This document shows, one piece after another, positions 1 to 64,000 of a DNA stretch of 64,000 nucleotides. The notes below the pieces were generated by a model that made no database searches, had not been told where the DNA came from, and worked only from the letters and a program-made list of their open reading frames with translations. Each line of letters starts with the position of its first letter. Within the stretch, counting starts at the first letter, position 1. Source of the DNA: an uncultured Planctomycetales bacterium (GTDB taxonomy: Bacteria; Omnitrophota; Gorgyraeia; Gygaellales; Profunditerraquicolaceae); the NCBI GenBank assembly GCA_964487475.1, contig CAZAPM010000003.1, forward strand, positions 62,778 to 126,777. Direction: 5' to 3'. Both the position numbers and the translations under genes were made by a program.

Positions 1-434
1 CGGGGACTACAGAAGGCGCCTTTACAGCGGGGGCCACGGGCTTAGGAGCGACCGCGGGCGCTGCCGGTGCAGAAGGCACCGTCCCGGCCCCACCTTTAAA
101 GCCGGGGACTGCAGAAGGCACCGTCCCGGCCCCACCTTTAAGGCCGGGGACTACAGAAGGCACCTTTACAGCGGGGACCACGGGCTTAGGCGCAACCACC
201 GGCGCTACGGGATGCACCTCTTCGGCTTTCTTCACCGCCGCCTTAGGCGCAGCCTTGCGCGGTTTCGCTTTCGCGGGGACTGTCGCTTTCTTTGCCGGAG
301 CTTTCTTTACCGCCGGTTTCTTTTCGGCTGCAGGAGACGCCGCGGATTTCGCTTTCGTCGCCGGGGCCGCTTTTTTCTTAGCCTCTTCCTTGGGCTTTAT
401 CTTTTCGCTCGTATCCTTCTTGGCTTTCATCATA
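1..434 (-). CDS. infB: Translation initiation factor IF-2, N-terminal low-complexity region; gene runs off the left edge
   Basis: The minus-strand reading frame starts at ATG 434 (MMKAKKDTSEKIKP...), 12 nt after the nusA stop, with an AAGGTG-like SD upstream. The protein is Ala/Pro/Lys-rich and repetitive (..GTVPSAVPGFKGGAGTVPSAP..), typical of IF-2 N-termini. It sits in the canonical rimP-nusA-infB order. There is no stop before position 1. Confidence 0.7.
8..206. repeat. In-frame tandem direct repeats inside the infB 5' region (42-bp unit x2 at 69-110 and 111-152, flanked by ~54-bp related copies at 8-61 and 153-206)
   Basis: The direct repeat gcagaaggcaccgtcccggccccacctttaa(a/g)gccggggact occurs twice with one mismatch. 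The flanking copies acagaaggc(g/a)cctttacagcgggg(g/a)ccacgggcttagg.gc.acc.c.ggcgct are also near-identical. Confidence 0.8.
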
Positions 435-446
435 GAACGCACCTTC

Positions 447-1691
447 TCACTTTCTCGACTTCAAAGCTTTTGCCGCCTCGATGATCTTCTCGGCCTTCTT
501 CTCTCCGACACCCTTCGCTTTGCACAAATCCTCGACACTCGCGTTGCGTACGTCATCCACGGTAGTGAATCCCGCTTCCTGCAATGCCTCAACCGTCTTC
601 TCGCCTACTCCCGGCAGCTCGGAAAGCGCGGGCCCTTTCGCAGCACCGGCCTCGGCACTCGCTTCGCTCGCTTCGCTCGCCTCGGCTTCCGCCGCAGGAG
701 CTTCCTCCTCGCCCGCAACGGCGCCTTCCTTGAGCATATCCTGCGCCGACGTTCCGGATTTCGTACGGATGTCCAGGTCCCAGGATACCAGCTTCCCGGC
801 CAAACGGACGTTCTGTCCGTGCTTGCCGATCGCCAGGGAAAGCTGATCGTCGTCGACGATCACCTCGGCCTTGCCGTGCTCTTTATCCAGCTTGATCTCG
901 GCGATCTTCGCCGGCTGCAACGCTGCCTTGATATATTCCTTCATGTCGTCGCTGTAACGGACGATATCGATCTTCTCCCCCTGCAACTCGTTGACGATAT
1001 TGCGCACGCGGTTGCCGCGCATCCCGACACAGGCTCCTACGGAATCCACCTTGTCGTTCTTGGAATAAACCGCGATCTTGGTCCGGTCCCCGGCCTGGCG
1101 CGCGATGGATTTGATCTCCACGATCCCTTCGAATATTTCCGGGACCTCCAGCTCAAAAAGCTTTTTGACGAAGAACGGGGTGGCGCGGGAAATGATGATC
1201 TGCGGCCCTTTGGTGTCCTTCTTCACTTCCAGCACATAGGCGCGGATCCGCTGACCCTGCTTGTACTCCTCCTTGGGGGACTGCTCGCGCTTAAGCAGCA
1301 GCGCTTCCGCTTTCCCCAGCAGGTCTACGACGATATTGCCTTTCTCGAAACGGTACACCGTCCCGGAAACGATCTCGCCCACCCGGCTCTGGAAATCGGT
1401 GAACACCACTTCCTTTTCCGCTTCGCGGATCTTCTGTATGATGACCTGGCGCGCCGTGGAAGCGGCGATGCGGCCGAAATCGATGGAATGGATCTCCTCC
1501 TCGTTACGGTACGCCCGCACCTTCCCGGTGAACCGGTCGAGCTCGACGCGCAGCTCCTCCTCCGGCTTGACATCGATCACTTTACGCGCCGCCGATAACA
1601 AAGCGCTCTCGACCGCCTCGATCAGAACCTCTTTTTTGATCCCTTTTTCCCGCTCCAACTGTTCCAAGATTGCCAGCAATTCGTGACTCAT
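447..1691 (-). CDS. nusA: Transcription termination/antitermination factor NusA
   Basis: 414 aa. The N-terminal NusA domain, S1 domain, two KH domains and an acidic C-terminal HhH region are all recognisable (..GIKKEVLIEAVESAL.., ..ELPGVGEKTVEALQEAGF..). Confidence 0.95.
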   Translation of the reverse strand: MSHELLAILEQLEREKGIKKEVLIEAVESALLSAARKVIDVKPEEELRVELDRFTGKVRAYRNEEEIHSIDFGRIAASTARQVIIQKIREAEKEVVFTDFQSRVGEIVSGTVYRFEKGNIVVDLLGKAEALLLKREQSPKEEYKQGQRIRAYVLEVKKDTKGPQIIISRATPFFVKKLFELEVPEIFEGIVEIKSIARQAGDRTKIAVYSKNDKVDSVGACVGMRGNRVRNIVNELQGEKIDIVRYSDDMKEYIKAALQPAKIAEIKLDKEHGKAEVIVDDDQLSLAIGKHGQNVRLAGKLVSWDLDIRTKSGTSAQDMLKEGAVAGEEEAPAAEAEASEASEASAEAGAAKGPALSELPGVGEKTVEALQEAGFTTVDDVRNASVEDLCKAKGVGEKKAEKIIEAAKALKSRK

Positions 1692-1725
1692 GATCCTCTC
1701 CGTTAGTTTCTATGCGTACTGCCCC

Positions 1726-2190
1726 TTACAATTCCAGCCGCGCCTTGTTGATCGCCGCCAGCGGTATTTCCAGCAATGCATCCGTCTCCCCATCCTGCCG
1801 GACCGTCACTTTTTCTTCATTTGCGTCGGTAATAACGCCCATCCATTCGATCTTTCCCGCCACCGCCTGGTTCAGGAAAAAACGCACCGGCCTGCCCTTC
1901 ACCCGCAGGAAATCCCTGGCCGTGCGCAGCGCTCTGTCCAGACCGGGAGAGGAGACCTCCAGCACGTAGCTGGAATCGAAGAACGCGCGCTGCTCGAACA
2001 ACTCTCCCAGCTCCCGGTTGATACGGGCGCAGGTATCCATGGTGATCCCGCCTTCCGGCAGGTCCACGAATACCCTCACTACCGTGCGCGCACCTTCGCG
2101 GTGGCTCGTAAGATCGACCAGCTCGATCCCCTGAGGCTGTATATACGCCTCCACTGCCTGCGCGATGGCGCTTAAGGAACCCGTATCCAT
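1726..2190 (-). CDS. rimP: Ribosome maturation factor RimP
   Basis: 154 aa, DUF150/YhbC-like, immediately upstream of nusA in the conserved operon. Confidence 0.85.
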   Translation of the reverse strand: MDTGSLSAIAQAVEAYIQPQGIELVDLTSHREGARTVVRVFVDLPEGGITMDTCARINRELGELFEQRAFFDSSYVLEVSSPGLDRALRTARDFLRVKGRPVRFFLNQAVAGKIEWMGVITDANEEKVTVRQDGETDALLEIPLAAINKARLEL

Positions 2191-2195
2191 ATCCC

Positions 2196-3431
2196 TTATC
2201 CCCTCACCGCCGCGGGCACATCCTCCGCCCGCACCGCAGATTTGGAGTTATCGCTGCGGCGCTTGACCTCGATATTGCCGCTTTTCAAATATTCCTTCCC
2301 GATCACCAGCTGCCAGGGGATCCCCAGCAGGTCCGCGTCATTGAACTTGACCCCCGGACGCTCGTCGCGGTCGTCAAGCAGCACTTCCACGTGCTGCGCC
2401 CGCAGCTGGCGGTACAGCGCCTCTGCCTGCTCCATGATCTTGGGATCCGCCACATCCAGCGGCAGGATCAGCACCTGCGCAGGGCTCACTTCCTTGGGCC
2501 AGAGGATACCTTTCGCGTCGTGATGCTGCTCGATGATGGTCGCCACCAGCCGGGACACTCCGATCCCGTAGCAACCCATGATAATGGGCTTACGCTGCCC
2601 CTCCTGGTCCAGGAACATCGCTTCCAGCGCGACCGTATACTTGGTTCCCAGCTGGAAGATATGCCCCACCTCCACGGTATTGATCTTCGCCATCGGGGTC
2701 CCGCAGGCGCACGCAGGCGCGTTGCCTTCCGCATAGGGCCTGGCCGATCTGCATGCCGGGCAGCGGAACACGAAATCCTCCCCGCTTTCCGCCGGCACCA
2801 TGAACTCATGGGAGACGCTTCCTCCCATCACCCCGGAATCCGCTTCGATGGATATGAAATCCAGCCCGCAGCGGGAGAAGATGTTCTGGTACGCCGTATG
2901 CATGAGCTGATAGTTCTTCTGCAGACCCGCCTCGTCCCGGTCGAAGCTGTAGGCGTCCTTCATGATGAACTCGCAGGCCCTGACCACCCCGAAACGCGGG
3001 CGTATCTCGTCACGGAACTTGGTCTGGATCTGATAGAGCACCATCGGCAGCTGGCGGTAACTGGATACGTGGTCCTTCACCAGGCTGGTAATGATCTCCT
3101 CATGGGTCGGGCCGAGGCATACGGCGCGCTTGCGGCGGTCGGTGAACCGGTACATCACTTCGCCCAGGGTCTTGTCCCGCCCGGTCTTCTGCCAGATCTC
3201 CAGCGGCTGCAGCGCCGGAAGCAGCAGTTCGGAAGCTCCGGCCGCGGCCATCTCCTCGCGGATGATGCGCTGGATGTTCTCCAGCACCCGTAACCCCAGC
3301 GGCAGATACGTATACGCTCCCGCCATCAGCATCCGCACCAGTCCGGAGCGCAGCATCAGCTGATGGCTGGCAGACTCCGCTTCCTGCGGCACTTCCTTGA
3401 TGGTGGGTATGAAAGTCTTCGTCCAATACAT
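2196..3431 (-). CDS. proS: Prolyl-tRNA synthetase, short bacterial-type lacking the INS editing domain
   Basis: 411 aa. Class II aaRS motifs 1-3 are present (..YLPLGLRVLENI.., FRDEIRPRFGVVRACEFIMKDAYSF, GCYGIGVSRL), followed by the anticodon-binding domain. A Cys4 mini-insert (FRCPACRS..CACG) sits where the INS domain normally lies. Confidence 0.9.
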   Translation of the reverse strand: MYWTKTFIPTIKEVPQEAESASHQLMLRSGLVRMLMAGAYTYLPLGLRVLENIQRIIREEMAAAGASELLLPALQPLEIWQKTGRDKTLGEVMYRFTDRRKRAVCLGPTHEEIITSLVKDHVSSYRQLPMVLYQIQTKFRDEIRPRFGVVRACEFIMKDAYSFDRDEAGLQKNYQLMHTAYQNIFSRCGLDFISIEADSGVMGGSVSHEFMVPAESGEDFVFRCPACRSARPYAEGNAPACACGTPMAKINTVEVGHIFQLGTKYTVALEAMFLDQEGQRKPIIMGCYGIGVSRLVATIIEQHHDAKGILWPKEVSPAQVLILPLDVADPKIMEQAEALYRQLRAQHVEVLLDDRDERPGVKFNDADLLGIPWQLVIGKEYLKSGNIEVKRRSDNSKSAVRAEDVPAAVRG

Positions 3432-3434
3432 GGC

Positions 3435-4694
3435 TTAATCCTTGGTAAAGAGTCCTTGGTCAAGCGGCACACCCGCTTTTTTGAACAACTGCATGAAACA
3501 CGGCGTCTTGCCCGTCGCCTTCCAGGCGCCTTTCACCTTCCCCTGCGCATCGACCCCTTCGATATCGTAGCGGAAGAGGTCCTCCAGCACCACTTTGCCG
3601 TCCTGCAGGCCGTGCACCTGGGTGATCTGAGTCACCACCCTGGTCCCGTCGATAAGCTGCTCGTGCTGCACCAGCAGATTGATGGCGGTGGCAATCTGGC
3701 GGTATACCGCCTCCAGGGTCAACGGCACGCCGGAAGCCAGGATCATGGTCTCCAGGCGGTAGATCACGTCTGCCGTCGAGCTGGCATGGATGACGGAAAG
3801 CGATCCCGTATGGCCGGAACAATTGGCCTGCAGCATATCCAGCGCTTCCGCGCCGCGGATCTCGCCTAAGATGATACGGTTAGGCCGCATACGCAGGGAG
3901 TTGCGGAAAAGCTCCCGGATGGATATCTCTCCCTTGCCCTCGATGTTCGCGGGCCGCGACTCCATGCGCACCACATGGTCCTGGCTCAAGTTCAGCTCCG
4001 CGGTATCCTCGATGGTGACGATCCTTTCGTCATTGCCGATATACGAGGAAAGCACGTTCAAGGTCGTGGTCTTGCCCGCGCCGGTCGCCCCCGCAAAAAG
4101 GATATTCACCTTGGCCTTGATACACGCGGTCAGGAATTGGCCGATCCGCTCGTCGATGGTCCCGAGGGATATCAGGTGCTCGATGGTATGTATCCCCTTG
4201 ATGAACTTGCGGATCGTCACCGTCGGCCCGTTCAATGCCACGGGAGGGATGACGATGTTCACGCGCGAACCGTCCGGCAGGGACACCTCGGTATACGGAT
4301 ACAGCTCGTCGACCCTGCGGCGCGTGGGCGCCAGGAATTTCTGGATCAGGTAACGCAGCTGGCTGTCGTCGTCAAAGACCACCGGGAGCAGCTCCTTTTT
4401 CCCGTTCTTCTCCACGTACACCTTCTGCGAGCCGTTGATCATTATCTCGGTGATCTGGGGGTCCTTCATCAGCCCCTCGATCGGGCCGAACCCCATCAGC
4501 TCGTCCCGCAACTCGGAGATCACGCGCTCCCGCTCCTGTTCCGAGATGATCACCGCTTCCCGGTTATGCATTTCGGTCAGCAGGTGATTGATCGCCTGGC
4601 AAAGCTCCTTCGCATCCAGCGTATCCCGGCTGAACAAACCGGCATAATCCGTCACCAGCCTCTCCCGCAACCTGCTTTTGAGCGTCTTGGACAT
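3435..4694 (-). CDS. CpaF/TadA-family (type II/IV secretion) AAA+ ATPase, orphan
   Basis: 419 aa. Walker A GATGAGKTT, Asp-box, Walker B and His-box (CSGHTGS) are present, with a CpaF-like N-domain. Its stop is 4 nt before the proS start and its start is 4 nt after the ispG stop. Confidence 0.8.
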   Translation of the reverse strand: MSKTLKSRLRERLVTDYAGLFSRDTLDAKELCQAINHLLTEMHNREAVIISEQERERVISELRDELMGFGPIEGLMKDPQITEIMINGSQKVYVEKNGKKELLPVVFDDDSQLRYLIQKFLAPTRRRVDELYPYTEVSLPDGSRVNIVIPPVALNGPTVTIRKFIKGIHTIEHLISLGTIDERIGQFLTACIKAKVNILFAGATGAGKTTTLNVLSSYIGNDERIVTIEDTAELNLSQDHVVRMESRPANIEGKGEISIRELFRNSLRMRPNRIILGEIRGAEALDMLQANCSGHTGSLSVIHASSTADVIYRLETMILASGVPLTLEAVYRQIATAINLLVQHEQLIDGTRVVTQITQVHGLQDGKVVLEDLFRYDIEGVDAQGKVKGAWKATGKTPCFMQLFKKAGVPLDQGLFTKD

Positions 4695-4697
4695 AGG

Positions 4698-5756
4698 TTA
4701 TTTCTCCAGTTCCTCAAGAAGCACTTTCACGCATTCGTGGGGGGCGACCTTCTTCACCGCTTTGCCGCCCTTGAACAGCAGCCCTTCCTTCTTGCCGAAC
4801 GCCACCCCGATATCCGCCTCGCACGCCTCTCCCGGCCCGTTCACCACGCACCCCATCACCGCCACTTTCAAAGGCTTCTTCTTCGTCATAGGCATGGCGG
4901 AAAAACGCCGCTCCAGCTCGTTGACCACGGAGATCACGTCCACCTCGCAGCGGCCGCACGTCGGACAGCTGACCACCTGATGCCCGAAGGCACGCAGCTC
5001 CAGCGCTTCCAGCACCGCCCGCGCCGCGACGATCTCCTCCTTCGGATCGTCGGTCAGGGAGATGCGCAGCGTATCCCCGATCCCCTCGTGCAGCAGGATC
5101 CCCAGGGCGATCGCCGACTTGATCGCGCCCTGACGCGGGGCACCCGTCGCGGTCACTCCCAGATGCAAGGGATAGTCGCACACCTTGGCCGCATGCCGGT
5201 ACGCCTCCACCGTTTCCATCACCGTCGAGGCCTTCAGGGATATCACGATATCCCGGTAATGCATCTTCTCGATCATGCGCACATAGGAAAGCACGGCCTC
5301 GGCCAGCTTCTTCGGCAGCGAACCGGCGCGGGTATGCGCTCCGGCGATCGACCCGGAATTAGCGCCCACCCGCAGGGGGATCCTGGCCTGCTTCAGCGCG
5401 CTGACCACCTGCTCCACTTCCTGTTTCTTATAAATGTTGCCGGGATTAAGCCGGATCTTATCCGCACCCGCCTCGATGGCTGCCAGCGCCAGCCGGTAGT
5501 CGAAATGGATATCCGCCACCAGGGGGATACGTATACCCTTCCTGATCGCGGCGATGGCACGCGCATCCTCCAGGTCCTTGACCGCGACCCGGATGATCTC
5601 GCATCCGGCCTTGGCCAGGGCATTGGCCTGCGCGATCACCTTCGGGGCATCCGAAGTCTTCACCTTGGTCATGGACTGGATCGCCACCGGGAAACGGCCG
5701 CCTATGGCGACCGTGCCGATACGCACTACCCGTGATCTCCTTCTGCCCGCGCTCAT
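4698..5756 (-). CDS. ispG: 4-hydroxy-3-methylbut-2-enyl diphosphate synthase IspG (GcpE)
   Basis: 352 aa. The GcpE TIM-barrel and the C-terminal 4Fe-4S Cys motif (SCPTCGRC...GCVVNGPGE) are recognisable. Confidence 0.95.
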   Translation of the reverse strand: MSAGRRRSRVVRIGTVAIGGRFPVAIQSMTKVKTSDAPKVIAQANALAKAGCEIIRVAVKDLEDARAIAAIRKGIRIPLVADIHFDYRLALAAIEAGADKIRLNPGNIYKKQEVEQVVSALKQARIPLRVGANSGSIAGAHTRAGSLPKKLAEAVLSYVRMIEKMHYRDIVISLKASTVMETVEAYRHAAKVCDYPLHLGVTATGAPRQGAIKSAIALGILLHEGIGDTLRISLTDDPKEEIVAARAVLEALELRAFGHQVVSCPTCGRCEVDVISVVNELERRFSAMPMTKKKPLKVAVMGCVVNGPGEACEADIGVAFGKKEGLLFKGGKAVKKVAPHECVKVLLEELEK

Positions 5757-6853
5757 GGCTTCTCCGGAGCGTTCACCATCGCCGTTATCTTCTCCCCGAA
5801 AAACCTCGAAATATCATGGTAGGTCACGAAAAGCACAAAGCAGATGATAAGGCTCATCCCCACGTTGGTCACGACCTTTTCCGTGCGCTGGCTCAAGCTC
5901 CGTCCGCGCAGCTGCGCCAGACCCAGGAACATGATATGCCCTCCGTCGAACACCGGGATGGGCAGCAGGTTGAAGATCGCCAGGGAAAGGCTTAAGATCC
6001 CCATCCAGTTTATCATCGCCACCGCGCCGTAATGCGCCACCTTGGAGGTCACGTACATCACCCCTACCGGACCGGTCGCGGCGTCCTTGACCGAAAGCTG
6101 GCCGGTAAGCATCCGCCAGAACGCGTCATACGTCATCACGGTCAGGTCCGCGGTCTTGACCACGGCCGCCCGGAGCGCGGCAAAGAACCCGTATTTCTTG
6201 GAGACCAGTTCCCCGGCATACTCAACGCCCACCCTTCCTACGGCATGCTTTTTCCCGAACACATCCACATATTCATCGGACTTGACCACGACCTGAAAAG
6301 TGCGGGTCTCCTCCCCCCGTACCACCTCCAGGACCGCCGTCGAGCCTCCGGGAAGGTCACGGACGCTCCGCTGAAAATCATCCCAGGTCTCGACCGCGGT
6401 ACCGTTGACCGAACGCACCAGGTCACCGGCCGCGATCCCCGCCTCCTTCGCCCCGAACCCGTCCCGCACGCCGCCGATGCGCGTCGTGATGATCGGCTCT
6501 CCGATCAGGCAGACGGCAACGAAACACAGGAACCCGAACACATAATTCGTCAGGGGGCCGCTGGCGATGATGAAAGCCCGGGCCCTTTTCGACTTGGAAA
6601 GGTATTCGTAGGGCTTCCCCCGGCACTCCTCCGCGGCATCCCCTGCGAGTTTCACGTAGCCTCCCAGGGGTACCGCCGCCAGACCGTACTCCGTATCCCC
6701 GACTTTCTTACGCAGCAAACGGGGACCGAACCCCAGATAGAACTTCTCCACCTTGACCCCCACCCTGCGGGCCGCGAGAAAATGCCCCAATTCGTGCACC
6801 GCAATCAGCACGCCCAGCACGCCGAGCGTTATCAGCATAGAAAGGAATACCAT
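5753..6853 (-). CDS. rseP: RIP site-2 metalloprotease, RseP family (M50)
   Basis: 366 aa with HELGH (HExxH) in TM1, a PDZ domain and an LDG motif (NLLPIPVFDGGH). Confidence 0.85.
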   Translation of the reverse strand: MVFLSMLITLGVLGVLIAVHELGHFLAARRVGVKVEKFYLGFGPRLLRKKVGDTEYGLAAVPLGGYVKLAGDAAEECRGKPYEYLSKSKRARAFIIASGPLTNYVFGFLCFVAVCLIGEPIITTRIGGVRDGFGAKEAGIAAGDLVRSVNGTAVETWDDFQRSVRDLPGGSTAVLEVVRGEETRTFQVVVKSDEYVDVFGKKHAVGRVGVEYAGELVSKKYGFFAALRAAVVKTADLTVMTYDAFWRMLTGQLSVKDAATGPVGVMYVTSKVAHYGAVAMINWMGILSLSLAIFNLLPIPVFDGGHIMFLGLAQLRGRSLSQRTEKVVTNVGMSLIICFVLFVTYHDISRFFGEKITAMVNAPEKP

Positions 6854-6856
6854 TCT

Positions 6857-8044
6857 TTATCTCCGCTTATGCCCCTGTTGGCCCCTGCCGGTCCCCGCGC
6901 CGACCGACTGCTGCGCCTGACGCCTGGCCCAGGCATCGGCTTCCTCGATATCCCGCAGCGAAGGCGCCGCCACCTTCCGGTGCGCGCGCATCGTCCGCTC
7001 CACTACGTCGGGTATGGCGGAAAACCCGATCCCTCCCTGCAAAAACGCCTGCACCGCCACTTCATCCGCGGCGTTGAGCACGCACGGCATCGTGCCGCCG
7101 TAGCGGGCCGCGCGGTACGCCAGCGCCAGCGCCGGGAATCTTTCCAGATCCGGCGCCTCGAAATGCATCGTGCCCAGCCGCACGAAATCCAGAGGCTCTA
7201 CCTGCGGGCACTCCAGCCTGTCGGGATACGTGAGCGCATACTGGATGGGGATGCGCATATCGGTCGTGGAAAGCTGCGCCATCACCACTCCGTCAATGAA
7301 CTCCACCATCGAATGAATGATCGCTTCGGGGTGGATCACCACCTTCACCTGCTCCGCGGGGACCCCGAAAAGGTACATCGCCTCGAGGAATTCCAGCCCC
7401 TTGTTCATCAGGGTCGCCGAATCCACCGTGATCTTACGGCCCATGCTCCAGCGCGGATGCGCCAGCGCCTGCGCCACCGTGATGCGCCGCATTTGACTGC
7501 GGGAAAGATTGCGGAACGGCCCTCCCGAAGCGGTCAGATAGATCGCCTTCACCCGGCGTTTCTGCTGGCCGTGCAGGCACTGCCAGACCGCGGACTGCTC
7601 GCTGTCCACAGGCTTGATGGCGACCTTTTTCCGCTGCGCCAGCCCCATGATCAGCGGACCGGCCATGACCAGCGCTTCCTTATTTGCCAGCACCACATCC
7701 TTGCCTGTGCGCACCGCCTCCATCAGAGGAGGAAGCGCCGCCGCGCCCGTCACCGCCATCACCACTTCGTCGATACCCGCCGCGCCGGCGATCTCGCAGA
7801 GCCCTTCCCGTCCCCAGACCACTTTGGTCCGCCGGCCCAGCGCACGGGAGATCCTCACCGCCGATCCTTCCAGCGCCGCGCATACCCATCCGGGCTTGAA
7901 CTCCTTCGCCTGGGCCATGAGCAGCTCCTCCCGCATGCCGCCGGCGATAGCCGCGACCCTGAACCTGCCGGGATACTGCCTGACCACATCCAAAGTACTG
8001 TGCCCGATCGAACCCGTAGAACCCAGCAGCGCGATCCGCTTCAT
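6857..8044 (-). CDS. dxr: 1-deoxy-D-xylulose 5-phosphate reductoisomerase
   Basis: 395 aa with GSTGSIG NADPH motif, the characteristic LANKE motif, and Dxr middle and C-terminal domains. Confidence 0.95.
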   Translation of the reverse strand: MKRIALLGSTGSIGHSTLDVVRQYPGRFRVAAIAGGMREELLMAQAKEFKPGWVCAALEGSAVRISRALGRRTKVVWGREGLCEIAGAAGIDEVVMAVTGAAALPPLMEAVRTGKDVVLANKEALVMAGPLIMGLAQRKKVAIKPVDSEQSAVWQCLHGQQKRRVKAIYLTASGGPFRNLSRSQMRRITVAQALAHPRWSMGRKITVDSATLMNKGLEFLEAMYLFGVPAEQVKVVIHPEAIIHSMVEFIDGVVMAQLSTTDMRIPIQYALTYPDRLECPQVEPLDFVRLGTMHFEAPDLERFPALALAYRAARYGGTMPCVLNAADEVAVQAFLQGGIGFSAIPDVVERTMRAHRKVAAPSLRDIEEADAWARRQAQQSVGAGTGRGQQGHKRR

Positions 8045-8835
8045 CGCTCCAAAGAGGAAATGTAGAAATAGAACACCGGCGCGGTGAAGATCAGACTGTC
8101 CACCGCGTCCAGCACGCCCCCCAAACCCGGGATCAGGTTGCCGGAATCCTTGATCTGACAGTCACGCTTCAGCAGCGACTCGGAAAGGTCTCCCAACTGC
8201 CCCAGGATCCCCAGTCCCAGCCCGATCAGCGAGAGGTGCCAGAAACTGAAATTGAACACCGGCTGAAATACCATGGCCGCCAGCATGCTGAAGACCAGTC
8301 CCCCTATCGCGCCCTCTACCGACTTCTTGGGGCTGATACGCGGGATAAGCGGCCTTTTACCGAACCGCGTTCCGACGAGATAACAGCCGATATCCCCCAT
8401 TTTCGTGATCAGCAGCACGCTGCAGACCAGCCACAGCCCGTTCGGCAGCATGCGCAGCTTGATCAGGAAACTCAGGAACCAGGAAATATACAGCACGCCG
8501 AAGATCGTGGTCGAGATCCCCACCAGCGCCCCGCTGTTCTGCCTCCGGGTGAACTGCATCAGGAACAGGAACACCAGGGAGGCCACGATACACAACAGCT
8601 CCCAGCTGCGGGTCGGCTCGAAACGGAACGCGATGGACAGCGGGATCAGCGCCGCGACCGCCGTGCCGAAATACTTGTAGGTCATGATCTGCTTATGCTC
8701 GAGCATCAGGAAATACTCGTACATCCCCAGGCAGATGAACACGGTCAGAGCGATCCCGGTGGCCCAGATCGAAGAAAGACCCAAGGCAATGACCCCCACC
8801 AGCACGACCGTACTCATTGTCCTGTGTTTCAGCAT
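8041..8835 (-). CDS. cdsA: Phosphatidate cytidylyltransferase CdsA
   Basis: CTP_transf_1 signature at the C-terminus (..[31 protein letters not shown]..). The start was chosen at an internal Met ([11 protein letters not shown]) because the longer ORF runs into uppS; the exact start is uncertain. Confidence 0.8.
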   Translation of the reverse strand: [264 protein letters not shown]

Positions 8836-9530
8836 ATGTTCCCGAACCTCCGCTGCCTGCCCTGAAAATCCTCGATGGCCGCGGAAAGATCGCGGGTGCG
8901 GAAATCCGGCCAGTACTTCTTCGTAAAATACAGCTCGGCGTAAGAAAGCTGCCAGAGCAGAAAATTGCTGATGCGTAACTCTCCGCTGGTGCGGATAAGC
9001 AGGTCCGGGTCCGGGATGTCCCGGGTATACAGGTACCGGGAAAACATCTTTTCCGTCAGGTCGTCCGGCGCGGCCGACCCGCGCTCCACGTCCCTGGCAA
9101 AGGCGCGGCACGCCGCCAGCATCTCCTGACGGCTGCCGTAATTAAGCGCCAGGATCGCGGTCAGTCCGGTATTGCCCGCGGTCTTCTCCTGCGCCTGCGC
9201 GATCCGCTTCAGCAGCTTCGCGCTGATCGGCTCCCTCTCCCCGATCACCAGGAAACGCACGTTGTTCTTATGCATCTCCTCGACCTGCTTGTCCAGAAAA
9301 CTGTCCAGGAAATGCATAAGCATCTGCACTTCCCTTTTCGGACGGGTCCAATTCTCGGTCGAGAACGCGAAAAGGGTGACGAATTTGACCCCCAGCCCGT
9401 GCGCGTCGCGCAGGATCTCCTGCACCCGCTTCACCCCTTCACGGTGCCCGGCAGTGCGGGGTAACCCCTTTTCCTTGGCCCAGCGGCCGTTGCCGTCCAT
9501 AATGATCGCCACATGTTCGGGAAATCGCAT
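8829..9530 (-). CDS. uppS: Undecaprenyl diphosphate synthase (cis-prenyltransferase)
   Basis: 233 aa with HVAIIMDGNGRWA and the RTSGE...R..NFLLWQ motifs. Confidence 0.95.
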   Translation of the reverse strand: MRFPEHVAIIMDGNGRWAKEKGLPRTAGHREGVKRVQEILRDAHGLGVKFVTLFAFSTENWTRPKREVQMLMHFLDSFLDKQVEEMHKNNVRFLVIGEREPISAKLLKRIAQAQEKTAGNTGLTAILALNYGSRQEMLAACRAFARDVERGSAAPDDLTEKMFSRYLYTRDIPDPDLLIRTSGELRISNFLLWQLSYAELYFTKKYWPDFRTRDLSAAIEDFQGRQRRFGNIC

Positions 9531-9548
9531 CTTTTCTCAATAAGCCAA

Positions 9549-9591
9549 AAGCGCAAAGCATTGAATTTTCCTTGTGGCGTGCTTTGCGCTT
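9549..9591 (-). terminator. Strong hairpin (11-bp perfect stem aagcgcaaagc/gctttgcgctt, 21-nt loop) between the GH57 gene and uppS
   Basis: Perfect inverted repeat. On the minus strand it is followed by a U-rich stretch (CUUUUGGCUUAUU). Likely an intrinsic terminator or attenuator. Confidence 0.4.
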
Positions 9592-9608
9592 GCAGCCGGT
9601 TCCAGCTC

Positions 9609-11192
9609 CTACTGATGGGCCCTGAAATCGATATCCGGGAAGATATTATCCTTATATTCTATATCGCTGAGCCAGCGCTCGTCCACCGCCCCGGACTTGA
9701 CCTGTTCGTAGATATTGTTGAACCGCACCAGATGGTCCTTGGTCCGGCGCACCGCATAATCCACGTGCGTGCCGGTGCCCATGATGAACGCCCAGTCCGA
9801 GCTCTGCGCCAGCAGCAGTTCCCGCAGCGCCTGGTTCAACGCGCGCTTGGTCACGCCGTTGACGCCGTTGCTGCCGTACTGCCGGGTGAGTTCCGTCATC
9901 CTCTCGGAAGCCTGATGCAGATGGCGGTAGATCCAGTCATTGGGACCCTGGAGCCACATCTCGCTGTAGCCCTTATATCCCCAGCTCGACATCGACGGGG
10001 TGACCACCTGATTGCGGGGATTCTCCGCCAGATACTCCGCCGGAGTGGTCAGGCGCAGCGTCTTCTGGTCGAAATGGATCTTGCGGATCAGGAAATCCAG
10101 CCACATCGGTCCTTCATACCACCAATGCCCGTAAAGCTCCGCGTCATACGGGGAAAGGATGATGGGCTTCCTCCCCAGCATGTCATAAAGATACTCCGCC
10201 TGCTTCTCGCGGTTGAACATGAAATTCCCCGCATGCTCGGCGGCCTTTTCCATCGCCCGGTGCGGATTGTACGGCTGTTTCTCGTTGCCCGGCCCGGTGA
10301 TGCGGAAATACTTGATACCCGTATTGATCCTGATGCCGTCCGGATGGATGTACGGCTTGATGTACTCGAAATCAAGGTCGAAGCCGACGTCACGGTAGAA
10401 CTCCCGGTACATATAATCACCCGGATATCCTTCGATCGAGGACCAGACCTGCTTCGAGGATTCCAGATCGCGGGAGAACGCCGCCACCCCCGATTTGCAG
10501 TACACCGGCGCAAACACCCCGTACTTGGGACGGGGGGTTCCGTGCAGCACGCCGTGCGCATCGGTGATGAAGAACTTGATGCCCGCCTCTTTGAGGAACT
10601 CGTCGTCACCCGGATTATACCCGCACTCCGGAAGCCATATCCCGCGGGGTTTGCGGCCGAAATGCTGCTCGTAATGGGATACCGCCACCCGCACCTGCGC
10701 CCGCACCGAAGGCTTGACCACGTCCATCAGGGGGAAATAACCGTGGGTCGCCCCGCACGTGATGACCTCGAGCTTGCCCGCATCCTGCACCATCTTGAAG
10801 GCCTTGACCAGATTACGATGATAGCGTTCGAAAGTGTTGCGCGCCTCGTAGAAGCGGGTCAGGTACATCATGGCCAACGCGTTGAACTCCGGCTGCCAGC
10901 GGGTACGCTCCACCTCTTTATGCGCCAGCTCGATGAGCTTGCCGATATGCTTCATGTACCGCTGCTGCAGAAGCTCGTCGGCCAGCATGGAGATCAAGCT
11001 GGGCGAAAGCGTCATGGTGATGCGGAAATCCACCTTATCCTGGAGCAGCCGCTCGTACATGAGGATGAGCGGTATGTACGTCTCGGTAATGGCCTCGAAC
11101 AGCCAGTCTTCCTCGAGAAAATACTCGTGCTCGGGATGGCGCACGAACGGCAGGTGGCCGTGCAACACTATTGCCAGATACCCTTTGGTCAT
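9609..11192 (-). CDS. GH57-family 1,4-alpha-glucan branching enzyme
   Basis: 527 aa with the N-terminal GH57 signature (LAIVLHGHLPFVRHPE), catalytic Glu/Asp regions and a DUF1957-like C-terminal helical domain. Confidence 0.8.
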   Translation of the reverse strand: MTKGYLAIVLHGHLPFVRHPEHEYFLEEDWLFEAITETYIPLILMYERLLQDKVDFRITMTLSPSLISMLADELLQQRYMKHIGKLIELAHKEVERTRWQPEFNALAMMYLTRFYEARNTFERYHRNLVKAFKMVQDAGKLEVITCGATHGYFPLMDVVKPSVRAQVRVAVSHYEQHFGRKPRGIWLPECGYNPGDDEFLKEAGIKFFITDAHGVLHGTPRPKYGVFAPVYCKSGVAAFSRDLESSKQVWSSIEGYPGDYMYREFYRDVGFDLDFEYIKPYIHPDGIRINTGIKYFRITGPGNEKQPYNPHRAMEKAAEHAGNFMFNREKQAEYLYDMLGRKPIILSPYDAELYGHWWYEGPMWLDFLIRKIHFDQKTLRLTTPAEYLAENPRNQVVTPSMSSWGYKGYSEMWLQGPNDWIYRHLHQASERMTELTRQYGSNGVNGVTKRALNQALRELLLAQSSDWAFIMGTGTHVDYAVRRTKDHLVRFNNIYEQVKSGAVDERWLSDIEYKDNIFPDIDFRAHQ

Positions 11193-11224
11193 GTTCTCTC
11201 CGTGGCTTATCCTGGTGCTTTTGG

Positions 11225-12307
11225 TTATTTGGTTTCCCGGGTTACGATCGGGGTGATGGTCCGCGTCTCCACCTTATCGGAGGAGGTCGCGCTGCAGGGT
11301 ATCACCTGCTTGCCGTCGGGAAGCGCAAACCGCAGCGTGAACGTCCCGTCCGGCCGCAGTTTGACCTCTTTCCCCTGCACGGTCAGGGACGCGTCCGGTT
11401 CGGTGGCCCCGTAGACGATAAGCTCCGTGTTCACCCAGAACCAGAACTTGCGTCCGCGCGGTACCTTCTTCCCCGGACTGGTCATCGAAGCCATGCCCGG
11501 CGAAGCCAGCGCACCCGAGAAAAGCGCCTGGCGCATGCGTTCCTGCCAGCCTTTGCCCGGAGAGCTTTTTCCGAAACCGAATCCCATCCCGTACAAACGG
11601 GCGAACATCTCTTCGGGCACCATCCACTCCTCGTCCGTCATCCAGGAGGCCCCTTCCAGGGGAGTATGCACCACATTGGAACGGGCGATGGCGATGAACT
11701 CGCCGCTTTGCAAAAGCAGACCCACTTCCACGCACCAGGAACGTCCGGGCCCCTGCGAATCGATGTACCAGCTGTTGGCATGGAACCCTACCTCGATATC
11801 GAAGAAGCGGTGCGCGTTCTTTCCGTTGAAATTGATATTGGTGACGTCATACACCCGCACCACCAGTTTGGCCCCGTGAAAGGAATTGCCCAACTGCTGC
11901 TGCAGCCTGTCGATCGTCTGCTGGGTCACCTCCCAGTACGTATGCAGCCACCGGGGGTCACGCACCATCAGCGCGATCTTGTCCTGGCCGTAGCGATGCG
12001 GAAGCTCCTGCATCAGACGGCGCATCTCGACCGTAGGAGCGGGATTGGAGAATTTGGCCTTTCCCACGGCCACTTCCTGGGTGCCGATGACCGCCTGCTG
12101 CGCCGTCGCCATGCGCGCCGCCACCGGAGACGTTTCCGCCGCCGCTTTCCTGCGGCCGCGCACCGCTCTTCCCGCGGCCTTGACCTTGGCGATCTTCTCC
12201 TTGACCTTGGCGCGGACAGTCCCCTTCTTCGGCATCGCTTTCTTCAACTTATCCTTGATCTTGCGTACTATCGCCATCTTAGCCTCCTTGCCCAGAAAGG
12301 GCAACAC
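11225..12307 (-). CDS. DUF4912-like protein (Lys-rich N-terminus), a frequent GH57 neighbour
   Basis: 360 aa with a basic, low-complexity N-terminus and a conserved C-terminal domain. It pairs with the GH57 gene (inference). The true start may be the internal MAIVRK. Confidence 0.55.
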   Translation of the reverse strand: MLPFLGKEAKMAIVRKIKDKLKKAMPKKGTVRAKVKEKIAKVKAAGRAVRGRRKAAAETSPVAARMATAQQAVIGTQEVAVGKAKFSNPAPTVEMRRLMQELPHRYGQDKIALMVRDPRWLHTYWEVTQQTIDRLQQQLGNSFHGAKLVVRVYDVTNINFNGKNAHRFFDIEVGFHANSWYIDSQGPGRSWCVEVGLLLQSGEFIAIARSNVVHTPLEGASWMTDEEWMVPEEMFARLYGMGFGFGKSSPGKGWQERMRQALFSGALASPGMASMTSPGKKVPRGRKFWFWVNTELIVYGATEPDASLTVQGKEVKLRPDGTFTLRFALPDGKQVIPCSATSSDKVETRTITPIVTRETK

Positions 12308-12387
12308 TCAGCATACCTTTAAGCTGAGGTGTAAGCATGAAGAGCACCCGCCGCTCTACATCTCCCCCACTGACCTTCCGTAAGATG

Positions 12388-12410
12388 AAAAAAGGGAGAT
12401 ACCGTCTCCC
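12388..12410 (-). terminator. Rho-independent terminator (GGGAGA-uaccg-UCUCCC + U6 on the minus strand)
   Basis: A 6-bp GC-rich stem with a 5-nt loop is followed by TTTTTT on the minus strand, downstream of the 12501-12893 gene. Confidence 0.6.
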
Positions 12411-12500
12411 TTTATTGACACTTGATCTGCCTCCGTACACGCTCCTTGTTATATCATGGCGCTAATACACCACTGTCATTCTCCGGCTCCACCGTGGCAC

Positions 12501-12893
12501 CTATTTTTTCGTTTTGCCGGCTGCGCTTCTGTCAGACAAAGCTTCCTTGAGATTTTCCTCAAGCGCATCTTTAAGCCGGTTGACCTTCCCGATCTCCTCC
12601 TTAAGGCTATCCGAGATCATCTGCTCCTGGGTCAGGGCGCTCCTCGCCTCCGCCAGGGCCTTCTTGGTCTCTTCGAGCTCCTTGGAAGAACGGTCGGACC
12701 CGCTTTTCAGCTTCGCCAGATCACTGGTACACTTCTCCAGCTTTTCCTCGGCATCAAGACGCTTGGACATCTCGCTGTCCTTTTTACCCCGGATCTTGGA
12801 AAGGGCGCTGCAGGAACCTATCGTGCTCACGAAAAAGATCGCCGCCACTACCGCCAATATCCAGATGAGCCTGGTCTTCAATGCGTCATTCAT
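12501..12893 (-). CDS. Membrane-anchored coiled-coil protein, hypothetical
   Basis: 130 aa with an N-terminal TM helix and a Lys/Glu-rich heptad region. No recognisable catalytic motif. Confidence 0.55.
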   Translation of the reverse strand: MNDALKTRLIWILAVVAAIFFVSTIGSCSALSKIRGKKDSEMSKRLDAEEKLEKCTSDLAKLKSGSDRSSKELEETKKALAEARSALTQEQMISDSLKEEIGKVNRLKDALEENLKEALSDRSAAGKTKK

Positions 12894-12917
12894 GGGGTGC
12901 GCTCTCCTCAGTCGGAA

Positions 12918-13571
12918 CTACTTAAGGTTCTCCGCTCTTTCCGCAGGCGCCACAGGTACGGCAGCCGAATCTTTCACCTTGGTAAGCTTAGGCAGGATCA
13001 CCACTTCCACCCGCCGGTTCCGGGCCTTGCCCTCCGGGGTATCGTTCGAAGCGATCGGCTTGAACTCACCGTACGCGCTGATCGAAAGCCGGCGCGGTTC
13101 TATCTGCGCCTGCTCGGTGAGGAAATGCAATACGCTCAATGCCCGCGCGCTGGAAAGCTCCCAGTTCGATTTCCATCCGGAGAACTTGATCGGCTGGTTG
13201 TCGGTATGGCCTTCGATGCCCACAAAAAGGTCCGGCACGTTCTCCCGCAGCACCCGCGCCACTTTGTCGATGGAGGCGAAGGTCTCCGGCTTTAACTTGG
13301 CCTTGCCGGAATCGAAAAGCACGTCCGCGACAAAAGTGATCACCAGACCCTTTTCCATCATCTTGAGGCTGACCTGCTTATCGTTGATCTCCTGCGCCAG
13401 GCGCTCCTCCAGCAGCTGCTTGGTACGGGTAAGCTCGTCCAGCTGCTGAGAGAGGGTCTCGATCTTCTCCACATCCGAACGCCGGCCCTTCTGGAACACA
13501 AAGGTACACCCGGCAAAAGACACCAAGGCACACACCGCGACACTTACCTTAATTATATTAAAAAACCGCAT
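12918..13571 (-). CDS. OmpA/MotB-family lipoprotein (peptidoglycan-binding)
   Basis: Lipoprotein signal (..LVSFAGC), a coiled-coil region and a C-terminal OmpA_C-like domain (..GHTDN..NWELSSARA..RRVEV). Confidence 0.8.
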   Translation of the reverse strand: MRFFNIIKVSVAVCALVSFAGCTFVFQKGRRSDVEKIETLSQQLDELTRTKQLLEERLAQEINDKQVSLKMMEKGLVITFVADVLFDSGKAKLKPETFASIDKVARVLRENVPDLFVGIEGHTDNQPIKFSGWKSNWELSSARALSVLHFLTEQAQIEPRRLSISAYGEFKPIASNDTPEGKARNRRVEVVILPKLTKVKDSAAVPVAPAERAENLK

Positions 13572-13607
13572 CTCAACCTCCCGAAAAAATTTTAACAATG
13601 GAATTTA

Positions 13608-13636
13608 ACTATAACACGGACAACCGTTTTCGTCAA
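13608..13636 (-). promoter_or_regulatory. Sigma-70 promoter: TTGACG -17 nt- (TGt)TATAGT, ~30 nt upstream of the OmpA-like gene
   Basis: The minus-strand sequence TTGACGaaaacggttgtccgTGtTATAGT has a near-consensus -35, an extended -10 and a 17-nt spacer. Confidence 0.5.
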
Positions 13637-13648
13637 GAAAAACTCGGC

Positions 13649-16202
<2,554 letters not shown>

Positions 16203-16215
16203 GATCGTTCTCCCG

Positions 16216-18003
16216 TTATTGACTGACTGTGTTTCTTTTTAACACCTTCTGCAACTCCTCGGCCGACGGCACTGCCTTTCCGGCGAAGATCACCTTATTG
16301 TCCGCCAGGAACACAGGGCCGAGCATGATCTGCAGCTCTTTGTTCAACGCGATATTCTCGCGCAGCAGCGCCGCACCCTCTTCGGAACGGGCACAGGCCT
16401 TGATGACCGCCGGATCCATCCCCAGCGCGCATTCATCCCACCAGGTGCTGTTCCAGGCCTTGGCCCGGCAGCGCAGATACGGGATAAAGGACTGCGGATA
16501 ATGCTTCTTCACGCACACCCCGCGCAATGATTCCTCGACTTCCGGCGTACCGCTGGCGGCCTCGAACCGGCCCCCCTGCTCGACCGCCAGGAAATGCAAC
16601 TGGGGATCGAACCCCTGCAGCGAATCCAGCAGCTTCTCCGCCGAAGGGTTGGTGATGCTGAAGAACACGTCCAGCGCGCCCTTACGCTCGGGGCGGTCCA
16701 GGAACACGTCTATTCCGGAGAGCTCGGTCTTGGACAGATAATATCCGTCCTTCTCCTGGAGTTTTCCGGAGAAACCGGGATAAGACTTGTCGGCGGCAAC
16801 TTCCGGCCCGAAAATAAAGACCGGCAGCGTCGATATCCCGAAACGCTTGATCAAAGCCTCCGCTTCCGGACCGGGATACTCCACTGCCCGCGCTTCCAGG
16901 CTCGGCATATACTTCTTGAAACCCTGCGCATACACCTGCGGAGGCTGGCAGCCTATGCACTCCTTATGGGTCACCACGGTCAAATGCACCGGAGGATGTT
17001 CCGGGAAACGGCAGCTGGCCTGAGGCGTACCTGCGCCTTCACACTCCCCACGCACCCCGCGTAATTTACAGTTGGCATCCACGAAACAGGCGGGGATGCT
17101 CGCGCTCATCGCCGGGTCATCCGGCACCGCGTCGGAAAGACGCACCAGGTCGGCGTTGAAATCCGTAACCTCGTTGCCCCGGAACGCAAAGGACAGCACC
17201 CCCAGCCGCCGGCCCTGCCAGGAGGACCTGACCAGATACGCGCCGTCAGCCTTCACGAAAGGCTCCCGGAAAGAAGCATACCCTCCGATCAGGATATGCA
17301 CTCCCTTGACCTGGGAGAGAAGCTCCCGGTTGCCGGCCTCGCTCAAAGAACTGAGCACAATGATCGGCCCCGCGCCGGCGGCCTTCGCCTGCGCGATCGC
17401 TTCCGGCAACGCTTTCACCGGATCGGTCCAGGGGACCTGCGACTCCCGCGCCCCGGTGATCCCGATGAGCGCTACCTTATGTCCGGCCGTTTCCCTGATC
17501 AGGTACGGCAGCACGCCCTTCATGCGGATATTGCACGACACCAGGGGCAGGCCGTGCTGAGCGCTTTGCCCGGCGAGAAAATCCTCTCCCCAGGCCAGCT
17601 CCTCCGGCCCGACCGCGGCCGCGGTATACTTCATCATCCCCATCCCCCGGCACATGTACTCGCTGCGCGCCCTGTCCAGCTCGACGTTTTGCGCATACTC
17701 GTCCATCTGCCCGCCGGCGGTAAAACGGCCGGCGTCGACCACCAGCGCCTGAGGATACTTATCCCGCAGCTGCGCGAGCAACGTCGCGCGCCGCGCCAGG
17801 CTGCCGTCGGTCTCGGTGGGACAATTACAGGTATAAAGCAGTCCGTGCACCTCTCCGGTGTACATGACCACCACCTGCTCGGGATAGTGCGTCCGGCCGA
17901 ACCATCCCGGCATGAACCATACGCCCGCGGCCACCGCTGCGGCCACGGCATATCCCACCACCCTGCGTTTCCAGTCAGGCCACTTTTTGGGGGACTTGGG
18001 CAT
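16216..18003 (-). CDS. Membrane-anchored fusion: degenerate 5'-nucleotidase/metallophosphatase-like domain + DsbA/thioredoxin-like CxxC domain
   Basis: N-terminal TM helix (start taken at MPKSPKKW). The N-half aligns to 5'-NT (..VDAGRF.., ..PLVSCNI.., ..LPYLIRETAGHKVALIGITG..) but the metal ligands are replaced (GEVHG, DAGR, GPEELA). The C-half carries a CIGC motif within a DsbA-like fold. Confidence 0.55.
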   Translation of the reverse strand: MPKSPKKWPDWKRRVVGYAVAAAVAAGVWFMPGWFGRTHYPEQVVVMYTGEVHGLLYTCNCPTETDGSLARRATLLAQLRDKYPQALVVDAGRFTAGGQMDEYAQNVELDRARSEYMCRGMGMMKYTAAAVGPEELAWGEDFLAGQSAQHGLPLVSCNIRMKGVLPYLIRETAGHKVALIGITGARESQVPWTDPVKALPEAIAQAKAAGAGPIIVLSSLSEAGNRELLSQVKGVHILIGGYASFREPFVKADGAYLVRSSWQGRRLGVLSFAFRGNEVTDFNADLVRLSDAVPDDPAMSASIPACFVDANCKLRGVRGECEGAGTPQASCRFPEHPPVHLTVVTHKECIGCQPPQVYAQGFKKYMPSLEARAVEYPGPEAEALIKRFGISTLPVFIFGPEVAADKSYPGFSGKLQEKDGYYLSKTELSGIDVFLDRPERKGALDVFFSITNPSAEKLLDSLQGFDPQLHFLAVEQGGRFEAASGTPEVEESLRGVCVKKHYPQSFIPYLRCRAKAWNSTWWDECALGMDPAVIKACARSEEGAALLRENIALNKELQIMLGPVFLADNKVIFAGKAVPSAEELQKVLKRNTVSQ

Positions 18004-18004
18004 C

Positions 18005-19591
18005 TTACGTCCTGATAGGTTTGACCTCGAGCACGTTCTCGATCCGGCGCACCTTTTCCAGGAGCTCGGGAGAAAGCGGGCTGTCGACATTAAGCACGCT
18101 GATGGCCCTTCCGCCCGGCTTATCCCGGCCGAAGGTCATCGCGGCGATATTGATACCGTGCTGCCCCATGATCGTCCCCAGCGCGCCGATGATCCCGGGA
18201 CGGTCCCAGTTCTTGATGAAGACCATCTCGCCCACCGGATACAGCTCGACGTAGTATTCGTCGATCTTGACGATCCTCGGCTGCTTGTTGGAAGAGAGCG
18301 TGCCGGCGATCTTCTTGACCTCTTTATCCGTCTTGATCTCCAGCTGGATCAGGGTCACGAACTCGTCCTCTTTCGAGGATTTGGCCTCGCGGATATTGAT
18401 CCCGCGCTCCCTGGCCAGGGAAACGGCGTTCACGAAATTGACCGTCTCCTTCAGGATCGGGGTAAGTATCCCCTTGACCAGGGACATGGTCAGCGGCGCG
18501 GAATCGTATTTGATGATCTCGCCGCTGTAGATGATATTGAGCTCCAGGAAACGGCCCTCCACCAGGCTGGAAGTGAACACGCCGATCTTCTCGCACAGCC
18601 GGATATACGGGTCGAGGATCTTGCAGGCCTCCGCTTCCAGGCAGGGATAATTCGCGGCGTTCCTGATCCCGCGGCCCAGAAGCGCGTCGCGCACGATCTC
18701 CGCCACCTCGATCGCCACGTTGACCTGCGCCTCTTCGGTGGAAGCGCCCAGGTGCGGGGTAACGATCACGTTATCGAGGGTGAGCAGTTCGTTATCCGCG
18801 TTGACCGGCTCTTTCTCGAACACGTCCAGCGCCGCGGCCGCGACCTTGCCCTCCTTGATCGCCTGCACCAGCGCCTTCTCGTCGACGATCCCGCCGCGCG
18901 CGCAATTGATGATACGCACGCCCTTCTTCATCTGTGCGAACTGCGCGGTAGAGATCATATGTTTGGTCTCGTCGGTAAGCGGGGTATGCACGGTGATGTA
19001 ATCGGACTCCGCGAAGATGTCCTTCAGTTCCGAGATCTCGATGCCCAGCTTTTCCGCGACCTCGCGGGAAAGGAACGGGTCATAGGCCTTGATGCGCATG
19101 CCGAAGGAAAGCGCCCGCTTGGCGACCTCGGTGCCGATGCGGCCCAGGCCCACCACGCCTAAGGTCTTCCCGTAAAGCTCGACCCCCATGAACTTCCCGC
19201 GTTTCCACTCCCCCTTGCGGGTGGAGGCGTTCGCCTGGGGGATGTTGCGGGACAGGGACATCAGCATGCTGAAGGTATGCTCCGCCGTGGACATGGTATT
19301 GCCCGCGGGAGTGTTCATCACGATGATCCCCTTCTGGGTGGCGGCAGCCAAGTCCACGTTATCCAGCCCCACTCCGGCGCGTCCGACCACTTTGAGCTTC
19401 GAGGCGGCCTCGATGATCTCTTTCGTCACCTTGGTGGCGCTGCGCACGATAAGCGCGTCATACTCTTTCACGATCTCTTTGAGCTGCTCGGGCTTAAGGT
19501 CCGTCTTGACGTCCACCTGGAACTCCTTGACGTCCTGCAGCACCTTCAATCCTTCATCCGACAACGCATCACTTACCAGTACCTTGATCAT
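18005..19591 (-). CDS. serA: D-3-phosphoglycerate dehydrogenase (with ASB and ACT domains)
   Basis: 528 aa with GLGRIG Rossmann motif, catalytic R/H/E, and a C-terminal ACT domain. Confidence 0.95.
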   Translation of the reverse strand: MIKVLVSDALSDEGLKVLQDVKEFQVDVKTDLKPEQLKEIVKEYDALIVRSATKVTKEIIEAASKLKVVGRAGVGLDNVDLAAATQKGIIVMNTPAGNTMSTAEHTFSMLMSLSRNIPQANASTRKGEWKRGKFMGVELYGKTLGVVGLGRIGTEVAKRALSFGMRIKAYDPFLSREVAEKLGIEISELKDIFAESDYITVHTPLTDETKHMISTAQFAQMKKGVRIINCARGGIVDEKALVQAIKEGKVAAAALDVFEKEPVNADNELLTLDNVIVTPHLGASTEEAQVNVAIEVAEIVRDALLGRGIRNAANYPCLEAEACKILDPYIRLCEKIGVFTSSLVEGRFLELNIIYSGEIIKYDSAPLTMSLVKGILTPILKETVNFVNAVSLARERGINIREAKSSKEDEFVTLIQLEIKTDKEVKKIAGTLSSNKQPRIVKIDEYYVELYPVGEMVFIKNWDRPGIIGALGTIMGQHGINIAAMTFGRDKPGGRAISVLNVDSPLSPELLEKVRRIENVLEVKPIRT

Positions 19592-19607
19592 CTATGCTCG
19601 CCTTTCT

Positions 19608-20744
19608 TTATTTCAGGAACACCTCTTGCGCCGCCTTGACACCGGCGCCCAATGTGAATTTATATCCCATCTGTGCCAGGACCTTCTCCAGGCACGATAC
19701 TCCCACGATGATATCGAACTCCTCGATGAAGCCCATATGCGCGAAACGGAACACCTTACCCTTGAGCTCATCCTGGCCTCCGGCGATGGTCACGCCGTAG
19801 GAATCGCGCATGGTCTTGACCAGTTTTTCCCCGTCGATACCGGCGGGCACGTTGACCGCGGTCACCACGTCCGAACCGGCTTCCGGCGCGAAAAGGGTCA
19901 TCCCCAGCGCCTGCACCGCCGCCCGGGTGGCATCCGCCATCTTTTTATGCCGGGCAAAGACCCCCGGCAGGCCGTCCTGCTTCATCATCTTGAGCGCTTC
20001 GTTGAGCGCGATCACCAGGGTGATGGCAGGAGTAAACGGCGTATCCGTGCTGGCCGCCGCCTTCCTGGCCTTGCGCAGGTCGAAATAATACCGGGGGGAA
20101 GTGCTCGCATCCACCATTTTCATGGCTTTGGGAGATACGGAAATGAACCCTAACCCCGGAGGAAGCATCAATCCCTTCTGGGAACCGGACACCACCACGT
20201 CCACATGCCAGGCATCCGCCTGCAGGTCGATCGCGCCCAAACCGCTGATGGCATCGACCACCAGCACTGCGGCGGTATCCTTGACCACGGCGCCAAGCGC
20301 GGCGATATCGGTGGCCACGCCGGTCGAGGTCTCGCACAGGGTCGCGAACACGACTTTGATCTTAGGGTTCGCCTTCAGGTGCTTCTCGACATCCGACGCC
20401 GCCACGGCTTTGCCCCAGGGGACCTTGATCACTTCGGCGGTGATGCCGTAGGCCTTGCACAGTTCCGTCCAGCGCTCACCGAATTTTCCCGCCTCCACCA
20501 CCAGCGCGGTCTCACCCGCAGAAAGCAGGTTCGAGACCGCGGCTTCCATCCCGCCCGTTCCCGAAGAGGTCAGGATATACACGTCATTGGCGGTCTGGAA
20601 CACGTACTTCAGCCCTTCGGCCGCTTCCTTCAGGACCGCCTGGAACTGCGGAGTACGGTGATGTATGATAGGCCTGGCCGCTGCCTCGCATACCTGCGGG
20701 GGAAGCGGGGTCGGGCCGGGAGTGAGCAGATAGTTCTTCCTCAT
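19608..20744 (-). CDS. Class V aminotransferase (AGXT/archaeal-type phosphoserine aminotransferase)
   Basis: 378 aa with PLP-lysine context SGSQKGL. Adjacency to serA suggests a SerC role (inference). Confidence 0.8.
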   Translation of the reverse strand: MRKNYLLTPGPTPLPPQVCEAAARPIIHHRTPQFQAVLKEAAEGLKYVFQTANDVYILTSSGTGGMEAAVSNLLSAGETALVVEAGKFGERWTELCKAYGITAEVIKVPWGKAVAASDVEKHLKANPKIKVVFATLCETSTGVATDIAALGAVVKDTAAVLVVDAISGLGAIDLQADAWHVDVVVSGSQKGLMLPPGLGFISVSPKAMKMVDASTSPRYYFDLRKARKAAASTDTPFTPAITLVIALNEALKMMKQDGLPGVFARHKKMADATRAAVQALGMTLFAPEAGSDVVTAVNVPAGIDGEKLVKTMRDSYGVTIAGGQDELKGKVFRFAHMGFIEEFDIIVGVSCLEKVLAQMGYKFTLGAGVKAAQEVFLK

Positions 20745-20773
20745 GATGGATCCTCCTGTTGCGATGTTCCTTA

Positions 20774-21385
20774 TTATTTCTTCGTTATCTTTTCCGGGAC
20801 GACCACGGTATCCACCAGGCCGTAGGCTTTCGCCTCGTCTGCAGACATGAAATAATCGCGGTCGGTGTCCTTGGTGACCTTATCCAGGGACTGGCCGGTA
20901 TGATGGCTGAGCATCTGGTTCAGACGGTCGCGCATCTTGAGGATCTCCGTCGCCTGACGGGAGATATCCTCGGCGCTTCCCTGCGCCCCTCCCCAGGGCT
21001 GATGGATCATCACCCGGGAATTCGGGAGGGCATACCGCTTGCCCTTCGTGCCGGCGGCCAGGAGCACCGCGCCCATGCTGGCGCACTGCCCCACGCAATA
21101 GGTCGCCACGTCGCATTTGACGAACTGCATGGTATCATAGATCGCCAATCCCGCGGTCACCGACCCCCCGGGGGAATTGATATAGATGTTGATATCTTTG
21201 CTCACATCCTCCATCTGCAGGAAAAGCAGCTGCGCAATGATCAGGTTGGCGACGATATCGTCGATCGGGGTGCCGATGAACACGATCCTGTCCTTCAGCA
21301 GACGCGAATAGATATCATAGGCGCGTTCGTACCCGCGGGACGTCTGTTCGATGACCATCGGGACCAGCTGAGCATGCATAGCCAT
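20774..21385 (-). CDS. clpP: ATP-dependent Clp protease proteolytic subunit
   Basis: Ser-His-Asp triad context ([19 protein letters not shown]). The start is at MAMHAQ, preceded by AAGGAGG with 5-nt spacing. Confidence 0.95.
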
Positions 21386-21412
21386 ATGAACCTCCTTGCG
21401 TAGAAGACGCAA

Positions 21413-21466
21413 CACCCGCCGATCCGATAAGGCGGGGTGTCAGTTCCAACGGTTGTTCAACCGTTT
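21413..21466 (-). other. Two consecutive hairpins in the tig-clpP spacer (AACGGTTGAACAACCGTT; CACCCGCC-gatccgataa-GGCGGGGTG)
   Basis: A perfect 7-bp palindrome with a tetraloop lies directly at the tig stop, followed by a second 8-bp GC stem. Candidate attenuator/terminator; there is no U-tract. Confidence 0.35.
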
Positions 21467-22343
21467 ACTTCTCTAATTTCCACTCCGCTTCGCGCAGGAC
21501 CAGCTCCATGACCTTCTGCGGCATATGGTCGTCGTTGGCGATGGATTCCTTCTTCGCGATCTCGGAAAAGACCAGGTACAGCTTCACCTGTTTCCGGGCC
21601 TGCGGCTCGATATCCTGCGCGATCTTCTTCTCCTGCGCGTCGATCTGCTCGCGAGGCACGCCTTTCATCGCCAGGTTGATCTTGGTCTGACGCAGCATTT
21701 CCTGCTGCTGACGCGCCACCATCGACTGGGGCAGGCGGATATCCACCTGGTCGAGCAGGAAATCCACCACCGCGTCCTCGCGCTTCTGGCGGGCGGCATG
21801 GTCCTTGTTGAGCAATATCTGCGCCTGAAGGGCCTTCTCCAGTTCGGACATGTTCGGATACCCCAGGGATTTGGCGACGGAATCATCCAGCGCCTCGATC
21901 TTCCTGGATTCCTTGAGGGCGTCGAGCTGCTTCTTCACCTCGTCCGGGGTCACCTCGGAGACCCGGTAGGACACCGGGACCTTCTTGTATTCCTTAAGCT
22001 TGATCTCGGGGTAGATATCCACCGTGGCCTTGAAGGAAAGGCTCGCCCGGTCCAGCTTGACGTCGGTGATCTCGGGAAGCTCGAGCACCTCCACCTTCTC
22101 CTGGTCCACGGCCTGGGTGTAGAGTTCCGGCACCAGCTCCTTCAGCACCTGCTCGTGTGCCTGCGCGGAAAAGTTCTTCTCGATCATATCGCGCGGCGCA
22201 TGCCCCTGGCGGAAACCAGGAAGTTTGGCTTCCTTGGTGATCTCCTGGAACACCGATTCGAATTTAGCCTTTACCACATCGCCGGTGACGGCAATGGAAA
22301 GTTCCTTTTTCCCGTTTTCGAGTTTCTTCACTTCTACTTTCAT
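21465..22343 (-). CDS. tig: Trigger factor, short form lacking the FKBP/PPIase domain
   Basis: 292 aa. The N-terminal ribosome-binding domain and the C-terminal arm domain both align to TF. The ~100-aa PPIase insert is absent. Confidence 0.8.
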   Translation of the reverse strand: MKVEVKKLENGKKELSIAVTGDVVKAKFESVFQEITKEAKLPGFRQGHAPRDMIEKNFSAQAHEQVLKELVPELYTQAVDQEKVEVLELPEITDVKLDRASLSFKATVDIYPEIKLKEYKKVPVSYRVSEVTPDEVKKQLDALKESRKIEALDDSVAKSLGYPNMSELEKALQAQILLNKDHAARQKREDAVVDFLLDQVDIRLPQSMVARQQQEMLRQTKINLAMKGVPREQIDAQEKKIAQDIEPQARKQVKLYLVFSEIAKKESIANDDHMPQKVMELVLREAEWKLEK

Positions 22344-22418
22344 TGATACCCTTTCGTATGCATTACTATTTTGTTGTTTTGCTATCTTCCGTCCTATTGC
22401 GAAAAATCCTACGGCACT

Positions 22419-22447
22419 GTACCCCGCCTAATAGGATAGGCGGGTAC
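22419..22447. repeat. Hairpin with loop TAATAGGATA (stem gtaCCCCGCC/GGCGGGtac); copy 1 of a shared-loop motif
   Basis: Seen directly in sequence. A second copy with a different stem but near-identical loop lies at 28904-28927. It is flanked by three further hairpins (22452-22467, 22471-22494, 22495-22511) and an inverted TCCTATT at 22392. Confidence 0.5.
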
Positions 22448-22507
22448 GCCGCTTCCTGCGGCGTTATACCCCAGCTTAAAGGAATGCTGGGTATGACGCT
22501 TCCGGCG

Positions 22508-23230
22508 TCACATCCTGAACTTCTCTCCCAAATAGATCTGGCGCGCTTTGGGATCGTTGATGAGGTCCTGCGCCGAACCCGAAATAAGTATCTTTCCGTC
22601 CGCGATCAGATACGCGCGGTCGGTGATGGAAAGCGTCTCCCGCACGTTATGATCGGTAAGCAGGATGCCCAGGCCCTTGGCCCTGAGCTCCTTGATGATC
22701 TCCTGCGCTTCGCTGACCACGATCGGGTCGATCCCGGAAAAGGGTTCGTCCAGCAAAATGAACGAGGGGTTGGTCACCAGCGCCCGCGTGATCTCCAGGC
22801 GGCGCCGCTCCCCGCCGGAAAGCGTGAACGCCTTATGCTTCGACAGATGCGCGATATTGAGCTCCTCCAGCAGGCTGGCCAGCCGGCGCTTGCGCTCATG
22901 CCGGCCGATGGGCAGCGTCTCGAGGATCGCCATGATATTCTCTTCGACGGTAAGCTTACGGAACACCGAAGGCTCCTGCGAAAGGTAGCCGATACCGAAG
23001 CGCGCCCGCTCGTGGATAGGCAGCCGGGTGATATCCTGATTGTCGAACACGATCTGCCCGCGCAGCGGCGGGATCACCCCGACGATCATGTAGAAGGTCG
23101 TGGTCTTGCCCGCGCCGTTAGGACCGAGCAGCCCCACGATCTCTCCGCGCTTGACCAGAAGGTTCACCCCTTTGACCACTTCACGGCCACCGTATGATTT
23201 TGCCAGGTCTTTGACTTCAAGCAGATGCAT
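22508..23230 (-). CDS. lptB: LPS export ABC transporter ATP-binding protein
   Basis: Walker A GPNGAGKTT, signature LSGGERRR, Walker B and H-loop. The start is taken at MHLLEV. Confidence 0.9.
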   Translation of the reverse strand: MHLLEVKDLAKSYGGREVVKGVNLLVKRGEIVGLLGPNGAGKTTTFYMIVGVIPPLRGQIVFDNQDITRLPIHERARFGIGYLSQEPSVFRKLTVEENIMAILETLPIGRHERKRRLASLLEELNIAHLSKHKAFTLSGGERRRLEITRALVTNPSFILLDEPFSGIDPIVVSEAQEIIKELRAKGLGILLTDHNVRETLSITDRAYLIADGKILISGSAQDLINDPKARQIYLGEKFRM

Positions 23231-23243
23231 CGCCGCCGCTCCT

Positions 23244-24251
23244 TTACTGAGGCCCGAAAGACTTAAGCTCGCCCACGTCATTGATGACCAGTTTGGGCCG
23301 GCCGGTCAGGGTGATCTTCTGGTCGTCGTTGGAGTACACCGCTTCGTCGCTGTAAGAGATGTTCTCCCCTTTGATGATGCGCACATTGCCCTTGCAGACG
23401 ATCTTGCGGATCTTGCCGGCGTCGATACCCGGGGATTGTTCCGGAACAGAAGCTTTTGCCCGCACCCCGGCTTCACCCGCGACAGAATCTTTTGAAGCTG
23501 CACCCGAGCTTACAGGAATGCTCGGTGTTCCCGCTTCTCGGGAAAAGTGCACTTCCATCTGGTCGCAGTAGATCACCGACTCCTGACGGTCCGCCTTCAC
23601 GTTGTTCTTGAACACCGCCACGTTAGTCCGGTAATCTATCTCCAGCGGCCCGTCGCACGAGATGAGCACCTGGTTATCCCCGGCGAAATTCGGCCCCCGG
23701 GAGGGATTGATCGCCACCTGCACGTCCTTCTGCAGGGTCATCTGGTTCAAGTTCGGCTGCCCGACCGCGCCGGTGGCGGTCGTGGTCATGGTATCCCTCT
23801 GGATGTTGACCTTATCCTTGGTCGAGACCACCTGAAGCTTATTGTCCCAATCCAGGCTGTCGGTCTTGAGCGTGCCTCCGGAAGAAGTAGTGATCACCAC
23901 GTCATCCTGCAGATGCACCTTGCCGTCCGCCTTGTTGAAGTCGCCGTTCTTGGCCACAAGGGTGACCTGCTCCTTCTCCCCGTAAAGATTCCCGGTGATG
24001 CCGGTCAGCTGCACGACGTTGTCGTACATCACGGCAGATTTTCCGGCCAGGTCCCAGCTTTTCTTCCCCTTGTCGGCGTAATCGATGTAGAACTCGTCCA
24101 TCTGCTGCTGCGCGCCCGGCGCCATATCCATCGGCGCGACGCTCGCCTCGGGTACTTTCTTCCCCTTGGAACGCGCCGCCCATGCCGGGGACGCCCCCGA
24201 GACCGCCGCCATCAATACCACCACCCACACCGCTGTCCGGTTACACATCAT
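23244..24251 (-). CDS. LptC-LptA fusion-like periplasmic LPS-transport protein (two OstA-like beta-jellyroll halves)
   Basis: 335 aa. The N-terminal anchor/signal and an LptC-like first half are followed by an LptA-like second half (..KGNVRIIKGENISYSDEAVYSNDDQKITLTG..). It sits between kdsC and lptB as lptC/lptA do in E. coli. Confidence 0.7.
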   Translation of the reverse strand: MMCNRTAVWVVVLMAAVSGASPAWAARSKGKKVPEASVAPMDMAPGAQQQMDEFYIDYADKGKKSWDLAGKSAVMYDNVVQLTGITGNLYGEKEQVTLVAKNGDFNKADGKVHLQDDVVITTSSGGTLKTDSLDWDNKLQVVSTKDKVNIQRDTMTTTATGAVGQPNLNQMTLQKDVQVAINPSRGPNFAGDNQVLISCDGPLEIDYRTNVAVFKNNVKADRQESVIYCDQMEVHFSREAGTPSIPVSSGAASKDSVAGEAGVRAKASVPEQSPGIDAGKIRKIVCKGNVRIIKGENISYSDEAVYSNDDQKITLTGRPKLVINDVGELKSFGPQ

Positions 24252-24768
24252 AAGTCTTCATGGCCTCCCGCCACTTGCCCTGGGATCGTATGATCAGCTC
24301 CGCGACCTCCCGCACCGCGCCGCGGCCTCCGGCTTTCCTGGTCACATAGCCGGCATGCTTCTTGATCTCCTGAGACGCATTCGCCACCGCCACGGGAAAC
24401 CCGACCCGCTTGATCAGCGCCAGATCGACCAGGTCGTCCGCGACGAAACACACCTGCTCCGCCTTAACGCGGTATTTCTCCTGGATGTGAGGAAGCACGC
24501 TGGACTTAGGGAACACGTCCGCGAACACCTCCGCCACTCCCATATCTTTGGCCCGGGGCGCGATGGTACCCGACCCCTTGGCGGTCACCAGCACCGCAGG
24601 GATACCCACCAGCTTCAGCAAATGCACCCCCAACCCGTCATGCACGTCGAAGAACTTCATGTCCCGGCCGGAGGAATCGTACACGATCCTTCCGTCGGTA
24701 AGCACCCCGTCGACGTCCAAAAGCACGATCCTGACCCGTTTTGCCAGCTGCGTGACGGAGCGTGCCAT
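24241..24768 (-). CDS. kdsC: KDO 8-phosphate phosphatase (HAD-IIIA)
   Basis: 175 aa with the LLDVDGVLTDG motif. Confidence 0.85.
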   Translation of the reverse strand: MARSVTQLAKRVRIVLLDVDGVLTDGRIVYDSSGRDMKFFDVHDGLGVHLLKLVGIPAVLVTAKGSGTIAPRAKDMGVAEVFADVFPKSSVLPHIQEKYRVKAEQVCFVADDLVDLALIKRVGFPVAVANASQEIKKHAGYVTRKAGGRGAVREVAELIIRSQGKWREAMKTYDV

Positions 24769-24771
24769 AGG

Positions 24772-25746
24772 TTATGCCATCACTCCTGCGCGCAAAAGGT
24801 CCTGGACGTCGAGCACGCCCACCGGCCTGCGCCGGGTATCGATCACCGGGACCTCGTCGATCTTCTTCTGCTGCAGGATGCGCATCGCCTCCGCCGCCAG
24901 CATATCCGGGGACACCGCCGTCGGAGTGCGGGTCATCACGTCCCCTACGCAGCGGGAAAGCAGCTGGGGATCGGCCTCCAGATGCCGCCGCAGATCCCCG
25001 TCGGTAAATATCCCCGCCAGGCAGCCTTTTGCGTCCACCACCGTCGCGCTTCCGGCGCGGGAGTGGGTGATCTTCATCAGCACCCGGGAGACCTTCTCCT
25101 CCCGGCGCACCACCGGGTTCGACGCGCCCTTGCGCATGATATCCCCGACGGTAAGCAGCAGCTTCCGGCCCAGGGCTCCCCCGGGATGGAAGAGGGCGAA
25201 ATCCTTGGCTTCGAATTTTTTAAGCTCCAGCAGGCAGACCGCCAGCGCGTCCGCCATGGCCAGCGTCGCGGTGGTGGAGGCGGTAGGCGCCAGGTTCAAC
25301 GGGCACGCTTCCTTCTCCACCGACACGTCCAACACCACGTCACTGTAACGCGCCAGGTCGGACTTGACGTTGCCGGTCAACGCGATGATCCGGCATCCGA
25401 TGCGCTTTAAGACCGGCATAAGCTGCTTGATCTCGGCCGTGGACCCGCTGTTGGAAAGCAGGATCACCACGTCATCCGCCGTCACTTTGCCCAGGTCGCC
25501 GTGCGCCGCTTCCGCCACGTGCAAAAAGAGGCTCGGCGTGCCGGTGGAGGAAAGGGTCGCCGAGAGCTTCTGCGCGATGATCCCGGTCTTGCCCATGCCG
25601 CTTACCACCACCCGGCCCTTGGAGGAAAAAATAAGCCCCAGCGCCTTGTTGAAATGCGGGCCGAGAGACCTCTTCAGACGCATCACCGCCTTGGCCTCTA
25701 TATCCAGCACTTCCTTTGCCCGGGCAACCTTATCGATCTTAGGCAT
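24772..25746 (-). CDS. kdsD: Arabinose-5-phosphate isomerase (SIS + tandem CBS)
   Basis: 324 aa with an SIS domain (VVSGMGKTG) and two CBS domains. Confidence 0.9.
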   Translation of the reverse strand: MPKIDKVARAKEVLDIEAKAVMRLKRSLGPHFNKALGLIFSSKGRVVVSGMGKTGIIAQKLSATLSSTGTPSLFLHVAEAAHGDLGKVTADDVVILLSNSGSTAEIKQLMPVLKRIGCRIIALTGNVKSDLARYSDVVLDVSVEKEACPLNLAPTASTTATLAMADALAVCLLELKKFEAKDFALFHPGGALGRKLLLTVGDIMRKGASNPVVRREEKVSRVLMKITHSRAGSATVVDAKGCLAGIFTDGDLRRHLEADPQLLSRCVGDVMTRTPTAVSPDMLAAEAMRILQQKKIDEVPVIDTRRRPVGVLDVQDLLRAGVMA

Positions 25747-25750
25747 ATAC

Positions 25751-26575
25751 TTACCCCTGCCGCAATGCGTTGCGGATCTTCTTGACCTGCGTAATGAGTT
25801 TTCCCAGATCCTTCAGAAATATCATGTTCGGCCCGTCGCACAGCGCCCGTTCCGGGTCAGGGTGCACTTCCAGGAAAAGACCGTCGCACCCGAACGCCAC
25901 CGCCGCGCGGCAAAGCCCCTCCACGAACTCGCGCTGGCCGCCGGAAGAAGTCCCCTTGCCGCCCGGTATCTGCACGCTGTGCGTGGCGTCATACACCACG
26001 GGATAACCGAAATCCCGTACGATCTTCAATGCCCGGAAATCGGTCACCAGGTTGTTGTACCCGAAACTCGCACCCCGCTCGGTGACCAGGATGCGTTTGT
26101 TGCCGCTGGCCTCGATCTTACGGATGATCGGCAGCATATCCCAGGGCGCCATGAACTGCCCCTTCTTGATATTCACCACTTTCCCGCTTTTGGCCACCGC
26201 CACCACCAGGTCGGTCTGGCGGCAAAGGAGCGCCGGCACCTGGATCACATCCAGGACCTCCGCCGCCTCTTTGACCTCGCTGACCGCATGCACGTCGCTT
26301 AACACCGGCACTTTGCAGGTCTGCCTGACCTTCCAGAGCACTTCCAGGCCTTTCTTAATCCCCGGCCCGCGGAAGGAATCCAGGGACATCCGGTTGGCCT
26401 TGTCATAGCTCGACTTGAAAATGAACGGGATCTCCAGGGTATCCGCCAGTTCCTTGAGCCGACGGGCGGCATCCAGACATCCCCGCTCCGACTCGATGAC
26501 GCACGGACCGGCGATGAGCGCCAGCGGGCTGCGGTCGCCGATCTTGAAGCCGGTCTTTATCGCCACCTGCTGCAT
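25751..26575 (-). CDS. kdsA: 3-deoxy-8-phosphooctulonate synthase
   Basis: 274 aa DAHP-synthase-I/KDO8PS fold with LIAGPCVIES and GCDGLFLEVH motifs. Confidence 0.95.
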   Translation of the reverse strand: MQQVAIKTGFKIGDRSPLALIAGPCVIESERGCLDAARRLKELADTLEIPFIFKSSYDKANRMSLDSFRGPGIKKGLEVLWKVRQTCKVPVLSDVHAVSEVKEAAEVLDVIQVPALLCRQTDLVVAVAKSGKVVNIKKGQFMAPWDMLPIIRKIEASGNKRILVTERGASFGYNNLVTDFRALKIVRDFGYPVVYDATHSVQIPGGKGTSSGGQREFVEGLCRAAVAFGCDGLFLEVHPDPERALCDGPNMIFLKDLGKLITQVKKIRNALRQG

Positions 26576-27315
26576 CAGTGCCCTTCCTTTTTCAGGTATT
26601 CCTTGAGACGCTCCAGGTCGGCGGGAGTATCCACGCCGATGGTCTCGAACTTGGTCTCGATGACCTTGATCTTATACCCTTCCTCGAGCACGCGCAGCTG
26701 CTCGAGCTTTTCCGTCTGCTCCAGCCTCGACTGCGGCAGGTTCTTATAGGTGAAAAGGAAATCCTTGGTATACGCGTACAACCCGATATGCTTGTAATGG
26801 ACCGTTTCCGCGGCGTCGGAGTTGACCGCCCGGTGGGGAATGGCCGCGCGGGAGAAGTACAGCGCGAAACCGTTGCGGTCCACCACCACCTTGACCACGT
26901 GCGGGTCCTGCACCTCGGCGGGATCCTCGATCCGCTTCATCACCGTGGCCATGGGGATGTTCTTATGGTCCATCAGGGTGCGTGCCAGGGTGTCGATCAT
27001 CAAGGGGGACACCAGCGGCTCATCCCCCTGGATATTGACCACGACCCTGACCTCCAGCGGGTTGACCACCTCGATGATCCGGTCGGTGCCCGAAGGATGC
27101 CCCTTGGAAGTGAACACCACGTGCGCGCCGAAGGCCTTGGCCGCCGCCAGCACCCGCTCGTCGTCGCAGGCGATGATCACCTCGTCAAGCACCTTGGCCT
27201 CTTTGGCCCGCTCCCACACATGCTGCAGCATGGGCTTGCCGTTGATATCCGCCAGCACCTTGCCTTCGAAACGCGTCGATGAGAACCGCGCCGGGATAAC
27301 TCCGATACACTCCAT
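26575..27315 (-). CDS. kdsB: CMP-KDO synthetase
   Basis: 246 aa with GVIPARFSSTRFEGK N-terminal motif. TGATG overlap with kdsA. Confidence 0.9.
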   Translation of the reverse strand: MECIGVIPARFSSTRFEGKVLADINGKPMLQHVWERAKEAKVLDEVIIACDDERVLAAAKAFGAHVVFTSKGHPSGTDRIIEVVNPLEVRVVVNIQGDEPLVSPLMIDTLARTLMDHKNIPMATVMKRIEDPAEVQDPHVVKVVVDRNGFALYFSRAAIPHRAVNSDAAETVHYKHIGLYAYTKDFLFTYKNLPQSRLEQTEKLEQLRVLEEGYKIKVIETKFETIGVDTPADLERLKEYLKKEGH

Positions 27316-27318
27316 TGG

Positions 27319-28347
27319 CTACATGCCCCTTTCTATCGCCTGCACCAGTTCCTTGCGGGTCGTCACCGCGGTACCGACCTTGCCTACCACGATCCCCGCG
27401 GCAAAATTCGAGATATACGCCGCTTCCCTCTTCGAAGCGCCGCTGGCCAGCGCCAGGGTGAACGTCGAGATGACCGTATCCCCCGCGCCGGAGACATCGA
27501 ACACCTCCTGGGCCACGGTCGGGATGCTCGTCACCTGGCGGTTGGACTCGACCAGTTTCATCCCGTGCTCCCCCAGCGTCACCAGCACTGACTCCAGGTC
27601 GAGATACTCCAGGATCTCCCGGGCGGCGGATTCCACCACTTCCTCGGTATGCAGCCGGTCGGTGTTGACCTTGAAATTGTTGGTGGTATCGCTTATCTTA
27701 AGGTTCCGGACCGCATTCTCCAGTTCCTTGCGGTTGGGAGTGATCGTGGTCACGCCCCGGTAATACTGAAAATGCTCCTGCTTCGGATCGACGGTGATGA
27801 TCTTGCCGTGCTGACGGGCCAGAGCGATCACCTTTTCCAGCAGAGGTATATTGATCACTCCCTTGCCGTAATCCTCTATGATAATAGCATCGAATTCCTT
27901 GATCGTGCGGGCAATGAACCCGCTGATCTTCTCGTTGGCCGCCCTGGTGAGCGGATCGGTATGCTCCCAGTCCACGCGCACCACCTGCTGATGTCCGGCG
28001 ATGATGCGGGTCTTGACCGTCGTATCCCGCCCGGGGATCCGGAAGATGCCGCGCAAAGGTATGCCGCGCTTCGTAAGCTCGGCGCAAAGGATATCCCCCT
28101 GCTTGTCCCGGCCGGCCACACCCACCAGCGTGACCTTTCCCTCCAGCGCGCTGAGGTTGCCCGCCACGTTCGCGGCCCCTCCCGGCACATGGGTGCGCTT
28201 TTTAGCCCACACCACGGGAACCGGCGCTTCCGGCGATATCCTCTCCACGCTTCCCCAAAGATACTCGTCCAGGATCAAGTCGCCTAAGACCAGCACCCTG
28301 GCCTTAGGGAACCGCGCCACGATCTTCTTCAAAGCGTGCACGTGCAT
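27319..28347 (-). CDS. D-glycero-beta-D-manno-heptose-7-phosphate kinase (HldE/RfaE domain I, PfkB family), kinase-only
   Basis: Ribokinase-like fold with a C-terminal GAGD motif. The adenylyltransferase domain is not fused. The start is taken at MHVHALKK. Confidence 0.8.
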   Translation of the reverse strand: MHVHALKKIVARFPKARVLVLGDLILDEYLWGSVERISPEAPVPVVWAKKRTHVPGGAANVAGNLSALEGKVTLVGVAGRDKQGDILCAELTKRGIPLRGIFRIPGRDTTVKTRIIAGHQQVVRVDWEHTDPLTRAANEKISGFIARTIKEFDAIIIEDYGKGVINIPLLEKVIALARQHGKIITVDPKQEHFQYYRGVTTITPNRKELENAVRNLKISDTTNNFKVNTDRLHTEEVVESAAREILEYLDLESVLVTLGEHGMKLVESNRQVTSIPTVAQEVFDVSGAGDTVISTFTLALASGASKREAAYISNFAAGIVVGKVGTAVTTRKELVQAIERGM

Positions 28348-28529
28348 ACCTTCTCCCTTGCCCTCCCCTGTGCGTATGCGTATGTCGTAACGCAAGTCAG
28401 GGGAAGATGTTTTACCTTATTAATACAATCATGGAGTTTTTAAGTCTATCATAACTTTGCGGGTAAATCAATAAAAATCCCGGAATGAGTGGAGCGCATT
28501 CATCCCGGGATAAAAGGCTGGGTCAGGCG

Positions 28530-28871
28530 TCAGGAAGATTCCCGCTCGACCGCGGAAACCTGCTGCGGATCGAAAAAGTACACCGTTCCTTCCTCATGGT
28601 TGGGATTGGGGGTGATCACCAGGTACTCGTGCTGTTCATCCTCGAAGATCGCCAGAACCGGTTCATGGGGGGCGCAGGAGAGATTGCAGTCCATCTCCTT
28701 GCCTACACAGATGCAGGAATCCACCTCTCTCTTGATACGGTCGCTGAACGCGTGCACCTGCAGCTTATTGATGTGAGTATCCCTGACCTGATGCCCCGTC
28801 ACCTGTTCGGCAAACCTGCGCACGTGCTCTTTGACCTCCTCCGACATCGGCAAAATCCGGTTTCTCAGCAT
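28530..28871 (-). CDS. Hypothetical small protein with a CxC-x6-C-x3-C cluster
   Basis: ~113 aa from MLRNRILPM. It contains DSCICVGKEMDCNLSCAPHEP. No recognisable family. Confidence 0.45.
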   Translation of the reverse strand: MLRNRILPMSEEVKEHVRRFAEQVTGHQVRDTHINKLQVHAFSDRIKREVDSCICVGKEMDCNLSCAPHEPVLAIFEDEQHEYLVITPNPNHEEGTVYFFDPQQVSAVERESS

Positions 28872-28903
28872 TTCGGCCTCCTTTCGCCGTACTGTGCAAC
28901 ATT

Positions 28904-28927
28904 CCCGCGCTAATAGGATGGCGCGGG
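28904..28927. repeat. Hairpin with loop TAATAGGATG (stem CCCGCGC/GCGCGGG); copy 2 of the shared-loop motif
   Basis: Seen directly in sequence. 9/10 loop identity to 22429-22438 with fully compensatory stem changes. It lies ~33 nt upstream of the 28871 start codon on the minus strand. Confidence 0.5.
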
Positions 28928-29139
28928 GCGTTGCCTTCTGCAATGAAAAAGGCGACTTCCGGAACGGATAGTCGCCTTATCGATTTTCCTTTATCGTACG
29001 CATAGGCCCGCCTCTTGGTTTCATGTGGGGCTGATGGATGTAATTATACCCCTGCCCATTTTCATTGCAAGATTTATTTTTCATGTTATAGTAGGGACAG
29101 TTTTAACCGTAAATCGGAACCGTCCCCACAGGAGGGTGA

Positions 29140-29730
29140 ATGAACATTCTGCGCAAGATGTATGACTGGACCAAACACTGGGCCCAGAAACCCCAGGCCA
29201 TGTGGGCGCTCTTCGCCATCGCCTTCATCGAAAGCTCCTTCTTCCCCATCCCCCCGGACGTGCTCCTGATCGCCATCACGGTCTCGGACCAGAAAAAATG
29301 GCTGCGCGCGGCGACGGTGTGCACCTTAGGCTCGGTGTGCGGCGCCTTCTTGGGGTATGCCATCGGGTGGGGGCTGTACGAATCGATCGGCAAGCTGATC
29401 GTGGAGACCTACCACATGCAGCCGATGATGGACCTGGTGGGAAAAAAATACGCGGAGAATGCCTTCCTTACCGTCTTTACCGCCGCCTTCACCCCCATCC
29501 CCTACAAGGTGATCACCATCGGCGCCGGGCTCTTCAAGATCCCGCTGGTCACCCTGGCCGTGGCATCGGCCATCGGCCGGGCTGCCCGTTTCTTCCTGGT
29601 GGCGGGAACTTTGCGGATATTCGGAAAAAAGATCGAGCACGCCATCGAGAAATACTTCGACCTCTTCTCGGTCATCTTCATGGTGCTGCTGGTAGGCGGG
29701 TTCCTGGCGATCAAATACGTGTTCAAATAG
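29140..29730 (+). CDS. YqaA-family (VTT/DedA-related) inner-membrane protein
   Basis: 196 aa with a good SD (AGGAGG). YqaA-like helices and the ..FFPIPPDVLL.. motif are present. Confidence 0.75.
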   Translation: MNILRKMYDWTKHWAQKPQAMWALFAIAFIESSFFPIPPDVLLIAITVSDQKKWLRAATVCTLGSVCGAFLGYAIGWGLYESIGKLIVETYHMQPMMDLVGKKYAENAFLTVFTAAFTPIPYKVITIGAGLFKIPLVTLAVASAIGRAARFFLVAGTLRIFGKKIEHAIEKYFDLFSVIFMVLLVGGFLAIKYVFK

Positions 29731-29747
29731 GGATTCGTCGGCGGGTA

Positions 29748-30644
29748 TCAGCGCAGTATCACGCGGGGCCGGGATATCACCGGGCGGATCTTCCCTTCCA
29801 GGGGCATATCCAACGCAAAACTGACCTCGGCGTCTTTGGGTTCGGTGGCAAAGATATCCAGCATGAACACCGCATCTTCCTTCTCCGTCTTCGCGAAGAC
29901 CATCCCTTCCATCCGCAGCTGACACTCCGCATGCAGCTTCGCCTCTTTTACGGAGAGGGTGCATTTCCCCTGCAATATCCCCGCCTGCATGGTGCGGGGA
30001 GAAAGGTCCCGGAAGAAAAGCGGGGATAAACGGGCTGCGTCTATCCCCTGGCCTTCGATCGTCCCCTCCAGACGCTGCTGCATCCAATCCCCCGTGCCTG
30101 AGCCGCGGATCGTACCCCTCGGCTGACCAGCCCTGCCCGCGATATCCGCCTCCAGATAGAACCGCACTTTGGTGGAAAAGAGATGGCGGGGGTCCCTCCC
30201 AACCTTCAACAGGATATGCTCGATGGAAACGGAATACTCCGGGGAAAGGGAGGCATCGGTAATGACCAAAGTGCCCCGGCGCACATGCACGCCGGTGGCC
30301 AAGAACCGCGCCAGGGATATCCTCCTGGCCTTGCGGCAGAGGTCGATCAGGGGCACCCGGTTATGCGCATCACGGGCATAGCGGAACTCCACGTCCTGGG
30401 CCTTGACCGGAAAGAAGGGAAAGAACGCGACCTGCCGCGCGCTGATGACCCCGGAGATATCGATCCGGTGCACCGTCACTCCCTGCAATGCGGAGAAGGT
30501 GACCTTGCCCACGGAAACCGGCGCATCGAACACGCGCTCCAGGTATCCGGTCACCAGCGAGGGGCCGGCGACCGAGCAGACCGCCACCGCGACGATATAG
30601 CCGAGGAACACAAAAGAGAATATCAGCAGGAGTTTTTTCTTCAT
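29748..30644 (-). CDS. Membrane-anchored periplasmic protein, hypothetical
   Basis: 298 aa with an N-terminal TM anchor (MKKKLLLIFSFVFLGYIVAVAV) and a beta-rich periplasmic body. No recognisable motifs. Confidence 0.55.
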   Translation of the reverse strand: MKKKLLLIFSFVFLGYIVAVAVCSVAGPSLVTGYLERVFDAPVSVGKVTFSALQGVTVHRIDISGVISARQVAFFPFFPVKAQDVEFRYARDAHNRVPLIDLCRKARRISLARFLATGVHVRRGTLVITDASLSPEYSVSIEHILLKVGRDPRHLFSTKVRFYLEADIAGRAGQPRGTIRGSGTGDWMQQRLEGTIEGQGIDAARLSPLFFRDLSPRTMQAGILQGKCTLSVKEAKLHAECQLRMEGMVFAKTEKEDAVFMLDIFATEPKDAEVSFALDMPLEGKIRPVISRPRVILR

Positions 30645-30657
30645 CGGAGAACACGGA

Positions 30658-31695
30658 TCAGAGGCCGGCGTACTCTTCGGCGATATCCAGCACCAGACGC
30701 TCGGAGGCTTCCCAGCCCAGGCAGGGGTCGGTGATCGACTTCCCGTACACGCCGCCGTCGACGTCCTGGCCGCCTTCGACCAGGTAGCTTTCCACCATCA
30801 GCCCCTTGACCAGGGAACGCAGCACGGAAGAATGCTTGAGGCTGTAAAGCACCTCCTTGGCCACCCGCGGCTGCTGGTCCCACTGTTTCGCGGAATTGGC
30901 GTGGTTGGTGTCCACGATCACCGCGGGATTGGCCAGCGTCCGCTGACGGTAGAGCTCGGCAAGACGGATCATATCCTCGAAATGATAGTTCGGCATGCTC
31001 TGCCCGTATTGATTGACCGCGCCGCGCAAAATGCAATGGGTATAAGGATTGCCGGAAGTTTTCACCTCCCAGCCGTTGTAGGTGAACACGTGGGGGGCCT
31101 GCGCCGCCTGCACCGCGTTAAGCATAACGCCCAGATTACCGCTGGTGGGATTCTTCATCCCGCAGGGAATATCCAATCCGCTGACGGTCAAACGGTGCTG
31201 CTGGTTCTCCACGGATCTGGCGCCGATGGCCACGTAACTTAAGACATCTTCCAGATACGGATAATTCTCGGGGTAGAGCATTTCATCCGCGGAGGTCAGC
31301 CCGGATTCCGCCAGCGAACGCACATGCATGCGCCGGATCGCTCTGATCCCCTCGACGATATTAGGGGCCTCCAGAGGATCGGGCTGATGCATCATACCCT
31401 TATACCCCTCCCCGGTGGTGCGGGGCTTGTTGGTATAGATGCGGGGGATCAGGATCAGCGTATCCCGCACCTTATCCTGCAGCCTGGCCAGGCGGCCGAC
31501 ATATTCGCAGACCGCTTCCTCGTTATCCGCGGAACAGGGCCCGATGATGAGCAGGAATTTTCCGCTGAGGCCGGAAAACACCTCGCCGATCTGCCGGTCG
31601 CGCTCCAGCTTGACCTGACGCTGCGCCGAAGAAAGCGCCGTTTCGGCGATGATCTCCTTGGCCGCGGGTATCTTACAGATATAGGAAAAACTCAT
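30658..31695 (-). CDS. 3-deoxy-7-phosphoheptulonate (DAHP) synthase, class I
   Basis: 345 aa with LIIGPCS, KPRT and ..HFEDM.. motifs typical of the AroF/G/H type I-alpha family. Confidence 0.9.
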   Translation of the reverse strand: MSFSYICKIPAAKEIIAETALSSAQRQVKLERDRQIGEVFSGLSGKFLLIIGPCSADNEEAVCEYVGRLARLQDKVRDTLILIPRIYTNKPRTTGEGYKGMMHQPDPLEAPNIVEGIRAIRRMHVRSLAESGLTSADEMLYPENYPYLEDVLSYVAIGARSVENQQHRLTVSGLDIPCGMKNPTSGNLGVMLNAVQAAQAPHVFTYNGWEVKTSGNPYTHCILRGAVNQYGQSMPNYHFEDMIRLAELYRQRTLANPAVIVDTNHANSAKQWDQQPRVAKEVLYSLKHSSVLRSLVKGLMVESYLVEGGQDVDGGVYGKSITDPCLGWEASERLVLDIAEEYAGL

Positions 31696-32630
31696 AGGGC
31701 ACCTCGTTCCAGATCCTGATAGGCATTATAGACATCCAGCGCTACCGATGCAATGAATCTTTTCGCCTGACGGGTATTCGGCGCCAGCCGGGTAAGGATA
31801 CACACCAGAAAATCCCCCTGCGGCGCGGCAATGATCCCGCAATCATGGCAGACGCTGCGCTCCAGGCCGGTCTTATGCGCCACGAGCGCATCCTCCGGAA
31901 GCCGGGCGGGAAGCCGGTCCCGCACCTTCTGCTGCACCAGGAACTGCAGCCCCTTTTCCGACGCGGCGCGGCTGACCACCTGCTTGCGGTAGAAGGACTC
32001 CAGAATACGCGCCATGTCGCGGGCCGTGGTATAATTCTCCACGCCCTGGCTGCGGGCCTCGAAATCCATCATCTTGCGCGAAAGATTGGTATGTTCCAGT
32101 CCGGCCTCCCGGAAAAAACCGTTGATATACTCCATTCCCAGGGTATCGGTAAGCATGTTGGCGGCGGTATTGTCGCTGGTGGTGATCATCAGCTGCACCA
32201 GCTTTTCCACGGATATCTTGAGGCCGCAGGGCATCTGGTCCAGGTCCCCCGAACCCGGGGTCTTGCACTCGGGCCCCAGGGTCTTAAGCTCGGAAAAATC
32301 GAGTTTGCCCTGCGCCTGGGCCTTGAAACACGCGGCCATAAGCGGTACCTTCACCACGCTTGCCGCGGGCATCGGCACCTCGTCCTTGGAGGAGAACTCC
32401 CATCCGGTCTTGAGGTCCTTGACCACCACCCCCGCCTCCCCCTGAAAACGGGAGATCTCCTCGCGCAGCGAAACGGTAAGGGATTGCCAGAGCACCTTTC
32501 GCTTCTCCAGGAGCGCGCGCTGACGCTGCGCTTCCTTCACCTGCCGGTGTATTACCACACCCCCCAGCACCGCCGCTGCCAACACGGCAACTGCGGTCAC
32601 GGAGATGATGACGGTTTTACGGTTTACCAT
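31692..32630 (-). CDS. Class A beta-lactamase-like serine hydrolase
   Basis: 312 aa with signal/anchor, SVVK (SxxK), SDN and KTG motifs. Substrate unknown. Confidence 0.75.
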   Translation of the reverse strand: MVNRKTVIISVTAVAVLAAAVLGGVVIHRQVKEAQRQRALLEKRKVLWQSLTVSLREEISRFQGEAGVVVKDLKTGWEFSSKDEVPMPAASVVKVPLMAACFKAQAQGKLDFSELKTLGPECKTPGSGDLDQMPCGLKISVEKLVQLMITTSDNTAANMLTDTLGMEYINGFFREAGLEHTNLSRKMMDFEARSQGVENYTTARDMARILESFYRKQVVSRAASEKGLQFLVQQKVRDRLPARLPEDALVAHKTGLERSVCHDCGIIAAPQGDFLVCILTRLAPNTRQAKRFIASVALDVYNAYQDLERGAL

Positions 32631-33250
32631 GCGTTCCAGTGGATGTTCTTCTCGTCGAATTTATCTTTGGGTTTTTCCGCTCCCGTGGGATGCCCCACCG
32701 GGATGACGTTAAGGGGCACGACGTTCTCCGGGATACCTAAGACCTTGCGCACCAGCGCCACGCGCTCTGCGCCGGGATATACTCCCGTCCATACCGCTCC
32801 CAGTCCCAGGCCCTCCGCGGCCAGAAGCACGTTTTGCGTCGCGGCGGAACAATCCTGCACCCAATACTCTCCGCCCTCGCCCGGAAGCGTCTTCTCCCGC
32901 ATCCCGCAGACGACCACCGCGCCGCCTGCCTCATTGAGCATCTTGGCATACGGCAGGCCTTCCGCCAGTTTCTGCAGCACGGCCTTATCCGTCACCAGGA
33001 CGAACGCCCAGGGGCGCTTATCCATGGCAGTGGGAGCGGCCATCCCGGCGCGCGCCAGCTGCTCCAGCAGCGCCCGCGGCACCGGAGCTCCGGTGAACGT
33101 GCGTACGCTTTTCCGGGAATAGATGGTATCGAAGATCCCTCTCTCGGGAGTGGGACCTCCGGCCGCATCCTTTTGATCCGCGGGTGAAGCCGCCCACGCT
33201 ACCGTCGCCGCTGCGATCGTCATCAGCACCGTAACACAGATTTTTCTCAT
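32624..33250 (-). CDS. Nitroreductase-family protein, secreted
   Basis: 208 aa with a signal peptide and nitroreductase fold (..SVRTF.. ..RPWAFVLVTD..). Confidence 0.8.
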   Translation of the reverse strand: MRKICVTVLMTIAAATVAWAASPADQKDAAGGPTPERGIFDTIYSRKSVRTFTGAPVPRALLEQLARAGMAAPTAMDKRPWAFVLVTDKAVLQKLAEGLPYAKMLNEAGGAVVVCGMREKTLPGEGGEYWVQDCSAATQNVLLAAEGLGLGAVWTGVYPGAERVALVRKVLGIPENVVPLNVIPVGHPTGAEKPKDKFDEKNIHWNAW

Positions 33251-33295
33251 GGAGTCCTCCCTGTATAGGGGATTATATTAACTTGAGTTACCGCT

Positions 33296-34279
33296 TCAGG
33301 CAAGGAATTTCGAAAGGAAATTAAAGAGATAACCGGTAAGGATGATCGCGCAGGTAGTGATACCGAAGAACACGGCAATGAGCGGCAGTTTCATCGCCCG
33401 GCGCAGCATGATCGCCTCGGGCAGGGAAAGCGCGGCCACGGCCATCATAAAGGAAAGCGCCGTGCCCAAAGGGATACCTTTCTGAAAAAGCACCACTGCC
33501 ACCGGAACGATCGCCGCGCAGCTGCCGTACATCGGCACCCCCAGGAGGGTAGCCAGAGGCACGGAGAAGATACCGGCGCGCGCGATCGCATTCTGGATCA
33601 GCTCCTGCGGCACATAATTGTGGATCAATGCTCCCAGCGCGACACCCGCCAGGATCCAGAGCCAGAGCTTTGCGACAATGGAGACCGCCTCATTGATCCC
33701 GAAACGGATGCGGGAAACCATCCCCTCATACCGGATGCAGGCGCAGGAAACAGCCGGATCGGCGGACGCGCTCCCTGCGGAGGGATCCAGCATATCCTTT
33801 TCCAGAAACCGCTCCAGGGAAAGCTTTCCCAGTACCAGGCCGGAGAACACGCCGATAAACATCCCGCTGATGACATACGCCAGCGTGATCTTCCATCCGA
33901 AGAACCCCAGCATCAGCACCACCAGATACTCATTGATCAAAGGAGAGGTGATCAGGAAGGAAAAAGTCACCCCTAAAGGCACGCCGGCTTTCAGGAACCC
34001 GAAGAAGAGCGGGATGGAAGAACAGGAGCAGAACGGGGTCACGGCGCCGAAAATCGCCGCCAGGAAATTCCCCATCCCCCCTCCCTTGGCCAGCCATTGC
34101 CGTATCTTCTCCTGGGGAAGGTACGTGCGCAGGAACCCGACGACGGCGATCATGCCGAACAACATCAGCATGAGCTTGAGGGAATCGTATACGAAGAAAT
34201 TCACCGCCTGCCCGAGATGCGAATCCGCATCCAGGCGCAGCAGGGAGTATACTATCCCGTCCGCGATCAGCTGCAGCAT
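33296..34279 (-). CDS. DUF318/ArsP-like permease
   Basis: 327 aa with two homologous halves. The signature [10 protein letters not shown] motif is present. Confidence 0.8.
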
Positions 34280-34419
34280 TTCTTTTCCTTATCCTTACCC
34301 TCTGCGCCGCCGCAGCAGCCGCAGGATGACCGGGATTTTTCCGCCAACTTCTTATCGAGCTTGTCAAAAAACCTGGCCAGTACGCCCTTCTTTTCCGAAG
34401 TCTCTTTCTTCTGATCCAT
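34267..34419 (-). CDS. Unannotated 50-aa Cys-rich ORF ([50 protein letters not shown]) translationally coupled to the DUF318 permease
   Basis: Found by manual translation. A perfect SD AAGGAGG lies 5 nt upstream of ATG 34419. Its TGA overlaps the permease start region (..AAATGCTGCAGCTGA..). It is below the 60-aa cutoff of the ORF track. Confidence 0.5.
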
Positions 34420-34428
34420 GGATCCTCC

Positions 34429-35352
34429 TTATGTCAGTGCTGCGTGAGCCCGCGCCTTGGAGCGCAGGAAAAAATATCCGATGATACCGATCGTGGCGGC
34501 CGGGGAAGCCCACTCCGGCAGATGCACCCCGAAACTCCTGGCGATCATGAACGATCCCAGCACCAGCACGGAGTACATCGCCCCGTTCTTCAGATACACG
34601 TATTTTTTCACCCGGTCGATGTTGCCGACGGTCAACTGCCGCACCACCAACGCGCCCAGGCCGTTGCCGGCCAGGATCAGCGGCACGGAAAGGGTGAAGG
34701 CGAAGGCGCCCAGCACTCCGTCGATGGAAAAAGTGGTGTCGATTATCTCCAGGTAAAGGATCTTGCTGACGTCGGAGGCCGAAGAGTGCAGCAGCTCCTT
34801 TTCCTTGGCTTCCGCGCTGCTCTTGAACCCCTGGGTGATGAAGAACGCGCTCGAGCCGACCACCGCGCCGAAGGCCATGAGCGGATCGCGCGCCAGCGAC
34901 CACCACACCAGCAGGCAGAGCAGGAGAGAGACCACGGCGTAAAACCAGAACCCGTTGCGGTAAAAGAACGGCTCCAGGGGCAGCCCGAAATGTTTTTCCT
35001 CAAGGAAGAGCCAGTAAAAGAACAGGAACACCAGGAAGACCCCGCCCCCCATGAGCAGCACCGGCGCGGAACGCTCGATGGCCTCGATGGCGGCGGTATT
35101 GCCGGAAAAGGTCGCAGTCAGCGCGCCCCACATCCCCAGGCCCGGCGCCGAAGCCCAGACGATCACCCAGGGCAGCAGGCCGCGGACCACGAACACCGCG
35201 AAAAGGATACCCCAGAGCAGGAACCAGCGGCGCGCTTTCTGGCCCATCCCAGAAAGAACCTCGGCGTTGATGATGGCATTATCGACGCTGCTGATGGACT
35301 CGAAAAGGCACAGCCCTACTACCGTGAACAATGCGGAGAAAATATTCACCAA
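34429..35352 (-). CDS. TerC/DUF475-family integral membrane protein
   Basis: 307 aa, multi-pass. The SVDNAI motif recurs in a TerC-like duplicated architecture. Confidence 0.65.
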   Translation of the reverse strand: MVNIFSALFTVVGLCLFESISSVDNAIINAEVLSGMGQKARRWFLLWGILFAVFVVRGLLPWVIVWASAPGLGMWGALTATFSGNTAAIEAIERSAPVLLMGGGVFLVFLFFYWLFLEEKHFGLPLEPFFYRNGFWFYAVVSLLLCLLVWWSLARDPLMAFGAVVGSSAFFITQGFKSSAEAKEKELLHSSASDVSKILYLEIIDTTFSIDGVLGAFAFTLSVPLILAGNGLGALVVRQLTVGNIDRVKKYVYLKNGAMYSVLVLGSFMIARSFGVHLPEWASPAATIGIIGYFFLRSKARAHAALT

Positions 35353-35405
35353 TGATACCTCATCATGATGGAATGAACATCGACCGCTATCATACCCGCT
35401 CCATA

Positions 35406-36563
35406 TTACCCATCAATGCATCCGCTGTCAACGGAATTGCGCCGCGCCAGGCCGGAGAGGAACCGGGACTTCCACTCCCCCTCCTGCCACTCCCCCTCTG
35501 CGGTGGAATCCCACACGATCCCGCCTCCAATCCCCATCTCTCCGGAGTGCCCCTTAAGCAGCGCGGTACGGATGGGGATATTGAACATCATCTCCCGCTC
35601 CGGGGTCGCGTATCCGATCGCTCCGGTGTAGATACGGCGGGGTTCTCCCTCCAACTCCCGGATGACCTCCATGGCCCTGATCTTGGGCGCGCCGGTCACC
35701 GACCCGGAAGGGAACAGCGCGGAAAATAGGTCCGCCAAAGAAAGCCCGTGCGCCACCCTTGCCTTCACGGTCGAGGTCATCTGGAACAGCGTGCGGTAAC
35801 GCCTGACCTCGAAGAGCTTGGGCGCCCTAACCCGGCTGCCGATCCTGCCCAGGTCGTTACGCAGCAGATCGGCGATCATCAGGTTCTCCGCCCGGTTCTT
35901 GGGGTCGAACTTCAAACGCATCCCCCCGAAGGCATCCTTCAAGAATCCGCCGCTGCGCGGCCAGGTGCCTTTCATCGGCTTGGAAATGATCCGTGCGCCA
36001 CGCTTACGGATGAATAGCTCGGGAGAAAGCGAGAGGATCGAATGGTCTGCGGTCTCCACGAACGCGGGGTACGGCACCGGCTGCTGCCGGAAAAGCTCCC
36101 GGTAAAGCGCCCGGGTATCACCCCGGTAGGTAAAAAGCATCTTAAAACAGTACGTGATCTGATAGACGTCGCCGGCGGCAATGTATTCGCGGATGCGCCG
36201 GATATCCTCCCCGTACCTCTCCCGGGTGATATTCCTCCGCAATCCGCACACCCCTTCCCCGGCCAGGTCCTTATCCCGGAGGACGCGGGAAGAACGGAGG
36301 ATGCTCACCCCGGAGGGGGGTTTTGCGTACACCCCCAGGCACAGCAAAGGGAAATCCTCCGGCTCATACAGACGGGTAAGCGTATCCTCGAAGCCGTAGC
36401 CGGATTCGTAAGAAAGGAATCCCGCGATATAATTGCCTTCGGAAAGCGCGCGGTCCGCATCCGCCAAAGCCTCCCGCATCTGCGCTGGCCGCCGTGCCAC
36501 GATGAGGCGCGTGGGATCCTCAAAACACAGAGGATTGCCGTCGAACTCGGTGCACACCCGCAC
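35406..36563 (-). CDS. Chorismate-binding enzyme, PabB/TrpE family (aminodeoxychorismate or anthranilate synthase component I, short form)
   Basis: 385 aa with a C-terminal chorismate-binding domain (..GAIGY.., ..GGGIVWDS..) and a PabB-like N-region. No amidotransferase partner in the window. Confidence 0.75.
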   Translation of the reverse strand: MRVCTEFDGNPLCFEDPTRLIVARRPAQMREALADADRALSEGNYIAGFLSYESGYGFEDTLTRLYEPEDFPLLCLGVYAKPPSGVSILRSSRVLRDKDLAGEGVCGLRRNITRERYGEDIRRIREYIAAGDVYQITYCFKMLFTYRGDTRALYRELFRQQPVPYPAFVETADHSILSLSPELFIRKRGARIISKPMKGTWPRSGGFLKDAFGGMRLKFDPKNRAENLMIADLLRNDLGRIGSRVRAPKLFEVRRYRTLFQMTSTVKARVAHGLSLADLFSALFPSGSVTGAPKIRAMEVIRELEGEPRRIYTGAIGYATPEREMMFNIPIRTALLKGHSGEMGIGGGIVWDSTAEGEWQEGEWKSRFLSGLARRNSVDSGCIDG

Positions 36564-36566
36564 GGT

Positions 36567-36782
36567 TTATTTTACCCCGCACTTCCTCAAGATCGTCATC
36601 ATCGGGCACCAGTTGGTAAAGGCCGACTGAAAGAGGTTGGCGCCCACGAAGGCGGCGAACCATATCCAGCGGGAATCCACCAGGATCGCCAATGCCACGC
36701 TGATCATAATGAACGCGCCGGCGATCCCTCTGAGCATCCTCTCCAAACTCACCCCCGTCGGGGAACAGCATGACTGTGCCAT
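36567..36782 (-). CDS. DUF2892 (YgaP-like) small membrane protein
   Basis: 71 aa with a GxxRxxxG...QSAFTNWCP signature. Confidence 0.7.
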   Translation of the reverse strand: MAQSCCSPTGVSLERMLRGIAGAFIMISVALAILVDSRWIWFAAFVGANLFQSAFTNWCPMMTILRKCGVK

Positions 36783-36803
36783 GATCCCTCCTTGCGTCGC
36801 TCC

Positions 36804-38093
36804 TTAGAACGAATACCGCACACGCAGAAACGCGTTGCGGTTCTTTTTCATCATCCCGAAATCAGTGATCCCGTCCTCCCCCCAGGGCAGGTTCACCCCG
36901 AAGGTCAACTTCCATTGATCGGTCAGGTCATACGCCAGGGACGCGCGGACGTAGCCGTCCTTATCCGAAGGGGACCAGAAATTGAATATCCCCGCCATCA
37001 CGGTCTGGTTCTTGTACAATTTGGTGATGCGCTGCGTCAGCAGATGCCGGTACTCATCCCAGAAATAATCCCGGGGCAGGAGCGCGGCGGAATAATCCGC
37101 GTAATTGAGTTTCTGTTCGAAGAGATACTGCACGCCGGCCTTCAGGTCGTTGCCAAAATCCTTTTCATACCCTGCCATCCATTTCAGCATCGAGTTCTCG
37201 ACCAGACGGTCTCCTCCGCTGCCGTCCTGGCGGGAGCGGTAGTACCCCGCCTCCGCATTGCCGATTCCTCCGGCGAACGGGCCGCGGATACTGGCGCCAT
37301 AGGCATCCAGACGCTCGTACATGAGCATACGGTCCGCCTCGTCAAGATAACTGCGGGGGGAAGGATCGAACCCCCGGTAATAATACAGTGCTGCTTCATT
37401 GCTGCCGAAGGTGCGGTACAGCCGCAGGGCATACTGCGCGTTATTGCCCTGGTGTGCGGGCCTGATCGCGGTACGCTGCGACTGCCGTCCGGCGATCCCT
37501 CCCTGGTAACTGTCGAAAAAAGAAAGCCTGTCCCCCTCCGGCATGGTGTTGGAGGTGAAATGCGGGATCACGGCAAAGTCGATGTTCACCGCCTCGGGAT
37601 ACAGGGAGATCCGCACGGCATCGGAGGGCTTTTTCAGGTACTCGTCGTCCCGGCCGATATAAAAGGACACGTAATCCTTCGGGAAAAGATCGTTGATGAA
37701 AAGATAGTCCCCGGTCCCCCAGGTCAACACCTGGCGGCCGACCTTAAAATCGATCCTCTGCGCAGGGCTGAAAGCGAAGTTCCCTTCCCGGATATCGAAG
37801 GAGCCCGTGGTATCGAAATACTCGTCGAGCAGAAAGTCCCCCTTGAAGGCAAGCACGCCGTTCCAGCGGGAGAGCGTATTCTCGCCGGGGATGCCGTAGC
37901 GGGTCTTAAGCTGCAGCCGCTGCTCGAGCAGGTTGTACCCGTCGTGCTTGGTCAAACCGTCCCGGCCGATACGGCTTCCGTAGGCGTGTTCCACGAAACC
38001 GTGCACCTCGGGCAACTCCGCGGCTGCGGCCAGGGGTGTCCCCATCAGGAGCGTCCCTAAAAGGGACGCTCGCAAAGGGGACACCCATCGCAT
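36804..38093 (-). CDS. Outer-membrane beta-barrel protein (C-terminal aromatic, ..RVRYSF)
   Basis: Signal peptide from MRWVSPLRASLLGTLLMGTPLAAAAE, alternating beta-strand pattern and a terminal Phe. The start is uncertain (M1, M8 or M18). Confidence 0.6.
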   Translation of the reverse strand: MRWVSPLRASLLGTLLMGTPLAAAAELPEVHGFVEHAYGSRIGRDGLTKHDGYNLLEQRLQLKTRYGIPGENTLSRWNGVLAFKGDFLLDEYFDTTGSFDIREGNFAFSPAQRIDFKVGRQVLTWGTGDYLFINDLFPKDYVSFYIGRDDEYLKKPSDAVRISLYPEAVNIDFAVIPHFTSNTMPEGDRLSFFDSYQGGIAGRQSQRTAIRPAHQGNNAQYALRLYRTFGSNEAALYYYRGFDPSPRSYLDEADRMLMYERLDAYGASIRGPFAGGIGNAEAGYYRSRQDGSGGDRLVENSMLKWMAGYEKDFGNDLKAGVQYLFEQKLNYADYSAALLPRDYFWDEYRHLLTQRITKLYKNQTVMAGIFNFWSPSDKDGYVRASLAYDLTDQWKLTFGVNLPWGEDGITDFGMMKKNRNAFLRVRYSF

Positions 38094-38128
38094 CGGATGC
38101 CTCGCGTTCCCGTGACCGTGCATATCCC

Positions 38129-38920
38129 TCACTCCTTGAGCCACTGCTGCGGAGGATTGCGCAAGAAACGTTCGGAGAATATCTCGTCCTTCAGGCCGAC
38201 ATCATACTGCATATCGGAAAACTCCGTCACGGTGCTGGCCCCGGAGTTCATATCGGACGCCTTCATCCTGGTCACCGTAGGATAACCCTGCACCTCCTTG
38301 ACCTCCAGCGCCTCGATGATACGGTAGGGTTTTCCTTCCTTATCGAAATACTCCGCCTTCACCGGCACGAAATTCTGCTTGTCTATCGATACGGTATAAT
38401 ACGAGAACTCGACCAAATTGGCATCCTTAGGGATGTTCTTGACCTTGTAATACTTCTCATCCGCACCCAGGCTCTCATGCGTATCCATATCGATGCCGCG
38501 GCCGGAGATATCCTCGTAAAGGAAGGTGGTCCCGGCAAAGCTGGAGCGCTTGTCCGATGCGGCGATGCGGCGCACCAGGTCCATGGCGGGAAGATAGAGC
38601 CACCGGTCGTCATCCTTACCCGCATGCTTCCAGACGATGTAGCTCATGCCTTTGACATCGGTCGGCTTGTGGAAATACACGTAATACTTCTGGTCCCCGC
38701 CCTCCTGCAGATTGAGCTTCAATATGGTCAGCTGACGCACCCGCGTCCTGCCCTGCGCGTCGGTAACGGTCATGGTCGCTTTGGCCCGCCCGTCCTTGCC
38801 CTGGTAATAGGAACGGTTGTTGGCTTTTGTCACGATCTCATTGACCGAAAGTTCCTGCGCCCAGGCACTGACCGCCCAAAACGCACACGCCACACCTGCC
38901 AGATATGCGAACCTTCTCAT
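38129..38920 (-). CDS. LolA-like outer-membrane lipoprotein-sorting / lipid-carrier protein
   Basis: Signal peptide MRRFAYLAGVACAFWAVSAWAQE and a LolA-like beta-barrel body. Its ATG overlaps the RND stop as ATGA (38917-38920). Confidence 0.6.
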   Translation of the reverse strand: MRRFAYLAGVACAFWAVSAWAQELSVNEIVTKANNRSYYQGKDGRAKATMTVTDAQGRTRVRQLTILKLNLQEGGDQKYYVYFHKPTDVKGMSYIVWKHAGKDDDRWLYLPAMDLVRRIAASDKRSSFAGTTFLYEDISGRGIDMDTHESLGADEKYYKVKNIPKDANLVEFSYYTVSIDKQNFVPVKAEYFDKEGKPYRIIEALEVKEVQGYPTVTRMKASDMNSGASTVTEFSDMQYDVGLKDEIFSERFLRNPPQQWLKE

Positions 38921-41448
38921 GCTCCCTCCTTGCACGTCTTTCTCCGCGATAAGATCGCGCACGCCGCCGCCAGCACCGCGATGACCGCGATACCGATGAC
39001 CGTCGTCGCCCCCACCTTTGCCAGCTCGTACCCTAACAGGATATAGGCGACCGTCGCCGCCACCAGCACCGCTACCAGCACGCACCTGCCGCAGGCGCAC
39101 ACGGTCCTGGTCCTGGATTCGGAGAACGCCATCCAGGGGAACCCGGTGATGAGCGCCGGCAGTATCATCAGGGTGGCGATACTGGCCACCAGCATGATCA
39201 TGAACATGAAGAAGCCCACCGTATTATACGGCACCAGGGGCGAGGCGAACAGCGGCAGGAACCCGATCGATATCACCAGCGCGTTCTTGAACAGGGCCCG
39301 GGCCGGGGACTGGAACATCAGCTCCGCGGTCTTGGGCCAGTTCTTGTGCTCCGCATACAGCTGGCGGGAGCGCTCGATGAAATGTATCGCGAAATCGATC
39401 GCCAGCCCCAGGGTCAGCGCCGAGAGCACCGCCACCGGCATATCATACTCCTTGCCGGTAAAGCCCAGGGAACCGTAGATCACCAGAATGGTCACGGTAA
39501 GGGGGATCATGGAGATCAGGCCCGTCACCGGGGATCTGAACAGCACCACCATCATCCACAGCACGATGAAGAAACTGCCCAAGAAATTGACCAGCATTCC
39601 CCAGACCATCTTATCCTGCCAGACCATGTTGATATACGTCAAGCCGGCCCAATGGTGCTGCGCTTCGAAGGGAGGGTTATGGGTACGCAAGAACTCCTCG
39701 GCCTGGGCCACCACCGCTGCCATATCCTTGTTATCCCCGGAGGTCAGCTGCAGCCAGACATTGACCTTGGAGTAATCCGGATTGACGAAATGCCAGAGGT
39801 CATCCGGCTTATGGGAGTTCTCGAAGGAAAGCAGCGCCTGGGCCACGGCCTGCCGCGTGGGAGGGATAACGTTGTGCTTTTTATCCCCTCCCAGAAGCTC
39901 ATAATACACCTTCTTGCTGACATCCGCCAAAGAGGTGGATTTCCCCACTTTGCCCTTTTCCAGAAGATACTTCTGGAGACCCTCGACATAGGAGAGCATC
40001 TTCGGTTCCTGGAAGACCATACCCTCTTTATCCTTCGCCTCCAGCACCAGGTACGCGCTGTACGTCCCCCCGAAATGCTGGTTCAAAACCACATCCGCCA
40101 CCCGGATCGGATGCTTCTTGTTGAACCACTTGGTAGGATTATCGTTTATCTCGATATGGGTGATACCGTACACCGCCAATGCGATGATCACCACACTGCC
40201 TGCCAGCACCGCCTTCCAGCGCCGGACCGTGAACGCCCCCCATCTTGAAAGAAGCGTACTCAACAATCCCGTGTGATGCTCCTCGGTCGCGCCGAAATTC
40301 CCCATCTTCCTCTCGTCCAGCAGCGCGATGTACGCGGGGATAAGCACCACGGTCAGCACCCAGGCCAGCGCCACCCCGAACGCCACGGCGATACCGAACA
40401 CCTGCACCGGCGGTATCGGGGTAAAGGAAAGGGAGAAAAACCCGGCCACGGTGGTCAAAGAAGTGAAAAGATTGGGCCGGTAGAGATCCTTCAGCACAAA
40501 AGTAATGGTCTTGTTCTTATCCTTGAACTGCGGATACTTCTCGAAGAATTCGCTCAAGATATGGATGGAATCCAGCACCGATATGGGCAAAAGGAATATC
40601 GGGATCATAGAGCTCATGATATGGATGGGAAAGCCCAGCCCCACCAGCGCGCCCATGGTGATGATCACGCAGATCATGGCCATGACGATCGGCATCACCA
40701 CCAGCACCACATGCTTGAAGAACCACCACATCAGCAGGAATATCACCAGCACCGCCAGGGGCGCGGAGATCCCCATCTGCCAGAACATCTCGACGCCGAA
40801 GGCGTCTTCCGCCAGAGGCAGGCCGGTCAGATGGTACTGCTCATCCCCCGGCATCCCGGCCAGCACCTTCTGGATGTCCTTTGAGATCCGGTAACTGAGC
40901 TTCTTCTCCTTGATCGGGATGTAGATGCATAACGCCTTTCCGTCGCGGGAGATCAGTGTATCGTAAAAGAGCGGGTTATCCAGGGCGCGGGCCTTGATCC
41001 GCGCCGCATCCTGCGCGGTATAGGGAGGGTTCCCCATCAGCCACTTGAAACTGATCGTTCCCGCCCCTCCCTGCTCTATATCATCCTTGTTGGCCAGGCT
41101 CATCATCTCGTAGGCGATGACCCCGTCGATCTTTTTGGCCGCGTTCGTGAGCGCATGTACCTTCTCCAGGGTCGCCGGGTTGAAGACCCCCTGCGGGTCC
41201 TTCTCGTTGACCACGCCCAGCACGATATAATCGTACAGTGCGAACTCCCTCTTCACCTCATGATTGAAGACGCGGACGAATTCGCTCTCGGGGAGCATGT
41301 TCTCCGGGTCGGTATCCACCTTGACCTTGAAAAATGCGGCCAGGGAAAGGAGCACCGCCAGACCGGTGACCGCGAACACCAGTTTCGGCCTGCGCAGTGA
41401 AAACGCAACGAGTTTCTCCAGCATACCGACCTCCGTCTTATGATCCAT
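38917..41448 (-). CDS. MMPL/RND-superfamily exporter (12 TM, two large periplasmic loops)
   Basis: 843 aa with duplicated 6-TM + periplasmic domain architecture and an SSD/MMPL-type TM pattern. It has a Cys-rich C-terminal extension (CACGRC..). Confidence 0.85.
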   Translation of the reverse strand: MDHKTEVGMLEKLVAFSLRRPKLVFAVTGLAVLLSLAAFFKVKVDTDPENMLPESEFVRVFNHEVKREFALYDYIVLGVVNEKDPQGVFNPATLEKVHALTNAAKKIDGVIAYEMMSLANKDDIEQGGAGTISFKWLMGNPPYTAQDAARIKARALDNPLFYDTLISRDGKALCIYIPIKEKKLSYRISKDIQKVLAGMPGDEQYHLTGLPLAEDAFGVEMFWQMGISAPLAVLVIFLLMWWFFKHVVLVVMPIVMAMICVIITMGALVGLGFPIHIMSSMIPIFLLPISVLDSIHILSEFFEKYPQFKDKNKTITFVLKDLYRPNLFTSLTTVAGFFSLSFTPIPPVQVFGIAVAFGVALAWVLTVVLIPAYIALLDERKMGNFGATEEHHTGLLSTLLSRWGAFTVRRWKAVLAGSVVIIALAVYGITHIEINDNPTKWFNKKHPIRVADVVLNQHFGGTYSAYLVLEAKDKEGMVFQEPKMLSYVEGLQKYLLEKGKVGKSTSLADVSKKVYYELLGGDKKHNVIPPTRQAVAQALLSFENSHKPDDLWHFVNPDYSKVNVWLQLTSGDNKDMAAVVAQAEEFLRTHNPPFEAQHHWAGLTYINMVWQDKMVWGMLVNFLGSFFIVLWMMVVLFRSPVTGLISMIPLTVTILVIYGSLGFTGKEYDMPVAVLSALTLGLAIDFAIHFIERSRQLYAEHKNWPKTAELMFQSPARALFKNALVISIGFLPLFASPLVPYNTVGFFMFMIMLVASIATLMILPALITGFPWMAFSESRTRTVCACGRCVLVAVLVAATVAYILLGYELAKVGATTVIGIAVIAVLAAACAILSRRKTCKEGA

Positions 41449-41794
41449 GATGTTTGGAAAGTATCTCTGCGGCTTTCTCGACGCACCCCAGGCAGGAAAG
41501 CTTGCGTCCCTGTCTGATATCCTTGCAGGTCAGGGCGCCGGCCGCCTCGCGGAACTCCTGCTGGCACTCCTGCACTTTATGCGGGGCTTTTTTCGAAAGC
41601 AAGTGGTGCGCGGCATGGTACGCGCCGCATCTGCCTTCCGGCGCCTTGCCTCCCCCGTACCCCGCGAACAGGTCCACCTCGGCAGCAGGCGCGTCGAATA
41701 CGTCATGATACGCCTTGATCACCGCCTGCCCGCAGTTAAGTTTCGCATGCCCGTCCTGTCCCAGAAAATGTTTCCTTGCCTTCTGTCTACGCAT
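41438..41794 (-). CDS. C_GCAxxG_C_C-family putative redox-active protein
   Basis: 118 aa with a C..GQA...RCGAY...C..C pattern matching the C_GCAxxG_C_C signature. Confidence 0.75.
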   Translation of the reverse strand: MRRQKARKHFLGQDGHAKLNCGQAVIKAYHDVFDAPAAEVDLFAGYGGGKAPEGRCGAYHAAHHLLSKKAPHKVQECQQEFREAAGALTCKDIRQGRKLSCLGCVEKAAEILSKHHGS

Positions 41795-42098
41795 CGCTCC
41801 CCTTCTTTCCGGTATTGCCGGTCAGCTTGAACGTGCCGCCGTCGATCTTGAGCATCTTTCCGCAGAGGATCGCCTCCGCGACCTTGCGCCGCGCGGACTC
41901 GACGATGTTCCCGAAGGTCTGCCGGGAAACCTTCATCTTCGCCGCGGCATCGGCCTGGTACATCCCCTGCCGGTCCGCCAGACAAAGCGCCTCGCACTCA
42001 TCGATCGTCAGCACGATCCGCTCCAGGCGCGACTCCGGGATATCCAGCGGCTTGAAATACCGCACCCTGGGCATCCTGCGGACACAACGGCATTTCAT
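41787..42098 (-). CDS. DUF134/UPF0251-family putative DNA-binding regulator
   Basis: A ..MPRVRYFKPLDIP.. N-terminal motif and an HTH-like C-terminus. The start is taken at MKCRC because the mapped promoter's -10 lies inside the longer ORF. Confidence 0.65.
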   Translation of the reverse strand: MKCRCVRRMPRVRYFKPLDIPESRLERIVLTIDECEALCLADRQGMYQADAAAKMKVSRQTFGNIVESARRKVAEAILCGKMLKIDGGTFKLTGNTGKKGSDA

Positions 42099-42140
42099 CG
42101 GCCTGCCGCGGAGCGCTTTTTTAATTTTTAGCATATGCCA

Positions 42141-42169
42141 ATAATATCCGTAAAGAAGGAAATTGTCAA
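42141..42169 (-). promoter_or_regulatory. Near-consensus sigma-70 promoter TTGACA -17 nt- TATTAT driving the DUF134-led operon
   Basis: The minus-strand sequence is TTGACAatttccttctttacggaTATTAT. The -35 overlaps the DUF1667 stop. Confidence 0.55.
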
Positions 42170-42537
42170 GTAATTAATTTCCCCGCCCGGCGGGTAGCTA
42201 CCAGCTTCACCCCCAGACCAAGAAAATCACCGTCGAGCACGGTGCCCGCCTCCACCGGACGGTCCAGACGGATCATTTTGACCTCCTGCATCCCCTCCCT
42301 TATCCTCGCCTTAGGGATCGGGGCGTCCGTGCGCACCGGCACCATCGGCACTTCCAGCCCCTGCGCGCGCACCGCACTGGTCAAAACCCGCATGGGATGC
42401 TCCACTTCGGATACCGCATACGCCTCGCCTTTCGGGCACTGGTTTCCCTCCACCCTGACCACCCGGCAGTTCTCGATATCCACCGTCAGGCGGCATCCGC
42501 GGGGACACTCGATACAGGTCATCTGCGTGCGCGTCAT
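42166..42537 (-). CDS. DUF1667-domain protein (CxxCPxGC), small subunit of the anaerobic G3P-dehydrogenase-like set
   Basis: The MTCIECPRGC ... NQCPKGE motifs are present. ATGA overlap with the upstream oxidoreductase. Confidence 0.75.
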   Translation of the reverse strand: MTRTQMTCIECPRGCRLTVDIENCRVVRVEGNQCPKGEAYAVSEVEHPMRVLTSAVRAQGLEVPMVPVRTDAPIPKARIREGMQEVKMIRLDRPVEAGTVLDGDFLGLGVKLVATRRAGKLIT

Positions 42538-43511
42538 GGCGCTCTCCCCAGGAACGCCGCGGCCTGCCTGCCCGCCTCGAGGCTGTCCCGCGTCACCCAA
42601 TCCACCAGGTCATACACCTTATACGCGTTGCCGCAGGCAAACACCCCCGGAAGGGAGGTGGCATTCAACCCCTCTCCCCGGGGAGTATTGGTCTTAGGGT
42701 CGATCTCCGCGCCCGCCATCTCCAGGAGCTCGTTCTCCGGTATCAGCCCTACGGAGACCAGCAGCGTATCGCAGGTCAGCATGAACCCGCTGTCCGCGAC
42801 CTCATTCCATTGCTCATCCACCCGCACCACTTCCACCCCTTCCACCCTGTCCCGGCCTTTTATGCAGCGCACCTTATGGCTCAGATATATAGGTATATCG
42901 TAATCCTCCAGGCACTGCGCGACATTACGGGCAAGCCCGCTGGGTTTCGGCTGGATCTCGATCACCCCGTGCACTTTGGCCCCTTCCAGGGAAAAACGGC
43001 GCGCCATGATCAGGCCGATATCCCCGCTTCCCACGATCACCACTTCCCTACCGGGAAGCAATCCTTCGATATTGATCAGTTTCTGCGCCAGCCCTGCCGA
43101 GAACACCCCTGCGGGCCGGGTGCCCGGGATGTGCACCATCTCGCGGGTGCGCTCGCGGCACCCTGTAGCGATGATCAGCGCTTTAGCCCGGACCTCGCAA
43201 AGCTCTCCGGGCTTCAGGTACGTCAGCACCCTCTCCCGGGAAAGCCTGACCACGAAGGAACGCAGGCTTACCTCGACACCCGGCAGCGCCGCGGTCCTCT
43301 CGATGAAACGCTGCGCGTACTCCGGCCCGGTCAGCACTTCCTGAAAATGATTAAGCCCGAACCCGGTATGGATGCACTGGTTGAGGATCCCCCCCAGGAA
43401 CTGGTCCCGCTCGAGGATAAGGATATCTTTGACCCCGGCCTCGTGCGCAGCCAGCGCCGCGGCCATACCGGCAGGCCCTCCCCCCACGATCACCAGCTCC
43501 CTCTCAACCAT
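42534..43511 (-). CDS. NAD(P)/FAD-dependent oxidoreductase (pyridine nucleotide-disulfide family)
   Basis: 325 aa with two Rossmann GxGxxG motifs (VIVGGGPAG, VVIVGSGDIG). Confidence 0.8.
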   Translation of the reverse strand: MVERELVIVGGGPAGMAAALAAHEAGVKDILILERDQFLGGILNQCIHTGFGLNHFQEVLTGPEYAQRFIERTAALPGVEVSLRSFVVRLSRERVLTYLKPGELCEVRAKALIIATGCRERTREMVHIPGTRPAGVFSAGLAQKLINIEGLLPGREVVIVGSGDIGLIMARRFSLEGAKVHGVIEIQPKPSGLARNVAQCLEDYDIPIYLSHKVRCIKGRDRVEGVEVVRVDEQWNEVADSGFMLTCDTLLVSVGLIPENELLEMAGAEIDPKTNTPRGEGLNATSLPGVFACGNAYKVYDLVDWVTRDSLEAGRQAAAFLGRAP

Positions 43512-44961
43512 TGCCCCGCTCCTCCTTGACCAGCTCGGTGCCTTTCCCCCGCTTGGTCACCTCCGTCATGCGCAGGAGCCTCTCCTCAGCCAGTATCTTC
43601 ATGATGCGGGTGGTGCAGAAACTGCCGTGGCACCTGCCGGCCTGAGCCCGGGTGCGGAATTTCACTCCGTCCATGGTCCTGGCGCCGCGCCGCACCGCTT
43701 CGCGCACCTCCTTGGCCGAGACCATCTCGCAGCGGCAGACGATATCCCCGTACGCCGGGTCCTTCTTCACCAGCCGTGCGGTTTTGGACAGGGGTAAGGA
43801 AAAAAGATGGGTGGTCCGGCTCCGGCGGCGACGGAAGAAAAGCTTGCGCCGCAGCTGCAATCCGTGTTTTCCGAGGATATCCGTCACCAGCAGCGCGATC
43901 GCCGGGGAAGCGGTCAATCCCGGGGACTGGATACCGGCGACCGTGACCATGCCCGGGACTTTCTCCTCATGCCGGATGATGAAATCCTCGCCGGCGACCG
44001 GCCGCAACCCCGCGAAATACGCGATGATATCCCGGTCATTGACCGAGGGGACCAGCCTGCGGGCGCTTTCCAGCACGTGCCGCAGCCCTTCCTCGGTGGT
44101 CGTCCGGTCGTCCTTATCCCCGACCTCGCAGGCGGTGGGCCCGATCATAGGATTACCATCGGAGGTCTTGATGATCAGTACCCCCTTGGAGTGCTTCGCG
44201 GGCACGGGAAAGATCAGATGGTTGGAAAGATGCTCCCGCTTCTTATCCAGCAGGTACTCCTCGCCTTTGCGCGGGCGGATCGTGAAATCCCGTATCCCCG
44301 CCATGGCCGCGACCGTATCCGCATGAAGCCCGGCCGCGTTGACCACGAAACGGGCAAGGAAAATCCCCCGGCCGGTCACCAGTTCGAAACGATGCCCGGA
44401 AGGCAGCGCGCGCTCATCCGTACGCTCGATGCGCTCGACCTGCGCGCCGGTATAGATCAACACCCCGTTCCTCTGCGCGTTCTCGCTTAAGTCATACGCC
44501 ATGCGGTAAGGGCTGATGATCCCGGCGCTCGGAGCGAAAAGGGCGGCTACCGCCGCCGGATTAAGGTTCGGCTCATGCTCCCGCAGCCACTTCTTATCTA
44601 CGATGCGCAGGCCCGGCACCCCCAACTCCTCCCCCTGCCGCTTAAGGAGCCCCAGGGTCGCCAACTCCTCCTGATCGAACGCCACGACCAGCTCTCCGGT
44701 CTGCTTGAAATCGATCCCCAGTTCCCGGGCCAACCTGCGCACCAGCATATTGCCCTGCACGCACAAGCGGCCCTTCAGCGAACCCGGGGGGTTCTGAATG
44801 CCGGGGTGGATGATCCCGCTGTTGGATTTGGAGACCCCGAACGCCAGCTCCTCCTCCTTCTCGAGGAGCGCGACGGTAAGACGGTACCGGGAAAGCTCGC
44901 GCGCGATGGCCGTGCCTACCACTCCCCCGCCGATGATCGCCACATCGATGCAATTGCTCAT
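43504..44961 (-). CDS. FAD-dependent glycerol-3-phosphate dehydrogenase-like (GlpA-type) with C-terminal BFD-like [2Fe-2S] domain
   Basis: DAO fold (VAIIGGGVVG) plus a C-terminal CRCE...C...C BFD motif. ATGA overlap with glpK. Confidence 0.8.
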   Translation of the reverse strand: MSNCIDVAIIGGGVVGTAIARELSRYRLTVALLEKEEELAFGVSKSNSGIIHPGIQNPPGSLKGRLCVQGNMLVRRLARELGIDFKQTGELVVAFDQEELATLGLLKRQGEELGVPGLRIVDKKWLREHEPNLNPAAVAALFAPSAGIISPYRMAYDLSENAQRNGVLIYTGAQVERIERTDERALPSGHRFELVTGRGIFLARFVVNAAGLHADTVAAMAGIRDFTIRPRKGEEYLLDKKREHLSNHLIFPVPAKHSKGVLIIKTSDGNPMIGPTACEVGDKDDRTTTEEGLRHVLESARRLVPSVNDRDIIAYFAGLRPVAGEDFIIRHEEKVPGMVTVAGIQSPGLTASPAIALLVTDILGKHGLQLRRKLFFRRRRSRTTHLFSLPLSKTARLVKKDPAYGDIVCRCEMVSAKEVREAVRRGARTMDGVKFRTRAQAGRCHGSFCTTRIMKILAEERLLRMTEVTKRGKGTELVKEERGNG

Positions 44962-46439
44962 CGTAACCGTGCCCTCGCCACTGCCCCGCCCCATCCCGCA
45001 TACAGCCTCTGCGCCTCAGGCTTCCTGATGCCGGGACGGAATTCCTTATCCCTGCACCAGTTCCTGCGGATATCCTCCGCGCTCTTCCAGAAACCGACGC
45101 CCAGACCGGCCAGGTACGCCGCGCCCAGCGAAGTGATCTCGATCACCTTAGGCCGCACTACGGGGATACCCAGCATATCCGCCTGGAAACGGCAGAGGAA
45201 ATCATTGGCCGCGGCTCCTCCGTCCACCTTAAGCGACCTGATCTTCAGTCCCGAATCCTTCTGCATCGCCTCCAGGACGTCCCGGGTCTGATAACAGATC
45301 GATTCCAGCGCCGCCCGCACCAGATGTTCGCGTGTGGTCCCCCGGGTAATCCCGCAGATCACTCCCCGCGCCTGCTGGTCCCAGTAAGGAGCTCCCAGTC
45401 CCACGAACGCCGGGACCAGGTATACCCCGCCGGTATCCCTTACCGACTCGGCCATGCGCTGCGAATCCTGCGCCGCTGCCAGGAGCTTAAGCCCGTCGCG
45501 CAGCCACTGGATCGCCGCGCCGGCGATGAACACCGAACCTTCCAGCGCATAACACGGCGCACCCTGCGCATCGCACGCCAGGGTGGTGATAAGCCCGAAG
45601 CGCGAATCCGTCTTTCGGGCTCCCGTATTCATCAGGATAAAGCTTCCCGTGCCGTACGTGTTCTTGACCTCGCCGGGTGAAAAACACGCCTGGCCGAAAA
45701 GCGCCGCCTGCTGATCCCCCGCGATCCCCGTGATCGGGATACCCGCGGGCAGCCTCCCCAGCCTGACGGTCATCCCGAAGGAACCGCTCGAAGGCAGCGC
45801 CCAGGGCAGCAAGGACGGAGGGATCCCGAACTCCTTCAGCAGACGGCTGTCCCAGTCCCGCCGCGCGATATCGAAGAGCATGGTACGGGAAGCGTTGGTA
45901 AGATCCGTGGCATGGACCGCTCCCCCGGTCAGGTTCCACAGCACCCAGGAATCCGCGGTGCCGAACGCCAGCCTGCCCCCGGCCGCAGCCGCCGCAACGC
46001 GCGGCTCATGCTCCAGCATCCAGGATAATTTAGTCGCGGAGAAATACGCGTCGATAGGCAGACCGGTGCACGCGCGCACATACCGCACCAGCTCCCGGCG
46101 GCGTTTGAGCGCCTCGCACCGCGCCGCGGTGCGCCGGCACTGCCAGACGATCGCCCGGCACACCGGCCTTCCGGTGCTGCGCTCCCACAGGAATGAGGTC
46201 TCCCGCTGGTTGGTGATACCGACCGCGGCAATGGAGGATCCCGGAACGCGCGCCAGGACCCGCTGGATGGAAAGATATACGCTGCGCCAGATCTCCCGCG
46301 GATCATGCTCTACCCATCCGGGCTTAGGGAAGTACTGCCGGAACTCCTGATAGGCAGCCGCTACCTTGCGGCCGCGGCGGTCATAGACGATCGCCCGGCT
46401 TCCCGTCGTTCCCTGATCGATCGCAAGAATATGCTTCAT
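44958..46439 (-). CDS. glpK: Glycerol kinase
   Basis: FGGY family with the ILAIDQGTTGSRA N-terminus. The start at MKHILAID is supported by an ATGA overlap. Confidence 0.9.
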   Translation of the reverse strand: MKHILAIDQGTTGSRAIVYDRRGRKVAAAYQEFRQYFPKPGWVEHDPREIWRSVYLSIQRVLARVPGSSIAAVGITNQRETSFLWERSTGRPVCRAIVWQCRRTAARCEALKRRRELVRYVRACTGLPIDAYFSATKLSWMLEHEPRVAAAAAGGRLAFGTADSWVLWNLTGGAVHATDLTNASRTMLFDIARRDWDSRLLKEFGIPPSLLPWALPSSGSFGMTVRLGRLPAGIPITGIAGDQQAALFGQACFSPGEVKNTYGTGSFILMNTGARKTDSRFGLITTLACDAQGAPCYALEGSVFIAGAAIQWLRDGLKLLAAAQDSQRMAESVRDTGGVYLVPAFVGLGAPYWDQQARGVICGITRGTTREHLVRAALESICYQTRDVLEAMQKDSGLKIRSLKVDGGAAANDFLCRFQADMLGIPVVRPKVIEITSLGAAYLAGLGVGFWKSAEDIRRNWCRDKEFRPGIRKPEAQRLYAGWGGAVARARLR

Positions 46440-47281
46440 GCCGGCGCCTCCTTCACTCCGTGCTGGAGCATCCACTGGTACATATCCGCGAACACCTTCT
46501 CCCTTTCTTCGTCGATGGAAAGGGCGTGGCGCATCCCGGGATACTCCTTGAGCGCCTTATCTTCGAACGCGATGCCCCGGAACACCCGGCGGCTGGCCTC
46601 GTTATCCACCATCTGGTCCATTCCCGCCAGCTGGAAGAACACGGGGATACGCAGGAACTGCGCGTCCAGCCACGCCCGGCGCTGTATCCTCAAAGTATTC
46701 CACAAGAACGCCGCGGTGACCGTGCGTACCTCGCGCGGGTCATGGTCGAGCAGGGACTGGTACGCTTTGTCCCGCGTGCAAAGGGCGGAGGAAAACGGCA
46801 CTCTGAAGCGCATCCTCCTGCGCAGCGCCCAGGCCAGAGAAAACGCCGCGCGCTGCCCCACGGTAAAGGAAAGCGTGCTTTTGAACGCCGGAGAAAGGCA
46901 GATCACGCCTTGGAACGCCGGACCCTCGACGGAAGCGAAATGGAAGGCCAGCAGCGCGCCGAAACTCTCCCCGATCAGGAAAAGCGGCGCTCCGGGATGC
47001 GCCTCTTCGGCCAGTTCGATCAGCGCGCTTATCTCGCGGTAATACCGGCGAAAGGACTCCACATGCCCTTTATCCTTCTTATGCTCTCCGAAACCGGGAA
47101 GCTCCAGAGCATAAGAAACGACCCCCTTTTCCTTAAGATAGCTTGCGCACGCCTCCCACCTCTGGCTGTGCCCCCCCAGACCGTGGACCAGACAGGTTAT
47201 CCCCCGGCATGCTGACCCTTGAGGAAGCAGCCATGCCCGGTACAACATGCCTTGACGCTCCAGGAGGGAACTCGGCATCAT
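46436..47281 (-). CDS. Alpha/beta hydrolase (lysophospholipase/monoacylglycerol-lipase-like)
   Basis: HGLGGH oxyanion motif and GESFG nucleophile elbow. The start at MMPSS is supported by an ATGA overlap with the rSAM gene stop. Confidence 0.75.
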   Translation of the reverse strand: MMPSSLLERQGMLYRAWLLPQGSACRGITCLVHGLGGHSQRWEACASYLKEKGVVSYALELPGFGEHKKDKGHVESFRRYYREISALIELAEEAHPGAPLFLIGESFGALLAFHFASVEGPAFQGVICLSPAFKSTLSFTVGQRAAFSLAWALRRRMRFRVPFSSALCTRDKAYQSLLDHDPREVRTVTAAFLWNTLRIQRRAWLDAQFLRIPVFFQLAGMDQMVDNEASRRVFRGIAFEDKALKEYPGMRHALSIDEEREKVFADMYQWMLQHGVKEAPA

Positions 47282-48837
47282 TTCGCACCTTTCCCCGCGC
47301 GTACGCGCGCGCTGAGCTCCTTTGGCAGGAACCATATCCTCTTGAGCGCCGCAAACAAAGCCCTTCCCCTGCCGCGCAGCAGCCACATCCATATCCTGGC
47401 CGCGCACTCCACTCCGGCATTCATCAGCGGCCCCATTTCCTTATCACACCAACGGTACAGCCGCAGGCACGAAGGCCGCAGCAGTACCCTAGGGACATAT
47501 CCCGCCAGATGCCTGGTCATGCGGCTCTGGGCGCAAAGGATCAGCAGATGCAAAAACTTATGCGCCAGAGGCTCATGGATCAGGATGGACAAACTGGTCG
47601 CCATCGGAGAATGGTCGACCCGGTACTGCAGAGGCCACCCCTGCTCCGTTGCCCGCCGGAACATCGCCGTTCCGGGATAGAATGCCAGGCTGTTATGGAA
47701 CACGTGCACTCCCTGCGGAAGGTCCCGGATGAATCGCAGCGTCTCCAAAAGGTCCTCCCTCCCCTCATACGGGTTCATCCCGATGATATCATAACAGGCG
47801 GTGACCGAAGGGTACTCGCGCAGCGCCCAAACCACGCCGCGCACCTTCTCCATCGGGACCTTACGGTCGTACACCTCGAAGTTCGTCCTTTCGCTGGCGC
47901 TTTGCACCCCCATCACCACGTAACGCACTCCGGCGTCCCGCAACGCGTCCATCTTATCCCGCGCAAAGGTCAGCGGGGAGATGAGGATATAGAAGGGTGT
48001 GCCGATCTCGGCGCGGTACCGCGCGGAAAAATCGCGGATCTCCTCCAGCGGCTTGGCGAAAAACGTATCGTCCCCGATCCAGAACCTCTCGATCGAAGGG
48101 AACCGCGCCTTCGCCTCACGCAGATGCGCGATGAGATATTCGTTACGGTAATGACGCACACCGCGCCGGTGCGGGAACTCCCGCTTAAGCGCGTCATTCG
48201 AGCAGTACGCGCAGGCATGCGGACAGCCGCGGGAACCGAGCACGGTGAAGGCCTCGATCATCACATCGGGATATTCCGGCCGCATCAATGCCAGGCCGTT
48301 GCCCTTGCGGATATACTGGCGGGAAAGATCATAGTCGGGAAAAGGGTATTCGTTCAGGTCTTTGGCCAGGGGCTGACAGGGGTTCTGCACGACTTCACCT
48401 GCCCGCAGATAGCACCATCCCGCCACTCCCTCGCCGGGCACAGAGGAATCCAGCCTGTGCACGAACCCGGGCAGCGCATCCTCTCCCTCCCCCCGGCAGG
48501 CGGCATCGAAGTGGCGCAACACCTCCTCCGGCGCAAACGTGGCGTGCATGCCTCCGGCGACCATCGGTACGCGGAGATGACGGGCCAGCGCTTCCCGCGC
48601 GCGCACCGCGGAGGAGAACCCGTGCGTCATGAAGGAAAACCCTATCAGCGCGGATTCGGCGCACACTTCGGCCAGCTCCTCCCAGCGGAAATCACGCAAA
48701 CCGGTGCGGCCGGGATCGGGAAGGAACACCAGGGTCACCTCGCACCCCTGCTCCCGAAGACAGGAGGAAAGCACCCGGATCCCCAGCCCCGTGACCCCGT
48801 CATCGGTCGTGATCAGCACGATCTTGCGCCCGCTCAT
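47278..48837 (-). CDS. B12-binding-domain radical SAM enzyme (class B)
   Basis: 519 aa with an N-terminal cobalamin-binding Rossmann domain and the radical SAM CPHACAYC (CxxxCxxC) cluster motif. Confidence 0.85.
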   Translation of the reverse strand: MSGRKIVLITTDDGVTGLGIRVLSSCLREQGCEVTLVFLPDPGRTGLRDFRWEELAEVCAESALIGFSFMTHGFSSAVRAREALARHLRVPMVAGGMHATFAPEEVLRHFDAACRGEGEDALPGFVHRLDSSVPGEGVAGWCYLRAGEVVQNPCQPLAKDLNEYPFPDYDLSRQYIRKGNGLALMRPEYPDVMIEAFTVLGSRGCPHACAYCSNDALKREFPHRRGVRHYRNEYLIAHLREAKARFPSIERFWIGDDTFFAKPLEEIRDFSARYRAEIGTPFYILISPLTFARDKMDALRDAGVRYVVMGVQSASERTNFEVYDRKVPMEKVRGVVWALREYPSVTACYDIIGMNPYEGREDLLETLRFIRDLPQGVHVFHNSLAFYPGTAMFRRATEQGWPLQYRVDHSPMATSLSILIHEPLAHKFLHLLILCAQSRMTRHLAGYVPRVLLRPSCLRLYRWCDKEMGPLMNAGVECAARIWMWLLRGRGRALFAALKRIWFLPKELSARVRAGKGAK

Positions 48838-48838
48838 C

Positions 48839-49531
48839 CTAAGTGCCCGCCGGCAGGCCCAGCACCGGCGCTCCGCTTCTATAACGGTATGTCCCGAACA
48901 TCCTATCCCAAAAAGAGAACACGCTGCCGTAATTCGAATCTGTCTCCGCGCGTACCGTCGAATGGTGCAGATGGTGCATGGCCGGGGAGACCACCAGGGC
49001 GCGCAGCAGCGCGTCCGATCCTGACGGCAGCACTACCCGGCTGTGATGAAAGAAGATCACCGGCTGGAACAGCGCAAAATACGCCACCAGCGCCGGCCAG
49101 GAGACCCCGGAAACCGCGCACACTCCCAGGTGCAAAACCGCCGAGATCGCGATCTCCAGAGGATGGAAACGCAGGGCCGTGGTCACGTCCATCTCCGCGT
49201 CCCGGTGATGCATCCGGTGCAGCCGCCAGAGCCAGGACACACGATGGTTCGCCCGGTGCCACCAGTACATCCAGAGATCCAGGAGCACACACGCAACCAG
49301 GAACTTCACCCGGGGATCCCCCGTCCACCGGGCCAGGACCCCCGGCTGCGCGAACGCCTGAGGGAACAGCGCATACACGGAAAAAGTGATCGCGCCACCC
49401 GCCGCCGCGACCGCAAGATTGGCCGCCGTGTGCCGCCCCCACTTCGGCCAAGGACGCTGCGGCAGTATCATCCTGTCGGCGCCCAACAAAAGGCAGAATA
49501 TCACACCCGGCCAAGGAGAAAGCTCACTCAT
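48839..49531 (-). CDS. Fatty-acid hydroxylase/sterol-desaturase-family membrane di-iron enzyme
   Basis: His boxes HRANH, HRMHH and HHLHH are present. The start is uncertain. Confidence 0.7.
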   Translation of the reverse strand: MSELSPWPGVIFCLLLGADRMILPQRPWPKWGRHTAANLAVAAAGGAITFSVYALFPQAFAQPGVLARWTGDPRVKFLVACVLLDLWMYWWHRANHRVSWLWRLHRMHHRDAEMDVTTALRFHPLEIAISAVLHLGVCAVSGVSWPALVAYFALFQPVIFFHHSRVVLPSGSDALLRALVVSPAMHHLHHSTVRAETDSNYGSVFSFWDRMFGTYRYRSGAPVLGLPAGT

Positions 49532-50282
49532 TAAGCGTCCAGTCGTATTTCGTGTACCGCACCCTCCACGGCGGCCCAGGATCGCGCAACGCATCCGCCG
49601 CTTCCTCCGGAGCGTAGCGGGAGATGAATTTCAACAGCTCCTCGGTAGAGCCTCCGAAATCCGACCTGAACCAGGCAAAGACCGGGGAAATAGAGGCGAT
49701 CCTCCTCCCCGCATCGAATGAGTTCTTATGCGCCTGGGCCAGGAACCGCTTCCCCTGGTCTTCCAGCTGCGCATCGAGGATATCGCCCTCGTACGCCTCG
49801 CTGCGCAAAGGAGGACAGCCCTTGGCCGCGCACACGAGCGCGAAGTGGATGCGGGCGTCGCGGAAACGGGGCCGCATGATCTTATGTTCGATGAAAGAAA
49901 GAGAAGTGGTGCGGCCGTTGACCGTGACCAGGGGCTTATCCCATACCGTACGCCTGACGACCATGCCCAAAGCCAGACCTCCGGTATGCAATTCGTTGAT
50001 ACTGCGGAGGGGATAATGGTCGCAGATGATCTTGATGGTCCAGGCATTATATACGTTGATCCAGAAGGCGAGCTTTTCCTTATCCGTGCCCAGCGTCTCC
50101 GGGTCGATGCGGGCCGCTTCGGCGAGGTAACGGCGGAACCGCCCGTCGCGGCACACGCTTGGGTAATCCACCGCACCGTCACGGACATGCTCCTGCAATA
50201 CCGCGGTAAAAAGACCGTGCCGCGGCTGAGCCAAGGCACATACCGGCCACAACAGGACCGCTGCCGCGGCCGCGCGTATCAT
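49524..50282 (-). CDS. DUF547-domain protein, secreted
   Basis: Signal peptide MIRAAAAAVLLWPVCALA and a DUF547-like core (..FWINVYNA..). The start at M25 is supported by an ATGA overlap with the GT2 stop. Confidence 0.65.
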   Translation of the reverse strand: MIRAAAAAVLLWPVCALAQPRHGLFTAVLQEHVRDGAVDYPSVCRDGRFRRYLAEAARIDPETLGTDKEKLAFWINVYNAWTIKIICDHYPLRSINELHTGGLALGMVVRRTVWDKPLVTVNGRTTSLSFIEHKIMRPRFRDARIHFALVCAAKGCPPLRSEAYEGDILDAQLEDQGKRFLAQAHKNSFDAGRRIASISPVFAWFRSDFGGSTEELLKFISRYAPEEAADALRDPGPPWRVRYTKYDWTLNE

Positions 50283-50968
50283 TTTTCCGGACATGTATAC
50301 CTCCTGGCGAGCATTTCCGGTGATACCCCGCAGAGATACTGCAGGATAAGCCATCCGTTGCGCAGCTGCTGCCTGAACACCCCCCGCTGCACGAACTTAC
50401 GGCCGGAAGTGACCACTTCCCAGGGAAAGGAAACGATCCTGGTCCGACGGCGGGCACGGCGCAGCAGTTCCACATCCTCGAACAGGGGCCATTCCGGGAA
50501 TCCCCCCAGGGAAGAAAAAAAAGTCCGCCGCACTACGATGACCTGATCGCCGAAACGGGTCCACAAAGAATCGAACCGCGTGAAGAACCCGCACCATCGC
50601 AGGAACCAGTGATCGACGTCAAAACGCAGCCTGAAGGTTCCTATCTGCAGGCCGGGAGAAGACAGCGCGCGGGAAAGGAATGCGCCGGTGCCCGGAGGCA
50701 GCACCGTATCGGCATGCAGGAAGATCAGCCACTCCTCTTCGGCGCCCTGTGCCCCGGCATTACACTGTCGCCCCCTTCCCGCGGCAACAGACTTCACCTC
50801 TGCGCCTGCCTTTCGCGCCAACTCGACGGTCGCATCACTGCTTCCGCCGTCAGCCACCACCACCCGGGCGCAAGGAGCTTCGGCGCGCACCTGCGCCACG
50901 CATCCGGCAATGCGCGATCCTTCCTCCAACGCCGGGATCACGAACAACCAATCCCTACCCTCGCCCAT
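50279..50968 (-). CDS. Family-2 glycosyltransferase (small soluble GT-A; TIGR04283-like)
   Basis: 229 aa GT-A fold with an acidic motif (VVVADGGSSD..) and an ..LHADTVLP.. region. It co-occurs with a DUF2064 gene and a rSAM gene. Confidence 0.75.
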   Translation of the reverse strand: MGEGRDWLFVIPALEEGSRIAGCVAQVRAEAPCARVVVADGGSSDATVELARKAGAEVKSVAAGRGRQCNAGAQGAEEEWLIFLHADTVLPPGTGAFLSRALSSPGLQIGTFRLRFDVDHWFLRWCGFFTRFDSLWTRFGDQVIVVRRTFFSSLGGFPEWPLFEDVELLRRARRRTRIVSFPWEVVTSGRKFVQRGVFRQQLRNGWLILQYLCGVSPEMLARRYTCPEK

Positions 50969-50974
50969 TATATC

Positions 50975-51003
50975 ATTATAACAAAGAGTTATTGCTTGAG
51001 CAA
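50975..51003 (-). promoter_or_regulatory. Sigma-70 promoter TTGCTC -17 nt- (TGt)TATAAT positioned for a leaderless or near-leaderless GT2 transcript
   Basis: The minus-strand sequence is TTGCTCaagcaataactctttgtTATAATgaTATAATGggcgag. The ATG at 50968 lies ~7 nt after the first -10 hexamer. Confidence 0.45.
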
Positions 51004-51030
51004 CGTAAGTCTAGGGAGTACAATACGTTC

Positions 51031-51837
51031 ATGAGATCGCTCCTTCTTCTCTCCCTTTTCCTCGCGCTTCACCCCGGCAACGCAACGGCCCAGGAAACCT
51101 GCCCCGCCCACTACCTTTCCGAAGGGGAAGCGGTGTACGTCGAAAAAGGCTCCGGCCGGCAGCGTTCCCGGACGCATTTCACTTTCTCCCGGGAGAATGC
51201 GGAAGGACGCATCCGTTATACCCTTGACCGGTATGGAGAGGGCTCTTTCGGCCGCTTCGACAACGTGCACTGGCATGCGCACGCGCAACTGGAAGAGCGC
51301 GAAGGGTTCCTCTCCCCCTTGCGCACCGAGATCACCATAAGGGACAGGAACAACGCCCTGGTATCCAGATACGAGAAAGAGTTCGATTACGCCGCACAAG
51401 AGATCCGCTGGATCGGATACGGCCCGCAGGGTTCGGCCGTCAAAAAGGCCTCCTTTCCGCTGAAAGGCCGGACCGCCGATGACATCACCCTCCCTCATTT
51501 CCTGAAACCATATGCCGCGCGTGCAGGCGACCCGCAGTACGCGTCATTCTACCTGATCACCAACGAACCGAGACTGTACAAAACCGACATCACGCCTCTC
51601 GGTACCGCCACCCTCTCCCTCCCTTTCGGGGATATCCCGGCGGTCAAGCTCAAGCTCACCGGGGACATGGGGATCATGGATGAAATACTGGACCGGTACG
51701 TACCCGCGACGTACCTGTGGTACGAAGCCGGCACGGACCACGACTGGCTGCAGTACGAAGGATTCGAGACCGGCTTCGGGTCAACCGGAGTGGTCGCCCG
51801 CCTGACCCGGCAGAAGAAAAAGTGCCTTACCCCCTGA
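51031..51837 (+). CDS. Secreted hypothetical protein
   Basis: 268 aa with signal peptide MRSLLLLSLFLALHPGNATAQE. The long upstream extension of ORF 50680 is antisense shadow. Confidence 0.6.
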   Translation: MRSLLLLSLFLALHPGNATAQETCPAHYLSEGEAVYVEKGSGRQRSRTHFTFSRENAEGRIRYTLDRYGEGSFGRFDNVHWHAHAQLEEREGFLSPLRTEITIRDRNNALVSRYEKEFDYAAQEIRWIGYGPQGSAVKKASFPLKGRTADDITLPHFLKPYAARAGDPQYASFYLITNEPRLYKTDITPLGTATLSLPFGDIPAVKLKLTGDMGIMDEILDRYVPATYLWYEAGTDHDWLQYEGFETGFGSTGVVARLTRQKKKCLTP

Positions 51838-52141
51838 GCGCGGCGGCGATCTCATCCGCCAGTTTCTTCCTGTCAAAAAGCGGATGGGCATGGCTGAACT
51901 GGTAGAACTTCTTCCCGTTGACCATGATGATCGGAGGATGCCATGCGCCCCGGAATAAACAATACCAGATATTATCCAGCCAGGGCCTGACCTCGAAGGT
52001 CACCGGCTGTCCCGGATATCCTTCTTTGATCATCTTCTGGAGTACCGAAGTAGTCAGATCGCACTCATTGCATCGGGAGCGGATCCGGAAGATCCCCCAC
52101 TTTCCCGCCCACTTATACTGCGTGACGGTTACGCTCGCCAT
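51827..52141 (-). CDS. Small CxxC protein, hypothetical (thioredoxin-fold-like candidate)
   Basis: 104 aa with a CNEC motif near the N-terminus (..RSRCNECDLT..) and a second Cys pair later. Confidence 0.5.
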   Translation of the reverse strand: MASVTVTQYKWAGKWGIFRIRSRCNECDLTTSVLQKMIKEGYPGQPVTFEVRPWLDNIWYCLFRGAWHPPIIMVNGKKFYQFSHAHPLFDRKKLADEIAAALRG

Positions 52142-52793
52142 ATAACTGCCTCCTGGTATGCATTGCCCGTCCCGTTCCGGATGACCGGACCAGCCTGCGC
52201 TTCAGGCGCTTAAGCGACTGCGGATCATCCACGTCATCCCATAACGGGAGCATCCTCACCCTTAACCCCAGCCCGGCGGCATTATCCCTGATCCGCTGCG
52301 CCACGGAAGAGGTGCTCCAGACGATCCCCCGGAAGAGACGCAGCGGAAGATCATACCCCGCAACGAGGTAAAACCCGCCGTCGCGGCAGGGACCGAGCAC
52401 CACCTCTCCCTCACGCACCAAGGATACGGCTTTCTGCAAATACCGTTTCGGCAAATCCGGCGCATCGGACCCGATCACCAGCGCCCCCGCCTTCTTCCGC
52501 GCCGCCCAGACGAACGCATGACGCAGCCGCTGCCCTAACGCAGCGCCCCTCTGCGGAAAACACTCCCAGCTTTTAGCCCAGGCGCGCAGCATCCTGGGAT
52601 CTCCCGCTTCCGGCGCGTATGCCAGCGCGTGCATCCCCCGGGACACTTTGCGCACCAGTGCGACCGTATCCCGGAAAAATGAAGCGTATAACCTCGCGGC
52701 ATACGCGTCGCGCGCTCCGGCAGGAAAAAGCCTGGTCTTGACCTTACCCGGCACCGGCTCCTTCGCGAACACGATCACATACGACGAAGACAT
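52113..52793 (-). CDS. DUF2064-family protein (TIGR04282-like, nucleotidyltransferase/GT-like fold)
   Basis: The start at MSSSYVIVFAKEP matches the family N-terminus. Later motifs ..GSDAPDLP.. and ..GPCRDGGFYLVA.. are present. Confidence 0.75.
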   Translation of the reverse strand: MSSSYVIVFAKEPVPGKVKTRLFPAGARDAYAARLYASFFRDTVALVRKVSRGMHALAYAPEAGDPRMLRAWAKSWECFPQRGAALGQRLRHAFVWAARKKAGALVIGSDAPDLPKRYLQKAVSLVREGEVVLGPCRDGGFYLVAGYDLPLRLFRGIVWSTSSVAQRIRDNAAGLGLRVRMLPLWDDVDDPQSLKRLKRRLVRSSGTGRAMHTRRQLYGERNRHAV

Positions 52794-52794
52794 A

Positions 52795-54135
52795 TCAACC
52801 GGCCTGCCGGATCCGCTCCAGATACGCCTGCATATCGTATTTCCTTTCCAGCCCCGCCGCATTCATGTAACGGACCTTTCCGAACACGGGCCGCGTAGGC
52901 CAGGCCCGGTCATGCATCCCGAAACACCAGGCGATCCCCGCATACCCGTTCGGGTCGCGGCCGTCCAGCTCATACTTGTCGTTAAGGTACACCAGCGCCG
53001 AGAACGCCTCTTCTGCGGTGCGGGACCACTCCAGCACCTTTTTCCCCCAATACATGCGCATATACCCGTGCATCAATCCCGAACGCATCATCTGCTGCTG
53101 ACAGGCGTTCCAGTACGGATCATGCGTATGCGCTTCTTCCAGCTGGGATAAAGAATACACGTACGGCCTCGGGTCGCGCGCATGCTCCTCCAGCGTATTG
53201 GCCGCCCACTCCGGCAGGCAGGCCAAAGAATCATACCGGGGAGTGTACAGGCAGAAATTATCGGAGAGCTCCTTGCGCACGATGAGCTCCTCCAGAAAAG
53301 CCTCCTTGGCCGCGCGGGGCACTAACGCCTTCTGCACGGCCAATGCCACCCTCTGGGAAGCGATGTGCCCGAAATGCAGGTACGGGGAAAGTCCGGAGGT
53401 AGCTTGCAGCGCGGGATCGTTCTTGCGGAGAGGATAATAACGCAGCTGGGTCCTGATAAAATACCTGAGCGCGTGCGCGGCAGCGGCTTCGCCGGGGACC
53501 GGCCCGGGATCGGGTGCGGCGCGCACTGCGGCGCCAGCCTTCTCCCACGGCACCGAGTCACAGGAGCACTCCCCGGTATACGGATGGATGATCAGGCCGG
53601 GAAAGGAGGTAAGGAACTCCGCCAGCCTCTTATGCAGCTTCGGACGCAGCGTATACGCCCCGTACTCCGCCTTTGGAGAGACTTCCTGGCAGGGAACGAC
53701 ATTGTGCGCATCCACCTCATAACACGGCAGACGCACCCTGGAGACCACCTTCTCCTGCCACTGGCGCTTGATGCGCAAAGGGTCGAAATCCATCACCAGC
53801 GCGCCGGCGCCAAGCTGCGAGAGGGCCGCCGGGACTTCCCGCGCCGGGTCCCCGCAGCGCAGGAAGAATCCGATCCTGTGCGCACGGAGGGTCGCTGCGG
53901 TCTCCTGCATACCCCGGAGGAGAAAGTCGAAATGCCTCGCCTGGGCGTGCAGGAACTCCGGCACCAGGCAAAAGACCACGCACAGCGGCGCCTGGGTCTC
54001 CAGGGCCAGTTCCTGCGCGTACAGCAGCGCCCAGTTGTCGTGCGCCCTCTGGTCGCGGCTCATCCAGTACACCACCGCTCCCGGGGTGCGCTGCCCTATC
54101 CTGCGCTGACGGATACGTGAAGGGTGTACCGGCAT
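52795..54135 (-). CDS. Deoxyribodipyrimidine photolyase, class II
   Basis: 446 aa with the class II N-terminus (..GAVVYWMSRDQRAHDNWAL..) and an FAD-binding C-domain. Confidence 0.85.
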   Translation of the reverse strand: MPVHPSRIRQRRIGQRTPGAVVYWMSRDQRAHDNWALLYAQELALETQAPLCVVFCLVPEFLHAQARHFDFLLRGMQETAATLRAHRIGFFLRCGDPAREVPAALSQLGAGALVMDFDPLRIKRQWQEKVVSRVRLPCYEVDAHNVVPCQEVSPKAEYGAYTLRPKLHKRLAEFLTSFPGLIIHPYTGECSCDSVPWEKAGAAVRAAPDPGPVPGEAAAAHALRYFIRTQLRYYPLRKNDPALQATSGLSPYLHFGHIASQRVALAVQKALVPRAAKEAFLEELIVRKELSDNFCLYTPRYDSLACLPEWAANTLEEHARDPRPYVYSLSQLEEAHTHDPYWNACQQQMMRSGLMHGYMRMYWGKKVLEWSRTAEEAFSALVYLNDKYELDGRDPNGYAGIAWCFGMHDRAWPTRPVFGKVRYMNAAGLERKYDMQAYLERIRQAG

Positions 54136-54144
54136 CGGCGTTCC

Positions 54145-54903
54145 TTACACACCCAGCGTAGGGATATACTCCCGCAGGGCGCGGATTCGATCGTCCACGA
54201 AGGGGTGGGTGCGCAGGTATTGCATCACCCGGATATTCGGCCCTTCCCCTTTTTTCAGTTTCTCCAGCGCCGAGAAGGCAGCCTGGGGAGGATACCCCGC
54301 GCGATGCGCATACTTTGTCCCCAGGCGGTCGGCTTCGAACTCATCCCCCCGGCTGTAACTTAACTCCATCAGGCCGTACACGGCGGAGGCACCCGTGAGC
54401 GCGCCCTGGGCTTTCTCCGACTTGTTTCCCAGCGCGGCGAAGGCCACCGCCAGCAGCGACTGATACGCCATGTTCGCCTGCATCTTCTTGGCGATGTGGC
54501 GCGCGGCCACATGACCGATCTCATGGCCCATGACGTACGCCAACTCATCGTCGGAGAACGCTTCCATCAGCCCCCGGTTGACGTACACGTATCCTCCGGG
54601 CAGCGTCACGGCATTGAGGGATTTATCCTCGATCACGCCGAAGGTATAGGCGATATCCTTGCGGTCGGAGTGCGCCGCCAGTTTCATCCCTATCCTTTGC
54701 GCCCGCTCCTGAAGCCGCGCATCCTTGGAAAGCGGGTACTTCTTGGTCATCTCCGGGAGCACCTCCCGGCCGATGGCCGACTCGGTGGCGCTGTTGATGA
54801 AGATGAACTCTTTCCTGCCGGTCGCGGGATTGTACAGCGTGGCGCATCCCGAAAGGAACACGCATACCGCCAGAACCGCAGCGAAACGGGCGCGTCCTAC
54901 CAT
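54145..54903 (-). CDS. M48-family Zn-metalloprotease lipoprotein
   Basis: Lipobox (..FLSGC) and an HEIGH (HExxH) motif with a downstream Glu. Confidence 0.85.
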   Translation of the reverse strand: MVGRARFAAVLAVCVFLSGCATLYNPATGRKEFIFINSATESAIGREVLPEMTKKYPLSKDARLQERAQRIGMKLAAHSDRKDIAYTFGVIEDKSLNAVTLPGGYVYVNRGLMEAFSDDELAYVMGHEIGHVAARHIAKKMQANMAYQSLLAVAFAALGNKSEKAQGALTGASAVYGLMELSYSRGDEFEADRLGTKYAHRAGYPPQAAFSALEKLKKGEGPNIRVMQYLRTHPFVDDRIRALREYIPTLGV

Positions 54904-55247
54904 ACCAACTGGATGATGGTATCGTCCGCGACCATGAAGATATTGAGCGCGAACATGGCCTCCCCTTTCTTCACGGACACGTTATAGGTATTCTCGCCTT
55001 TGCCGCCCAGCACGGTATACCCCTGATCCTTGAAGAACTGCTCGTAGAAAGCGACCACCTTATCGAACTGCGCCCGCACCGAATAGTTCACCACCCGGGA
55101 ATTCTCTCCCGCGCCGGTCCCGGACTTGAACTTCGCTGCTCCCGCGTACAACGGCACTCCTGCCGCACCGATCACCACTTCTTCCGCGCAGGCCTGGCCT
55201 GCCAGACATACTACCGCGACCGCAACCGCCAATGCTGCCTTCCTCAT
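54897..55247 (-). CDS. Small secreted protein (116 aa), ATGA-coupled to the upstream P-type-ATPase-like gene
   Basis: Signal peptide MRKAALAVAVAVVCLAGQACA. The start is supported by an ATGA overlap at 55244-55247. Confidence 0.55.
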   Translation of the reverse strand: MRKAALAVAVAVVCLAGQACAEEVVIGAAGVPLYAGAAKFKSGTGAGENSRVVNYSVRAQFDKVVAFYEQFFKDQGYTVLGGKGENTYNVSVKKGEAMFALNIFMVADDTIIQLVW

Positions 55248-57277
55248 CTCCCTGCCTCCCGTATACGCAAGGTTCTCGCCTCTGGCGTAAGGCCCAACGC
55301 CGCCGCCAGCACTCCTATGCTCAAAAGATTGGTCCATGTCAATTGCCAAGGGGAAACCGGCACCTGCCAGGCGAATACCGCGGCAGCGCACAACCCCAGC
55401 GCTTCCGCCAGGAACACGCCCATCAGGAGAAACGCCGCGCGCCTGGACCGCAGGCACAGGGTCCGGCTTTGGAGAAGCACGGATACCACGGCCGCAAAAC
55501 TCTCGTCGGGAAGCACGATATCCGCCGCTTCCTTCGCCAGCTCCGCGCAATTCCTTCCCGCCGCAATACCCACCTCGGCCCTCTCCAGGGCCAGCGCGTC
55601 ATTGACACCGTCCCCGGTGACCGCCACGACATGCCCCTTGCGCTGCAGGGCTTCCACGATACGCACCTTGCGCAGCGGCTCCAGCCGGGCACAGGCCCCG
55701 ATCCGGTCGATCGCCTCCCACAACGATTCGTCATTGAGCTGCATCAGCTCGTTTCCCGTACACGCCTTTGCCGGGACCAGCCCCAACCGTTCCGCCAGCA
55801 CCGTCGCCGTCCATTTACTGTCCCCGGTGGTCATCAGGACGCGGATACCCGCCTGCCGGCACTGCGCCAGCGCAGGCAATGTATCCGGGCGGACAGGATT
55901 GTCCATTGCCGCCAGACCTGCCAGGACCGCCTTTCCCTTCAGGTTCTCCTTCTTAAGCGTGCCGAACTCGACCGGATACTCCACGTATGCGAACGCCAGC
56001 ACCCGCATCGCCTCCTGCGCCATCAGCGTGTACGCGCAGGCTATCTCCTGACGCCTGGCCTCATTCAGCTCCACTACCCCCTCGGGCATCTGCACGAACG
56101 CGCAGAAGGAAAGCACCTTTTCCACCGAACCTTTCAGGTACGCGACACGCATGCTCCCCTGACGGTGCAACGTGGCCATGTACTGCTTTTCGCTCTGGAA
56201 CGGTATCTCCCCCAGGCGGGGAAAGGTATCCTCCAGTTTCTCCTTGCTCAATCCCGCCTTGGCCGCCGCCACCACCAGCGCTCCCTCGGTAGGATCCCCC
56301 GCGATCGCGGTATCCCCGTTGGCCGCCATCAGCAGCGCGTCATTGCATAACGCGGCGATACGCAGCGCGCTGATCAGGGGCAGTTCATGACGGATATCCG
56401 CCGGCTGGCCGTCGATGCAAAACTCGCCCTTGGTCTCGAATCCCGTGCCGCTGACCTCGAAGGACCTTCCGCCGGCGAACATGCGTTTTACCGTCATCCG
56501 GTTCGAGGTAAAGACGCCTGTCTTGTCCGCGCAGATGACGGAAACCGCGGCCATTTTCTCCGCGGTCGAAGGCAGGCGCCGCAGCCATACCAACATCGCC
56601 GGCAGCACCACCGCCGCAGCGCCGGCCATCGTACCGGAAAGATTGGCACCCCGCAGCGCCCCCGAGACGACCGCCAACGCACCGGATGCCGCGATCAGGA
56701 TCATGATCGCGTTTCCCGTTTGGCTGCAGCGTTTCCCCGGAGGTAAACGCTTCGCCTTCGATCTTACGATCGAGCCGGCGATGCGTCCAAGCTCCGTATG
56801 CATCCCGGTAGCCGTGACCACCGCCGTCGCCCTGCCCGAGGAAACCGTAGTCCCCATGAACACCATATTCATCCGCTCGAAAAGCGCTGCCTCGGGAGAG
56901 ATCTTCTCCGTGCGCTTTTCCACGGGCATGGTCTCGCCGGTAAAGGAAGACTCGTCTATCTTGAGGTTGGAAACTTCCAGCAGCCTGGCGTCCGCCGGGA
57001 CCTTATCTCGGGGCTCGAGCAGAAGGACGTCCCCGGGGACAAGGTCCCGGGAACCGCACTGCATCACCCTTCCCTGACGACGGACCTTCGCCCTGGAGGT
57101 GATCAAGCCGGAAAGGAACTCCCCGTTATATATCCACCTGCGGCGCAAAAGCAGATTGTACCCGTACTCCCTCCTGCGGCGCAACGCCTCATCGTGACTC
57201 AAACCTTCCTTGCGGGAATCCAAGGCCAGAAGCGTTTCCTCAAGGGAGATGGAAAAATAAGAATCCTTATTGCTCAT
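55244..57277 (-). CDS. P-type-ATPase homologue with a reduced membrane domain (TM3-TM6 only) and degenerate ion-site/phosphorylation-loop motifs
   Basis: 677 aa. Recognisable parts are the Cation_ATPase_N (..YGYNLL..), the A-domain (TGET for TGES), DKTGVFTSN (for DKTGTLTQN), the N-domain, MTTGDSKWTA and VTGDGVNDALAL. The TM1-2 segment is replaced by ~20 aa, PEGL is absent from TM4, and the protein ends after TM6. Confidence 0.7.
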   Translation of the reverse strand: MSNKDSYFSISLEETLLALDSRKEGLSHDEALRRRREYGYNLLLRRRWIYNGEFLSGLITSRAKVRRQGRVMQCGSRDLVPGDVLLLEPRDKVPADARLLEVSNLKIDESSFTGETMPVEKRTEKISPEAALFERMNMVFMGTTVSSGRATAVVTATGMHTELGRIAGSIVRSKAKRLPPGKRCSQTGNAIMILIAASGALAVVSGALRGANLSGTMAGAAAVVLPAMLVWLRRLPSTAEKMAAVSVICADKTGVFTSNRMTVKRMFAGGRSFEVSGTGFETKGEFCIDGQPADIRHELPLISALRIAALCNDALLMAANGDTAIAGDPTEGALVVAAAKAGLSKEKLEDTFPRLGEIPFQSEKQYMATLHRQGSMRVAYLKGSVEKVLSFCAFVQMPEGVVELNEARRQEIACAYTLMAQEAMRVLAFAYVEYPVEFGTLKKENLKGKAVLAGLAAMDNPVRPDTLPALAQCRQAGIRVLMTTGDSKWTATVLAERLGLVPAKACTGNELMQLNDESLWEAIDRIGACARLEPLRKVRIVEALQRKGHVVAVTGDGVNDALALERAEVGIAAGRNCAELAKEAADIVLPDESFAAVVSVLLQSRTLCLRSRRAAFLLMGVFLAEALGLCAAAVFAWQVPVSPWQLTWTNLLSIGVLAAALGLTPEARTLRIREAGR

Positions 57278-57441
57278 TGTCCCTCAAAAAAAATCCCTGC
57301 GACTTCTCGTCAACAGGGTTATAACTTCATATCCGGTCCTCAAGTTCATACGCTCAATTTCCATAACTACTTCAATTATATTGAGTATCCTTCATCTGCG
57401 CAAGCATTATATTGCGGATAGGAAATCACACCGTTGAAGGA

Positions 57442-57470
57442 TGGTAATTCTACCAAATATGTGATATAAT
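57442..57470 (+). promoter_or_regulatory. Candidate promoter for the REC gene: TGGTAA -17 nt- (TGa)TATAAT with extended -10
   Basis: A consensus extended -10 (gTGaTATAAT) with a weak -35, ~75 nt upstream of ATG 57545 in the AT-rich spacer. Confidence 0.45.
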
Positions 57471-57544
57471 TATACTGTAAGGCATAATGCCTAACTGGTG
57501 TAAGTTGTAAAATTCAAGAACAAAAAAACGAGAAAGAAGTAATT

Positions 57545-58339
57545 ATGGACACCAATACTACATTGGTTGAAAAAAAATATAACATATTGGTAGTTGATGA
57601 TGAACCGGCTGTGGGCGGAGTCCTGACCGACTTCCTCACGCTAAAAGGCCTGGAGGTGCACAACGCAGCGAGCGGACAGCAGGCGCTGGATATCCTGCAG
57701 ACCGCCAGCTACGACCTCATTCTTCTCGACCTGATCATGCCGGGCCTAAACGGCGCAGAGGTCGCGCGCATCGTCCGGCAGAAATATCCCGAGACCAAGA
57801 TCGTCATCATCACCGCGTTCCCCAAAGAGATGGTAAAGCTCCAGGAAGGAGACAGCACCGACGCCCTGTTCATCAAGCCTTTCAAGCTGCACGATCTTTA
57901 CCGAAAACTCGAGGCCCTGCACGCACAAGGGACGCCCGCACAGGAGATCACCGAATCACAACTCCATACCAAGACCCTCTACATCAAGGCGGATATCATG
58001 CTGGTAGGCTGCCCCGCGGACGCCTGTTCCTTCTTCGAAAGGCAGCTCCAGGAGCTTTCCCTGCGCGGACAGTATTACGATGTGCGCTTTGCGCGGGACG
58101 AGAACGAGTTCATCACGCAATCCTGCTTCTGCGAGCCTGACATCGTGATAGTCGAGGAAGACCACTACCGCGCCCTCGACTCACGCACCATCGACCGGGT
58201 CTACCTCTCTTCCGCCAAGACCAAGGAGATACTCCCCTTCGACACTTCCGCTGCCCAGTTGGACTTTTCCCGGGCCGAGGAACTCATCGAAATGATACGC
58301 AGCGCCTGCATCAAACACGGGCTGGTACAGGTCGGCTAA
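57545..58339 (+). CDS. Single-domain response regulator (REC) with a C-terminal domain of unknown function
   Basis: 264 aa with a CheY-like receiver (ILVVDDEP..., phospho-Asp context LILLDLIMPG, ..IVIITAF..) plus a ~140-aa Cys-containing tail without a recognisable output domain. Confidence 0.8.
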   Translation: MDTNTTLVEKKYNILVVDDEPAVGGVLTDFLTLKGLEVHNAASGQQALDILQTASYDLILLDLIMPGLNGAEVARIVRQKYPETKIVIITAFPKEMVKLQEGDSTDALFIKPFKLHDLYRKLEALHAQGTPAQEITESQLHTKTLYIKADIMLVGCPADACSFFERQLQELSLRGQYYDVRFARDENEFITQSCFCEPDIVIVEEDHYRALDSRTIDRVYLSSAKTKEILPFDTSAAQLDFSRAEELIEMIRSACIKHGLVQVG

Positions 58340-59154
58340 CTTCCCTCTCCGTGATGCTCTCGGTGGCAGTGCGGATGCGCATGCAGCACGCCTTCGTGCC
58401 AATGGGCGTGCACATGCACCAGGTTATGCTCCCGCAGGAAGGGATCGTCCCGCAGCAGTTCGCAGGGGCCCGAGGTACGTACGATACTCCGGTCGCGGCC
58501 GAACACCCGCACCGAATCGCAGATCTCGGGCACGATGTGCAGGTCATGCGTCGCCGTGATCACCGTCCGCCCCTGCCGGCGCAACTCTCCGATCAACTCC
58601 ACGATCTGACGGCTGGTCTGCGGATCCAGCCCCGCGGTCGGCTCATCGAGCAGCAACACCTGCGGCTGGACCGCCAGCACCGCGGCGATCGCCACCTTCC
58701 GTTTCTCTCCGATGCTCAACTGATGCCCGGAACGATCCAAAAGGCCGCCGATCGAGAACCTCTCCGTCAACTCCTCCAGGCGCTTTCGCGCATCCGGCGC
58801 AGAGTACCCCAGCTGCAGCGGGCCGAAAAGGATATCCTCCCTTACCGTCGGGCAGAATAACTGCACGTCCGGAGTTTGGAACACGAACCCCACCCGGCGG
58901 CGGAACTCCCGCGCACACAGGGGGTCTTCCAGCATCCCCCTGGTCAGAGGCCGGGAGTCAAAACGCACCGCGCCCCGGTCCGGATAGGTCAGCCCGTCCA
59001 GCACCGACAGCAGGGTGGATTTTCCCGTACCGTTGGCGCCCAGAAGACAGACCGCCTCTCCCGCTTCGACGGTCATGGTGACCCCCGCAAGCGCCGGGAA
59101 CTTCCCGGCATAGGCAAAATATATGTCGTCTATCTCGAAAATACGCTCCGCCAT
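58336..59154 (-). CDS. cbiO: ECF-type cobalt/nickel transporter ATPase CbiO/NikO with His-rich C-terminal tail
   Basis: Walker A GANGTGKST, signature LSIGEKRK, Walker B LLLDEPTAGLD. The C-terminus is HVHAHWHEGVLHAHPHCHREHHGEGS. Confidence 0.85.
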   Translation of the reverse strand: MAERIFEIDDIYFAYAGKFPALAGVTMTVEAGEAVCLLGANGTGKSTLLSVLDGLTYPDRGAVRFDSRPLTRGMLEDPLCAREFRRRVGFVFQTPDVQLFCPTVREDILFGPLQLGYSAPDARKRLEELTERFSIGGLLDRSGHQLSIGEKRKVAIAAVLAVQPQVLLLDEPTAGLDPQTSRQIVELIGELRRQGRTVITATHDLHIVPEICDSVRVFGRDRSIVRTSGPCELLRDDPFLREHNLVHVHAHWHEGVLHAHPHCHREHHGEGS

Positions 59155-59155
59155 A

Positions 59156-60016
59156 TTACAGTCTCCCCGTTACCCCCAGCACTGAAACGACAGCGCATAA
59201 AAGCAGCATCGCCCCTGCCCACGCCCAATCCCCTCTCGACGGAGGCGGCTCGCCTTCGGTACGCGGCTCTCCGCTGTATCCTCTGGAGCGCATCGCCTGA
59301 TACACCTGCTCCTGCAGCTGCACGGAACGCTGCCAAAGGTGCGCGATCCCGGACCCCACGACCTCCCTGCCCGTACGCGCGGCCAGCCCCGCCCCGCAGC
59401 GGCTTTTGATCCCCAGGAAGACGTTCTGGACAAGCTCCACGAAAAAGAACAGGTAGCGGTGGCAAAGCATGGCGGTCTCGACGAACAGCGCCGGCACCGC
59501 GCAGACGCGCATCCCTTTGAGCAGCAAGGTGTGCGGGGTGGTAAGCACCAGCAGCACGGCCAGGGAAACGGATACCGTGACCCGGGAAAGCAGGCGCAGC
59601 GCGCTCATCGCGCCCTGCCTGGTTACCGCCGCCTCCCACGGCCCGACGGAAAATACGGCGATGCGCTCGCCCGGGGTCACCGCCTCGAACACCGCGGGTA
59701 TCGCCAGCAGGAGCGAAAAGAGGGGCACGAACACCCAGGTCCTTTTCAGGAAGAACCCGCAGGGGATGCGGGAAAGATACGCCAGCAGCAGGACCGACAC
59801 ATACATCCCCGCCAGGAAGGACACGGAACGGACGCACGCTGCCGCCGCCAGCATGCCGAAGACCACGAGCAGTTTGGCCCGGTAATCCCGGCGCTGCAGG
59901 AAACCCGGGACCTGCGCATATTCCTGGGATTCCAGGGATGCGCGCACGAACGACAAAGTGCCGGTCAACGACCTCTCGATGAACCTGTTCCTCGACCGGA
60001 CCAGTATCCTCTTCAT
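59156..60016 (-). CDS. cbiQ: ECF transporter transmembrane (T) component CbiQ
   Basis: CbiQ-like 5-6 TM protein. The start at MKRILV is supported by an ATGA overlap with the upstream gene. The overlapping ORF 59130-60305 in the other frame is rejected. Confidence 0.75.
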   Translation of the reverse strand: MKRILVRSRNRFIERSLTGTLSFVRASLESQEYAQVPGFLQRRDYRAKLLVVFGMLAAAACVRSVSFLAGMYVSVLLLAYLSRIPCGFFLKRTWVFVPLFSLLLAIPAVFEAVTPGERIAVFSVGPWEAAVTRQGAMSALRLLSRVTVSVSLAVLLVLTTPHTLLLKGMRVCAVPALFVETAMLCHRYLFFFVELVQNVFLGIKSRCGAGLAARTGREVVGSGIAHLWQRSVQLQEQVYQAMRSRGYSGEPRTEGEPPPSRGDWAWAGAMLLLCAVVSVLGVTGRL

Positions 60017-60354
60017 CTCTTCCTGCGAAGCAATTTTGCTGCCGCGTATGCCGCACCCGCGGTGACCGCGATACCCGCGACTGCGGAGAGCAGATACGCC
60101 AATCCCTGCGCGGGCAGCGCTTTTGCCTCCCATCCCGGAAAAGTATACTCCGGCAGAGGGGCGCTCCAAAGGGAAGAAAGCCTCTGCATTCCCCGCGGGA
60201 TATACCCGACCAGTCCGCCCACCTCCTGCGCACCCCACTCCCCCCATGCGGAACCCGCCTTGAAAAATTCCGGCAGGAAAAGACCCAAAGGCGAAAAGAG
60301 CGCAAGGATCCCGATCCCCAGCCACAGCTTACCGATGGTTTTCATGCGCACCAT
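60013..60354 (-). CDS. PDGLE-domain/CbiN-like small membrane component of the CbiMNQO system
   Basis: 113 aa with two TM helices flanking a ..AWGEWG..LPEYTFPGWE.. extracytoplasmic loop. It sits between cbiM and cbiQ. Confidence 0.6.
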   Translation of the reverse strand: MVRMKTIGKLWLGIGILALFSPLGLFLPEFFKAGSAWGEWGAQEVGGLVGYIPRGMQRLSSLWSAPLPEYTFPGWEAKALPAQGLAYLLSAVAGIAVTAGAAYAAAKLLRRKR

Positions 60355-61036
60355 TCCCGGGGACCGCCCGGGAAAGAAGCCCCGGGTCCTGTTTCTGAAG
60401 GTATTTGACCACCAGCGCGGTCACCGCAGCCTCAATCCATCCGAACACCAGGAGATGTTCGGCCAGCATCACGGTAAGCGCGGTCTTAAGACCGTAAGGC
60501 CCATAGAGCGCCTGTCCGTCTGCGGTATGGTGCAGGTACGGCTGGATGCCGAACTGCACGGCAGCGGACAATGCCGCCAGGTTCAATCCTATATACCCTG
60601 CGATCCCGGCTGCCCAGATCCGCCTGCGGGAAACAGGCGCGGAATTCCCGCCGAGAAAAACGTACGCGTAGTACCCGGCGAAGACCATCACCACGGCCAT
60701 GTTAAAGCAGTTCGCGCCCAGCGCCGTGATGCCCCCGTCGCCATAAAGCAGCGCCTGCACTGCCAGCGCCACGGTCACGGCGATACACGCCGCCCACGGC
60801 CCCAGCAGGATCGCGGCCAGCACCGCGCCCGCCGCATGCCCGGTAGTTCCACCGGGAATGGGGACGTTGAACATCATGATGACAAAAGAAAAAGCCGCTG
60901 CCACGCCCAGCAGCGGCACGCTCCGGGCATCGAGGTCCCGGCGCGCATTCCGCGACGCCAACGCCCACACCGGCAGCATGACGGAATACATCACTGCCCC
61001 GGTCGCCGGGCCTAAATACCCGTCAGGGATATGCAT
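60329..61036 (-). CDS. cbiM: Cobalt/nickel ECF transporter substrate-capture component CbiM
   Basis: Hallmark N-terminus MHIPDGYL. 235 aa, 7 TM. Confidence 0.9.
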   Translation of the reverse strand: MHIPDGYLGPATGAVMYSVMLPVWALASRNARRDLDARSVPLLGVAAAFSFVIMMFNVPIPGGTTGHAAGAVLAAILLGPWAACIAVTVALAVQALLYGDGGITALGANCFNMAVVMVFAGYYAYVFLGGNSAPVSRRRIWAAGIAGYIGLNLAALSAAVQFGIQPYLHHTADGQALYGPYGLKTALTVMLAEHLLVFGWIEAAVTALVVKYLQKQDPGLLSRAVPGNGAHENHR

Positions 61037-61045
61037 GCATCGGCC

Positions 61046-62485
61046 TCAGGAGTTCCCCTGGAACACGATCCGTACCGCCGTGCCGGGGCCCACCCCGAAC
61101 TCCAGGGTTCCCAGCTGGGAGGAAAGCGCCTGCACCAGCTGCAGCCCCAGCGTATGAGACGCCCTCGGGTCGAAACCTTCGGGCAGGCCTCTGCCGTTAT
61201 CCCTGACCTCAAGCACATAACCGCCACCCGGCCCTTGGGCCAGAATGACCGCCACCTCCCCCGGCCTTCCCTCGGGAAAACCATGCTGCAGGGCATTGGT
61301 CACCAGTTCGTTTACGATCAGGCCGCAGGCAATGGTCTTCTCCATATCCAAGGAAAGACCCGGATCGATATCGGTGCGTACCGCGATCTGCGATCCCGGC
61401 CCCCGGTTCATCCCGGCCGCGCGCAATGACTCGCAAATACTTCCCAGATACCCCTGCATGCCGATATATTCCAGATCCCGGGACTGATAAAGCTTCTCAT
61501 GCGCCAGGGCGATCGCCTTTACCCGCAACGTGCTCTCGTGCAGCAGTTGCTGGACCCGGGGATCGGACTCGCGCCGGGCCTGAAGGTTGAAAATACTGCT
61601 GACCACCTGCAGGTTATTCTTCACCCGGTGGTTCAACTCCTTCAGGAATATCTCCTTTTCGCGCAGACTGGCCTGCAGGCTGTCCCGTGAGACCACCCGC
61701 TCGGTGATATCCCGCACAAAGACGAAATTATACTCCTTCCCCCCGAAGGAAGTGAAATTCGCGGTCACCTCGACCGGAACGATCCTGCCGTCCTTGAGAC
61801 GATGCCTGGTCTCAAAGGTCATCGAGCCCTTCTGCCGCAGCTCCTTCCAGTGCTTCGCGTACGCCGCATAGTCGTATTCGGGATTGATATCCGCCACCCC
61901 CATGCCCAGCAGCTCTTCCCTGGAATACCCCAAATGCAAGGATGCCGCATCATTGACATACAGGAACTTTCCCTCGGGGCTCACCCAGAACACCGCATCG
62001 GAAGCCCGATCCACGGAATACTGCATCAGCTGCAGCCGCCGTTCCGCCTCTTTGCGCTCGGTGATATCCACCGACATCCCCAGAAAGGCCGCGGGCTTTC
62101 CCTTGGCCGTACGGATCAGGGTGATATAACTGTCCACCCACACCACCCTGCCGCTTTTATGCAGGAATCTCTTCTGCAGCATGACGGAATCCTTTATCCC
62201 CTTCGCCAGCGACTGCATGACCGACTTGGTCGCTGCCCGGTCATCCGGATGCGTCACCTCGATACCCTTCCTGCCGCGCAGCTCCTCCGGAGTATACCCG
62301 AGCATCTCCACGGCGCGCCGGTTCATCGAGATCCATCTGCCCTTGGCATCCCCCACCGCGATCGCCACCCCGGAACTTTCAAAAAGGGCCTTATGCAGGC
62401 TCTGCGGCCGGATGACGAAACGGGCAGGCTTGCGGCAACGGGTCTTCTTACCTTTCACCGCGGGTCTTTTTTTCATTGTCTTCAA
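61046..62485 (-). CDS. Sensor histidine kinase, PAS-PAS-HisKA_2-HATPase_c, cytoplasmic
   Basis: 479 aa with two PAS folds, HRVKNNLQVV (HisKA_2) and an ATP-binding G-boxes region. No TM segments. Confidence 0.85.
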   Translation of the reverse strand: MKTMKKRPAVKGKKTRCRKPARFVIRPQSLHKALFESSGVAIAVGDAKGRWISMNRRAVEMLGYTPEELRGRKGIEVTHPDDRAATKSVMQSLAKGIKDSVMLQKRFLHKSGRVVWVDSYITLIRTAKGKPAAFLGMSVDITERKEAERRLQLMQYSVDRASDAVFWVSPEGKFLYVNDAASLHLGYSREELLGMGVADINPEYDYAAYAKHWKELRQKGSMTFETRHRLKDGRIVPVEVTANFTSFGGKEYNFVFVRDITERVVSRDSLQASLREKEIFLKELNHRVKNNLQVVSSIFNLQARRESDPRVQQLLHESTLRVKAIALAHEKLYQSRDLEYIGMQGYLGSICESLRAAGMNRGPGSQIAVRTDIDPGLSLDMEKTIACGLIVNELVTNALQHGFPEGRPGEVAVILAQGPGGGYVLEVRDNGRGLPEGFDPRASHTLGLQLVQALSSQLGTLEFGVGPGTAVRIVFQGNS

Positions 62486-62510
62486 TTATACCTCCATGCG
62501 GGCAGCTGAT

Positions 62511-63914
62511 TCAACTGTGTTTTTTCCGGTACTGGCTGAAACCCCTCTCCCCCCGGAGGAACGCCGCCGTCCCGGTGATCTTGCCCCATGCCAGCAGCCA
62601 GCGGTACCAGAGCGTTTCCACCAGGCTTAACCCCACCAGATACCAGAGATACGGGAGGGAGAACACCTGCTGGGACCGGACGAACGCGCACAAGGAGAAC
62701 ATCGTCAGCAGCACCTGGGAAAGGCAGATCAGCACGAAGAACGCCAGAGCGAATTCTAACCGCAGCGCGCCGGTTGCCCAGGCGAGCAGCGTACAGGCCA
62801 TGCTGGAGACCTCCACCAGCACTCCCAGAGACTCTGCGAAGAGAAAATACGGCAGCAGGAAGACCCCGAAATTCCCGTAGCGCGGATTAGCGATCATATC
62901 CCGGTACTGCCAGATCGCCTCAAGCATGCACCTTTGCCAGCGGTCGCGCTGCCTCAACAGGTCAGAGAGGGTCTGCGGGCCGTCGGTCCATCCGACAAAA
63001 TACGGCAGCATCAGCAGCTGTGTGCGCGATAACCCCTTATCCGCCAGGTAACGATGCGCCCTAAACGTCACCTCCACATCCTCGGAACTGTGCTCCGGGG
63101 AAAATCCGCCTATTTCGAACAGGAAATCCTTGCGCCAGATGCCGAAGCCTCCGGCGACGATCGGGGTCGCGTTATACCGGCTCCACGTCACCCGCGTGCC
63201 GAGAAAGGAACGCAGGTATTCCAGGTTCTGGGAAGCCACCAGCGGGTTCCAGGAAAAACTCCTGGAGACTATGGTGCCATCCTTCACCCGGCAGCCGTTG
63301 ACCAGGCCGAAATAGCTTCCCGCGGCCACGATCGACTCCGGGTCCCTGACCATATGCGCCATGACCTTAAGCAGCGCGTCCTTTTCCAGGATGGTATCCG
63401 CATCCAGCACGCACACATACGGGTACACGGCATACTCCACTCCCGCATTGAGCGCCCCGGCTTTTTTCAACCCCGGCTCCTTACGCACCACGCGCAGCCT
63501 GGGGTCACGGCGGGAGCGGTAACACTGCAGGATCCTGCCTGCCGCAAGCCTGGTCACCGAAGGAGTATCCGCCGCCTCCAGGTCGTACTCCCGGGAAAGG
63601 ATCCCGAAAGTGTCGTCCGTCGATCCGTCGTCGATGACCACCACCTCGAACTGGGGATAGGAAAGCTGCAGCGCCGACTTGACCGAATCCAGGATCCACG
63701 CCTGCTCATTATGCGCGGGGATAAGCACGCTCACCGGAAGCGTGAACATCCCCACGGATAAGGACCGGTAATCCTCCAGGCCGTGCTGGCGCTCCCGCAG
63801 CCGCGTCTCGCGCAGCGCCAGGATCCCGCACACCAGGTAATATCCCGACTGCAGCAGGAAATACCCCAGATAGAACAGGAACAGTGATAAAAAGATCCCG
63901 TTCAGCATGCTCAT
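62511..63914 (-). CDS. Membrane family-2 glycosyltransferase (PgaC/cellulose-synthase-like processive GT)
   Basis: 467 aa with N-terminal TMs, a GT-A domain containing DDGSTD/DAD/ED motifs, a (Q)RxRW motif (QRDRWQRC) and C-terminal TMs. Confidence 0.85.
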   Translation of the reverse strand: MSMLNGIFLSLFLFYLGYFLLQSGYYLVCGILALRETRLRERQHGLEDYRSLSVGMFTLPVSVLIPAHNEQAWILDSVKSALQLSYPQFEVVVIDDGSTDDTFGILSREYDLEAADTPSVTRLAAGRILQCYRSRRDPRLRVVRKEPGLKKAGALNAGVEYAVYPYVCVLDADTILEKDALLKVMAHMVRDPESIVAAGSYFGLVNGCRVKDGTIVSRSFSWNPLVASQNLEYLRSFLGTRVTWSRYNATPIVAGGFGIWRKDFLFEIGGFSPEHSSEDVEVTFRAHRYLADKGLSRTQLLMLPYFVGWTDGPQTLSDLLRQRDRWQRCMLEAIWQYRDMIANPRYGNFGVFLLPYFLFAESLGVLVEVSSMACTLLAWATGALRLEFALAFFVLICLSQVLLTMFSLCAFVRSQQVFSLPYLWYLVGLSLVETLWYRWLLAWGKITGTAAFLRGERGFSQYRKKHS

Positions 63915-64000
63915 GAAGAAAAGAACTCCTTAAGCGCGCGCTCCGCCTTCGGCTGCACGTGCGGATCAAGAGACCTCAGCACCCTTTCGATATGAAATCT
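63911..64000 (-). CDS. 3' end of an upstream gene (..RFHIERVLRSLDPHVQPKAERALKEFFSS*), ATGA-coupled to the PgaC-like GT2
   Basis: Open minus-strand frame to the window edge. Its stop is TGA 63911-63913, overlapping the GT2 ATG. Confidence 0.35.
   Translation of the reverse strand, partial: RFHIERVLRSLDPHVQPKAERALKEFFSS

Follow-up and report, generated by a model that had tools for sequence, protein, structure and literature searches.

A conserved pump, carrier and barrel operon behind cysteine-rich regulators in an uncultured Planctomycetales bacterium, a candidate envelope-spanning exporter

The window examined here, a 64,000-nucleotide stretch of DNA from an uncultured Planctomycetales bacterium, carries on its minus strand six tightly coupled genes behind a near-consensus sigma-70-type promoter (Table 1). 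The open reading frames are as described in the initial annotation, and profile searches bear out the families it had assigned to the DUF134 regulator, the MMPL/RND pump, the LolA-like carrier and the DUF2892 (YgaP-like) membrane protein. The DUF134 protein scores 77.8 bits against PF02001 (cutoff 27) and covers profile positions 4-96 of 98, the carrier scores 188.8 bits against PF17131 (cutoff 30), and the DUF2892 protein 50.2 bits against PF11127 (cutoff 25.3). The C_GCAxxG_C_C protein (CGC) is recognised by PF09719 (44.6 bits, cutoff 27) but not by TIGR01909, for which its score of 32.4 lies below the cutoff of 47.4. The exporter had also been described as fused to the CGC, DUF134 and DUF2892 proteins, a wording that has to be dropped because no fused gene occurs anywhere in the window.

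Table 1. Features of the operon and its downstream neighbour, in order of transcription
Feature	Coordinates	Strand	Support or remark
Sigma-70-type promoter TTGACA-17-TATTAT	42141..42169	-	score 11/12
DUF134 (UPF0251) HTH regulator, 115 aa	41787..42134	-	PF02001 1e-21
C_GCAxxG_C_C protein, 118 aa	41438..41794	-	PF09719 1.8e-11
HAE3-like MMPL/RND inner-membrane pump, 843 aa	38917..41448	-	PF03176 2.6e-29
C-terminal tail of pump, ~residue 776 to 843	38920..39123	-	consensus C.C..C...C...s..k.C
Periplasmic LolA-like (TP_0789-like) carrier, 263 aa	38129..38920	-	PF17131 9.5e-56
Outer-membrane 18-strand beta-barrel, distantly DUF1302-related	36804..38123	-	ORF reaches 38144
DUF2892 / YgaP-like 2-TM protein, 71 aa	36567..36782	-	PF11127 2.8e-13
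pabB-like chorismate-binding enzyme gene	35406..36563	-	PF00425 1.7e-77

The promoter, proposed earlier on its near-consensus hexamers, is the sole match with at most one mismatch in the 64-kb window, where 0.06 would be expected by chance, and its -35 hexamer shares bases with the TGA stop codon of the upstream DUF1667 gene. The string TTGACA-N17-TATTAT-T[G/A]GCAT-ATG is invariant in 20 distinct regions upstream of orthologous DUF134 genes, in which the sequence on either side is not conserved. In all 20 loci, 6 nt separate the end of the -10 hexamer from the DUF134 ATG, a spacing from which a leaderless operon mRNA is predicted, in agreement with the transcript start at 42134 implied by the initial annotation. 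The gene overlaps it reported are present: 8 nt between DUF134 and CGC, an ATGA at 38917-38920 in which the carrier start codon overlaps the pump stop, and 11 nt at 41438/41448 if the pump starts at M1. M9 of the pump (ATG at 41424), conserved in at least 90% of homologues, may be the true start, which would leave the CGC and pump genes 13 nt apart. For the barrel gene, ATG 38123 is the most likely start because an AAGGAG Shine-Dalgarno motif lies upstream and a database protein of 439 aa is 100% identical; the DUF2892 gene is preceded by the consensus motif AAGGAGG. The transcription unit had been delimited at 36567-42170. Its six genes stand, but it probably continues past 36567, since 3 nt separate the end of the DUF2892 gene from the start of the pabB-like gene, with no terminator in between. 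This gene is not present at related loci and is probably a co-transcribed passenger outside the conserved module.

The pump contains two MMPL stretches together with partial Patched/SSD and ACR_tran matches. HAE3 is its top-scoring RND subfamily (TIGR00921, 2e-61, residues 19-767), yet its 208 bits lie below the cutoff of 351.9, so the protein is best called HAE3-like rather than a certified member. None of the solved RND structures is close to it. D293/H296 and D685/H689, one pair in each membrane half, are invariant in 27 homologues, which is consistent with a competent pump. The CACGRC sequence singled out in the initial annotation is a real motif within a conserved tail of 65-85 aa with five cysteines, which comprises a CxCxxC motif, two extra transmembrane helices and a Cx8C motif. 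The predicted topology places every one of these cysteines on the cytoplasmic side of the membrane. Such a cysteine-rich tail occurs in 32 of 83 related pumps, and no homology to DUF2892 was detected (hhalign probability 0.2%).

The carrier has a signal-peptide-like N-terminus (MRRFAYLAGVACAFWAVSAWA/QE) and PDB relatives in 9tp6 (1e-32), 4z48 and 3bk5, and its orthologues show no more than faint precomputed matches to DUF1329. Two related loci encode the carrier fused to the pump, which suggests that the two proteins work together. The outer-membrane beta-barrel called earlier is supported by its fold of 18 strands, like OprD/AlgE/MOMP and unlike TolC. Its match to DUF1302 is weak (E = 0.004-0.005, 16-17 bits, cutoff 23.2), and an E-value of 0.01 or lower against this family is reached by 28 of 46 orthologues, with 3e-7 the strongest. 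No HlyD/MFP or OEP domain was matched in the six operon proteins. The proposed layout of an MMPL/RND exporter, a LolA-like carrier and an outer-membrane barrel is thus present in full, and the same three genes lie together in roughly 75 of 83 loci, drawn from more than 12 phyla. Of 70 informative loci, 56 have the DUF2892 gene beside this triad, in one of three positions. Triad and near-constant DUF2892 form a widespread module and are not an oddity of the source genome.

The layout raises the question of whether the module exports a housekeeping lipid to build the outer membrane, in the manner of HpnN with hopanoids or ApeL/M/N with aryl-polyene lipids. The aryl-polyene cluster likewise has an MMPL pump with a LolA-like carrier, and the pump has some similarity to HpnN, the family it had been said to resemble. 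This resemblance proves too weak to keep: the pump scores 84.6 bits against the HpnN model TIGR03480 (cutoff 751.85) and 31.7 against the equivalog NF052374 (cutoff 1100), and the PDB entry for HpnN, 5khn, is matched only at E = 7e-4. Hopanoid biosynthesis genes were found neither near the operon in the window nor enriched around the 83 related loci, and no lipid-biosynthesis genes are linked to the module. With a patchy distribution and a dedicated stress-type regulator adjacent nearly always, a housekeeping role is very unlikely.

In a census of flanking genes at the related loci, the gene directly upstream of the module encodes an ArsR/HTH_5 protein, an ECF sigma factor or a DUF134 protein, and no biosynthetic partner genes are enriched. 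For both reasons the module would be inducible rather than biosynthetic. ArsR/HTH_5 is the commonest neighbour (25-35 loci); an ECF sigma factor with a small zf-HC2, ZAS-type anti-sigma carrying an H-x3-C-x2-C motif is found in 9-13 loci; and DUF134 is the upstream regulator in the closest clade. The DUF134 and CGC genes are lineage-specific additions, found in one Omnitrophota-like clade. The DUF134 protein of the window belongs to a cysteine-rich subclade, and conservation of its C15, C17, C47, C51 and C91 is 81-91% among pump-linked DUF134 proteins, whereas other DUF134 proteins mostly lack them. We know of no characterised member of the DUF134 family; its role as operon regulator is therefore proposed from gene position and HTH domain. 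The ArsR regulators of the module have no conserved cysteine, and the SqrR/BigR cysteine positions are absent from them, so the signal may differ between lineages.

The prominence of ArsR-family regulators would also fit efflux of a thiophilic metal, metalloid or organometal, sensed by ArsR-type or cysteine-rich proteins. P-type ATPase genes lie downstream of the module in three related loci, the window itself has an ArsP_1 permease operon a short way downstream, and homologues of the same CGC subfamily also precede ACR_tran/OEP RND systems. Known metal RND systems, however, do not pair an HAE3 pump with a LolA-like carrier for hydrophobic molecules, multidrug models give the CGC-associated ACR_tran pump a higher score than the CusA/CzcA model does, and metal-binding motifs were not seen in the periplasmic parts. 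Metal efflux is accordingly regarded as highly improbable.

The CGC protein is cytoplasmic and all-helical, and C21, C56, C90, C101 and C104 show no variation across 34 homologues. In a single structural match, its fold resembles the iron-centre domain of the Desulfovibrio desulfuricans split-Soret cytochrome c (PDB 1h21), and the matched part is the part covered by the C_GCAxxG_C_C model. Identity is 16%, no sequence-level match between the two proteins was found, and CGC differs from the cytochrome in being stand-alone, cytoplasmic and without haem motifs. This structural likeness makes CGC a probable iron or iron-sulfur protein. The order DUF134-CGC-MMPL recurs in 18 of 21 informative metagenomic loci, defined as those encoding a CGC protein at least 57% identical, and the full six-gene order was found again in about 10 loci; the adjacency of CGC and MMPL genes pointed out earlier is therefore not unique to this genome. 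The CGC gene follows the pump rather than the regulator. In three loci it lies downstream of the barrel gene with ArsR upstream, one locus has CGC without DUF134, and two have DUF134 without CGC. In four loci of other genomes, CGC is fused to a YgaP-like transmembrane domain, in some cases together with rhodanese and MBL domains, and these comparative data indicate a physical and evolutionary link between the two.

E. coli YgaP is among the closest known systems, and CGC-rhodanese-YgaP_TM fusions exist. YgaP consists of a rhodanese and a 2-TM domain, whereas the DUF2892 protein of the window matches the family of the transmembrane domain only. Its Cys59, within the motif FTxWCP, is 98% conserved. 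YgaP is accompanied by the ArsR-type regulator YgaV, a type that is also the commonest neighbour of the present module, but the ArsR proteins of the module lack the SqrR/BigR cysteine pattern. To our knowledge, YgaP has no partnership with an RND pump.

From these relations it could be argued that the cargo of the module is zero-valent sulfur, polysulfides or organic persulfides, all of them lipophilic and thiol-reactive, and that CGC, DUF2892 and the pump tail form a cysteine relay at the cytoplasmic face, sensing sulfur species or feeding the pump. The sulfurtransferase YgaP has DUF2892 as its membrane domain, close homologues of CGC carry fused rhodanese, GloB/Blh-type MBL and YgaP-like transmembrane domains, and genes for rhodanese, CoA-disulfide-reductase-rhodanese, thioredoxin and TauE adjoin some modules. 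In Azospira, the transcript of a DUF2892 gene ranks with those most strongly induced by H2S, and an SQR gene sits within an RND operon. On the other hand, no SQR or persulfide dioxygenase gene was found near the operon in the window or in most loci, the SqrR/BigR-type cysteines are missing from the ArsR regulators, and the argument is one of guilt by association, by way of domains with roles in other thiol chemistry as well. We consider sulfur export doubtful.

Building on the gene families, synteny, conserved promoter, protein folds, gene fusions and cysteine conservation described above, our preferred reading, with a probability of roughly 0.55, is a stress-induced, envelope-spanning exporter of a hydrophobic, probably thiol-reactive compound under cysteine-rich regulation. 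We infer the class of cargo, the sensing chemistry and the physical contacts between components, and transport is assumed to be outward from RND precedent. Such an inducible machine would span the envelope with neither a TolC channel nor a membrane-fusion protein. The proton-driven HAE3-like pump would take the hydrophobic substrate out of the inner membrane and hand it to the soluble periplasmic carrier, which in turn would deliver it to the 18-strand DUF1302-like barrel. DUF2892, whose one invariant cysteine sits on the cytoplasmic side of the membrane, would be the fourth near-constant component and is most likely an accessory subunit of the pump, by analogy with AcrZ, which accompanies AcrB, and MmpS, which accompanies MmpL. 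In the present lineage, a leaderless mRNA would arise from the strong sigma-70 promoter, with the cysteine-rich DUF134 protein and the five-cysteine CGC protein encoded first, and the five-cysteine cytoplasmic tail of the pump would add to this set. The cysteine theme runs through DUF134 (five), CGC (five), the pump tail (five), DUF2892 (one) and the anti-sigma motif. Against this reading weigh the sub-cutoff HAE3 score and the distance of the pump from solved RND structures, the ArsR regulators without a conserved cysteine, and the finding that genes for thioredoxin, glutaredoxin, rhodanese and AhpC are neighbours in a minority of loci only. Expression, and possibly activity, would respond to a thiol-reactive or redox signal, and the cargo would be a stressor of lipophilic nature, not a housekeeping lipid. 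Of the redox-gated export suggested by the initial annotation, cysteine-based regulation of the module and the link between CGC and a YgaP-like transmembrane domain find support, but gating of transport does not.

The description of the operon as a system not yet described agrees with our literature search, in which we found no paper on this six-gene set. HpnN belongs to the same broad MMPL/RND family for hydrophobic cargo but is not close, and according to the Ame paper it works without a dedicated carrier or barrel. The closest described analogue, as judged by family class, appears to be AmeABCD, a monoterpene efflux system of Castellaniella defragrans that comprises the HAE3 RND pump AmeD, the DUF1329 LolA-superfamily protein AmeB, the DUF1302 protein AmeA of the outer membrane and the Ycf48-like AmeC; it confers monoterpene tolerance, and export of apolar compounds is its proposed role. 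The present operon may thus be a solvent or hydrocarbon tolerance pump of this kind, for terpenes, alkanes or similar apolar compounds, with its cysteine-rich proteins a regulatory decoration unrelated to cargo chemistry. The shared structural classes, the DUF1302-related barrel, the faint DUF1329 matches and the 42-fold induction of an MMPL-LolA fusion on C28 alkane all speak for this possibility. It is nevertheless unlikely on balance: an AmeC gene is absent, hydrocarbon catabolic genes are not enriched near the module, the regulators are cytoplasmic ArsR, ZAS or DUF134 proteins instead of the TetR/AraC types usual for solvent pumps, and the near-constant DUF2892 with its invariant cysteine is left unexplained.

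For the preferred stress-induced exporter, comparison with known systems shows both shared and distinct features. The AcrAB-TolC type has a membrane-fusion protein and a TolC-family (OEP) channel, neither of which is in the present operon. In ApeL/ApeM/ApeN, an RND/MMPL pump is paired with a LolA-like periplasmic chaperone, as here, but the system lies inside a biosynthetic cluster and has a LolB-like receptor instead of a barrel. TOL_3187 of Thalassolituus, a reported MMPL-LolA fusion with a function inferred from proteomics only, parallels the two pump-carrier fusions in domain layout. In AmeABCD and the present operon alike, one cassette brings together an HAE3-type pump, a LolA-superfamily protein and a barrel that appears related to DUF1302, and neither system has TolC or a membrane-fusion protein. 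They differ in gene order, in the carrier family (PF17131 here, DUF1329 in AmeABCD) and in the barrel, which has about 430 aa and a marginal DUF1302 match here, compared to 605 aa in AmeABCD; a homologue of the Ycf48/BNR-like AmeC is absent from the operon and from its enriched neighbours. The near-constant DUF2892, the cysteine-rich pump tail, DUF134 and C_GCAxxG_C_C are additional features of the present system.

Six open reading frames follow one another on the minus strand of the window from 42134 to 36567, and the families that the initial annotation had assigned to five of them, namely DUF134, C_GCAxxG_C_C (CGC), MMPL, LolA-like, and DUF2892, are confirmed by Pfam matches (see the table). 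The gene overlaps were also described correctly, and two of the start sites can be refined. Judged from its sequence context, the barrel gene most likely starts at ATG 38123, which is preceded by an AAGGAG motif and is in agreement with a 439-aa database protein, P0121, that is 100% identical to the barrel. The pump may start at M9 (41424), a residue kept in at least 90% of its homologues, and a consensus ribosome-binding site, AAGGAGG, precedes the DUF2892 gene. The best NCBIfam subfamily of the pump is HAE3 (TIGR00921, 2e-61), with a score of 208 bits that lies below the curated cutoff of 351.9. HpnN, the hopanoid transporter to which a resemblance had been suggested, is a poor comparator, and membership of its family is rejected, as the two HpnN models give 84.6 bits against a cutoff of 751.85 and 31.7 bits against a cutoff of 1100.

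Features of the export operon, its flanking operons, and related loci
Feature	Position (window or locus)	Strand	Match or remark
Glycerol operon: glycerol kinase, glycerol-3-phosphate dehydrogenase-like DAO/BFD protein, pyridine-nucleotide-disulfide oxidoreductase, DUF1667	42166-46475	minus	upstream of export operon
Gene 1		minus	DUF134, Pfam E 1e-21
Gene 2		minus	C_GCAxxG_C_C, Pfam E 1.8e-11
Gene 3		minus	MMPL, plus Patched/SSD and ACR_tran partial matches, Pfam E 2.6e-29
Gene 4		minus	LolA_like / TP_0789-like, Pfam E 9.5e-56
Gene 5		minus	DUF1302, weak match and no other, Pfam E 0.005
Gene 6		minus	YgaP-like_TM (DUF2892), Pfam E 2.8e-13
pabB-like chorismate-binding enzyme gene	35406-36563	minus	starts 3 nt past DUF2892 stop codon
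Promoter-like site of downstream operon, TTGACA-17-TAATAT	35431-35403	minus	10/12
DUF475/TerC-like membrane protein	34429-35352	minus
50-aa Cys-rich peptide, end ...SSCGCCGG...KKCCS	34267-34419	minus	no family match
ArsP_1 permease	33296-34279	minus
CGC + YgaP-like TM domain alone	L134:4629-5252
CGC + rhodanese + YgaP-like TM domain	L123:5001-5939
CGC + GloB/Blh-type MBL + rhodanese + YgaP-like TM	L140:4968-6611; L145:5001-6611
CGC unfused, with separate MBL-rhodanese-YgaP_TM gene	L118:5001-6598		directly 5' of MBL-rhodanese-YgaP_TM gene
ECF sigma + zf-HC2 anti-sigma before pump	L048, L049, L051, L053, L058, L059, L061, L062, L067, L069, L076, L077, L080

The proposed sigma-70-like promoter, TTGACA-17-TATTAT at 42169-42141, fits the consensus at 11 of 12 positions, and no other site in the 64-kb window comes within one mismatch of it (0.06 such sites expected by chance). 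Across 20 distinct sequences taken from upstream of orthologous DUF134 genes, the string TTGACA-N17-TATTAT-T[G/A]GCAT-ATG is invariant amid farther upstream sequence that is unrelated, which constitutes phylogenetic footprinting of a real promoter and supports the proposal. Promoter-like sites inside the operon (9/12 matches) are at chance level and were set aside. This conserved promoter is of the leaderless type: because only 6 nt separate the end of the -10 hexamer from the start codon of DUF134, transcription is predicted to begin at or beside the A of the ATG, and the regulator mRNA should be leaderless. Because the -35 hexamer contains the TGA stop of DUF1667, read-through into the export operon from the glycerol operon (glpK, glpA-like, FAD oxidoreductase, DUF1667) is possible. 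At the other end, no terminator was found between DUF2892 and the closely spaced pabB-like gene; the transcription unit therefore probably extends to 35406, with the pabB-like gene co-transcribed. This gene is linked to the module in no related locus and lies outside the conserved module. A second small minus-strand operon (33296-35431) is located just downstream.

The closest pump relatives, with identities up to 83%, are labelled Candidatus Omnitrophota. A scan with the pump profile, using one genome per species, yielded 80 loci from Omnitrophota, Planctomycetota, Desulfobacterota, Nitrospinota, Bdellovibrionota, Verrucomicrobiota, Alpha-, Gamma- (cultured Marinobacter included) and Zetaproteobacteria, Ignavibacteria, Zixibacteria, Krumholzibacteriota, Gemmatimonadota, Calditrichota, and others. 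Together with three loci fetched earlier, these gave 83 loci, all of whose ORFs were searched with iterative profiles seeded by the window proteins. The LolA-like gene is found in 81 and the barrel gene in 75 of the 83, both directly 3' of the pump, and a small DUF2892 gene is present in 56 of the 70 loci that have the complete triad of pump, carrier, and barrel and enough flank. DUF2892 follows the barrel in 39 cases, precedes the pump in 11, and lies between pump and carrier in 4; that it stays associated though its position shifts indicates that selection maintains its co-expression. The family signature is a single invariant cysteine, in FTxWCP (98%). In two unrelated metagenome-assembled genomes (L051:7710-10841 and L073:7908-11108), pump and LolA-like carrier are one polypeptide, in which the signal peptide of the carrier is kept as an extra transmembrane helix, and these fusions are direct evidence of the two proteins working together. 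A similar pump-LolA fusion has been reported in Thalassolituus, with a 42-fold induction on C28 alkane. The four-gene envelope module is conserved, and the folds of its parts are established.

The initial annotation had also pointed to the adjacency of CGC and the MMPL pump, which could have been peculiar to this genome. In the gene neighbourhoods of the closest pump homologues, DUF134 is located upstream of the pump in eight loci (L002, L004, L005, L006, L084, L085, L086, and L087), and CGC lies between the two in six of them, being missing from L084 and L085. A subsequent metagenome scan from the CGC side showed the order DUF134-CGC-pump in 18 of 21 informative loci with a CGC homologue at least 57% identical, so that the adjacency recurs; about 10 loci have the complete six-gene order, although some duplicate loci of the genome set. 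In L001 and L007, an ArsR-type regulator is present and the CGC gene comes after the barrel. More distant members of the CGC subfamily are mostly found elsewhere, adjoining the triad again in L119, L129, and L152. In five loci (L114, L117, L119, L126, and L135), CGC lies between ArsR and genes for a TolC-like outer-membrane protein (OEP) and an ACR_tran pump, an RND protein unrelated in type to the MMPL pump; one of these loci, L119, additionally has LolA-like and barrel genes upstream of its CGC gene. From these contexts, it can be deduced that CGC goes with pumps and not with DUF134. All 34 CGC homologues compared share five cysteines (C21, C56, C90, C101, and C104). Searches of PDB sequences with the CGC protein and with its profile gave no match, and the fold search alone was informative. 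DUF134 proteins linked to the pump make up a subclade in which C15, C17, C47, C51, and C91 are conserved at 81-91%; three other DUF134 proteins in the dataset do not have these cysteines. DUF134 and CGC are thus lineage-specific, cysteine-rich additions to the module. In L087, an ArsP_1 permease gene follows a second, cysteine-poor DUF134 gene, and methyltransferase, Thioredoxin_3, and DsbD-like genes come next.

Fusions of CGC with the YgaP-like transmembrane domain (see the table) connect CGC with DUF2892 as functional partners on the cytoplasmic side of the membrane, and those that include rhodanese tie both families to sulfur-transfer domains. The C-terminal tail of the pump is present in 32 of 83 pumps and consists of two added helices with five cysteines, all of which standard RND topology would put on the cytoplasmic side. 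The tail is not a fused DUF2892 (hhalign probability 0.2%). Clusters of conserved 'antisense ORFs' facing DUF2892 and CGC arise because the coding strand itself is conserved.

Clustering of the flanking ORFs of the 83 modules and Pfam scanning of the two nearest upstream genes per locus showed that the gene upstream of the module is usually a regulator. An ArsR/HTH_5 protein occupies this place in 25-35 loci, and it is taken by an ECF sigma factor together with a soluble zf-HC2 anti-sigma factor of 85 aa in 9-13 loci from Ignavibacteria, Zixibacteria, and Krumholzibacteriota; DUF134 is found there only in the closest Omnitrophota-like clade. The anti-sigma motif, H-x3-C-x2-C, is the ZAS motif known from RsrA, a sensor of disulfide stress. 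No family is enriched among the downstream neighbours. The lack of biosynthetic neighbours, combined with a dedicated regulator, favours an inducible detoxification or efflux system over lipid biogenesis, and a structural lipid is accordingly an improbable cargo. A thioredoxin gene is near the module in 11 loci, and glutaredoxin, rhodanese, CoA-disulfide-reductase-rhodanese, AhpC, rubrerythrin, flavodiiron protein, desulfoferrodoxin, or TauE genes are nearby in a minority. In L084 (10684-12195), a close relative, TauE-like, desulfoferrodoxin, and AhpC/TSA genes come after DUF2892; in the Omnitrophota loci L011-L016, L031, and L037, rubrerythrin, flavodiiron, rubredoxin, and thioredoxin-reductase-like genes are just upstream of the module.

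Persulfide sensors of the SqrR/BigR/YgaV type were considered for the ArsR neighbours and rejected: these proteins have no conserved cysteine column, and in the tested representative from L034, whose best PDB match is Rv0081, the cysteines are off the SqrR/BigR positions. A thiophilic metal or organometal is an improbable cargo. Sulfane sulfur or a related species, to which the rhodanese-containing fusions are relevant, is rather unlikely. Literature searches on DUF2892 with ArsR and on TP0789 gave nothing useful.

Collectively, we favour, at a probability of about 0.55, the general picture of an envelope-spanning export module with thiol- or redox-type sensing. The pump would be powered by the proton gradient, as suggested by D293/H296 and D685/H689, which are invariant in its two halves, and would take a hydrophobic molecule out of the inner membrane, passing it via the LolA-like carrier to the barrel. 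DUF2892 could be an accessory subunit of the pump, DUF134 may autoregulate the operon at the leaderless promoter, and the cysteine and iron components might sense a thiol-reactive or redox signal. The 'redox-gated export machine' proposed initially is kept alive, as a doubtful reading, by the CGC-YgaP_TM fusions: an iron or iron-sulfur and thiol relay at the cytoplasmic face would control or feed a redox- or sulfur-coupled RND machine. In this reading, suggested by the natural fusions, CGC docks on the two-helix YgaP-like protein and, together with the five-cysteine pump tail, would gate transport or deliver the cargo. Either zero-valent sulfur or some other thiol-reactive lipophilic species would then leave via the LolA-like carrier and DUF1302-like barrel. 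No description of such a machine has appeared in the literature so far.

The present analysis of the export module defines a distinct, widespread four-gene cassette with a YgaP-like membrane partner, which in evolution has come repeatedly under a cytoplasmic regulator, whether of the ArsR type, an ECF sigma factor paired with a ZAS-type anti-sigma, or a Cys-rich DUF134. C_GCAxxG_C_C and DUF2892, both families of unknown function, are joined by fusions and tied to RND pumps by synteny, and they thereby gain a testable context. Culturable carriers such as Marinobacter are a place where the cargo could be identified, for example Marinobacter manganoxydans MnI7-9 (L036), which has ArsR-DUF2892-MMPL-LolA-OMP; should it turn out to be reactive sulfur or a different thiol-reactive lipophile, the module would supply a missing route by which diderm bacteria remove such compounds.

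In line with the claim that this is not a described system, we found no literature description of the near-constant YgaP-like partner, the Cys-rich pump tail, the C_GCAxxG_C_C-DUF2892-RND pump link, or the repeated recruitment of the three regulator types. The pump-carrier-barrel architecture itself is known: cassettes that join an HAE3/MMPL pump with a LolA-like carrier and a barrel occur commonly among diderm bacteria, and aryl-polyene clusters also hold MMPL and LolA-like pairs. A TolC-type channel was rejected for the barrel; 28 of 46 barrel orthologues match DUF1302 at E<=0.01 (best 3e-7), and carrier orthologues show faint DUF1329 matches. On these grounds, the triad is distantly related to AmeA (DUF1302), AmeB (DUF1329), and AmeD (HAE3) of Castellaniella defragrans, or runs parallel to them; that cassette confers monoterpene tolerance. 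Beside this precedent, an apolar solvent or hydrocarbon is a tentative candidate for the cargo. An equivalent of AmeC is absent from the window operon. Among the literature found, AmeABCD is the sole HAE3/LolA-like/barrel cassette with experimental data, and architectures that pair an HAE3-like pump with a LolA-superfamily carrier and a DUF1302-like barrel are known but barely studied.

Follow-up and report, generated by a model that had tools for sequence, protein, structure and literature searches.

Related systems

Two protein families of the 'rSAM/selenodomain-associated' set, TIGR04282 and TIGR04283, carry the name 'arsenosugar' on the basis of genomic association. Going by the family descriptions, both are presumably defined through their association with the radical-SAM enzyme ArsS (TIGR04167). 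Experimental support in the ArsS/ArsM arsenosugar pathway covers ArsM and ArsS only (formation of DDMAA). The window, by which we mean the whole 64-kb stretch of DNA analysed, encodes a DUF2064 protein and a small GT2 glycosyltransferase that are bona fide members of the two families, and the orthologous gene cores of its relatives hold ArsS or an ArsS-ArsM fusion in the same operon. In contrast, the window contains neither ArsS nor ArsM. To our knowledge, the other four proteins of this core, a 104-aa CxxC protein, a LolA-like secreted protein, a DUF547 protein and a fatty-acid (FA) hydroxylase, are not listed in the family descriptions of the TIGR04282/TIGR04283 set. The ArsS-associated phosphoesterase (TIGR04168) and AhpD-like protein (TIGR04169) were not seen in the annotated parts of the loci.

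In the hopanoid side-chain pathway, the radical-SAM enzyme HpnH adds a 5'-deoxyadenosyl unit, whose ribosyl part is processed further (HpnG, the GT2 enzyme HpnI, HpnJ and HpnK), with GT2 glycosylation followed by B12 radical-SAM remodelling on a membrane lipid. The core may resemble this pathway in its logic, by analogy only. The B12 radical-SAM enzyme of the window reaches just 57.9 against 577.6 bits for HpnJ and 40.6 against 650 for HpnR, and the window lacks hpn genes, squalene-hopene cyclase included. With the class B radical-SAM methyltransferases (HpnP/HpnR, Fom3, GenK, PhpK) the enzyme shares its domain order, B12-binding at the N-terminus and then radical-SAM with CxxxCxxC, but it scores far below the cut-off of every curated NCBIfam subfamily.

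The thioredoxin-coupled arsenate reductases (LMW-PTPase-type ArsC) are a further point of comparison, as the 104-aa protein shares a predicted thioredoxin fold and a CxxC motif with them. In two other loci (L044, P0140), its CxxC domain forms a fusion with a Cys-phosphatase (DSP) domain, next to ArsS-ArsM. However, the protein of the window lacks a phosphatase domain, the DSP domain does not belong to the LMW-PTPase family of ArsC, and the CxxC family is also found away from arsenic genes.

Organization of the locus

Open reading frames are present at about the expected positions between 46436 and 52793, and an ORF check together with Pfam and NCBIfam profile matches bore out the coordinates and family labels of the preliminary description. 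This had read the region as a minus-strand chain of eight genes joined by ATGA overlaps and lying directly downstream of the glycerol-utilization genes. Both overlaps it named (47278-47281, 50279-50282) are found in the sequence, but the chain itself does not hold: seven genes lie on the minus strand and one, for the secreted protein, on the plus strand at 51031-51837, which splits the region into three transcription units. The eight genes do not form a single operon. Nor are the ends of the chain real ends, since the overlap criterion carries it on at both sides, to the photolyase gene, whose stop lies 1 nt ahead of the DUF2064 ATG, and to glpK, whose start overlaps the hydrolase gene by an ATGA (46436-46439). 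With respect to transcription, the cluster lies upstream rather than downstream of the glycerol genes. Photolyase and DUF2064 are probably on a common transcript.

Table 1 Features of the locus and of its immediate context (GT2, glycosyltransferase family 2; FA, fatty acid).
Feature	Position	Strand	Evidence and remarks
GlpK, glycerol kinase	44958..46439	-	NF000756 720.8 bits; context, first gene of glycerol module
Hydrolase, alpha/beta	46436..47281	-	Hydrolase_4 161.9 bits; GESFG nucleophile motif
B12 radical-SAM enzyme, cobalamin-binding class B	47278..48837	-	PF02310 and PF04055
FA hydroxylase, membrane di-iron oxygenase	48839..49531 (longest ORF from 49594)	-	PF04116 106 bits
DUF547 protein, secreted	49524..50294 (50282, alternative ATGA start)	-	PF04784 97 bits
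GT2, small soluble glycosyltransferase	50279..50968	-	TIGR04283 221.9 bits, cut-off 182
AT-rich divergent intergenic region, 62 bp	50969..51030	.	Between secreted-protein gene and GT2 unit
Secreted protein, 268 aa, predicted beta-half-barrel, DUF3108-like and LolA-like	51031..51837	+	Signal peptide, conservation
CxxC (CNEC) protein, 104 aa, predicted thioredoxin fold	51827..52141	-	Rare unannotated family
DUF2064 protein	52113..52793	-	PF09837 98 bits; TIGR04282 160.5 bits, cut-off 134
Photolyase, class II deoxyribodipyrimidine	52795..54135	-	TIGR00591 573.6 bits, cut-off 550; context, not core

From GT2 through DUF547, FA hydroxylase, the B12 radical-SAM gene and the hydrolase to glpK, the spacing is tight throughout (ATGA, 8 nt, 1 nt, ATGA and ATGA, respectively). 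Close packing of this kind is the norm in the 64-kb window. DUF547 probably starts at 50294, with AGGAGG 5 nt upstream, and FA hydroxylase probably at 49531, so that the two genes overlap by 8 nt, the same length as in a relative (L011).

The plus-strand gene converges on that of the 104-aa protein, their 3' ends overlapping by 11 nt, and is oriented in the same way relative to its neighbors in other genomes. A minus-strand ORF in its place (50989-51498) is a shadow ORF with no homologues and no domains. The divergent intergenic region probably holds the promoters of the secreted-protein gene and of the minus-strand GT2 unit. The plus strand has a sigma-70-like TTGAGC-17-TACAAT at 50996-51024 and the minus strand TATAAT-like boxes just upstream of the GT2 ATG, all of them consensus matches only.

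A conserved six-gene core with a variable radical-SAM slot

Comparison with related loci shows that the region is a mosaic of a six-gene core and unrelated neighbors (the B12 radical-SAM enzyme and a glycerol-linked lipase). The core consists of DUF2064, the 104-aa CxxC protein, the oppositely oriented LolA-like secreted protein, GT2, DUF547 and FA hydroxylase. This rare core occurs in at least eight distant uncultured lineages with order and orientation kept at 33-60% amino-acid identity, a synteny beyond chance, so the possibility raised earlier that the cluster is syntenic in no relative does not apply. Loci with conserved order and orientation are L011, L015, L016, L018, L020/L037, L039 and L052, the last without DUF547. 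Taxon labels exist for some of them only (L015, Planctomycetales; L016 and L020, Omnitrophota; L018, 'uncultured bacterium'). Rearranged versions are found in Thermodesulfobacteriota (L017, L019, L033) and in L044.

The proposed assignment of DUF2064 and GT2 to TIGR04282 and TIGR04283 is correct, both proteins exceeding the curated NCBIfam cut-offs. DUF2064 is a CofC-like protein of the nucleotidyl/glycosyl-transferase fold, whose sole solved relative is a 'putative nucleotide-diphospho-sugar transferase' (PDB 3CGX, E = 3.7e-26); of the 14 relatives' loci compared, 11 have a homologue. GT2 is 53-59% identical to the GT2 proteins of cores with ArsS or a BioB-like radical-SAM enzyme. DUF547, with a signal-peptide-like N-terminus, shares 52-60% identity with its positional counterparts in L011, L015, L016, L018, L020 and L039. 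These six loci and L052 all have FA hydroxylase as their last core gene. Its translation in the window contains the His boxes HRANH, HRMHH and HHLHH and matches the OlsE model weakly (56 bits, cut-off 475).

The secreted protein has the signal peptide MRSLLLLSLFLALHPGNATA and homologues in only 15 clusters, most of them with PF11306. A LolA-like half-barrel is predicted from its AF2 model (pLDDT 85). Among the 14 relatives' loci, its gene is paired with GT2 in all ten that carry it, and opposite to GT2 in orientation in every carrier locus except L055.

In the relatives, a radical-SAM enzyme occupies a fixed position between the 104-aa CxxC gene and the secreted-protein gene. This slot holds ArsS in L011 (TIGR04167 393 bits, cut-off 300), an ArsS homologue with 67% identity by tblastn in L039, and in L016 a 695-aa ArsS-ArsM fusion that scores 402 bits for TIGR04167 but only 203.6 bits for the arsenite methyltransferase model, under the cut-off of 263. 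A BioB/HydE/MqnE-like radical-SAM enzyme takes the position in L015, L018 and L020. L016 and L015/L020 have different slot genes, although the genes on either side are 70-82% identical.

The window and its closest relative, L052, have no gene in the slot; in the window, the 3' ends of the flanking genes overlap here. A trio of DUF2064, GT2 and a radical-SAM enzyme had been proposed for this locus. It is incomplete, as the window lacks ArsS, the radical-SAM partner of the two families. The B12 enzyme is not this partner, and it has no homologue in the core of any relative examined. The 64-kb window contains no ArsS, ArsM or BioB-like sequence by tblastn, no other CxxxCxxC protein and no arsenic-specific gene. 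An ArsP_1-family permease at 33296-34279, with weak matches to SaoE and Cu/Zn-efflux models, is the sole possible hint of arsenic. Apart from the B12 enzyme of the window, no radical-SAM gene lies in or next to the core or its parts in the window, L052 and L019. Because these three lineages lack such a gene and three more have a non-ArsS enzyme in the slot, arsenic may be optional rather than central to the core.

The 104-aa CxxC protein

The 104-aa protein has no Pfam or NCBIfam match. A search of 5.8 billion proteins gave homologues in 24 clusters (90% identity), and one of 1.84 billion gave 151 (50% identity). C24, C27, C61, H68 and P70 are invariant. The AF2 model (pLDDT 90) matches thioredoxins at a TM of about 0.6, from which a thioredoxin fold is predicted.

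The gene adjoins ArsS or ArsS-ArsM in L011, L016, L039 and L044. In L044, the DSP fusion directly follows the ArsS-ArsM fusion and is also near a MIP channel, an FAD disulfide reductase and a DedA protein. In L017 and L033, the CxxC gene adjoins a gene for a 1033-aa protein that joins radical-SAM, ArsM-like methyltransferase and DUF5714 domains. It had been suggested that the protein corresponds to a selenocysteine-containing partner in other species. It is not such a counterpart: it occurs together with ArsS, itself the (seleno)protein of the set, and no TGA occurs at the CxxC motif in any of about 40 orthologous loci. The core is absent altogether from about half of the loci with the CxxC protein, and in some of these the gene lies beside pentose-phosphate genes, which suggests a more general redox role.

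Lineage-specific neighbors

The B12 radical-SAM enzyme (motif C-P-H-A-C-A-Y-C) is a lineage-specific addition outside the conserved core. The best homologues found, a group of about 510 aa, are 40-45% identical, and three of the four examined lie in LPS/polysaccharide (glycan) clusters; the closest (P0001) is near a flavodoxin and an FA_desaturase gene. A sugar or lipid is its probable substrate, for methylation or some other radical modification. As its gene starts 1 nt after the FA hydroxylase stop and shares an ATGA with the hydrolase gene, it may still be functionally tied to either in this lineage.

The hydrolase, previously regarded as a lysophospholipase-like member of the pathway, is likewise lineage-specific, with no homologue in the core of any relative examined. 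Its best solved relatives are monoacylglycerol lipases (E = 8e-19). This similarity and the ATGA coupling to glpK make it a better fit to the glycerol module than to the core. The tie between the cluster and the glycerol genes is conserved in no relative.

Possible function of the core

On balance, we think it fairly probable that the core is an ArsS-associated head-group or lipid module, probably acting on an envelope lipid, which in the window lacks ArsS and is flanked by unrelated genes. The lipid-tailoring idea of the preliminary description stands in part: a connection with lipid is plausible because of FA hydroxylase, the LolA-like protein and the DedA, FabD, FabA-like and LPG_synthase_C neighbors in relatives, whereas a single eight-gene pathway that includes the B12 enzyme and the hydrolase does not stand. 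Folds and neighbors lead us to infer that the acceptor is a lipid.

The radical-SAM enzyme of the slot would form a 5'-deoxyadenosyl-type adduct, which for ArsS would be 5'-deoxy-5'-dimethylarsinoyl-adenosine. The CofC-like DUF2064 protein and GT2 could then activate the ribosyl moiety and pass it on to the acceptor, which is probably a membrane lipid or a head group of the glycerol type. The thioredoxin-like CxxC protein may supply thiol reducing power, for example by keeping or returning arsenic in the trivalent state, while FA hydroxylase would oxidize the lipid part, and DUF547 and the LolA-like protein would handle the hydrophobic product in the periplasm. For this genome, ArsS and ArsM may be encoded elsewhere, or the core may use a different donor. 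The hydrolase would act separately with GlpK, from monoacylglycerol through glycerol to glycerol-3-phosphate.

Rather unlikely, in our estimate, is an arsenic-independent remodelling of envelope lipids under photo-oxidative or UV stress, with the radical-SAM slot optional and the window representing the basic form. The class II photolyase adjacent in the window has homologues no more than 10 kb from the core in L018 and L033, and other stress-related genes lie beside the core: UvdE, a glutathione peroxidase and a DCC1-like thiol oxidoreductase in L018, a Fur-family regulator, a 1-Cys peroxiredoxin and ferritins in L020, rubrerythrins in L052, a SelR (MsrB-family) gene fragment in L011 and, read from sequence only, the start of a Ni-SOD-like protein in L019. 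A DUF523/TudS-family gene adjoins the photolyase in L018 and lies directly upstream of DUF2064 in L020. The O2 requirement of FA hydroxylase and the cores of the window and L052, with no radical-SAM gene, would also agree with such a role. However, these neighbors vary by locus and were observed case by case, and the two families were defined through their association with TIGR04167. At least five independent architectures, fusions included, connect ArsS/ArsM-type enzymes with the core, so that arsenic chemistry would be hard to explain as incidental.

That all eight genes form one glycerol-lipid or glycolipid tailoring pathway (hydroxylation, B12-dependent C-methylation, glycosylation, deacylation) tied to the adjacent glycerol genes appears improbable. 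The tight spacing from GT2 through to glpK, the monoacylglycerol-lipase character of the hydrolase, the desaturase and flavodoxin near P0001, and the existence of lipid methylases among B12 radical-SAM families (with weak HpnR, HpnJ and TIGR04072 matches here) would fit it, but the overlaps carry little weight because close packing is normal across the window. Moreover, one gene lies on the opposite strand and the set is split into separate transcripts. The B12 radical-SAM, hydrolase and glp genes are missing from every relative's core, and B12 homologues with 41-42% identity sit in LPS/O-antigen-type clusters without TIGR04282, TIGR04283, DUF547 or FA hydroxylase.

Decay of the core into a functionless remnant after loss of ArsS seems very improbable. 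The empty slot, the lack of ArsS and ArsM in 64 kb and the loss of DUF547 as well in the nearest relative, L052, would be in keeping with decay, but all six ORFs are intact and full-length, both HMM scores exceed the trusted cut-offs, and the invariant residues of the CxxC and secreted-protein families are all kept. The five core ORFs retained by the GC3-based call have a GC3 of 0.69-0.75, against 0.72-0.86 for most ORFs called in the window. For the genes covered, identical core protein sequences occur on contigs from several metagenomes.

Conserved core and exchangeable slot

Comparison with related loci (L-numbers; P-numbers denote single homologous proteins) shows, from sequence, that six of the genes form a conserved core; in relatives, this core includes an interchangeable position, the slot, occupied by predicted enzymes of the ArsS or ArsM type. 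Synteny was established by tblastn with the window proteins and by exact-protein look-ups. The core order is DUF2064, a 104-aa CxxC protein, the slot, a secreted protein encoded in the opposite orientation, GT2, DUF547 and a fatty-acid (FA) hydroxylase. This order was found in L011/L034, L039, L016, L020/L037, L015, L018 and, without DUF547, in L052; L016 and L020/L037 are labelled Omnitrophota and L015 Planctomycetales. Core proteins of the window share 33-60% identity with their counterparts in relatives.

The slot holds ArsS in L011 (393 bits against a cut-off of 300), an ArsS homologue in L039 (67% identity by tblastn) and a 695-aa ArsS-ArsM fusion in L016, which would let a single polypeptide catalyse the two opening steps of arsenosugar synthesis. 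In L015, L018 and L020 it is occupied by a 333-353-aa radical-SAM protein that is weakly BioB/HydE/MqnE-like and contains the motif C-P-x-x-C-L-F-C. The flanking proteins of L016 are 70-82% identical to those of L015/L020, whereas the slot gene differs. Gene trees and pairwise identities show an exchange of the slot gene between close relatives. This cassette-like behaviour suggests that uncultured Omnitrophota, Planctomycetes and Thermodesulfobacteriota make a set of related metabolites that have yet to be seen. We found no paper describing the extended core or its cassette-like slot.

The slot is empty both in L052, the relative whose CxxC protein is most similar to that of the window (65-67% identity), and in the window itself. 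For this reason the window is the least informative member. It represents a stripped-down core about which the relatives reveal more, and it shows that the core can persist without ArsS, at least within 64 kb.

In the rearranged cores of L017, L033 and L030-32, FA hydroxylase, DedA and DUF2064 are accompanied by a 1033-aa protein in which radical-SAM, ArsM-like methyltransferase and DUF5714 domains are fused; L030-32 are short contigs that cover the GalT-to-CxxC end alone. Beyond the fusion, L017, the complete chromosome of the Thermodesulfobacteriota member ORM2a (CP113000), encodes a GalT/HIT-like protein, DUF3047, a TIGR04283-like GT2 and then a divergent CxxC protein, while in L033 GT2 directly follows the fusion. 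L044 combines GT2, DUF2064, an FAD disulfide reductase, DedA, an MIP channel, a second single-ORF ArsS-ArsM fusion and a fusion of the CxxC protein with a DSP phosphatase. Given these several arrangements, at least five architectures have gained or retained the link between the core and ArsS/ArsM-type enzymes.

Gene layout in the window

Genes were called from the ORF listing and translation, followed by Pfam and NCBIfam scans. The region had been described as eight minus-strand genes chained by ATGA overlaps. The cited overlaps are present and seven genes do lie on the minus strand, but the secreted-protein gene is on the plus strand; it also runs opposite to its neighbours in all compared relatives that carry it except L055. 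The minus-strand ORF previously taken for it has no domains or homologues.

Transcription of the region is best read as proceeding in three units. One, on the minus strand, comprises photolyase, DUF2064 and the CxxC protein; the second is the plus-strand gene of the secreted protein, read out of a 62-bp AT-rich divergent region that contains a sigma-70-like match; the third, again on the minus strand, runs from GT2 through DUF547, FA hydroxylase, the B12 radical-SAM enzyme and the hydrolase to glpK and onward. The same coupling extends beyond both cluster ends, with the photolyase stop 1 nt before the DUF2064 ATG and the hydrolase stop overlapping the glpK ATG. Because close packing is general across the window, gene overlaps alone cannot delimit a pathway. 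Rfam and tRNA scans of the window gave no matches.

Features of the window and of related loci
Feature	Position	Strand	Remarks
Window			
ArsP_1-family (PF03773) permease	33296-34279	-	
Alpha/beta hydrolase	46436-47281	-	Hydrolase_4 (PF12146), 161.9 bits
B12-binding radical-SAM enzyme	47278-48837	-	519 aa; PF02310, 60.9 bits; PF04055, 64.6 bits
FA hydroxylase	48839-49594	-	PF04116, 106.2 bits (cut-off 31); likely start 49531
DUF547	49524-50282	-	97 bits; likely start 50294, behind AGGAGG
GT2	50279-50968	-	TIGR04283, 221.9 bits (trusted cut-off 182)
Rejected ORF	50989-51498	-	
Secreted protein	51031-51837	+	268 aa; clear signal peptide; conserved in relatives
104-aa CNEC protein	51827-52141	-	no family match
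DUF2064	52113-52793	-	TIGR04282, 160.5 bits (trusted cut-off 134)
Class II photolyase	52795-54135	-	
P-type ATPase	55244-57277	-	677 aa
Cobalt ECF transporter	58336-61036	-	CbiM, CbiQ, CbiO; 5 kb upstream of cluster
Related loci			
ArsS-ArsM fusion	L016:834-2921	+	slot; TIGR04167, 402 bits; arsenite methyltransferase, 204 bits
BioB-like radical-SAM	L015:3322-4371		exact ArsS slot
BioB-like radical-SAM	L018:10317-11318		exact ArsS slot
BioB-like radical-SAM	L020:10358-11419		exact ArsS slot
1033-aa fusion	L017:4223-7324	-	after DUF2064
1033-aa fusion	L033:5823-8918	-	after DUF2064
ArsS-ArsM fusion	L044:7820-9838	+	
CxxC::DSP fusion	L044:9935-10795	+	directly 3' of ArsS-ArsM
LolA-like paralogue	L039:2350-3138	-	
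LolA-like paralogue	L039:5676-6494	-	
LolA-like protein and small GT2	L054:9491-10792		isolated pair
LolA-like protein and small GT2	L055:10001-11639		isolated pair
Photolyase	L033:17571-18920		
Stress neighbours	L018:14426-19488		
Stress neighbours	L020:5748-9329		
Stress neighbours	L052:4836-6063		

Relationship to the arsenosugar gene set

DUF2064 and GT2 both score above the trusted cut-offs of TIGR04282 and TIGR04283, families that NCBIfam currently names 'arsenosugar biosynthesis glycosyltransferases'. The radical-SAM enzyme that partners them, ArsS (TIGR04167; Radical_SAM and DUF3641), adenosylates dimethylarsenite to 5'-deoxy-5'-dimethylarsinoyl-adenosine. The preliminary description had cited a trio of these families with a radical-SAM enzyme; both family identities hold, but ArsS is missing and the trio is incomplete. 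Neither tblastn with two ArsS sequences nor tblastn for the BioB-like radical-SAM protein gave a match in the 64 kb. For ArsM, the arsenite methyltransferase that supplies DMAs(III), tblastn with the ArsM domain of the L016 fusion gave nothing in the window below E = 0.3. When the called genes were scanned for CxxxCxxC, the B12 radical-SAM enzyme was the sole real gene with this motif in 64 kb.

Among known systems, the ArsM/ArsS arsenosugar pathway, together with the TIGR04282 and TIGR04283 genes associated with it in genomes, comes closest. Two defining sequence features of this gene set are present in the window, but ArsS and ArsM are absent from the neighbourhood; the window is therefore classed as a variant of the arsenosugar set and not as a functional arsenosugar cluster. 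The hopanoid side-chain pathway resembles the core by mechanistic analogy only. The sole solved relative of DUF2064 is a structural-genomics 'nucleotide-diphospho-sugar transferase', and a sequence search of solved structures with GT2, DUF547, FA hydroxylase and the secreted protein gave no useful match. Our literature search found no paper with biochemistry of TIGR04282, TIGR04283, DUF2064 or DUF547.

The 104-aa CxxC protein

The 104-aa protein serves as a rare marker: among 5.8 billion proteins its homologues form 24 clusters at 90% identity, a profile search of 1.84 billion proteins gave 151 clusters at 50% identity, and scans located 15 homologous loci in GTDB species genomes and 22 in JGI metagenomes. 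In the predicted structure (AF2, pLDDT 90) the protein is a member of the thioredoxin superfamily by fold: C24 and C27 open helix 25-41, and the invariant P70 occupies the modelled cis-Pro position before strand 71-74. Nearly all Foldseek matches of the model are thioredoxins (TM 0.55-0.62), and no curated thioredoxin or glutaredoxin model in Pfam or NCBIfam matches the sequence at E ≤ 0.01. An earlier proposal that the protein is the counterpart of a selenoprotein finds no support, as TGA occurs at the CxxC in none of about 40 orthologous loci. Both positions are Cys in the intact loci; L049 and L051 are incomplete, and the L050 sequence is broken by stops or a frameshift.

In other proteins the domain occurs in fusion with glutaredoxin and a mannosylglycerate-hydrolase-like GH, with DedA/VTT or with a DSP-type Cys-phosphatase. 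The fusion to a dual-specificity (Cys) phosphatase domain is seen in the protein P0140 and in L044, where its gene also lies near those for the MIP channel, FAD disulfide reductase and DedA, a layout that recalls thioredoxin-coupled arsenate reductases. In L023, L036, L042 and L043, which lack the core, the genes next to the homologue seem to belong to the pentose-phosphate pathway (RpiB-, Rpe-, transaldolase- and G6PD-like), joined in L023 and L042 by an apparent MIP-type channel; these identities come from reading the sequence alone.

Secreted protein, DUF547 and FA hydroxylase

The 268-aa secreted protein combines a signal peptide with a predicted long-stranded open beta-barrel (pLDDT 85), consistent with a LolA/LolB- and DUF3108-like periplasmic half-barrel. 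The window protein has no match to PF11306 (DUF3108) at E ≤ 0.01; most homologues have precomputed matches to it, which are weak or faint. The LolA-like protein and GT2 appear to be the tightest pair of the core.

The N-terminus of DUF547 resembles a signal peptide, and a conserved C-x4-C-P motif can be read in its sequence; plant DUF547 proteins are fused to glutaredoxin. The FA hydroxylase, whose translation contains the histidine boxes HRANH, HRMHH and HHLHH, is a predicted member of the membrane di-iron oxygenase superfamily. Its assignment as OlsE was rejected (56 bits against a cut-off of 475).

Two LolA-like paralogues flank one core in L039. In L054 and L055 a LolA-like protein and a small GT2 occur where the core is otherwise missing; the L054 GT2 looks split in two, with one ORF of 72 aa and another of 77 aa.

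The B12 radical-SAM enzyme and the hydrolase

Neither the B12 radical-SAM enzyme nor the hydrolase has a homologue in the cores of relatives, and the comparison shows both, as far as sequence can tell, to be lineage-specific. L020 encodes a B12 radical-SAM protein 4 kb away, but of another subfamily (20% identity). The window enzyme has the class B layout, with an N-terminal B12-binding domain and CxxxCxxC in GCPHACAYCS. By sequence it falls into no characterised subfamily (HpnJ, HpnR, BchE, PhpK and others): all 22 of its NCBIfam matches are far below cut-offs, the best being TIGR04013 (75 bits against 251). Apart from identical short-contig copies of the same organism, its best homologues share 40-45% identity and come from many phyla.

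Synteny of this enzyme with TIGR04282/TIGR04283 was considered and rejected. Three homologues on long contigs lie in LPS/glycan clusters amid heptosyltransferases, GT1/GT2/GT4, epimerases and sugar nucleotidyltransferases, with no TIGR04282, TIGR04283, DUF547 or FA hydroxylase beside them; the neighbours of the closest homologue include a flavodoxin and an FA_desaturase. The cobalt ECF transporter fits a cobalamin-requiring organism, as the B12 radical-SAM enzyme would imply; Rfam detected no cobalamin riboswitch in the window.

The hydrolase belongs to Hydrolase_4, with GESFG as the GxSxG nucleophile motif, and its best solved relatives are monoacylglycerol lipases (E = 8e-19). Because of this likeness and the overlap with glpK, the simplest reading is that it would feed glycerol to GlpK and the downstream glycerol-3-phosphate oxidoreductase genes.

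Possible function of the core

To our knowledge, ArsM and ArsS, which act first in arsenosugar synthesis, are its only identified enzymes, and we know of no genes assigned to the conversion of dimethylarsinoyl-adenosine to arsenosugars or arsenosugar phospholipids. The core is a testable candidate set, comprising a CofC-like transferase, GT2, a thioredoxin-like protein, a lipid oxygenase and two periplasmic proteins. The preliminary description had proposed stepwise lipid tailoring by the cluster; its observations are partly confirmed and its interpretation is partly supported.

We consider the following composite explanation probable. The radical-SAM enzyme would generate an adenosyl adduct, DUF2064 and GT2 would activate its ribosyl part and transfer it to a lipid or glycerol acceptor, and the thioredoxin-like protein would supply thiol reduction. 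FA hydroxylase, DUF547 and the LolA-like protein would then modify the hydrophobic product and carry it in the envelope. In the window organism, either ArsS and ArsM would be encoded elsewhere or the core would take another donor; within this explanation, it is rather doubtful that the organism makes an arsenic-containing product.

A bolder reading, which we regard as improbable, equates the core with the unknown post-ArsS steps of an arsenosugar-lipid pathway in non-phototroph bacteria, with a swappable radical-SAM 'warhead'. Nucleotidyl activation would precede transfer of a 5-deoxy-5-arsinoyl-ribosyl unit onto a membrane lipid by GT2; the lipid would be hydroxylated, DUF547 and the LolA-like protein would carry the product through the periplasm, and the dedicated thioredoxin-like protein would act as arsenic reductant. 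The warheads would be ArsS, ArsS-ArsM, the BioB/HydE-like proteins or, in the window, the downstream cobalamin radical-SAM enzyme. If so, one lipid scaffold could bear varied 5'-modified ribosyl or methylated head groups. UV-repair and oxidative-stress neighbours support a rival reading, in which the core would be an arsenic-independent stress-lipid system. Genes of these two kinds recur by the core in differing lineages, an observed recurrence and not an enrichment statistic. A photolyase, of class II in the window, lies by the core in the window, L018 and L033; L018 further encodes UvdE, glutathione peroxidase, DCC1 and a DUF523/TudS-family protein, L020 a DUF523/TudS-family protein, a Fur-family regulator, peroxiredoxin and ferritin, and L052 rubrerythrins. 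Lipid-related neighbours comprise FabA- and FabD-like genes in L018 and L039, a FabG-like gene in L018 (FabD and FabG by inspection of the sequence only), DedA in five loci and LPG_synthase_C in L011 and L052.

A further possible arsenic link was down-weighted. The ArsP_1-family permease of the window is 63% identical to a copy found, beside an ArsR-type regulator, directly upstream of the core in L052, but PF03773 spans Cu/Zn and other efflux, and the window copy, which has weak SaoE and Cu/Zn-efflux NCBIfam matches only, is 12 kb off. The P-type ATPase of the window apparently lacks the first transmembrane pair after its N-terminal domain and reads DKTGVFT instead of the canonical DKTGTLT, and may be degenerate or atypical.

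Follow-up and report, generated by a model that had tools for sequence, protein, structure and literature searches.

P-type ATPases are classic coupled machines: ion binding between transmembrane helices TM4, TM5, and TM6 sets off phosphorylation of the head, and TM1-2 pass the movement of the actuator (A) domain to the ion gates. LMCA1 (PDB 6zhh, 9euq) and the PMR1/SPCA pumps, the best sequence and fold matches to the protein discussed here, are proteins of ~900 aa with 10 helices. Smaller membrane parts are familiar within the superfamily: the P1B heavy-metal ATPases and KdpB are built without the TM7-10 support domain, P1B proteins ending soon past TM6 and KdpB after one extra helix. Mammalian truncated SERCA1 splice variants (S1T) miss part of the membrane domain and do not pump Ca2+; these arise by splicing, keep TM1-4, and have lost their C-terminal half and with it much of the catalytic head.

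The locus described here lies in a 64,000-nt stretch of DNA from an uncultured Planctomycetales bacterium (the window, meaning the whole stretch that was analyzed). It carries a single ORF in which a complete P-type head sits on four candidate helices. On balance, we favor reading the encoded protein as a product of one lineage, derived from a 10-helix P2-type (LMCA1/PMR1-like) Ca2+-ATPase and no longer able to transport, with a head that would retain some residual, uncoupled activity; it is probably no longer a pump. The segments of the gene and its immediate surroundings are as follows.

57278..57544, no strand: A+T-rich intergenic region of 267 nt, shared with a divergent response-regulator gene (from the sequence)
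55244..57277, minus strand: truncated P2-type (LMCA1/PMR1-like) ATPase, 677 aa (ORF listing, Pfam/NCBIfam, PDB phmmer)
57143..57277, minus strand: ATPase residues 1-45, N-terminal segment of the A domain (Cation_ATPase_N; PF00690, pLDDT ~90, 5/5 invariant residues)
57098..57142, minus strand: ATPase residues 46-60, non-hydrophobic linker replacing the TM1-TM2 hairpin (alignment gaps, pLDDT <50)
56762..57097, minus strand: ATPase residues 61-172, A (actuator) domain with TGET at 113-116 (PF00122, pLDDT 80-91)
56549..56761, minus strand: ATPase residues 173-243, TM3 (~188-208) and a shortened TM4' (213-231) (alignments, hydropathy)
56507..56527, minus strand: DKTGVFT phosphorylation loop, residues 251-257, with D251 the predicted phospho-aspartate (direct sequence reading)
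55508..56548, minus strand: ATPase residues 244-590, P and N domains with KGSVE, NPVR, MTTGD, K537, and TGDGVNDALAL (PF13246, PF00702)
55244..55507, minus strand: ATPase residues 591-677, S5 stalk, TM5 (616-634), TM6 (646-664), and a short tail (alignments)
54897..55247, minus strand: 116-aa secreted protein, signal peptide and beta-alpha-beta4 domain, ATGA overlap with the ATPase
54145..54903, minus strand: M48 metalloprotease lipoprotein with an LSGC lipobox and HEIGH motif (PF01435, 7.5e-36)

Four Pfam families match the ORF above their own cutoffs: E1-E2_ATPase (PF00122, 1.4e-34), Cation_ATPase (PF13246, the N domain, 2.4e-19), Hydrolase (PF00702, 1e-12), and Cation_ATPase_N (PF00690, 3.2e-5; 23.9 bits vs a cutoff of 20.4). 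The P-type superfamily model TIGR01494 is passed comfortably (196.2 bits vs 62.3). The PMR1-type model TIGR01522 is the top NCBIfam match at 355.3 against a cutoff of 798.3, and TIGR01116 scores 332.5 against 703.4, both below P2A equivalog level; P1B and KdpB family levels are not reached either (TIGR01525, 134.9 vs 346; TIGR01511, 107 vs 397; kdpB, 68 vs 528). Pfam finds no Cation_ATPase_C (PF00689) match in the protein, and neither that domain nor the ten helices of a P2A pump, TM1-2 among them, is present. Among PDB entries, phmmer ranks LMCA1 (6zhh) best at E 2.4e-91, with SPCA1 at 1.8e-83. The ATPase is clearly P2-derived. Its AF2 model matches SERCA E2 structures with a TM-score of 0.76 normalized to the query, at pLDDT 80-95 for the head (for most of the P and N domains), below 50 for linker residues 46-60, and 37-60, a low-confidence range, for the membrane part.

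Most of the catalytic furniture of the head is in place. The P-type phosphorylation site is present as D251-K-T-G254, as are TGET (113-116), MTTGD (482-486), the conserved P-domain K537, and TGDGVNDALAL (554-564), within which P562L is the sole change; the predicted ATP-binding residues F360, K382, and R425 are kept as well. The full PROSITE signature PS00154, which we take to be D-K-T-G-T-[LIVM]-[TI], is not matched, the loop reading DKTGVFT: T255V and L256F fall at positions invariant across 82 homologues. Valine at that position of the DKTG loop is common among other HAD enzymes. Several otherwise-invariant head residues have changed, among them DKTGT to DKTGV, L256F, DPPR to NPVR (D460N), P562L, and GTDV to NCAE, and some of these could impair catalysis.

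The membrane part is where the protein departs from its relatives. Alignments with 8 and with 82 full-length homologues place four in-frame losses in the ORF, all of them here: ~56 aa at TM1-2, where linker residues 46-60 stand instead; 12 aa ahead of TM4; 9 aa behind TM4; and ~215 aa past TM6, corresponding to TM7-10. Six of the ten P2-type helices are gone, always in even numbers, and the internal deletions remove whole hairpins. Against LMCA1 (6zhh), ATPase residues 11-48 align with 8-45 and residue 61 with 118, leaving LMCA1 residues 46-117 without a counterpart; this jump between ATPase residues 48 and 61 indicates loss of the TM1-2 hairpin. In a Kyte-Doolittle profile there are exactly four transmembrane candidates (190-208, 213-231, 616-634, and 646-664), there is no peak over residues 46-60, and the predicted periplasmic loops have only ~5 and ~9 residues.

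The ion site has largely been lost as well. The TM4 PEGL Glu, the TM5 Asn (now Phe), and the TM6 Asp (now Ile) are lost and the TM6 Thr is replaced by Ser, so that NLVTD in TM6 reads NLLSI and PEGLP has disappeared; the TM5 Glu and TM6 Asn are the only P2A ion ligands kept. Mean hydropathy is close to that of the homologues (TM4, 1.68 vs 1.69; TM5, 2.20 vs 2.17), and polar residues in TM5 drop from a homologue mean of 4.8 to 1. By shortening the TM4-to-P-domain link, the 9-aa deletion could deform the phosphorylation site. Using TM1-2 and TM7-10 of five homologues as tblastn queries, we found no remnant of these helices in any frame of the window. The queries match nothing there beyond the ATPase ORF, and a split gene was dropped as an idea; queries from the transmembrane parts match only that ORF's own frame, in which no frameshifts occur, and compensated frameshifts were likewise discarded as a source of the transmembrane divergence.

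This anatomy agrees with the first-pass annotation, which had described a 677-aa protein with TGET, DKTGVFT, and TGDGVNDALAL motifs, without TM1-2, ending past TM6, and deprived of the PEGL Glu and TM6 Asp. Pfam, the LMCA1 and homologue alignments, and the hydropathy profile (four segments only) bear out each point, including the absence of TM7-10. To that description can be added the TM4 region, shorter by ~21 aa in all, the loss of the TM5 Asn with retention of the TM5 Glu, and the change of DPPR to (D)NPVR.

The same annotation looked to orthologues with the same truncation for a conserved architecture, and none came to light among 5.8e9 proteins, 80 GTDB loci, or 1.84e9 representative proteins. 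A word-indexed search of the first set returned the ATPase itself at 100% and next matches at no more than 46% identity, which are full-length; all relatives identified have 10 helices in ~900 aa. The scan of GTDB species genomes yielded 80 related ATPase loci, 0 with the truncated architecture; ~575-580 residues follow DKTG in these relatives vs 427 here, a count that leaves out contig-end fragments and two frameshift-interrupted genes (L050 and L051). L050, the one apparent truncation, is explained by its frameshift, TM7-10 lying in another frame. An exhaustive HMMER scan of the 1.84e9 representatives with residues 150-275 detected no relative with the derived TM3-4 segment (245 bits for the ATPase itself, 62 bits for the next match), and two proteins with query-like spacing (P0190 and P0182) turned out to be fragments that still carry PEGL/PEAL. 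Protein look-up did not find the exact protein on record as a full gene. The ATPase is thus a singleton in the databases searched. Recent horizontal transfer was rejected as its origin, since GC3 is neighbor-like and the best identity is just 46%. Literature on truncated, TM1-less, and soluble P-type ATPases does not describe this architecture, which is weak evidence of novelty given that many subscription papers were outside the scope of the search; to our knowledge, no natural P-type ATPase lacking TM1-2 would have been reported before it.

Loss of conserved residues is very uneven across the domains. Among residues invariant in 82 full-length homologues, the ATPase keeps 43/45 in the N domain, 26/30 in the A domain, and 5/5 at the N terminus, with 12/16 and 39/53 in the P1 and P2 parts of the P domain; in the membrane it keeps 5/24 in TM3-4 and 14/29 in S5-TM5-6, where full-length pumps of Omnitrophota and Spirochaetota keep 22-24 of 24 and 27-29 of 29. 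The difference is significant for head vs membrane (Fisher test, p = 7e-11) and for the N domain vs residues 601-677, where 12/23 are kept (p = 4.5e-5). Compared with the reference set, the ATPase is 52% identical over its head and 29% over its transmembrane part, vs 55-63% and 64-73% for real pumps from other phyla, which means that in the ATPase just the usually best-conserved part, the membrane, has collapsed. Fourteen of the 60 lost invariant positions lie within residues 569-614, the segment leading into the S5 stalk, a cluster that fits loss of head-to-membrane coupling.

Such a pattern speaks for a selected head on a membrane anchor and is not what uniform neutral decay would leave, and it bears directly on the strongest rival reading, in which the gene is a nonfunctional relic: a former Ca2+ pump gene stripped of its membrane parts by deletions, whose ORF is still open but serves no purpose and will decay further. 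We consider this unlikely. A singleton with no relative of the same architecture in 5.8e9 or 1.84e9 proteins, with its transport residues gone and otherwise-invariant head residues altered (D460N, T255V, and P562L among them), is what a relic might look like; its C terminus ends in the next gene's Shine-Dalgarno sequence, as after a simple 3' deletion, and long ORFs persist by chance in high-GC DNA, as off-frame ORFs of 372 aa at this locus illustrate. However, neutral decay acting uniformly would strike head and membrane alike, the transmembrane segments remain fully hydrophobic at 29% identity, every internal deletion is in frame, and GC content by codon position (0.62/0.48/0.77 for GC1/2/3) is neighbor-like in each segment of the ORF. 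Retention of the head could partly reflect a long past as a normal pump followed by recent loss, but the depth of the transmembrane divergence argues against this. The first-pass annotation held that full-length orthologues would indicate a recent decay product. All relatives found are indeed full-length, which formally fits that condition, yet none exceeds 46% identity and they are not close orthologues; the domain-specific conservation argues against recent decay. Its broader view, that the protein is neither an ordinary pump nor a freely decaying pseudogene, survives.

Its proposal of a partnership does not. It suggested that the truncated ATPase might form one system with the M48 protease and with the 116-aa periplasmic protein whose gene is coupled to its own, which we now regard as very improbable. 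The genes share a strand and are tightly packed, and no terminator-like site separates them: the ATPase stop overlaps the ATG of the 116-aa ORF (the reported ATGA is real), and that ORF overlaps the M48 gene by 7 nt. The ATPase ATG itself is preceded, at a distance of 4 nt, by a GAGGGA Shine-Dalgarno sequence. Promoter and terminator scans gave counts at shuffle expectation, and a weak sigma-70-like match in the intergenic region at 57511-57484(-) is not above it. Against the single system stands the behavior of the small gene elsewhere. Homologues of 27-36% identity lie directly upstream of M48 in four other loci (L086, L087, L111, and L112), two of them from annotated Omnitrophota MAGs; there, as in the window, the pair consists of an ORF of ~116-152 aa with a signal peptide and a C-terminal ...[FLV]-[IV]-W, overlapping the M48 gene by the same 7 nt. 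Upstream of the pair, these loci carry four different genes (an HD-GYP protein, a methyltransferase-like ORF, an ArsP permease, and ribosomal protein L28) and no P-type ATPase. Conversely, a homologue of the small protein is found in 0/80 related ATPase loci.

The small protein's conserved pairing is with M48, and the ATPase is only its neighbor here. An ATPase nearly devoid of periplasmic surface offers little to a periplasmic partner, and the remaining operon genes are heterogeneous (a photolyase, DUF2064, GT2, and DUF547). The last five ATPase codons (REAGR-stop) coincide with the Shine-Dalgarno region of the small gene, from which the ATGA overlap looks like a by-product of 3' deletion, not evolved coupling. 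Seen in Omnitrophota and in related metagenome contigs, the pair itself, with its translational overlap between a small secreted protein and an M48 lipoprotein protease, suggests a periplasmic protease module of two components and may be the more broadly useful finding. Named relatives of the M48 protein are nearly all Candidatus Omnitrophota, and the BepA and LoiP models score below their own cutoffs on it. A single-sequence AF2 model of the 116-aa protein reaches pLDDT 76-92 over residues 50-116 with no significant PDB neighbor; a precomputed label for it, PF27226 AF_1845, was not reproduced with local Pfam.

Continued transport through four helices, perhaps in an oligomer or with a separate membrane subunit as KdpB works with KdpA, is a reading to which we give hardly any credence. 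All P-type ion sites are built around TM4-6, the TM5 Glu and TM6 Asn are kept, and P1B-ATPases and KdpB likewise end soon past TM6, but TM1-2, through which A-domain movement gates the ion path, are missing, three ligands are lost, the TM4-to-P-domain link is 9 aa shorter, the operon holds no candidate membrane subunit, and the window retains no coding remnant of the missing helices.

Reached through the small protein and M48, five separate assemblies match the locus (JGI 3300076594, 3300076265, and 3300076298; Logan SRR12447102 and SRR12447082). Four of them come from different samples and agree with the window at 100% identity across the junctions; one contig (L081) spans the ATPase from residue 20 onward, with both the TM1-2 junction and the C-terminal end inside it, and the fifth match (L084, 99.88% identical with 5 mismatches) spans just the last 13 nt of the ORF. 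A chimeric contig, collapsed region, or gene-calling error can be dismissed: the source is a metagenome-assembled genome and another MAG does carry a frameshifted ATPase (L050), but identical DNA in four independent assemblies means that the truncation is not an artifact, and the single continuous ORF shows coding-type GC periodicity throughout.

Returning to the favored reading of a former pump unable to transport, its history is plain from the anatomy. In-frame deletions took out the TM1-2 and TM7-10 hairpins and shortened TM4, and substitutions removed most ion ligands and degraded the stalk coupling the ion site to the phosphorylation domain. The deletion at the 3' end most likely set the ATPase frame against the ribosome-binding site of the small gene, creating the ATGA overlap. 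What remains is the whole A/P/N head, anchored by four hydrophobic helices, with its N and C termini on the cytoplasmic side. With F360, K382, and R425 kept, this head probably still binds ATP, D251 would still be phosphorylated, and dephosphorylation would proceed via the TGET loop. Ion binding would presumably neither gate these steps nor be coupled to them, which would make the protein an uncoupled ATPase or phospho-switch tethered to the membrane. That selection keeps the head for such a role, as a nontransporting, ATP-driven phospho-switch tethered by just four helices, is a tentative proposal and somewhat doubtful.

Importance is limited here, since so far the case comprises one gene, without conserved partners, from one uncultured lineage. 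Even so, a conserved head without TM1-2, TM7-10, or ion ligands would reveal what the head does alone, and four helices make a compact construct for structural biologists. If a role exists, this would be a rare bacterial case of a pump turned nontransport enzyme or switch and, in effect, a natural experiment in which E1P/E2P chemistry was kept and reused without an ion site.

Set beside known systems, the ATPase retains parts that are essentially the reverse of those in S1T. P1B-ATPases and KdpB give precedent within the superfamily for a stop past TM6, and the KdpB head serves another subunit; these proteins keep TM1-2 and intact ion ligands (e.g., CPC), however, and P1B-ATPases also have MA and MB. 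A P-type module put to signaling or regulation instead of simple pumping is exemplified by the P4-ATPase-like domains fused to apicomplexan guanylyl cyclases, such as P. falciparum GC-alpha (PMC7858053). That case is eukaryotic, P4-type, and a cyclase fusion with a full 10-helix domain, and any sequence kinship is superfamily-level at most. The LMCA1/PMR1 pumps share with the ATPase the same A/P/N domains, catalytic Asp, TGE loop, TGD, and GDGVND, and differ from it in the TM1-2 and TM7-10 helices and most of the ion ligands, which they have and it does not.

The ATPase at the centre of this analysis is encoded on the minus strand, and the two genes downstream of it follow without a gap.

55244-57277, minus strand: ATPase ORF, 677 codons (ORF listing)
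54897-55247, minus strand: small secreted protein, 116 codons
54145-54903, minus strand: M48 metalloprotease lipoprotein

A Shine-Dalgarno sequence (GAGGGA) lies 4 nt 5' of the ATPase ATG. It belongs to an A+T-rich intergenic region of 267 nt that separates the ATPase gene from a divergent response-regulator gene. The ATPase stop and the small-gene start overlap as ATGA, and the small ORF in turn overlaps the protease gene by 7 nt. Pfam matches place the protein among P-type ATPases (E1-E2_ATPase, 1.4e-34; P-type N domain, 2.4e-19; HAD hydrolase, 1e-12; and Cation_ATPase_N), with no match in the Pfam search to the C-terminal membrane domain PF00689. Among NCBIfam models, it passes the general P-type one, TIGR01494 (196 bits, cutoff 62), and falls far under every equivalog cutoff, the best being the PMR1-type Ca2+-ATPase (355 vs 798). 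Sequence and fold both trace it to P2 Ca2+-ATPases of the LMCA1/PMR1 type.

What has gone is confined to the membrane part, where alignments with 8 (A1) and with 82 (A2) full-length homologues reveal four in-frame losses.

Losses in the ATPase relative to full-length homologues (each in A1 and A2)
Loss 1: about 56 aa, TM1-2, with a linker at residues 46-60 instead
Loss 2: 12 aa ahead of TM4
Loss 3: 9 aa behind TM4
Loss 4: about 215 aa beyond TM6

Against Listeria LMCA1 (6zhh, E 2.4e-91), residues 11-48 align with LMCA1 8-45, and residue 61 with LMCA1 118. Hydropathy gives four TM candidates (190-208, 213-231, 616-634 and 646-664), and no remnant of TM1-2 or TM7-10 was found anywhere in the 64-kb window. 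The cytoplasmic motifs are present (TGET, DKTGVFT, KGSVE, (D)NPVR, MTTGD, K537 and TGDGVNDALAL); the AlphaFold model, which resembles SERCA E2-state structures, has high confidence in the head (the A, P and N domains; pLDDT 80-95) and low confidence in the linker and the membrane part. Alignments, hydropathy and motifs together bear out the first-pass annotation of a P-type ATPase without TM1-2, ending after TM6 and lacking the ion-coordinating TM4 Glu and TM6 Asp.

Whether such a protein is a relic or is maintained can be approached through constraint along the ORF. Positions at least 98% invariant in the 82 full-length homologues were tallied for retention in the ATPase and in full-length pumps from Omnitrophota and Spirochaetota.

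Invariant positions kept, by segment
N-terminus: ATPase 5/5; full-length pumps 5/5 (where the N-terminus was recovered)
A domain: ATPase 26/30; full-length pumps 27-30/30
TM3-4: ATPase 5/24; full-length pumps 22-24/24
P domain, first half: ATPase 12/16; full-length pumps 10-16/16
N domain: ATPase 43/45; full-length pumps 40-45/45
P domain, second half: ATPase 39/53; full-length pumps 48-53/53
S5-TM5-6: ATPase 14/29; full-length pumps 27-29/29

Retention in the ATPase differs sharply between head and membrane part (Fisher test, p = 7e-11), and the lost invariants cluster, with 14 of 60 falling within residues 569-614, leading into the S5 stalk. Among those full-length pumps, conservation peaks in the TM3-6 core (64-73% identity to the reference set, vs 55-63% for the head); for the ATPase, the corresponding values are 29% for the TM part and 52% for the head. 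Further features fit a protein that is translated and anchored. All four helices retain canonical hydropathy, and TM5 has shed nearly all of its polar residues. Compensated frameshifts were considered as a source of the TM divergence and rejected, because homology of the TM part is confined to the ORF's own frame. In each segment of the ORF, GC by codon position looks like that of a gene and agrees with the neighbouring genes.

Taken together, the parts serving ion binding or head-membrane coupling have degenerated, those that bind ATP, transfer the phosphoryl group and remove it again appear to be kept (with some head residues changed), and the helices survive as hydrophobic anchors. Uniform neutral decay does not yield so domain-specific a pattern, and we lean towards a maintained protein that is not a pump. 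An inert relic, with a head kept and a membrane part diverged in a manner unlike such decay, is the less probable reading, at something like one's second choice rather than a long shot. The earlier proposal that the pump was repurposed rather than simply decayed thus gains support from domain-specific conservation, short of proof.

Conservation across species cannot be shown, since no relative found shares the truncated form. In a search of 5.8 billion proteins the query matched itself, and every further match was a full-length pump of about 900 aa, chiefly from Dehalococcoidia; the orthologues with the same truncation that the first-pass annotation had proposed to look for did not appear, relatives being full-length and at most 46% identical. 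None of 80 ATPase loci from GTDB species genomes has the truncated architecture, the shorter ORFs among them being contig-end fragments or frameshift-interrupted genes. When 1.84 billion representatives were scanned exhaustively by HMMER with residues 150-275, the most derived segment, the query scored 245 bits and the next match 62, and nearly all full-span matches extended over about 21 residues more than the query does, corresponding to the canonical TM4 region. By these three surveys, the ATPase is a singleton. Its lineage is also thinly sampled, with the nearest relative at only 67% M48 identity. One candidate for the same truncation was rejected: at L050 (7980-10702), a locus in a Dehalococcoidales MAG, a homologous Ca2+-ATPase is frameshift-split right after TM6, so that its C-terminal length mimics the query while TM7-10 lie in another frame (10154-10702). 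The split reflects either a misassembly or a pseudogene of recent origin.

The junction itself hints at how the C-terminus was lost. At 55244-55262 (minus strand), the sequence coding for the ATPase end, I-R-E-A-G-R-stop, doubles as the small gene's GGGAGG ribosome-binding site and ATG, and for this reason the ATGA overlap looks like a scar of a 3' deletion; the sequence suggests that the C-terminal truncation arose by a deletion reaching the next gene's translation signals.

The small protein and the protease form a unit of their own.

54145-55247, minus strand: pair in the window
1991-3114: pair in L086, an unannotated metagenome contig (M48 65% identical to the window's)
5591-6732: pair in L087, an unannotated metagenome contig (52%)
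9651-10801: pair in L111, from an NCBI Omnitrophota MAG (67%)
9549-10759: pair in L112, from an NCBI Omnitrophota MAG (60%)

Across all five, a small secreted protein of 116-152 aa that ends in ...[FLV]-[IV]-W is always followed by the M48 lipoprotein protease with an overlap of exactly 7 nt; identity is 27-36% for the four homologues of the small protein. Named M48 relatives are nearly all Candidatus Omnitrophota, which assigns the window to that phylum. The small protein has a signal peptide and a confidently predicted beta-alpha-beta4 domain (residues 50-116, pLDDT 76-92, single-sequence model). Structure and family searches gave it no significant match, and it bears a precomputed candidate label, PF27226 AF_1845. 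From sequence, the pair is recognisable as a conserved two-gene periplasmic module of Omnitrophota and related metagenome contigs. The first-pass annotation suggested that both proteins might work with the ATPase, a partnership that finds no support here and that we consider very improbable: the genes upstream of the pair in the four other loci all differ (an HD-GYP protein, a methyltransferase-like ORF, an ArsP permease and, on the opposite strand, ribosomal protein L28), none being a P-type ATPase, and no homologue of the small protein occurs at any of the 80 ATPase loci. The small protein therefore belongs with M48. Hydropathy also predicts just two short periplasmic stretches in the ATPase, of about 5 and about 9 residues.

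The membrane-tethered head, on four helices with both termini predicted to be cytoplasmic, would still bind ATP, phosphorylate D251 and dephosphorylate via the TGET loop while uncoupled from any ion site, which would make it a futile or regulatory ATPase, or a phospho-switch. Turnover may have been lowered or abolished by substitutions in the head (T255V, L256F, D460N, P562L and GTDV->NCAE) and by the loss of 9 aa between TM4 and the P domain. Among the ion ligands, the TM5 Glu and TM6 Asn are still present and the PEGL Glu, TM5 Asn and TM6 Asp are gone; continued transport strikes us as very improbable. An artefactual truncation has next to no probability and can be ruled out, because the locus recurs in five contigs assembled separately from different samples, four of them at 100% identity (the fifth, L084, at 99.88%, scarcely overlaps the ATPase ORF), and one contig, L081, reads through the TM1-2 junction as well as the C-terminal end.

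The surrounding DNA includes several further features.

57545-58339, plus strand: divergent orphan response regulator, with a receiver domain (residues 14-122), then about 140 residues without family match
58336-61036, minus strand: cobalt-type ECF transporter cluster (CbiM, PDGLE-domain protein, CbiQ, ABC ATPase) a short way upstream, on the strand of the ATPase
51037-51837, plus strand: 266-aa ORF with a hydrophobic, signal-peptide-like N-terminus, no Pfam match
16216-18090, minus strand: 624-aa ORF, no Pfam match
38917-52862, minus strand: gene run downstream of the photolyase, partly lipid- or envelope-related

Read from its first start codon, CbiQ extends about 140 residues N-terminal to its Pfam match, and its true start is thus probably further downstream. 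The gene run includes DUF2064, a GT2 glycosyltransferase, DUF547, a fatty-acid hydroxylase, a B12-binding radical SAM enzyme, an alpha/beta hydrolase and an MMPL/sterol-sensing-domain transporter, and among these lie an FGGY-family sugar kinase and two FAD oxidoreductases; its lipid-related genes could be a lipid-modification cluster. Recognised window genes are mostly on the minus strand (only the 266-aa ORF and the response regulator are plus-strand in the examined 50-62 kb stretch), and GC skew is negative in all 2-kb bins across the 64 kb, consistent with a single replichore and strong gene co-orientation.

No description of a P-type ATPase without TM1-2 was found in the literature, which is weak evidence given incomplete coverage. 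The ATPase fails the defining features of LMCA1/PMR1-type pumps: ten helices, ion ligands and equivalog score. It resembles P1B pumps and KdpB in ending at or just after TM6; those have TM1-2 and ion ligands, however, and it scores under the cutoffs of both families. Functional analogies come from two cases that are not relatives of it. One is the set of truncated SERCA1 splice forms. In the other, guanylyl cyclases of apicomplexans carry a P4-ATPase-like domain (PMC7858053).
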